Of a DNA stretch of 64,000 bases, positions 1 through 64,000 are shown in pieces. Made by a program: the position numbers and the translations under genes. Location of the stretch: the NCBI GenBank assembly GCA_964035545.1, contig OZ037770.1, forward strand, positions 8,066,973 through 8,130,972, in the 5' to 3' direction. The notes under the pieces are model-generated. The model did not search any database. It saw nothing but the letters and a program-made list of their open reading frames with translations, and had not been told where the DNA came from. The DNA is from Bugula neritina (taxonomy: Eukaryota; Animalia; Bryozoa). Every line of letters begins with the position of its first letter. The first letter of the stretch is position 1.

Positions 1-80
1 ACTTTTCAATGTATAAAGCAAAATAAAATGTATTGATGTAGAGATCTATTAGTATTAGAAGAAAGCAATGGTAGGGACGC

Positions 81-2120
81 TCAGTGGGGACAAAAGTGAG
101 CAGTCTGCTCAACACCGACTTCAAGTCTAATGTCCCTGATTGTTCTGGGGAGGAAGCTATGATAAAATGGGCCAGTTTTTGAAGAGAGTGACGTTACCAA
201 TCCCTGTGACTGAAAACGCGTGGTTACATTGGTATTTACAGAAGTTGTGTTCTCTTCCAAGAATTTAGTGAAAATCTCTGTCGGGCTACCAGCCATTTTT
301 TTGTAGATCTTCACTCTCAACTCTCTACAGCGAACTTCCAGAGTGCTGAGGCGTAATTTTTCTCGAGCCTCTGACACACTGTCAGTACGGCTTTTTAAGT
401 TTCCTATAAATCGGATAGCCAGATTTTGAACTCCCTCAATTTTATTTATAAGTTTTTGTGTATAAGGGTCAAATACCTGGCATCCATACTAAAGTATGGG
501 GTGGCATAGGGCAGTGAAAGCAAGTAATTTTGTTTTACGCGGCAAATTCGATAGTGTTTGCCTTATCAACCCCAGGATCTGAGAGGCCTTTTTAACTTTT
601 GCTCTATATGTTTGTCAAACTTTAGATTATTTTGTATAATGACGCCTAGATATTTGGCCTCTTCAACCTCACTAACTTTTTCTCCTGCGAGAGTGTAGGT
701 ACCATTAGAATTTGGTCTTTTATAGAAGAACATTATTTAGGTCTTTTTAATATTGAAACCCATGCCTCATTTTATAGACCATTCATATATGTTGTTTATG
801 TCTTTTTGAAAACTTTCAGAGTCACTTGAGTGAATCACAGACTTAAAAATGACGGTATTGTCTGCAAATAAACTACCATTACAGGAGAAGCAATCAGGCA
901 TATCGTTAATATACAATAAAAAGAGTTTGGGGCCAATGACCGATCCTTGGGGTACACCAGAGGTAACCAACACTTCTTCGCTAAAGCAGTTTTGCAGAAC
1001 AACTCTTTGAGTTCTATTGGTAAGAAAGTCTTTGAGCCAAGATATGATATAGGGTGAGATGCTGTTAATCATTTTATCAATAAGTAGATGATGAGGGACA
1101 ACATCAAATGCCTTACGAAAATCAAGGATTAAGGCATGGACAGCGTTTTTAGAATCAACCATTTTAGCAATTTCGTGGCAAGTCAGCGTCAGCTGAGTCT
1201 CACACGATAAGCCAGCCCTGAAACCATGCTGACATGATGATAAAATGTCGTTCAGCTCATGATTCAGGGCATGTAACAGTATGTGTTCAGCTATTTTGCA
1301 TGGTATGCTTGTCAGGGATATGGGTCTGTAATTTGTTACGCTGCTTTTATTACCAGATTTGATAACCGGAGTGACATTTGCGGATTTCCAGCCAACAGGA
1401 ACAGTACCAGATTGAATGGAAAGGTTAATTATTTTTGAAAGACATTGACCAAATAATTCTGGGTCAAGCTTTAATAGCGTGTCATTTATCCCGTCAGGTC
1501 CAGCTGCTTTTCATTTTTTAAGATTAAGTATTAGATTGGCTATGCCATGACTATGAACCTTTAGGTTTTTAGGCAAAGGAAGTTTGTCATTGGCATTATT
1601 TATACAACCAAAGGACTCGGGTAAGAGAACGTGAGCTTTAGTGAATTGTGCCTGGAAAAAGGAATTTAAAAGATTGGCAATTTTAACTGGATCTTTTATT
1701 AGGTTATCTTTTTCAAGCAACCTTAACAACTCATTTTTGTTAGATGATAATGACTCAATATACAAGAAGAAGGGCTTTGAGTTTCCCTTTTCCAAAAGCT
1801 CATTTATTGTCAGAGATATGTATGTCGTTTTAGCTAACTTACAAGATGGTTGGTAGAGCTGTTGATCTGTCTTGTATTTTTTCAGTAGGTGTGGGTCTTG
1901 GAAAGACATATCTTTTATAAAGATTTTTTAAGGCCCTACATTTACGTTTCAATGCATGTGTATACCATATTGATCCCCTTTTAGGCACAATGACTTTTTT
2001 AGGGATTTCGGTATTTATCAAATCATGTATCTGTTTCACAATAATCCCAAACTAGGTCTATAGTGGAAGTCTTATTAATTATATCATTCAGTCTATCCCA
2101 AACAGTTCTAAGTTTGTTTG
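81..2120 (-). mobile_element. Degenerate, 5'-truncated non-LTR retrotransposon (CR1/L2-group LINE) ORF2 reverse transcriptase
   Basis: Broken minus-strand frames give LINE RT motifs: WKSANVTPV..NYRPISLTS, QHGFRAGLSCETQL, LDFRKAFDVVPH, VTSGVPQGSVIGPKLFLLYIND, LFADNT, and C-terminal LRLSTLEVR. Multiple frameshifts; boundaries approximate. Confidence 0.85.
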
Positions 2121-2127
2121 TATATAG

Positions 2128-2433
2128 TGTTATGATTTTCAGAATTAGGGTCGATGTGCAACCAAGAGAGTCTATTTATTGCTAGAGAAACTTCACCGTG
2201 ATAAGTCGAGTAGATATCGTTATATTTAGGTACAGGAATACATAATAAAATCTAATATAAACAGTCAACAATACACACGTCTAGTTAATTTACTGCACTA
2301 TCCTCAACTGGCTAGTAGCGCGAAGCTAACTACTGCTACTCAATATCAACTTAGCTAATTGGCTGGGTATATAGTTCCGGGTCAATATGCGACCTTGCGT
2401 ATTGTGCTGCTGGTAGCTCCATGAGCCACCAAA
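2128..2433 (-). repeat. E1 3' LTR
   Basis: Near-identical direct repeat of 9284-9589; preceded on the minus strand by a G-rich PPT (GGGGGCGG). Confidence 0.95.
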
Positions 2434-2714
2434 CCGCCCCCGCCAGCAGAAAGCCCTCTTTCTGATATACAAAATATAATTTACAAGTAACCAGGTACAT
2501 CAGTGGACTAACGAGAAAAAAAGATATAAAATGTATTTACAGGAACCAATCTAATTAGATATATATATGTATATAAAAAAATATGTGCACAATAAATTGA
2601 CATTAGGTCATGAGTAAGTCTTATCTACAGGCAGAGTACATGCCACCGTAACGGTAGGGAATGCCACAGAGAGGTAGTAGAGGAGTAAGATGGAAGTTGG
2701 AGAGAGAACTCAGG

Positions 2715-3790
2715 TTACTCCTGGGCGGCTCGTTTCATGCGTTTGATAGACTCCTGTAGCGACCAGAGCTCACTGGATGCGGCATGAATGCGGGGGGCCA
2801 GTCTGTATACCTCTTGCTCCAGGTCGTTTGCCCTAGTCTCTACTTCTCGTAAGTTGCGGGCCAGAGGAGATGAGCGAGAGAAAGTCTGCTGCTGCCAGTG
2901 CCTTTTCCGTTCTGAGGATGAAAGTGGGGGAGGGAGTGTGTACGTCTTTGTGTCTACCCTCTGTAGTACGACACGGGGGAGCGTATGCGGTTGACGTATG
3001 GGACTGAGAGGTGGGGGATTAGATGATTTTGTAGGCTTATCCATGGGTTCAGAAATGATGGGTCGAGGAGAGGGAAAGCCTTGCTCCAGGCGAGATAGCC
3101 GAGCTGGGTCGGTGATGAGAGGTCTGATAGCTTCAAGGAATGCGGGGTATGACGATTTATCTACGTTGTATACGTGTCCCTGAAAGCAATGCATGGTGCG
3201 TTGATGACACAGTAGGTAGTCACGATTATAACTATATTCCCCGCAGGGGCAGAACGTTGTGATATAATGCTGTGGCAAGTGGACTCTCAGTCTACGATGG
3301 GTTGTAAATCGCTGTTGACATAGCTGGCACTCGCGGTTACTGCCATCTCCTCTATGTTTCTTAATTTCTGTCTCTGTGGCAGGGGTAGTCCAGTTAGAGG
3401 TTGCTTCTAGCTGGGGTGGCAGTTGTCTGGTTGTGGAAGTTGGTGGGGCCGGCTTCGGGTCCCACGCCATCTCTAGGGAAGGCATGCCCGGAGAGACGGG
3501 CGCGAGTGTGTTTACAAGAGTAGAATTATTGTTAGATTGGGCGGATCTTTACAACATAATTCTAGTGACTGTCGACTGTTACTAGTCTGAGAGTCACAAC
3601 TTTTAGAATGCACTCGAGAAACCAGTGAATCATGTGTGGACTGACTAAGAACAGCGTCTAGCTCCAGGTCTAACAGACCGTCGGCCATTACAGTGTCCTC
3701 GTCGTCATTCACGTGAAACGTGGTTCCCAGTAATTCTGATTCAATCTGATGAATTAGTTCAGAATTTACTGGCATCGAGCCCGTTTCCAT
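2715..3790 (-). CDS. E1 extra gene (ORF3): acidic segment + double zinc finger + basic/Pro region + coiled coil
   Basis: ORFs 3512-3790 (acidic) and 2715-3485 (CQLC-x12-H-x3-H; CPC-x12-H-x4-HC; C-terminal heptads). Homologous to the same-position ORFs in E2, E4 and E5. Confidence 0.8.
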
Positions 3791-3807
3791 GAATAGGAAT
3801 ACAAGAC

Positions 3808-6800
3808 TTATACTGGCTTACCTGGGAACTCGGTATTAATGTCCATACTCAACGTTCTTGGTAAGATTGGAGCTGGTTGTGAGATACGTCTGCCTTTGGC
3901 GATGTCAGCGTAAGAAAAGGCTGAGCATCGTTTCTGGGGCACGAGGTCGGAACTATTTGCTTTACGCGCATTAATTCCTCCCACTATTCCGCCCTCGCAA
4001 AAGTTGATATTTGCGTGGGGTTCACAACTCCAACATTTCACCGTACGGTTTTCCCCTAGACTTTCATGCATGCCGCTTTTAATGCAGTCACATACGAAGT
4101 CTTTTAAATATGGTGGGGGTTTCCTCGTACGCTGTCCCCGTTTTAGGGGGGATCGACACGCTCGCCGGTTTATTAGTAGGGGCCTCTAATGGCGTCTCTA
4201 CTTCACCGTTAGCGGTTACCTCTTCTTGTTCTCCGGATGGAGCCCCTCCCTCCGTGGGGGTTTGCACTTCCGGAACCGGCTCGGTTTCTGGAAGTGATGG
4301 AATTAGACTTGGCGGCGGCGGACACGCTTCTGTTGGCAAAAGCTGTCGTTCTTCTCTCACCAAGTTTTCCTCCCGCGGTATGACCACTTCATATTCAGGT
4401 CCATGCCGCCGTCGCCCGCGTGTTGTTGTCTGCCTCCTGGGCTCCAACAACGGGGGGGGGGCTTCTCCCACTGTGTCGGGGCTAGCCCAGTGCGGCTTCA
4501 AGCGAGACTCATTCTGGATAGACACCTGCCCTGAGCGCTCAATCTTGTACGTATGGTTGGGCATAGCCTCGACGATCACGTAGGGTCCCACGAACTTAGG
4601 CTGTAACTTAGCCGCCTGTCCGCGACGCCTACGGTAATTGATCATCCAAACCTTATCTCCCGTTTGATAGAGGGGTGGTTCCTCGGAATCTTCGTGTCGC
4701 ACCTTCCACTGCTGTTTGCGCAGCATTTCATGCGCGACCTTCATCCGTTCCACTAGTTCACTGGCATACTCGTGAACCGAGTTGTCTTGCTCTGGAACGT
4801 GGTAGGTAAGATGGTCAGGGACGCGGGTCTCTCTCCCGAGCATCAAGAGGTTTGGGGTCTCACCAGTACTGGTGTGTGGGGTGCTACGGTAGACACGCAT
4901 GACTTGCGGCAACACCATGTCCCATTCCTCTTGGCTGCGTCCGAGGAGGAGACTCCGGAGCGCATCACCTAGCATCCGGTTGTTGCGCTCCACCACCCCA
5001 TTACCTTGTGGGTGATAGGGGGTGGTCCTGCTTTGATTTACTCCCCAGAGGCGGCAAAGGTTGCTCATCAGTTGGGACTGGAATTGAGCGCCTTGATCAG
5101 AGTGTATCTGTTCGGGGAGACCGAAATAGCAGAATACATGTTGGTCTAGTACCCTGGCCACTGTTGGGGCTGACGCATCTGGGATAGCCAGAGCATCTGC
5201 CCACCTAGTAAAGTGGTCGGTCAGTACTAAGATCCAACTATTGCCTCTGGGGGTCAGGGGCATGGGTCCGACCAGGTCTACAGCGACTATTTGCCAGGGC
5301 CTTCCAGCATATAGCCTCCGCCGTCCCGCTTCACCAGGGAGACGGCCATGCTTAGTGGCCTGGCAGATCTCACACTGTTTGACTCTGAGTCGGACGTCCC
5401 GCTCCATTTGTGGCCAATACTACAGGAGTCGTAATTTGGAGATCACTCTCTTGACCCTGCGTGGGCCTGTTTGTGAGTGTCCCAAATCAACTCACAGCGG
5501 GTGGCAGTGGGACAGACTACCCTCTTCCTCTCTGGGTGTCTGCCGCTGGCAGCTAGAGAGATGGTCAGTAAACCATCCTGCCCGATCCGCAGCGAGTCCC
5601 AACGCTGACAGTATAGCCGGAACTCGGCGCATCCCTGTCGTATGCGTTCCTCGCTGGGTCGTCGCCCTTCCTTTTTGGCCCGGTATATGTCTGCCACGAC
5701 TCCAGGCAGCTCTTCTTGGAGCTTCTTCAGCTCTCGGACATTATCGGCCAGCACAGGGTTGGTGCGGAGGTTTTGTACAACCTCTGGGGACTCGTCAACC
5801 TCCTGTCTGAGTTGACCCTGGTCCCAGTCAAACGGTGCTCCGTGGTGAGCCAGCGTTTCCAACTCGCATCGCGGGGGACCTCCATCCCTCCTCTCGATGT
5901 TGAGACACTGTTTGCAACCTCCATCAGGTCGGCGGCTCAAACCATCCGCATTGCTGTGTCTCTTGCCCGGTCGATGTTCGATCCGGTATGAGAATTCAGC
6001 TAGGATTTCGAGCCACCGGGCGACCTGACTGGAGGGCTCTGCTCTCTTGCGCAACCAGATCAGCGAGGCATGATCTGTACACAGCCGGAACTTCCTGCCG
6101 TATAAGTATGGTCTGAAGTGCTTCACTGACTTGATTACTGCCAGCAGCTCCTTGTGGGTAGTGCAGTAATTTCGTTCAGCGGGCGAGAGAGACTTACTGT
6201 AGTAGGCTACTACTACCTCTCGGCCTTCCTGCACTTGAGACAGCACAGCGCCAACATTTTGGTCACTGGCGTCAGTGTCGAGGATGTACTCCACAGTGGG
6301 GTCTGGGTAGGCCAAGATGGGCGCCGTTAGTAGGCTGCCCTTGAGGCGATCGAACGCTTCTTGTTCGACTGGGGTCCACTGCCACGTCACTCCCTTTGCG
6401 GTGAGCCGGTTTAACGGCTGTGCTATGCCCGCAAAGTCTGGTATGTATTGCCTGTAATACCCTACCAGCCCCAAGAAAGCCCGGAGTCCGGTCAAGTCTT
6501 GGGGGGTGACCCAGTCTTCTATCGCCTGTACCTTTTCGGGATCCAATGCTACGCCGTTTCGACCGACAACGTGCCTCAGGTACTTGACCTCCGGCTGCAA
6601 TAGAGAGCACTTGAAAGGTTTGAGCTTAAGACCGGCACCTCGGAGTCTCTCGAGGACCTCCCACAGACGACTGACATGCGTCTCGAAGTCTGGGAAGATC
6701 ACGATGACATCATCGAGGTAGACCAGCAGTGTCTTCCAATGGAGCCCGCTAAGGACTTGCTCCATCAGCCTCTGGAAGGTGGCTGGGGCGGAGGTTAGCC

Positions 6801-8435
6801 CGAAAGGCAACACCTTCCACTTCCACAAACCGTCCCGGGTGATAAACGCCGCTTTCTCCTGGGCATCGGGACTCAGAGGGACTTGCCAGTAGCTACTCAG
6901 CAAGTCTAACGTACTGAAGTACTTGCTGCCGGCTAGGGCATCCAATGACTCGTCAATACGAGGGAGAGGGTAGGTGTCCTGTATGGTTACGCTATTGAGT
7001 TTGCGGTAATCCACACAGAACCTCCAACTGCCGTCTTTCTTCCGGACCAGTACGACCGGCGAGCTCCACGCACTATGGGCGGGCTCTATGAGGCCGCGGT
7101 CCAGAAGATCCCGCACCTGTCGGCTAACCTCCTTCTCTTTTTCTGGCCCCAGCCTACGTGTGGGTTGCCGGACAGAGGCTGTCCCTGCAGTCAGCGGTAT
7201 TTTGTGTCTGACAACTCCAGTCAGTCCCACGTCATGATCTCCGCTGCTGAACACATCACCGTAGTCGCGTAGCAACTTCGCCATAGCTTGGCGTTCCTTG
7301 TTGCTCGCGCAGCCGCCACAGGCTGTTTCGTATAACTCCCAGAGATGTGTTGGGACCGTCCCTCGCCCCTGAGTAGGGTGTCGAGGGGGTGCCTCCGTCG
7401 CGTCACCCAGCGACGGGCCCACGTCCTCCTCCTGGACGGAGTGGAACCGGCCCAGCATTGACCCAGCTGGAAGCTCAAGGGGCTCGGTAAAGGGGTTGAC
7501 ACACTGCACCGAGACCTCCCCTCGCTCAGTTAGTCGGTTTAAACTACTAGCAAGTTGGATCCTTTCGTGCGCGCCTTCAACGACCCCGAGTCTGGCTATC
7601 CGGTTGCTGTTCACTCGGCAGTGGATAGTAGCTCTGGAGCGTCCGGGCACGGTGCAGTTTCGAACTACCTGAACACCACCCACCAGAGAACGCCCAAACT
7701 TATCCACACAGGCGAGTTCTCGCCCGCCCATCAGCACTACCGACTTGCTAAAGTCTATTCGGCACTGGTGCTGCTTCAAGAAGGGCATTCCAAGGATAGC
7801 ATCTTCCTCCAGTTGGCTTATGACAAAGGTCTTCTGTACAGCCTGGTCTCGGACACGTCCAGGGAGCTCGATAATCCCGTAGAAGGGGATACACGACCTG
7901 TCTGCCAGGGTGCCATGTTCCCCTGTATACGGTCGTACTCTATCCCTGTCCCGGCGGGGCAGTGCCTCAAAGATCCTGCGACTGAGAAGGTTAGTAGTAC
8001 AACCGGAGTCTAGCAGGAAGGTGACGGTGTTACCCGCCACCTTTCCGGGTAGGAAATAGCTCTCTCCGTGTGGTTGTACTTTCACCCCCCCGCATGTGCT
8101 GTCCTGGATGAGTAGGACGGCGGGGGTTTCACCCGTGGTTTATGGGGTTTCCGGCGGCGAGGTTGGTGCCGGCGGGGTTCGGAGCTCTCCACTGGGCCTT
8201 CCGGCTCTATTTCAGTGGCGGGCTCCTCTTCCCGAGGTAACCGGTGGAACCGGTTAGCGAGTGGCAGGGAGAAGGTACTCTGCTGCTGTGTGGGTCGGCA
8301 AGTCCTGCGTGGTACCTGCCACTCGGGGGGAGTGTACCGTCGTGTCCGTACGAACAGACGGCGGCGTGTCCCATCATGCTCCTTCAGTTGCGGCCCGCAG
8401 GGAGGGAGGGCGTCCGCGGGCCGTGACAGTTTAAC
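3808..8435 (-). pseudogene. pol: E1 pol (protease-RT-RNase H-integrase), interrupted
   Basis: LLDSGC protease motif, RT YLDD, RNase H DTDAS, integrase core (VDLVGP..HSDQG..VER) and GPY motif in ORFs 5443-8085 and 4088-5407; frameshift/stop near 5420-5460 and near 4140. Confidence 0.93.
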
Positions 8436-9250
8436 GCCCCTTGGTGTTGGGGTCGTCTTTGCTGTCCATGGTCTTGACCAGCACTACTCCAGCCCGGCCC
8501 CACAAGTGTTGGGGGTCACCGCAGGACCTGACCGGGGCCAGCGCCGGCCAGAATCGTTACCAGCTGTCCCAGCATCTCTACAATACGGTCCACTTCGGCT
8601 TCCAGAGGGGGAGCTTTGGGGCCCGTCGTAGCTCTGGCAGCACTGACTCCAACTGCTGGTGGGTTCCGTTGTGCTCGATGCATTTGGGTAGCCAACAGGT
8701 AAGCTTCTCCAGCCTTCAGGGCATCCTCTATTCTGGTTATCCCTTTAGCTCGTAGTTGATGGTGTAGGCCCAGGTCGTTTAGTGACTGGACAAAGGCGTC
8801 GTAGGTGTAACGCTCTTGGTGTTGTGCTGGTAGATCACCATACGCAATTTGTGCCAGCTTCTTCACCGTCGCGGCATGTTCTTGTAGCGAGGTCCGCGGG
8901 GCGCGGCACAATCTCTGTAGCTTGGTCCTGGCGCCTATTGCAGAGATGCCAAAACGGGCCCGCAACGCAGCCAATATCCGGTCTACGTTCATTCCTACTC
9001 CGTACGGCTTGGCTTGTTCTGTCAACGCTCTCCGCAATTGGATAAGGGCCACTCTGTGCGGCCATTGGGCAATATCCATTACTTTTCTAAACTCTTGTAT
9101 AAATTGTTTGACATCTTCTGACCCAGTAAAGGTGGGGGTTTTCAAGCAGTATCTATAAGCTTCTTCTCCCACATGATTTACAGGGTTAATATCGTTTCTA
9201 CGCTCACCTTCTACTGGGGGTGGTTGCGTTCTAGCATTTTCAGTCTCCAC
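8384..9250 (-). pseudogene. gag: E1 gag
   Basis: ORF 8516-9250 (PTFTGSEDVKQFIQEF...) continues in frame past a TGA to 8384; start codon is GTG; CCHC knuckle degenerate. Confidence 0.88.
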
Positions 9251-9264
9251 CTTTGATTTACACT

Positions 9265-9282
9265 ATCCCACCGCTGCCACCA
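9265..9282 (-). promoter_or_regulatory. Primer-binding site, tRNA-Leu
   Basis: Plus strand ATCCCACCGCTGCCACCA equals the 3' 18 nt (with CCA) of metazoan tRNA-Leu(AAG/TAG), 1 nt from the LTR. Same PBS at 20863-20879 and 43859-43876; ACTG variant at about 46453-46470 and 63819-63836. Confidence 0.88.
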
Positions 9283-9283
9283 C

Positions 9284-9589
9284 TGTTATGATTTTCAGAA
9301 TTAGGGTCGATGTGCAACCAAGAGAGTCTATTTATTGCTAGAGAAACTTCACCGTGATAAGTCGAGTAGATATCGTTATATTTAGGTACAGGAATACATA
9401 ATAAAATCTAATATAAACAGTCAACAATACACACGTCTAGTTAATTTACTGCACTATCCTCAACTGGCTAGTAGCGCGAAGCTAACTACTGCTACTCAAT
9501 ATCAACTTAGCTAATTGGCTGGGTATATAGTTCCGGGTCAATATGCGACCTTGCGTATTGTGCTGCTGGTAGCTCCACGAGCCACCACA
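9284..9589 (-). repeat. E1 5' LTR
   Basis: TG...CA termini, adjacent PBS, flanking TSD ATAG. Confidence 0.95.
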
Positions 9590-10379
9590 ATAGTATAGTA
9601 TAAGTATATAGCTATCAGGCTGAATCTAGTACAGCAGACAGCAGTAAAGTAGTAGTACTATTAATAATAGTAATAGTAATACTATTAAGAACAATGAATA
9701 TGATTATCATATTCATTGTATGTTTGCACTTGTTTTCGCAATAATCATAACGATACTGAGTTTTATGACAGTACACAAGTAACACATACTGTTACTGTTA
9801 GGAAGAAAACTTATGAGGAAAAACAACTCTTTCAAAGAGTTTACAGTAAAAAAATTGGCACTGCTGGCACCTAATTAACCTTCTTTATTTTAATTTCTGT
9901 AGTCAAACCTCAAATTTTTACCACAATTTCATAGTTTCGTTGGACTTAGCACACATTAAAACGCTTCTCACTAATAAAACGATGTACCTTTAATGGTTTT
10001 TAGGTTTTTGAGTTATTGCTATTTTTTTTTTGTTTCAGATTCAACCTATTTGTGCCTATATACTCCTTAAAAATTGACAAAACGTTCTGGATTTTCCGAT
10101 ACTATTGTCATATACTAAGCAGTTACTGACCTTAAGTAACTAAGCAGTTACATTTATTGTCATGTACTAATCAATTATTGTTATACAGCCAATTATATAT
10201 TTCATTTAACCTTTATTTTATTTAGGTGCCTAACAGATATAATTATATTACGTAGTGTATACTATATTATTCTGGGCTTTAGTATTTAGCAAATTATTTA
10301 TTAAATAGTGGTGTGTGTAAAGTAGTAAAAAGCATTGTCTTAACTTCGTTTGGTTAACTCTCCTTCAATTCAGATGTTA

Positions 10380-10780
10380 ACAACATTGATTGCAGCTTCT
10401 GCATCTTCAGGTGGCCTAGTTAACATATTTTCAGTTTGTATGACATGAATAGGTTTTGAGCGACACTCTCATGCCCAGTGTCCTCTTTTGTTACAGTTGT
10501 AACAGGTAAATTCATAACTGTCTTTCTTTTGACCATCTGCTCCTGGAGCAGAGGTCCGGTTGCTTTGTGTGTTCCTGTATATATTAAAATTTTGTCCTGC
10601 CCAGTTGTGGTATCCTGTTTGCAGAGGGGCGAGGGTCGTTCTCTATTAGAAAGAGTTTAACTTTCCACCAACTCATTTGATGTAAATGTCCAATGAGGTC
10701 TTACCCAGTAGCGGACTTCATTTTGTAAGCTTTCAAAATGTGTTATAAATTGTCATTTTAAACAATAATACCGGAGGTTA
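10380..10780 (-). pseudogene. Relic retroelement gag fragment with CCHC zinc knuckle
   Basis: Minus strand around 10455-10510 translates FTCYNCNKRGHWA*ECRSK (C-x2-C-x4-H-x4-C with an internal stop). Boundaries approximate. Confidence 0.6.
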
Positions 10781-11084
10781 GATAGTATTGAGTTGGTATC
10801 TTTGCAAATAGCATAAAATTCACATTCTCACTTCATCTGCTCTAAACTTCAGTGTTTGAGTTTTGCACTGCGTGTAATGCTATCACTATTGCTACCTTCT
10901 TTTGAAGATATCAAGCATTCAGCCATACCAAAGAGAAGCGATATGAAACTAGCAACACTCAGTTAAAGTTTGTTAACTGGTCCTGAATATTATTATTATT
11001 TAAATTCATCTTCAAGCTTCTCTCAACTTCTACAATAAAGCTGCTGTTACCATCTTCATAACTTATTGCCACGAAGCAACTGTG

Positions 11085-14000
11085 ATGACGTTTGTTGCCA
11101 AAGCCAAATGGGGGCTCCTTTTTGTTGTATGGTAAGACTAACTACCTAATCACTAAATTATGTCGGTATTGCTCTTGATATACATAAGTTAATGTTTAAG
11201 TCCTAAAGCTAAAAAGACCTATTACTTTAAAACAGAATTTTCCTGTTTGCTCATAAACAGCTCCAGAACTTTGATTAACATACAGTGTTTTTATTAGCCT
11301 AGTGTTTTAGAGATAAATTGCATAGTGCATTGGGTCAGGATAAAAAACTTCCCATATTAAAACATCTGCTCATCCATCAATATGTAGGGCTGTAGGCGGT
11401 TGTAAAATTGTATTCAATTGGTCATCTACCAAAATTGAATGCTGTGAATTATTTTAATGCAAAAAGTCACATTCATAATACTTTCCAATTATTTTTAATC
11501 CGATATTATTGTTCGTTATTGTGGCATGTGCATGTTGCAGAGTAATTACATAGTTTAGTTCTGATCAAACATTAAAAGTTCAAATAGTAAGCAATAAGAT
11601 AGTGAATAGAATAAGGATATTACTTTCCTTTCCTCAGCACAATGATGTATGGCTGTTATGGACCTCTGCTATTACTTAGTCAAGTGGATGGTAAGCTTCA
11701 ATACGATCCCTCACAAGTAGTCTGGCTTACAGAGTTAGTTAAGGTAGGTGTTTCTGTTTTCTTGTTTCTTCTCAAGAAATAGCAACTTATTGGCAAGTAA
11801 GGATTACTGTAATATCCATACAATGTGATCAGTTGTGTGTAGAGAGTATAATAGTCTAGAGAGTCTTGTAGTTAATGTCATTTACACAGTGTCGTGTTTC
11901 CTGCTTCCTCCTTACAAGTAAAAGACTAAATCTCAACGACTAGTTAGACTGTAACTTGCTGTTTTATTCTATTCAAGTTGTGACAGTAGGTTGTAGTTGT
12001 GTTCATCTTATAACTTCAGCACATGTAGAGCTTACATTTTGACTGAAAATTCGTGTTTATGATTTGCCTTTGAGATGTAATGGTTAGAGTACTGGCATAC
12101 TAAGCGCACGGTCGAGTTTGTACACCGGTTGTAAAATTAAAACAAAAACAAGCAGTCATAATTTCTCCTATGCCACGTATATAAGTAAGTCCTTAGCCCA
12201 CTTTAAAAAAGCCCTTTTCATCAGGGTTTTTCACAGGAATAGTGACTATAAATCTTGGTCAGTTTTTTTTAAGGGGCAAGCACTGACTTTAGCAGTGAAA
12301 AAGTTAAAACCTACCTTCTTCCAGGTAAAACCACAACTTAAGTCATGAGCAAGTGCCACACTGTAGTTAAAGTAGCAATTAATATAATATGTTGAAGATT
12401 AATTGCATTTGACACTAGCACTGCTATACTTATCCTATTTTATCAACCAATAGTGTCTATGATCATTGGGACACATGTGAATTATAAAACCTAGTTTGAT
12501 ATCCTTTATAGCTGATAGTGTCTATCACCTTCCTGAGTAACCAGTCTATACTCAAACGGTTCTCATTCAGGGAAGCTCTACCTTACTTTGTACCTGCCTT
12601 GTGCTACTTTGTTAACGCCAACATTTGTCCCCGTCTCATGGATCACCTTGACCCTGCCACCTTCTCGGTGAGTTGTCAGCCCTTCGTTACAACCCCTAAC
12701 CTTCACAATGCTGGTGAATCTACTAGGTGCAGCTTAGGTATGCACCAGGGCCTAGGCGAAGCATGAACACACCAGGTGAAACATAGATATACTAGGTGAA
12801 ACATAGATATACTAGGTTAACCATAGATATACTTATAGGTTAAACATAAATATACCAGGTGAAACATAGATATATTATGTTAAACATAGATATACTAGGT
12901 TAAACATAGATATACTAGGTTAAACATAGATATACTAGGTTAAAAATAGATATACTAGGTTAAACATAGATATACTAGGTTAAACATAGACATACTAGGT
13001 TAAACATAGATATACTAGGTTAAACATAGATATACCAGGTGAAACATAGATATATTAGGTTAAACATAGATATACTATGTTAAACATAGATATACTAGGT
13101 TAAACATAGATATATTAAGTTAAACATAGATATACTAGGTTAAACATAGATATACCAGGTGAAACATAGATATATTAGGTTAAACATAGATATACTAGGT
13201 TAAACATAGATATACTAGGTTAAACATAGATATATTAGGTTAAACATAGATATACTAGGTTAACCATAGATTTACTAGGTTAAACATTAAACACTGGGTG
13301 AAAAGCAGCTCTACTAGATGAAGCATTATTACAATCATTGAATTTTAAATTACATACAGCCTGTGTATTCCAACATCTTCTCCTATTAACATTATGTAAT
13401 TTTTTATTATCACAGGCACTATCTAACATCAAAGTTGTCATTACCACCTTACTTTACATAATCATCATGAAAAGGTAACTCCAAAGTATTTTGTGTTGCA
13501 AATAAAATCTGCTCTAAATGCTGCTAAACAATCCCTGACACACTTCACTTGTGCAGTTGTAAAATATTCCTATATATGTTAGTCTTCATCTACAGACTGT
13601 TTTAGGGTTGTATGCCTAAACAATTTTGTTTTATAATAAATTTCGTGTACATATTATGGGCTGAGGTGACTTGTGCTTTCTGATTGGCTTTACTAGTACT
13701 AAAAACTTATACTAATTAGAGCTAACTTCCATTGCATGCTATTTTTAGCTGCTGCAATGTACAGCCTAATTACTGAACTGGCTTGAAAGTTTAAACTTCG
13801 AACTTGAAAGCCATCAGAAATCCCAAATCAATTCAGCAAATATGCACACAAAGTTAAATCTTACAACAGTATGTAGATGTCAGCTAATATATGTAAGAAT
13901 ATTTCAATACTGCGCAAGTGAAGTTTGTCGGGGATTCTTTAAAGATGTATTCACTATATTGTATTGGATTTCTGGTAATGTTTTCAGTGACTTGAAAAGC

Positions 14001-15763
14001 TGGGCTGGAAAATGTTTTGTTTTTTGTCATTTGTATTTTAGATATCCAAGTAGCTTGCAGATAACAGCTTTAGCTATACTTACAGCTGCCAGCGCTATAC
14101 ACAGGTAAGCTGCTATTGGCTGATAGTTTAATAGATTTGTTACTATTGGCTAGTTTATAATTTCACACCTCAAAGTAAAAGGTTTTGCTAACAATGGAAA
14201 CCCCACAGCTGCTAGATATAGATGCTTGTAGAGAATGGCAATAACTAGTCCATAACTTGTGCATCACATGTATGTAGTTTTAGAACCCTTTTGTGGCTTA
14301 TGTGTATAGAGACAAAAATGGCGGTATTTAATGGATCAAAGAGTTAAATTTAGTATTCTAATATTTCACGCATCACGGTTTTGGGATCTACAGCTTTGTG
14401 AGATATGGAGGGAGCACTGTATAGCTTAGTGAGATATGGAGGGAGCACTGTATAGCTTAGTGAGATATAGAGGGAGTACTGTATAGCTTAGTGAGATATG
14501 GAGGGAGCACTGTATAGCTTAGTGAGATATGGAGGGAGCACTGTATAGCATAGTGAGATATGGAGGGTGCACTGTATAGCTTAGTGAGATATGGAGGGAG
14601 CACTGTGGAGCTTAGTGAGATACGGAGGGAGCACCGTATAGCTTAGTGAGATATGGAGGGAGCACCGTATAGCTTAGTGAGATATGGAGGGAGCACTGTA
14701 TAGCTCAGTGAAATATGGAGGGAGCACTGTATAACTTAGTGAGATATGGAGGGAGCACTGTGTAGCTTAGTGAGATATGGAGGGAGCATCATATAGCTTA
14801 GTGAGATATGGAGGGAGCACTGTATAGCTTAGTGAGATATGGAGGGAGCACTGTGGAGCTTAGTGAGATACGGAGGGAGCACCGTATAGCATAGTGAGAT
14901 ATGGAGGGAGCACTGTATAGCTTAGTGAGTTATGGAGGGAGCACTGTGGAGCTTAGTGAGATACGGAGGGAGCACCGTATAGCTTAGTGAGATACGGAGG
15001 GAGCACCGTATAGCTTAGTGAGATATGGAGGGAGCACCGTATAGCTTAGTGAGATACAGAGGGAGCACTGTGTAGCTTAGTGAGATATGGAGGGAGCATT
15101 GTATAGCTTAGTGAGATATGGAGGGAGCACTGTATAGCTCAGTGAGATATGGAGGGAGCACTGTATAGCTTAGTGAGATATGGAGGGAGCACTGTATAGC
15201 TTAGTGAGATATAGAGGGAGCACTGTATAGCTTAGTGAGATATAGAGGGAGCACTGTATAGCATAGTGAGATATGGAGGGAGCACTGTATAGCTTAGTGA
15301 GATACAGAGGGAGCACTGTGTAGCTTAGTGAGATATGGAGGGAGAACTGTATAGCTTAGTGAGATATGGAGGGAGCACTGTATAGCTTAGTGGGATATGG
15401 AGAGAGCACTGTATAGCTTAGTGAGATATGGAGGGAGCACTGTAATACATGTTAGTTTTCGGATTTTAAAATATGATACTTACATTACGTATTCGCTATT
15501 CCATATTCCACTGTTACCTACACAATTTTTTCACTGTTATCAACTCCACTGTTGCAGTTATGGACTATCAGTGACAGGAGGGAAGGCTGATGTGTCCTAT
15601 CATAAAGGGGAACCAATGGAGATGAGGGCCTCAGTCTATGGGGTTGTCTTACTGTTGTGTGGTGTGTCCTTGACCAGCTTTGCCAGTGTTTATACCGAGT
15701 ACATCATGAAACGAGGCTACGCAGTGGGTAGATATACTGTTACTAGTACTAGTACTACTACTG

Positions 15764-15825
<62 letters not shown>

Positions 15826-16458
15826 ACTACTACTACTATACTACTACTACTGCTACTACTGCTACTACTACTACTGTTACTACTGCTACTACTGCTACTA
15901 GTACTAGTACTGCTACTGCTACTAGTACTAGTACTGCTACTAGTACTACTACTGCTACTAATACTGCTACTTTTAGTTGTCTCATTCATGTTACATCTAT
16001 TTCAGGTATCTCTACACAAACAGAGCATGTACCTCTACTCTTCAGGTGTTTCATTTAACACCCTCGCAGTTCTGTGGAAGATGCAAGATGGCCGTCAATC
16101 TATAAACTCAACCAACAGTTTCTCTATTTTCCAGGGTTTCAACATCTACTCTTGGACTATAGTATTTACCACTGTGAGTTTATTCTCTCTGATAGTCTTT
16201 AAAGCAGTATCTGCCAGTTCATGTACTTATAAATGTGACACACAATGTAATGCTGTGTTTCAGGCCCTGCAAGGATTCTGTGTATCAGTTATAATGAAAC
16301 ACAGCAGCAATATAACCAAACTAGTGCTGACTTGTGTCTCCATCATGGTCAGTACTCTGATGTCGATGGCTCTGTTTGACCTTCAGATAACCGTGTACTT
16401 TGTCATCTCTCTGTCCTTCATTTTGATTGGATTGCCTCTCTATATGCTAGGATCTTAG
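11085..16458 (+). CDS. SLC35A4: Nucleotide-sugar transporter, SLC35A family (SLC35A4-like), about 319 aa, 8 coding exons
   Basis: Exons 11085-11131, 11638-11743, 12512-12667, 13416-13474, 14042-14104, 15558-15723, 16006-16173, 16264-16458; all GT-AG, phases consistent, total 960 nt. Product KWGLLFVVCTMMYGCYGPLLLLSQVDGK..WLTELVKL..DPATFSALSNIK..ASVYTEYIMK..SVIMKHSSNITK resembles human SLC35A4 as recalled. Confidence 0.88.
12770..13290. repeat. Minisatellite, 20-bp unit (ACTAGGTTAAACATAGATAT), about 26 copies
   Basis: Direct tandem array in SLC35A4-like intron 3. Confidence 0.95.
14390..15444. repeat. Minisatellite, 31-bp unit (TATAGCTTAGTGAGATATGGAGGGAGCACTG), about 34 copies
   Basis: Direct tandem array in SLC35A4-like intron 5, no spacers. 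Confidence 0.95.
15737..15970. repeat. Compound (ACT)n/(GCT)n microsatellite
   Basis: Trinucleotide array filling intron 6. Confidence 0.93.
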
Positions 16459-17424
16459 GATGTTGGCAAAGTGCTTGTCAGGTACTTTTCAAGTGCTTGT
16501 CACATGTTCAACAGTTACTCTCTGTGGTATCTGTTGCTATATGATGTAATACAGCCGGCTTGGTGTGAGGCTATGAATAGATTGTCGGGAGTCTAATCAC
16601 ACGCCTAGGAAAATTTACTCTACCAACTTACATGCTCTTACATGCACTTACAGCTCCTAAGACTTGAGAAATGTTTTTGAAAGTTTTTTTTTGTATAAAT
16701 ATTATAACAAATGTAACGAGTTCTTTTTATACATTTTCTGTCTTCCATTCTGTTTATATTAGACACTCAGCACTAATTTGCTTCTTTAGTGCTGTACAAC
16801 TTTTATACACAATTACTTTGTAAACTTGTTTTATGTTTTGGTGCTAACAAACCAGCTTTTTAGCTGTCAGTTTCCATGTGTAATTAAAAATAAGTTTTAT
16901 TTGTTGTCCTGTATATTGTGCGTTTATTTATAGAATAATTGTTGAATTTGAATAAACAATGAAATGCTGTACTGTAAAATATGATTTAGCTAAGACTATG
17001 TAAGTCCCACAACCGATAGTGTCATATTGGTTGCTTCTACGGGCTGTTATATAAAAAATTTCGTACAATGCATATTTTTGCTGGCAATCAAATTATATCT
17101 ACTGCTGGTACTCAACTTTGTATGTTGGAGTTATCTCTAATAGCTACTCTGAAACAAGCTGCCATTACAATATTCGCTATAGCATCAGCACTACTGTTAG
17201 TAAGACAAACAGATGCTCCAACATGTGTACCAACATGCTTAACAGAGTCAACAGATGTGATTGGTTGAATATACGGAGTTGCATACAGTTTTATTCGCCC
17301 TTTTTAATACTTGCAGGACTACAGCATTACTATTGCTGTTGTATTTGGGAGTTACCTTGTCACAGTTATGACCCTGCTTTACGTTGCTTTGTTTGAATGC
17401 TACTCATTAATAAAAATTTTCCCC

Positions 17425-18021
17425 TAGGTACACTTTGCCGTATCATAGGCCATAACGTAAAATGTCAGCCTATTTTACAAATTTCCGAGCTTCCAGTACG
17501 GCATTGCAGTATGTCAGATCAAGCACTGCTTGATTCAAACAACTTGCGGCAGGCTCCTATTGAACAGGAAGACATTCACGTCAATTCATTAGATATAACT
17601 GTCCAATGAGGTGCTATAGATCGTACCCAATAGCAGACTTTGAGAACTTTAGCTCGGACATATTAATATCTGACATTTTACGTTAAGGCGCACGATAAGA
17701 CAAATACCCGTCATTCGCACTTTGCTGCACCGTATGCCGTACCATAAAATACCAGCCAGTTTTACAAATGTCTGAGATTCCTGTACGGTGCTACGGTACG
17801 CTAAGATCAAGCATTGCTTGATTCAAATAAGTTGCTGTGGGCTCCTATTCGACAGAAAAACTTCTGAGTTAACTAATTGGATATAACTGTCCAATGAAGT
17901 GTCATAAATTGTACCTAATAGCAGACTTTGAACACTTCAATCCGGGCACATTAAAATGGCTGGTATTTTATGTTACGGCGTACGATATGGCAAAAATGTG
18001 AATGACGGGTTAGTGTGCCTA
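17425..18021. mobile_element. Two related MITEs, one (17706-18010) nested in the right TIR of the other
   Basis: Outer TIR TAGGTACACTTTGCC.. / ..GACAAA[insert]GTGTGCCTA; inner TIR ACCCGTCATTC..ATAAAATACCAGCCA / TGGCTGGTATTTTAT..GAATGACGGGT; internal sequences similar to each other. Confidence 0.7.
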
Positions 18022-18814
18022 GGTGGTAAGCTAAAAATACCTATGATATGTGTGTATGGTGTGGATCATTTTACAAGAGTAATTTGCCATTTGCTTCATT
18101 TTCTAATATATATTTGGTCAGAAATAACACGTTCTATAAAAGCAAGTACAATTACACCTTTGCTGTAATAGGATAGATCACTGAAGCCACATAAACACTT
18201 AATACTATTTGTTACGAACTGTAAAACTCTAAGCACACTACACTTAATAAACCTTGCCTCAATGATGTTCTTCAGAATTAGAAGTTGAATTTTAATAGCA
18301 CATCGTTTACTAGATACTATGTGTTAAAATCTATTAGACAATTGAGACCAGTTTTGATTGTACTGTGCTTTGACTTTAGAAATAACATATAAAATATTTC
18401 GGACTCACAAAAGCTAGCAATAATCAAAGTAATTAAATATCTATTAACAGATAATATGCGAAATAGAAAGGTACTTAATACTGGAACTTTTCCCATGAGC
18501 TGTTGAAAGTGGCCTAACAGTATAAAAAAATTGAAAGAAAAGTATAAAACACTCAGTAGAAGTAGACTATAGATGGCTGTAAAAAATGTTATGTTGATTA
18601 ATTTTTACGTCTTGAACCTTTTCTCTGTTCATTTCTTCTTAAAATTTATTTGCCCTACAAGAAAGGTGACTAAGTTATGGAATACAGTGAGACACGAGAG
18701 AAAAATGGCGCTAAATGACTACCTAGAACACGTCACATAAACAGATCAGCCTTTTATCTTAAACCAGCAACGATTTAAAATATTGACACGCGTTAAGTTA
18801 GTACTGAAGGACAC

Positions 18815-56384
<37,570 letters not shown>

Positions 56385-56640
56385 CTGTAAATAGAAAAAC
56401 TAACTGCTCCAGCATACAGTTTGTAGAGAAAATTGTACATTACTTTTTTTCAAAACTAAAATATTATATTTTATTAAAGGATTTTCTTTTTATATTTTTT
56501 TTAGTATATTTCTAACCAATTGAGTAACTTCTTTAGTTTGCCAAATCATTAGTCATTTTTATAATTTTTTCTCATCAAATCTGAAATCATTTTATTCGAA
56601 AGTGACGTCACTCTTAAATAAATCAAAGTTGATTTCCTTT

Positions 56641-59600
56641 TGTTGTGATTTTCAAAATTAGGGTCGATATGCAATCCAGAGAGTCTAATTACTTGCTAGA
56701 GAACTTCACCAGGATAAGTCGAGTGAACGAGTATATATTTTAAACACAAGAACACATTACAAAAACGATACAAATACATTTAATAATTCACACATCTAGA
56801 CTATCCAACACTCTAACTTCGACTGACTAACAGCGCGAAAACTATTACTGCTACTAACTATCAAAGCCGCTAATTGGCTGTCATTGTTCCGGGTCAATTA
56901 CGCGACCCTGCGTATCGTGCTGCTGGTAGCTCCACGAGCCACCACACCGCCCCTACCAGCAGAAAGCCCTCTTTCTGATATAAAAAAAAATATTTCGTCA
57001 TTACCCACGTACATCAGTAGACCAAAAGAAAAGACATAATATATATAAAGATATACAATAACAGACAGAGTCATTATAACAGCAGGTTACATACAATTGG
57101 CCAGCTATAGAGAAGGAATACCGACTAGTTGTAGTATTGGACAAGGAATCGAGCTGTCGAGCAGTCAAGCATTTACACGATAGTCTTGGGTCTCTCAAGA
57201 GGACGAGGCTTGTGGATCATTCCGGGCAACAGAACCAGAGTCAGTGTTTGGCACGCCGATGTTTGGCCTGGCATGTACGTAACTTCCTTTTAATCCGGCC
57301 AACCGAGCCTTTTAGCTGAAAGAGTCCAGTCGTGGTATTAAGCAGGTCCGGTGCTAACTGAGTAAACTCAGCCTGCAGTCGGAGGAGGCGTTCCTCCACT
57401 GTGGCCAGGCGAGCAGGGTCTGGGGACGGTGTCCGTCTGCGACGAAGAGGGGGACTTGGAGACCGGGTTCACCTTTTCGTCGGGGTAGAAGAGACCTCTC
57501 CTTCTTCGGGATAGGAAAACTCTTCGGGGGTGTACACAATCTGAGGGCGGTCGGATACCAATGGAGATTGCTGCCTGGCGCAGTCTAGTACGCGTTGGTA
57601 GCCCGAGGTCAGGACGGCCAACAACATCGCCTTCTTTACTAGGGGTCGTATCAGAGTTAAGAATTCTGGATAGAGTTTGGCATCCACCACGGAATTCTCT
57701 CCAGAGAAACAGCCCGTCGCCTGATGTCTGGTAACGGGGTAGGGGTAGACGTCGTTATATCCACAGGGGCAGAATGTGAGTAATAGGTGGGCATTGACAT
57801 GCAGCTTCAAGGAGCGGTGAGAGGCGCACTCCTCGTCACAAATCTGGCACCGCGTCCTTCCTTTGGGTCCCCAGGCTGTTTCTATCTGTTCCTCTGTTTC
57901 TGGCGACACCCACTGCCAACGGCGGCACAGCGGCTCGGGCCGGTCACCATTGGTATACTCCTCATGCTGCGGAGCGGGAAGTGCTCTATCCCGTACCCTG
58001 GTTGTAACGGGTCGAGTGTAACCTGAAAGAGTTTCAACAGTGTTAGAATAATACACTGCAGTGTTGTCAGCTTTGAACAGCCTGGCAACTTCTCGTTCAG
58101 TTACCTCGTAGATATGTATGGTAGTGAATAGTCAGATAGAACACGTATTGCAATGAGATTATGCAATCTCTAAGTCAACTGAGTTCTTACCACGGTAGTT
58201 CACTAGCCTATCTCCAGCTCATTCGACTCAGTGAGTCGGAGCTGAGTGATGCAATCTAGTTTCTATATCAAGATATAGTTAACTCACCCCACGATCTGTT
58301 GTCGTAAGACATACTGAATTTGTGAAATGGTTTGGACTACTGATTAGGAACACGTCTACTCTTGACTGCATCAGCGTATGAAAAGATCGAGCAACGTGGT
58401 TGAGGTGCGTGATTAAGACTTTGTGCACCCGGCAGATGAATTTTGTTTCTACTTCCGCCGATACAAAAGTTGATATTTCCGTGGTGTTGACAACTCCCAC
58501 ATTTCCTCGATATTTTTGCCGTACGGTTTTCCCCCAGACTTTCATACGCGCCGCTTTTAATGCAGTCACATACGAAGTCCTTCAAGTATGCGGGGGGTTG
58601 CCTCGTACGTTGTCCCCTCTCTAGGGGAGGTGATGCACTCGTCGGTGTGTTAGTAGGGGCCTCTGGTGGCGTCTCTACTTCACCGTTAGTGGTCACTTTT
58701 TCTTGTTTTCCGGATGGAGCCCCTCCCTTCGTGGGGGTTTGCACTTCCGGAACCGGCTGGGTTTCTGGAAGTGATGGAATCAGATTTGGCGGTGGCGGAC
58801 GCGCTTCTGTTGGCAAAAGCTGTCGCTCATCTCTCGCCAAGTCTTCCTCCCGCGGTATGACCACTTCATATTCAGGTCCCTGTCGCCGTCGCCCACGCGT
58901 TGTTGTCTGTCTTCTACGCTCCAACAACGGGGGGGGGGGGGGCTTCTCCCACTGCGTCAGGGCTAGCCCAATACGGCTTCAAGCTAGACTCATTCTGAAT
59001 AGACACCTGTCCTGAGCGCTCGATCTTGTATGTATGATTAGGCATAGCCTCGACGATCACGTAAGGGTTCCGCGAACTTAGGCTGTAGCTTAGCCGCCTG
59101 TCCGCGACGCCTACGATAATTGATCATCTACACCTTTTCTCCCGTTTGGTAGAGGGGTGGTTCCTCGGAATCTTCGTGTCGCACCTTCCACTGCTGTTCG
59201 CGTAGTATATCGTGTGCGGCCTTCATCCGTTCCACTAGTTCACTGGCATACTCGTGAATCGAGTTGTCTAGCTCTGGAACGTGGTAGGTGAGATGGTCAG
59301 GAACCCGGGTCTCTCTCCCGAGCATCAAGAGGTTTGGGGTCTCACCAGTACTGGTGTGTGGGGTGCTACGGTATGCACGCATGACTTGCGGCAATACCGT
59401 GTCCCATTCCTCTTGGCTGCGTCCGAGGAGAAGACTCCGGAGCGCATCACCTAGCATTCGGTTGTTGCGCTCAACCACTCCGTTACCTTGAGGATGGTAG
59501 GGAGTGGTCCTGCTCTGATTTACTTTCTAGAGGCGGCAAAGGTTGCTCATCAGTTGAGACTGGAACTGAGCGCCTTGATCAGAGTGTATCTGTTCGGGGA

Positions 59601-62600
59601 GCCCGAAATAACAGAATACATGTTGGTTTAGCGCCCTGGCCACTGTTGGGGCTGACGCATCTGGGATAGCCAGAGCATCTGCCCACCTAGTAAAGTGGTC
59701 GGTCAATACTAAGATCCAACTATTGCCTCTGGGGGTCAGGGGCATGGGTCCGACCAGGTCAACAGCTACCACTTGCCACGGCCTGCCAGCATATAGCCTC
59801 CGCCATCCGGCTTCACCAGGGAGACGGCCATGGCAGATTTCGCACTGCTTTACTCTGAGCCGGACATCCCGCCCCATTTTAGACCAATACCACCGGAGTT
59901 GCAATTTAGAGATCACTCTCTTGACCCCTGCATGGGCCTGTTTGTGAGTGTTCCAGATTAACTCACGGCGTATGGCACTGGGGCAGACCACCCTCTTCCT
60001 CTCCAGGTGTCTGCCGTTAGCAGCTAGAAAAATGGTCAATAGACCATCCTGCCCGATCCTCAGCAAGTCCCAACGCTGGCAGAGTAGCCGGAACTCGGCG
60101 CATCCCTGCAGTATGCGTTCCTCGCTGGGTCGTCGCTCGTCCCTTTTTACCCGATATATGTCTGCCACTACCCCAGGCAACTCCTCTTGGAGCTTCTTCA
60201 GCTCCTGGACATTATCCGCCAGTACGGGATTGGCGCGGAGAATTTGTACAAACTCCGAGGACTCGTCAACCTCCTGCCTGAGATGACCCTAGTCCCAGTC
60301 AAACGGTGCTCCGTGGTGAGCCAATGTCTCCAACTCGCATCGCGGGGGACCTCCGCCCCTCCTCTCAATGTTGAGACACTGTTTGCAGCCCCCATCAGGT
60401 CGGCGGTTCAAACTATCCGCGTTGCTGTGTCTCTTACCCGGTCGATGTTCAATTCGGTACGAGAACTCATCTAGGATTTCGAGCCACCGGGCGACCTGAC
60501 TAGAGGGCTCTGCTCTCTTGCACAACCAGATTAGCGAGGCATGATCCGTACGCAGCCGGAATTTCCTGCCGTATAAGTATGGTCTGAAGTGCTTCACTGA
60601 CTTGATTACTGCCAGCAGCTCCTTGCGGGTAGTGCAGTAGTTTCGTTCAGTGGGTGAGAGAGACTTGTTGTAGTAGGCTACTACTACCTCTCGGTCTTCC
60701 TGCACATGAGACAGCACAGCGCCAACATTTTGGTCACTGGCGTCAGTGTTGAGGATGTACTCCAGAGTGGGGTCTGGGTAGGCCAAGATGGGCGCCATTA
60801 GCAGGCAACCGTTGAGGCGGTCGAACGCTCCTTGTTTGACCGGGGTCCACTGCCACGTCACTCCCTTTGCGGTGAGCCGGTTTAACGGCTGCGCTATGCC
60901 CGCAAAGTCTGGTATGTATTGCCTGTAATACCCTACTAGCCCCAAGAAACCCTGAAGTCCGGTCAAGTCTTGGGGGGTGACCCAGTCTTCTATCGCCCAT
61001 ACCTTTTCGGGATCCGTTGCAACGCCGTTTCGACCGACAACGTGCCCCAGGTACTTGACCTCCGACTGCAATAGAGCGCACTTGGAAGGCTTGAGCTTAA
61101 GACCGGCACCTCGGAGTCTCTCGAAGACCTCTTGCAGACGACTGACATGCGTCTCGAAGTCTGGAGAGATCACGATGACATCATCGAGGTAGATCAGCAG
61201 TATCTTCCAACGGAGCTCGCTGAGGACTTGCTCCATCAGCCTCTGGAAGGTGGCTGGGGCGGAGGTTAACCCGGAAGGCAACACCTTCCACTTCCACAAA
61301 CCGTCCCGTGTGATAAACGCCGCTTTCTCCTGGGCGTCGGGACCCAGAGGAACTTGCCAGTAGCCACTCGGCAAGTCCAACGTACTGAAGTACTTGCTGC
61401 CGGCTAGGGCATCCAATGACTCGTCAATGCGAGGTAGAGGGTAGGCGTCCTGTATGGTTACGCTATTGAGTTTGTGGTAATCCACACAGAATCGCCAACT
61501 GCCGTCTTTCTTCCAGACCAGTACGACCGGCGAGCTCCACGCACTATGGGCGGGCTCTATGAGATCTCGGTCCAGAAGGTCCCGGACTTGTCGGCTAACC
61601 TCCTTCTCTTTTTCTGACCCCAGCCTGCGTGTGGGTTGCCGAAAAAGGACCGTCCCTGCAGTCAGCGGTATTTCGTGTCTGACAACTCCAGTCAGCCCCA
61701 CGTCATGATCTCCGCTGCTGAACACATCACCGTAGTCGCGTAGCAACTTCACCATAGCTTGGCGTTCCTTGTTACTCGCGCAGCTGCCACAGGCTGTTTC
61801 ATATAACCCCGGAGATGTGCTGGGACTGTCCCTCGCCCTTGAGTAGGGCACCGAGGGGATGCCTCTGTCGCATCACCCAGCGACGGGCCTACGTCCTCTT
61901 CCTGAATGGAGTGAAAACGGCCCAGCATAGACCCAGCCAGAAGCCTGACAGACTTGGTAAAGGGGTTGACGCACTGCACTAAGATCTCATCTTGCTCAGT
62001 CAGCTGATTCAGACTGCTGTCAAGCTGAATCCTTTCGTGCGTGCCTTCAACTACCCCGAGTCCAGAGATCCGGCTATTGTTCACCCTGCAGTGACTGGTA
62101 GCCCGGGAGCGGCCTGGCATGGTACGGTTGCGTACCACTTGCACACCTCCCACTAAAGGGCGGCCGAACTTGTCGACGCAGACGAGCTCCCGCCCGGACA
62201 TCATCATTGCAGATTTACTAAAATCGATGTGACATCCGTGCCGTTTTAGAAATGGCATCCGGAGGATGGCGTCCTCCTTGAGCTGACTGACGATAAACGT
62301 CTCTTGGATCGTTTGATCACGGACTCGTCCCGTCAGCTCAATTATACCAAAGAAGGGAAGGCATGACCCGCCAGCTAGGGTGCCATACTCCCCCTCGTAT
62401 GGTTCCATCTCGCCCCTGACCCTAGTACTGAGGGTGTGGAAGAGTTGGCGGTTTAGGAGGTTCGTGGTACAGCCCGAATCAATGAGAAAAGTAACAGCTT
62501 CGCCTTCCAATTTACCGGGCAAGAAATAGCTGTTCCCATGGGGCTGCACCTGAACTCTCTCTTCAGGCCTTACTCTCGCAGGGAGTACCTCCCTTGCTTT

Positions 62601-64000
62601 GGGTCGCGAAGGAGGCCTCTTGGGATGGTGGTAAGTGGGCCTTGGAGGTGCCGAGGCTAGATTTCCGGCTACCTTTGCTGGCTCCCATCCAGATTCATGG
62701 GCTGGTAGCCCGTCGAAGCGATTGTGGAGGGGCATGGAAAAGGTAGCGGCGGGGCGGAGCCTCTTACTGGTCCGTCGTGGCTGTTGCCACTTTTGGTTAC
62801 CAGCACGCGGCACCCGTCTGGGTGACCTACGTTTCTTCTTCCCTGGAGGTTTCATCGTCGGCCCGCAAGAGGTGGGAACATCTGCGGGCCGTGGTAGTTT
62901 AACCCCGGAGTTAGGACGGGACAGTACCTGCGGAAATGACCTTGATTTCCGCATTCCCAGCAAAAACTGACCGTTTCCACTAGTGGCAGCGCCGGTGGCC
63001 ATACGGGCTCAGCGGCGGTACCTACTGGGGTTTGGGGTGTCAGTGTTGCTATCAGTTTGGCCAGCATGTCAGTCAGTTGAGTGACTTTCGATGCTGTCAC
63101 TAACTGAGCCACGGCAGCCGTCGCGGAGGTTTCCTCCTCTCGTCCCGCTGCCGTGTCCGCGCGGTCTACCTCCACTTGACGGGAGTTCCCACGACTTTTA
63201 TGCATCTGATTGGCTAGGAGGTAAGCTTCCCCCTCTGTCAGAGCATCTCAACGGTGGTGATTCCCCTAGCTAGAAACTAGTGGTAGAGACCCAGATCGTC
63301 GACGGATGCTATGAAGGCGTCAAGGGTATACCTCTCGCGGTTGGCTGGGGGCAAGTCGCTGTACGCGATCTGTGCCAGCTTCATGACCGCGGCGGCATGT
63401 TCCCGTAGCGGGGTGCGGGGATCACGCCGCAGCCTTTGTAGTCGGGCCCGGGCATCTGTAGCAGAGAGGCCGAAGCGGGCCCGCAGAGAAGCAAAGATAT
63501 TATCGATGTTTACGCCCAGCCCATAAGGCTTGGCTTTGTCCATCAATGCCATTCTAAGCTTCAGCAGGGCCACCCTAGGGGGCCACTGGGCGACGTCCAT
63601 TACGTCGCTAAACTCTTGGATGAATTGCTCCACCTCTTCTTGGCCCGTGAAGGTGGGCGCCTTTAACCGGTAGCGGTCTTCAATTAGTTCCCGCGGAACC
63701 ATTCGCTCTTCTACTACATGGTTGATAGGCATTGTCTCTACAGCATTGTCTCTGCGCTCACCTTCTACTGCCGGTGGTTGCGTTCCAGCATTCTCAGTCT
63801 CCATCTTGGATGTGCACTATCCCACTGCTGCCACCACTGTTGTGATTTTCAGAATTAGGGTCGATATGCAATCCAGAGAGTCTAATTACTTGCTAGAGAA
63901 CTTCACCAGGATAAGTCGAGTGAACGAGTATATATTTTAAACACAAGAACACATTACAAAAACGATACAAATACAGTTAATAATTCACACATCTAAACTA
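56641..64000 (-). mobile_element. Ty3/Gypsy element E5 (5' LTR runs off the window end)
   Basis: 3' LTR 56641-56946 (306 bp), 5' LTR from 63838, PBS 63819-63836, gag 62852-63804, pol 58337-62903 with stops/frameshifts. Confidence 0.95.
57241..58022 (-). CDS. E5 extra gene (ORF3, type B): double zinc finger, RSPSP/Arg-rich linker, coiled coil; one in-frame TGA at 57469-57471
   Basis: CQIC-x12-H-x3-H; CPC-x12-H-x4-C; the frame continues past TGA to RLATVEERLLRLQAEFTQLAPDLL..IKRKLR* at 57241. Confidence 0.82.

Follow-up and report, generated by a model that had tools for sequence, protein, structure and literature searches.

A predicted spliced zinc-finger gene between pol and the 3' LTR of Gypsy elements in Bugula neritina: a candidate regulator of element RNA

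Introduction

In the literature surveyed, one accessory regulator of a Gypsy element has a tested function: the CERV protein of Cer1, a Ty3/Gypsy element of C. elegans. As described in PMC10309623, CERV is a 517-aa protein encoded by 5 exons and made from spliced RNA whose first exons lie in the gag frame; it is composed of H, M and G domains with a C4 loop, and contains a Cys finger and an NLS. Export of gRNA requires the protein, which is predicted to multimerise and depends on phosphorylation at S214, presumably by a proline-directed kinase; the same account gives no obvious homologue outside nematodes (PMC10309623). Complex retroviruses carry doubly spliced regulatory genes 3' of pol, whose products act in export (Rev, Rex and Rem) or transcription (Tat and Tax), and foamy virus Tas is made from an internal promoter (PMC12789967). 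Other extra genes of LTR elements include (i) the non-env ORF3s of bdelloid rotifers, encoding a GDSL esterase, a DEDDy exonuclease, TM or coiled-coil proteins (PMC5408684), and (ii) the extra ORFs of the plant and fungal Gypsy elements Grande (gene23), RIRE2, Retand and Boty, of which the Grande product is nuclear and for which an accessory-like role has been proposed (PMC7264820).

Here we describe ORF3, a third gene of Gypsy elements found in a 64,000-nt stretch of Bugula neritina DNA (the window). Like CERV, it encodes an accessory protein of a Gypsy element that is predicted to be nuclear, to be spliced from a gag-frame exon and to multimerise, and that has a zinc-binding motif. Unlike CERV, as presented in PMC10309623, it combines two C2H2-type fingers in tandem with a coiled coil at the C-terminus and occupies the env slot; furthermore, the function of CERV has been tested, whereas that of ORF3 is predicted. 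Identity with CERV was rejected, since the predicted fold of ORF3 differs from the H, M and G domains as described in that paper. With complex retroviruses, as reviewed in PMC12789967, the elements share a regulatory gene 3' of pol reached by predicted splicing, but they lack env and have a different protein fold and an invertebrate-type Gypsy backbone. The bdelloid ORF3s are similarly family-specific, located after pol, gained and lost as modules and typically expressed from spliced messages, but they are enzymes or membrane proteins, and the word "zinc" is absent from the main text of PMC5408684. The plant and fungal ORFs are also conserved and lie between pol and the 3' LTR; those described in PMC7264820 are antisense with their own promoter, whereas ORF3 is sense and predicted to be spliced. 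ORF3 represents a large family of well-folding candidate regulators, unrelated to CERV and with exact predicted splice junctions, and bears on how LTR retrotransposons that contain splice sites export unspliced RNA and on whether "complex" regulation arose outside retroviruses.

Results and Discussion

Gypsy elements of the window and location of ORF3

Gypsy copies constitute approximately 59% of the window. Their assignment to Ty3/Gypsy is based on the presence of LTRs, a PBS, a PPT, target duplications and the pol order PR-RT-RH-IN. The PBS sequence is TGGTGGCAGCRGTGGGA, which we take to be of the tRNA-Leu type. Element E1 (2128..9589, minus strand) contains LTRs (99.7% identity of the pair, 304 nt), PBS, gag, pol (PR-RT-RH-IN) and ORF3 of subtype A, flanked by a 4-bp target duplication, and has a mosaic structure, with an E5-like pol and an E2-like ORF3. 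Element E2 (20573..30818, plus strand) has an LTR of unrelated type, a 4-bp target duplication, ORF3 of subtype A and an AT-rich insertion of ~2.5 kb near 22000-24550. Element E4 (45975..52867, plus strand; 4-bp target duplication) is a chimera in which an LTR, gag and pol of E5 type sit within the 5' LTR of a second element; it carries ORF3 of subtype B, and ~0.8 kb of its integrase is missing. Element E5 (56641..64000, minus strand), also with subtype B, has a 5' LTR extending past the window end. The more distant E3 (38240..43953, minus strand; ~69% to the other elements) is cut by a 16-bp satellite after the integrase core and has neither ORF3 nor the gag donor described below; this truncation makes its lack of ORF3 uninformative.

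As originally predicted, ORF3 of E1, E2, E4 and E5 lies in the sense orientation to gag-pol, downstream of the integrase tail and upstream of the PPT/3' LTR. A six-frame scan of the window with a profile of the core domain gave exactly four matches (E 1e-47 to 7e-34, E1 being in the training set). The main exons are: (i) 2715..3511 (minus strand) in E1, of 265 codons and open to its stop, encoding the core (3416-3042), a Ser/Pro/basic linker and the coiled coil; (ii) 29312..30120 (plus strand) in E2, of 269 codons with the core at 29392-29751 and one internal stop at 29362; (iii) 51467..52215 (plus strand) in E4, of 249 codons with the core at 51550-51918 and internal stops at 51616 and 52063; and (iv) 57241..58022 (minus strand) in E5, of 260 codons with the core at 57939-57583 and an internal stop at 57471. 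The motifs named in the original prediction were all found, namely W, C-x2-C...H-x3-H (with Tyr in E4), C-P-C...H...C, VD and the C-terminal heptad helix. Its reading frames proved to be interrupted in all four copies, each of which has a stop or a frameshift, the latter in E1 near 3540 and absent from most related contigs of one sequence run. Moreover, the starts proposed in E4 (51467) and E5 (58022) have no ATG and correspond to the first base after a candidate splice acceptor. The ORF3 proteins are 260-365 aa long.

Selection and the env question

Purifying selection, suggested earlier as a check, is evident, with dN/dS far below 1. The ratio is 0.16 (95% CI 0.11-0.24) for the E4/E5 pair and 0.22 (0.11-0.35) for E1/E2, whose dS is near saturation, compared with 0.11-0.36 for pol and 0.73-1.78 for five control frames. 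ORF3 is therefore a real, selected gene, beyond chance.

It is not env, in agreement with the earlier description: Pfam gave no env family, and the overall model consists of a zinc-finger domain and one helix. TM-like hydrophobic windows occur in only 7 of the 168 full-core relatives. In formal terms, the RKRR motif of E2 matches the furin pattern. We rejected the idea that the subtype B upstream frame encodes a signal peptide, as this frame has stops in E4 and shows no clear purifying selection.

A passenger gene, i.e., a captured host zinc-finger gene or a remnant of env, would fit the related genes annotated in two bryozoan genomes, the direction of transfer being unrooted. The lack of an env match and the rarity of TM-like windows argue against it, as do dN/dS values as low as those of pol, dedicated (predicted) splice signals tied to gag, and an unrooted ORF3 tree in which element-linked members fall on both sides of the midpoint (the branch to subtype B is long, 2.0 changes per column). 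Recent host capture, in particular, was not observed, the nearest named genes being distant and bryozoan. This explanation is already largely refuted by selection, and we consider it very improbable.

Predicted splice architecture

The splice signals, like the RNA-export role discussed below, were not part of the original prediction. ORF3 looks spliced and is likely expressed from spliced RNA, judging by signals in the DNA. Each of the four copies has a strong donor near the start of gag and, at the pol end, an ATG, 8 codons and a second donor; the zinc fingers are immediately preceded by an acceptor with its branch point, canonical in three of the four. Both donors and the acceptor are of phase 1 in both subtypes.

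The first donor is located at 9202..9210 (minus strand) in the first gag codons of E1 (AAG|GTGAGC, rank 2 of 395 GT sites), at 20929..20937 (plus strand) in E2 (phase 1 to ATG 20901, rank 2 of 525), at 46525..46533 (plus strand) in E4 (phase 1 to ATG 46485, rank 1 of 362) and at 63756..63764 (minus strand) in E5 (phase 1 to ATG 63804, rank 1 of 414). The predicted short exon, composed of the ATG, 8 codons and 1 nt, occupies 3822..3846 (minus strand) in E1 (donor rank 1 of 395), 28970..28994 (plus strand) in E2 (ATG overlapping the pol stop, donor rank 1 of 525), 51170..51194 (plus strand) in E4 (weak donor, rank 34 of 362) and 58288..58312 (minus strand) in E5 (donor rank 3 of 414). Taken together, the two donors hold ranks 1 and 2 in E1 and E2, 1 and 3 in E5, and 1 and 34 in E4, among 362-525 GT sites per element. 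The junctions expected from these sites are 20931>29312 and 28994>29312 in E2, and 63762>58022 and 58288>58022 in E5. The short exon recalls HTLV tax/rex, which have a short ATG-bearing exon at the pol end.

The predicted intron of E1 (3512..3821, minus strand; 310 nt) holds an alternative acidic leader frame from ATG 3790, broken by the frameshift, and this copy has a non-canonical sequence at the homologous acceptor site (3512). That of E2 (28995..29311, plus strand; 317 nt) has an open acidic leader from ATG 29026, a branch point and an acceptor, whereas the introns of E4 (272 nt) and E5 (265 nt) are closed in all three frames. Little of the intron sequence is conserved, with 16-30% of columns per 50 invariant across most of its length. 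In shuffled sequences, a donor of equal score appeared within the first 150 nt in 3-5% and a strong ATG-donor pair in 2-5%, values that are not independent, since the four copies share ancestry, and that concern sites found before being tested. The combination of branch point, pyrimidine tract and YAG was present at 30 of 5238 AG sites, and residues over the acceptor site fit a YAG acceptor in 58 of 59 subtype A proteins (a redundant set). Upstream of the W motif, dN/dS in subtype B is 0.71 (CI 0.33-1.72) with low dS, as expected if this segment is conserved as nucleotides. Against the splice model stand the non-canonical acceptor of E1 and the weak second donor of E4; sequence joined at the predicted junctions was absent among the matches listed in the four contig runs (15 of 150 in one listing, 3 in another). 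A further acceptor-like site lies in the pol-tail "FSYADAVK" segment (28917 in E2, 51115 in E4 and 58366 in E5), and may instead reflect protein conservation.

The frame relations at the pol end bear on an improbable alternative, in which ORF3, separate or fused to Pol, is an integrase partner steering insertion in the manner of a chromovirus chromodomain. The E1 short exon shares the pol frame, and the same predicted splice would join Pol to ORF3; relative P0232 (1460 aa) contains RNase H, integrase and core in a single frame, P0160 has an integrase tail motif before the core, and the density of Gypsy copies in the window would suit targeted insertion. However, in E2, E4 and E5 the pol stop precedes the second donor and ORF3 has its own ATG, the tail motif lies upstream of the core in only 2 of the 168 full-core proteins, and a missing stop codon would alone be enough for such a fusion. 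Pol-ORF3 readthrough as a general route was rejected, because the frames differ; the pol stop precedes the main ORF3 exon in every ORF3-bearing copy of the window. A chromovirus-type targeting domain was likewise rejected, given that fusion to the integrase C-terminus is seen in none of the four copies and in 2 of the 168 relatives.

Protein family and predicted fold

The ORF3 family comprises 319 cluster representatives. In line with the original description, it matches no catalogued family: in Pfam it has no family at the curated cut-off, the best matches being below it or spanning one finger only, and neither the whole protein nor the core gave a Foldseek match at E<=0.001. VIA-align returned coiled-coil rows only for the whole model and a best Z of 3.6 for the core. 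The ESM Atlas yielded unnamed clusters at 0.95-0.96, also C2H2 families, with DUF5810 and CASZ1-type leads at 0.93; both leads were rejected, as none of 88 family members matches either in Pfam. A homologue search with a diverse alignment retrieved subtype-A-like proteins only, none of them named. Loci encoding relatives were absent from the viral contigs, metagenome contigs and prokaryote genomes scanned, and integrase scans gave nothing beyond a chance match of 20 residues to a bacterial MAG.

Named relatives come from bryozoans only and are uncharacterised proteins sharing the core domain: XP_067940964.1 and XP_067944745.1 of Watersipora subatra and KAF6040922.1 and KAF6040923.1 of B. neritina. 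Unlike ORF3, these carry host-gene annotations, and some contain either two copies of the core or an additional segment at the N-terminus; the Watersipora protein with two cores has an E value of 2e-77 and the other one of 4e-16.

The core is modelled with high confidence (pLDDT 94) as a pair of C2H2-type fingers with additional helices packed onto them. Finger 1 has the canonical spacing C-x2-C-x3-F-x5-L-x2-H-x3-H and, with the rough geometry of the pair, resembles the tandem C2H2 fingers of Kaiso, ZBTB and CTCF (Z 3.0-3.6 over 50-57 residues). The best superposition, on Kaiso (Z 3.6, rmsd 2.7 A, 57 residues), is below the level that the tool treats as meaningful. In contrast to classical C2H2 proteins, ORF3 has a 5-residue linker, a C-x-C finger 2, a conserved Trp, a VD strand and three extra helices. 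A Kruppel-type array was rejected, since the TGEKP-type linker has 7 residues and that of ORF3 has 5 in 132 of 140 relatives, and a hydrophobic residue, mostly V/I/L, is conserved at position +6 of finger 1. Arg/Lys residues are strongly conserved at three positions of the finger 1 helix (70-85%), and core net charge is positive in 141/168 relatives. The C-terminal heptad pattern exceeds shuffles in 83/89 proteins, from which multimer formation is predicted, a basic cluster is present in 59/89, and a basic plus Ser/Thr-Pro motif in 44/154 (21 expected). The N-terminus is net negative in 37/41 distant relatives and 47/49 subtype A proteins, and an acidic linker occurs in 7/10 subtype B proteins.

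Exchange of ORF3 subtypes

The two subtypes, A (E1 and E2) and B (E4 and E5), are 30-33% identical to each other. E1 and E5 are 90-95% identical in pol and differ in the subtype of the ORF3 cassette, and the E1 LTR is E5-like (77%) and unrelated to that of E2, whose ORF3 subtype E1 shares. The elements have thus exchanged ORF3 subtypes irrespective of their pol and LTR.

This exchange argues against an LTR-specific transactivator and weakens the broader view, in our opinion doubtful, that ORF3 is a Tas/Tax-like transcriptional activator. Such a dimer would place two finger pairs on DNA, either in the LTR or in an internal promoter preceding the short ATG exon, with its acidic patch recruiting co-activators. 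Compatible with it are the canonical finger 1 spacing, superposition on DNA-bound pairs such as that of Kaiso, acidic patches in most relatives, an inverted repeat opening both LTR types, and the short exon itself, whose place at the pol end is one that an internal promoter could serve, as with foamy virus tas in PMC12789967. On the other hand, LTR type and ORF3 subtype do not co-vary, the linker and position +6 of finger 1 are atypical, and finger 2 begins its helix with R-D-Y in subtype A and P-Y-P in B, its predicted recognition helix being wholly different between subtypes with a common LTR type. The Z score lies under the meaningful level of the tool, as noted above, and most solved tandem C2H2 pairs are DNA complexes in any case. 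Only in E1 does the LTR share more k-mers with the sequence preceding the short exon than shuffled sequences do. Of the original idea of a nuclear accessory protein, a selected, non-env and probably nuclear, nucleic-acid-binding product (by prediction) is retained; the LTR transactivator as first choice is abandoned, given the absence of co-variation and the differing finger 2 helix.

A candidate regulator of unspliced RNA

The reading that we favour, tentatively and with somewhat less than even confidence, is that ORF3 encodes a Rev/Rex/CERV-like regulator binding the unspliced RNA of its element in the nucleus, allowing its escape from splicing and its export, in the manner of complex retroviruses such as HIV and HTLV. 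In new transcripts, splicing would join either the gag donor or the short ATG exon to the acceptor that precedes the zinc fingers; the protein would enter the nucleus via its Arg/Lys cluster, multimerise through the coiled coil and bind, by the basic finger surface, a target within a conserved internal region, after which full-length gag-pol RNA would build up in the cytoplasm. In subtype A, a longer form with the acidic leader from a retained intron may also be produced.

Several observations point in this direction. The strong donor ranks imply that the genomic RNA carries strong splice signals that it must evade, and the phases of both donors and the acceptor match across the two subtypes, whose introns show little conservation. 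The cassette is exchanged while pol stays 90-95% identical (E1 and E5), a pattern more in keeping with a target within conserved internal RNA than within U3. The basic core, heptad C-terminus, basic cluster, and basic plus Ser/Thr-Pro motif are consistent with such a role, the basic cluster and heptad pattern corresponding at the sequence level to the Arg-rich motif and multimerisation region of Rev/Rex-type proteins, and CERV provides a precedent in a Gypsy element. Against RNA export stand a leucine-rich export signal not above chance (44/89 vs 35 in shuffles), common acidic patches, more typical of transcription activators, and weak fold matches that are nearly all to DNA-binding finger pairs; in addition, a factor needed only for its own splice sites leaves the first retention of the gene unexplained. 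No structured RNA element or hairpin occurs at a shared position across all four copies, and Rfam gave no match.

The free swapping of deeply divergent subtypes between backbones would also be expected in a host-parasite arms race, and packed non-canonical zinc fingers often bind proteins. Both would suit an anti-silencing factor directed at host chromatin or a piRNA-pathway protein rather than element nucleic acid. We regard this as having a small likelihood, because the conserved Arg/Lys residues on the finger 1 helix point to nucleic acid, the protein has no enzymatic domain, and the pairwise ratios show no positive selection.

With the RNA regulator as the favoured role, a wider proposal, made with marked reserve, is that an animal Gypsy lineage may have independently evolved the control of complex retroviruses, with an exchangeable cassette that is multiply spliced and specifies a new zinc-finger domain family switching the element from spliced to full-length RNA. 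Element families would have traded this cassette, at times as a fusion to integrase, and bryozoan hosts would have domesticated it on more than one occasion. The family defines an uncatalogued zinc-finger domain, which accounts for several uncharacterised genes of bryozoans and which the annotation of invertebrate genomes may have mistaken for host transcription factors.

Conservation and selection of ORF3

The sense-strand frame and motifs originally predicted between pol and the 3' LTR (ORF3) were recovered in all four elements concerned: E1 and E2, which carry subtype A, and E4 and E5, which carry subtype B. The claim of an ORF in each copy stood in part, as the frame is conserved but every copy is interrupted within the range assigned to it, E1 by a frameshift near 3540, E2 by a stop at 29362, E4 by stops at 51616 and 52063, and E5 by a stop at 57471. 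The E1 frameshift is copy-specific; it is absent from run X1 contigs holding 9178 of the 9625 summed depth at that place.

Codon comparison gave dN/dS ratios of 0.16 (CI 0.11-0.24) for E4/E5 and 0.22 (CI 0.11-0.35) for E1/E2, the latter at a dS of about 2, near saturation. Three pol comparisons gave 0.11-0.36 and five wrong frames 0.73-1.78. The ORF3 ratios lie within the pol range and far below the wrong frames, and ORF3 is therefore selected as strongly as pol, which agrees with the protein-level conservation first proposed. Judged from its sequence, ORF3 is a genuine accessory gene under selection, and the zinc-finger family to which it belongs is uncatalogued.

The ORF3 protein family

A search with the E1 frame returned 57 relatives (56 at 41-76% identity; full length 355-383 aa), and one with the E5 frame returned 10. 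The two subtypes are homologous across the zinc-finger core and the coiled coil (hhalign probability 99.7). When a profile of 40 sequences was compared with 1.84 billion proteins, 319 representatives were matched at E<=0.001 (133 at <=1e-10), the best 150 of which were inspected. Among distant members (88 sequences), the W, T, I, C-x2-C, H-x3-H, C-x-C-G, H and VD positions are kept at 78-99%. For 30 proteins looked up by cluster, an organism is named in four clusters, all bryozoan (two Watersipora subatra, two Bugula neritina); three further looked-up proteins are labelled 'hypothetical protein'.

Two distant relatives tie the core to Gypsy pol: P0232 combines RNase H, integrase and the ORF3 core within a single frame, and in P0160 the core is preceded by the integrase tail. 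An integrase-linked targeting factor, a role that would rest on such rare fusions to integrase, seems an improbable identity for ORF3. Two other relatives, P0196 and P0230, join a Gypsy-type protease to the core in one frame of 1145-1208 aa, without reverse transcriptase or integrase, and may represent a non-autonomous family that arose by deletion. P0141, P0226 and P0250, bryozoan proteins of two genera, have in common an extra N-terminal segment, Y-x-G...LYH...W, before the core; the locus numbers of the two Bugula genes are adjacent. An unrooted tree was built for 60 core domains, taken from 58 hand-picked proteins; 16 of its 56 inner branches are open. Bryozoan genes occur in three places in this tree and element-linked members on either side of the midpoint. 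Such an unrooted arrangement is compatible with repeated domestication of the core by bryozoans.

In the AlphaFold2 model, residues 121-240 form a core predicted with confidence (pLDDT 89-98), the flanks are disordered, and the C-terminus holds a single helix of 50 residues; modelled alone, the core reached pLDDT 93.8 and pTM 0.84. Searches matched the finger pair only, and with low scores, the best being Z 3.6 for Kaiso over 57 residues; Foldseek matches had E>=0.47, and the best E in sequence-profile comparison, 6e-7, was to individual fingers within multi-finger proteins. A C2H2 Pfam model is matched at E<=0.01 by no more than 8 of 88 members. The spacing of finger 1 is canonical and its +6 position hydrophobic, the inter-finger linker measures 5 residues in 132 of 140 sequences, and finger 2 is C-x-C in 134 of 140. 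The core is basic (141/168), the N-terminus acidic (84/90) and the C-terminal heptad pattern above shuffles (83/89), these sequence sets being redundant and subtype-A-rich. ORF3 was judged to be neither an env or CERV gene nor a member of the classical C2H2 arrays.

Non-env third ORFs are already known in rotifer elements (PMC5408684) and in plant and fungal elements (PMC7264820). For the terms searched, the available text of PMC13524379, PMC8556966 and PMC13326412 does not mention such a zinc-finger gene. Among the papers listed by full-text searches, none describes the family in its title or the opening of its abstract; these searches did not extend to Repbase, Dfam and GyDB or to supplements and subscription journals, and a curated entry may exist. 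What appears new is an uncatalogued zinc-finger family in the env slot with a predicted complex-retrovirus-style splice layout.

Predicted splicing of ORF3

A donor, AAG|GTGAGC, is located 69-75 nt past the PBS in E1, E2, E4 and E5, in phase 1 of the gag frame and 10-14 codons in (the E1 start codon is not ATG); E3, unlike these four ORF3-bearing elements, does not contain it. At the pol end of all four copies, an ATG is followed by exactly 8 codons plus 1 nt and then a second donor, which, scored with approximate textbook splice-site frequencies, ranks 1 (E1), 1 (E2), 34 (E4) and 3 (E5) among 362-525 GT sites. A branch-like sequence, pyrimidine tract and YAG are found 265-317 nt beyond the second donor in E2, E4 and E5, with the acceptor 107-110 nt upstream of the conserved Trp, in phase 1; in E1 the acceptor departs from the canonical form, and 3473 is a possible alternative. 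Single sites of such strength occur in 2-5% of shuffles; the argument lies in three phase-matched sites kept across both subtypes. They predict that ORF3 is made from spliced RNA, in a complex-retrovirus-style layout.

This layout would account for the missing ATG of subtype B and for its intron being closed in all frames, and would explain why the E1 frameshift lies outside an open 265-codon main exon. An acceptor beneath it would likewise explain the near-invariant SNNNS-x-x-[LVSI]-D in the disordered region of subtype A, where 58 of 59 subtype-A proteins fit such a site. In subtype A one frame of the intron stays open and forms an acidic leader (dN/dS 0.40, CI 0.22-0.71), whose ATG is the start in at least 17 of the 32 listed relatives; since this frame is kept open, the protein may occur in long and short forms.

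Modularity and possible function

E1 and E5, both on the minus strand, are 90-95% identical over RT-RH-IN (3987-7923 vs 58453-62393). From window position 3987 onwards identity drops to about 45%, and E1 there resembles E2 (64-70%). Between E1 and E5, protein identity is 67% for gag and about 30% for ORF3. The exchanged block comprises the short exon, intron, main exon and 3' UTR. The E1 LTR is 77% identical to that of E5 (58 shared 8-mers) and unrelated to that of E2 (4 shared 8-mers, same strand). ORF3 subtype therefore follows neither LTR, gag nor pol, and the pattern can be read as a recent swap in which either the pol block or the ORF3 cassette changed places.

Acidic patches and the prior for C2H2 proteins would suit a transactivator, a function made rather unlikely because ORF3 does not co-vary with the LTR and because the finger-2 helix differs in subtype B. 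Anti-silencing via a host protein, to which rapid turnover could point, is hardly probable. Our tentative reading, by analogy, is a Rev/Rex/CERV-like regulator. The strongest splice donors of the element lie in its genomic RNA, and spliced RNA would give rise to a product that combines a basic motif with Ser/Thr-Pro sites and with a helix predicted to multimerise; its target, to go by the swapping pattern, would lie in conserved internal RNA. We infer that ORF3 works like a retroviral regulator. CERV is an experimentally tested export factor (PMC10309623), and PMC12789967 describes both the doubly spliced regulators and the internal promoter of foamy virus.

The elements and their surroundings

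Ty3/Gypsy sequence (five elements) makes up approximately 59% of the 64-kb window, and the surrounding DNA is animal-type, with AT-rich introns, short host exons and minisatellites. As every named relative of ORF3 is bryozoan, the host is probably an invertebrate. The elements have one PBS type in common and the pol order PR-RT-RH-IN. Both ends and 4-bp target duplications are kept in E1, E2 and E4, E5 extends beyond the window edge, and E3 is truncated after the integrase core, with an unusually short 5' LTR (43877-43953, ~77 bp). The E1 and E2 insertions are young, as their LTR pairs are 99.7 and 98.6% identical, respectively; E2 holds an AT-rich insertion of ~2.5 kb between gag and protease (22000-24550). 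E4 (45975-52867) is chimeric: the 5' LTR of another element contains an element of E5 type (94% to E5), with the outer 4-bp duplication kept and ~0.8 kb of the integrase core gone at a join near 50120.

The integrase tail (3810-4185, 28700-28973, 50890-51144 and 58337-58620) extends ~100 residues beyond the RxPPxYLxDF motif; it contains a C-x2-C-x2-H-x5-C-like stretch, and its conserved FSYADAVK segment also resembles a splice acceptor. In both LTR types, a hairpin or inverted repeat (-12 to -17 kcal/mol) starts the LTR right after the PPT (2395-2435, 30530-30570, 52522-52560 and 56908-56948). Downstream of the ORF3 stop, the two elements of subtype A each have another stable hairpin, at 2650-2730 in E1 and 30130-30210 in E2 (z -3.1 and -4.2, 15 shuffles), which is absent in subtype B.

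A minus-strand fragment of a non-LTR-type reverse transcriptase (767-1927; RVT_1, E 3e-24) adjoins E1. Short host-gene exons on the minus strand (37152-37286, 44953-45051 and 34042-34104) encode what we take to be fibronectin type III-like repeats, and the elements sit among the introns of this gene. Segment 35360-36291 is duplicated at 43954-44951. Minisatellites occupy 12756-13375 (20 bp), 14265-15600 (31 bp), 15699-16023 (9 bp), 30874-31672 (26 bp), 37943-38274 (16 bp) and 39618-39773 (22 bp); the 26-bp array begins just past the E2 3' LTR and the 16-bp array interrupts E3.
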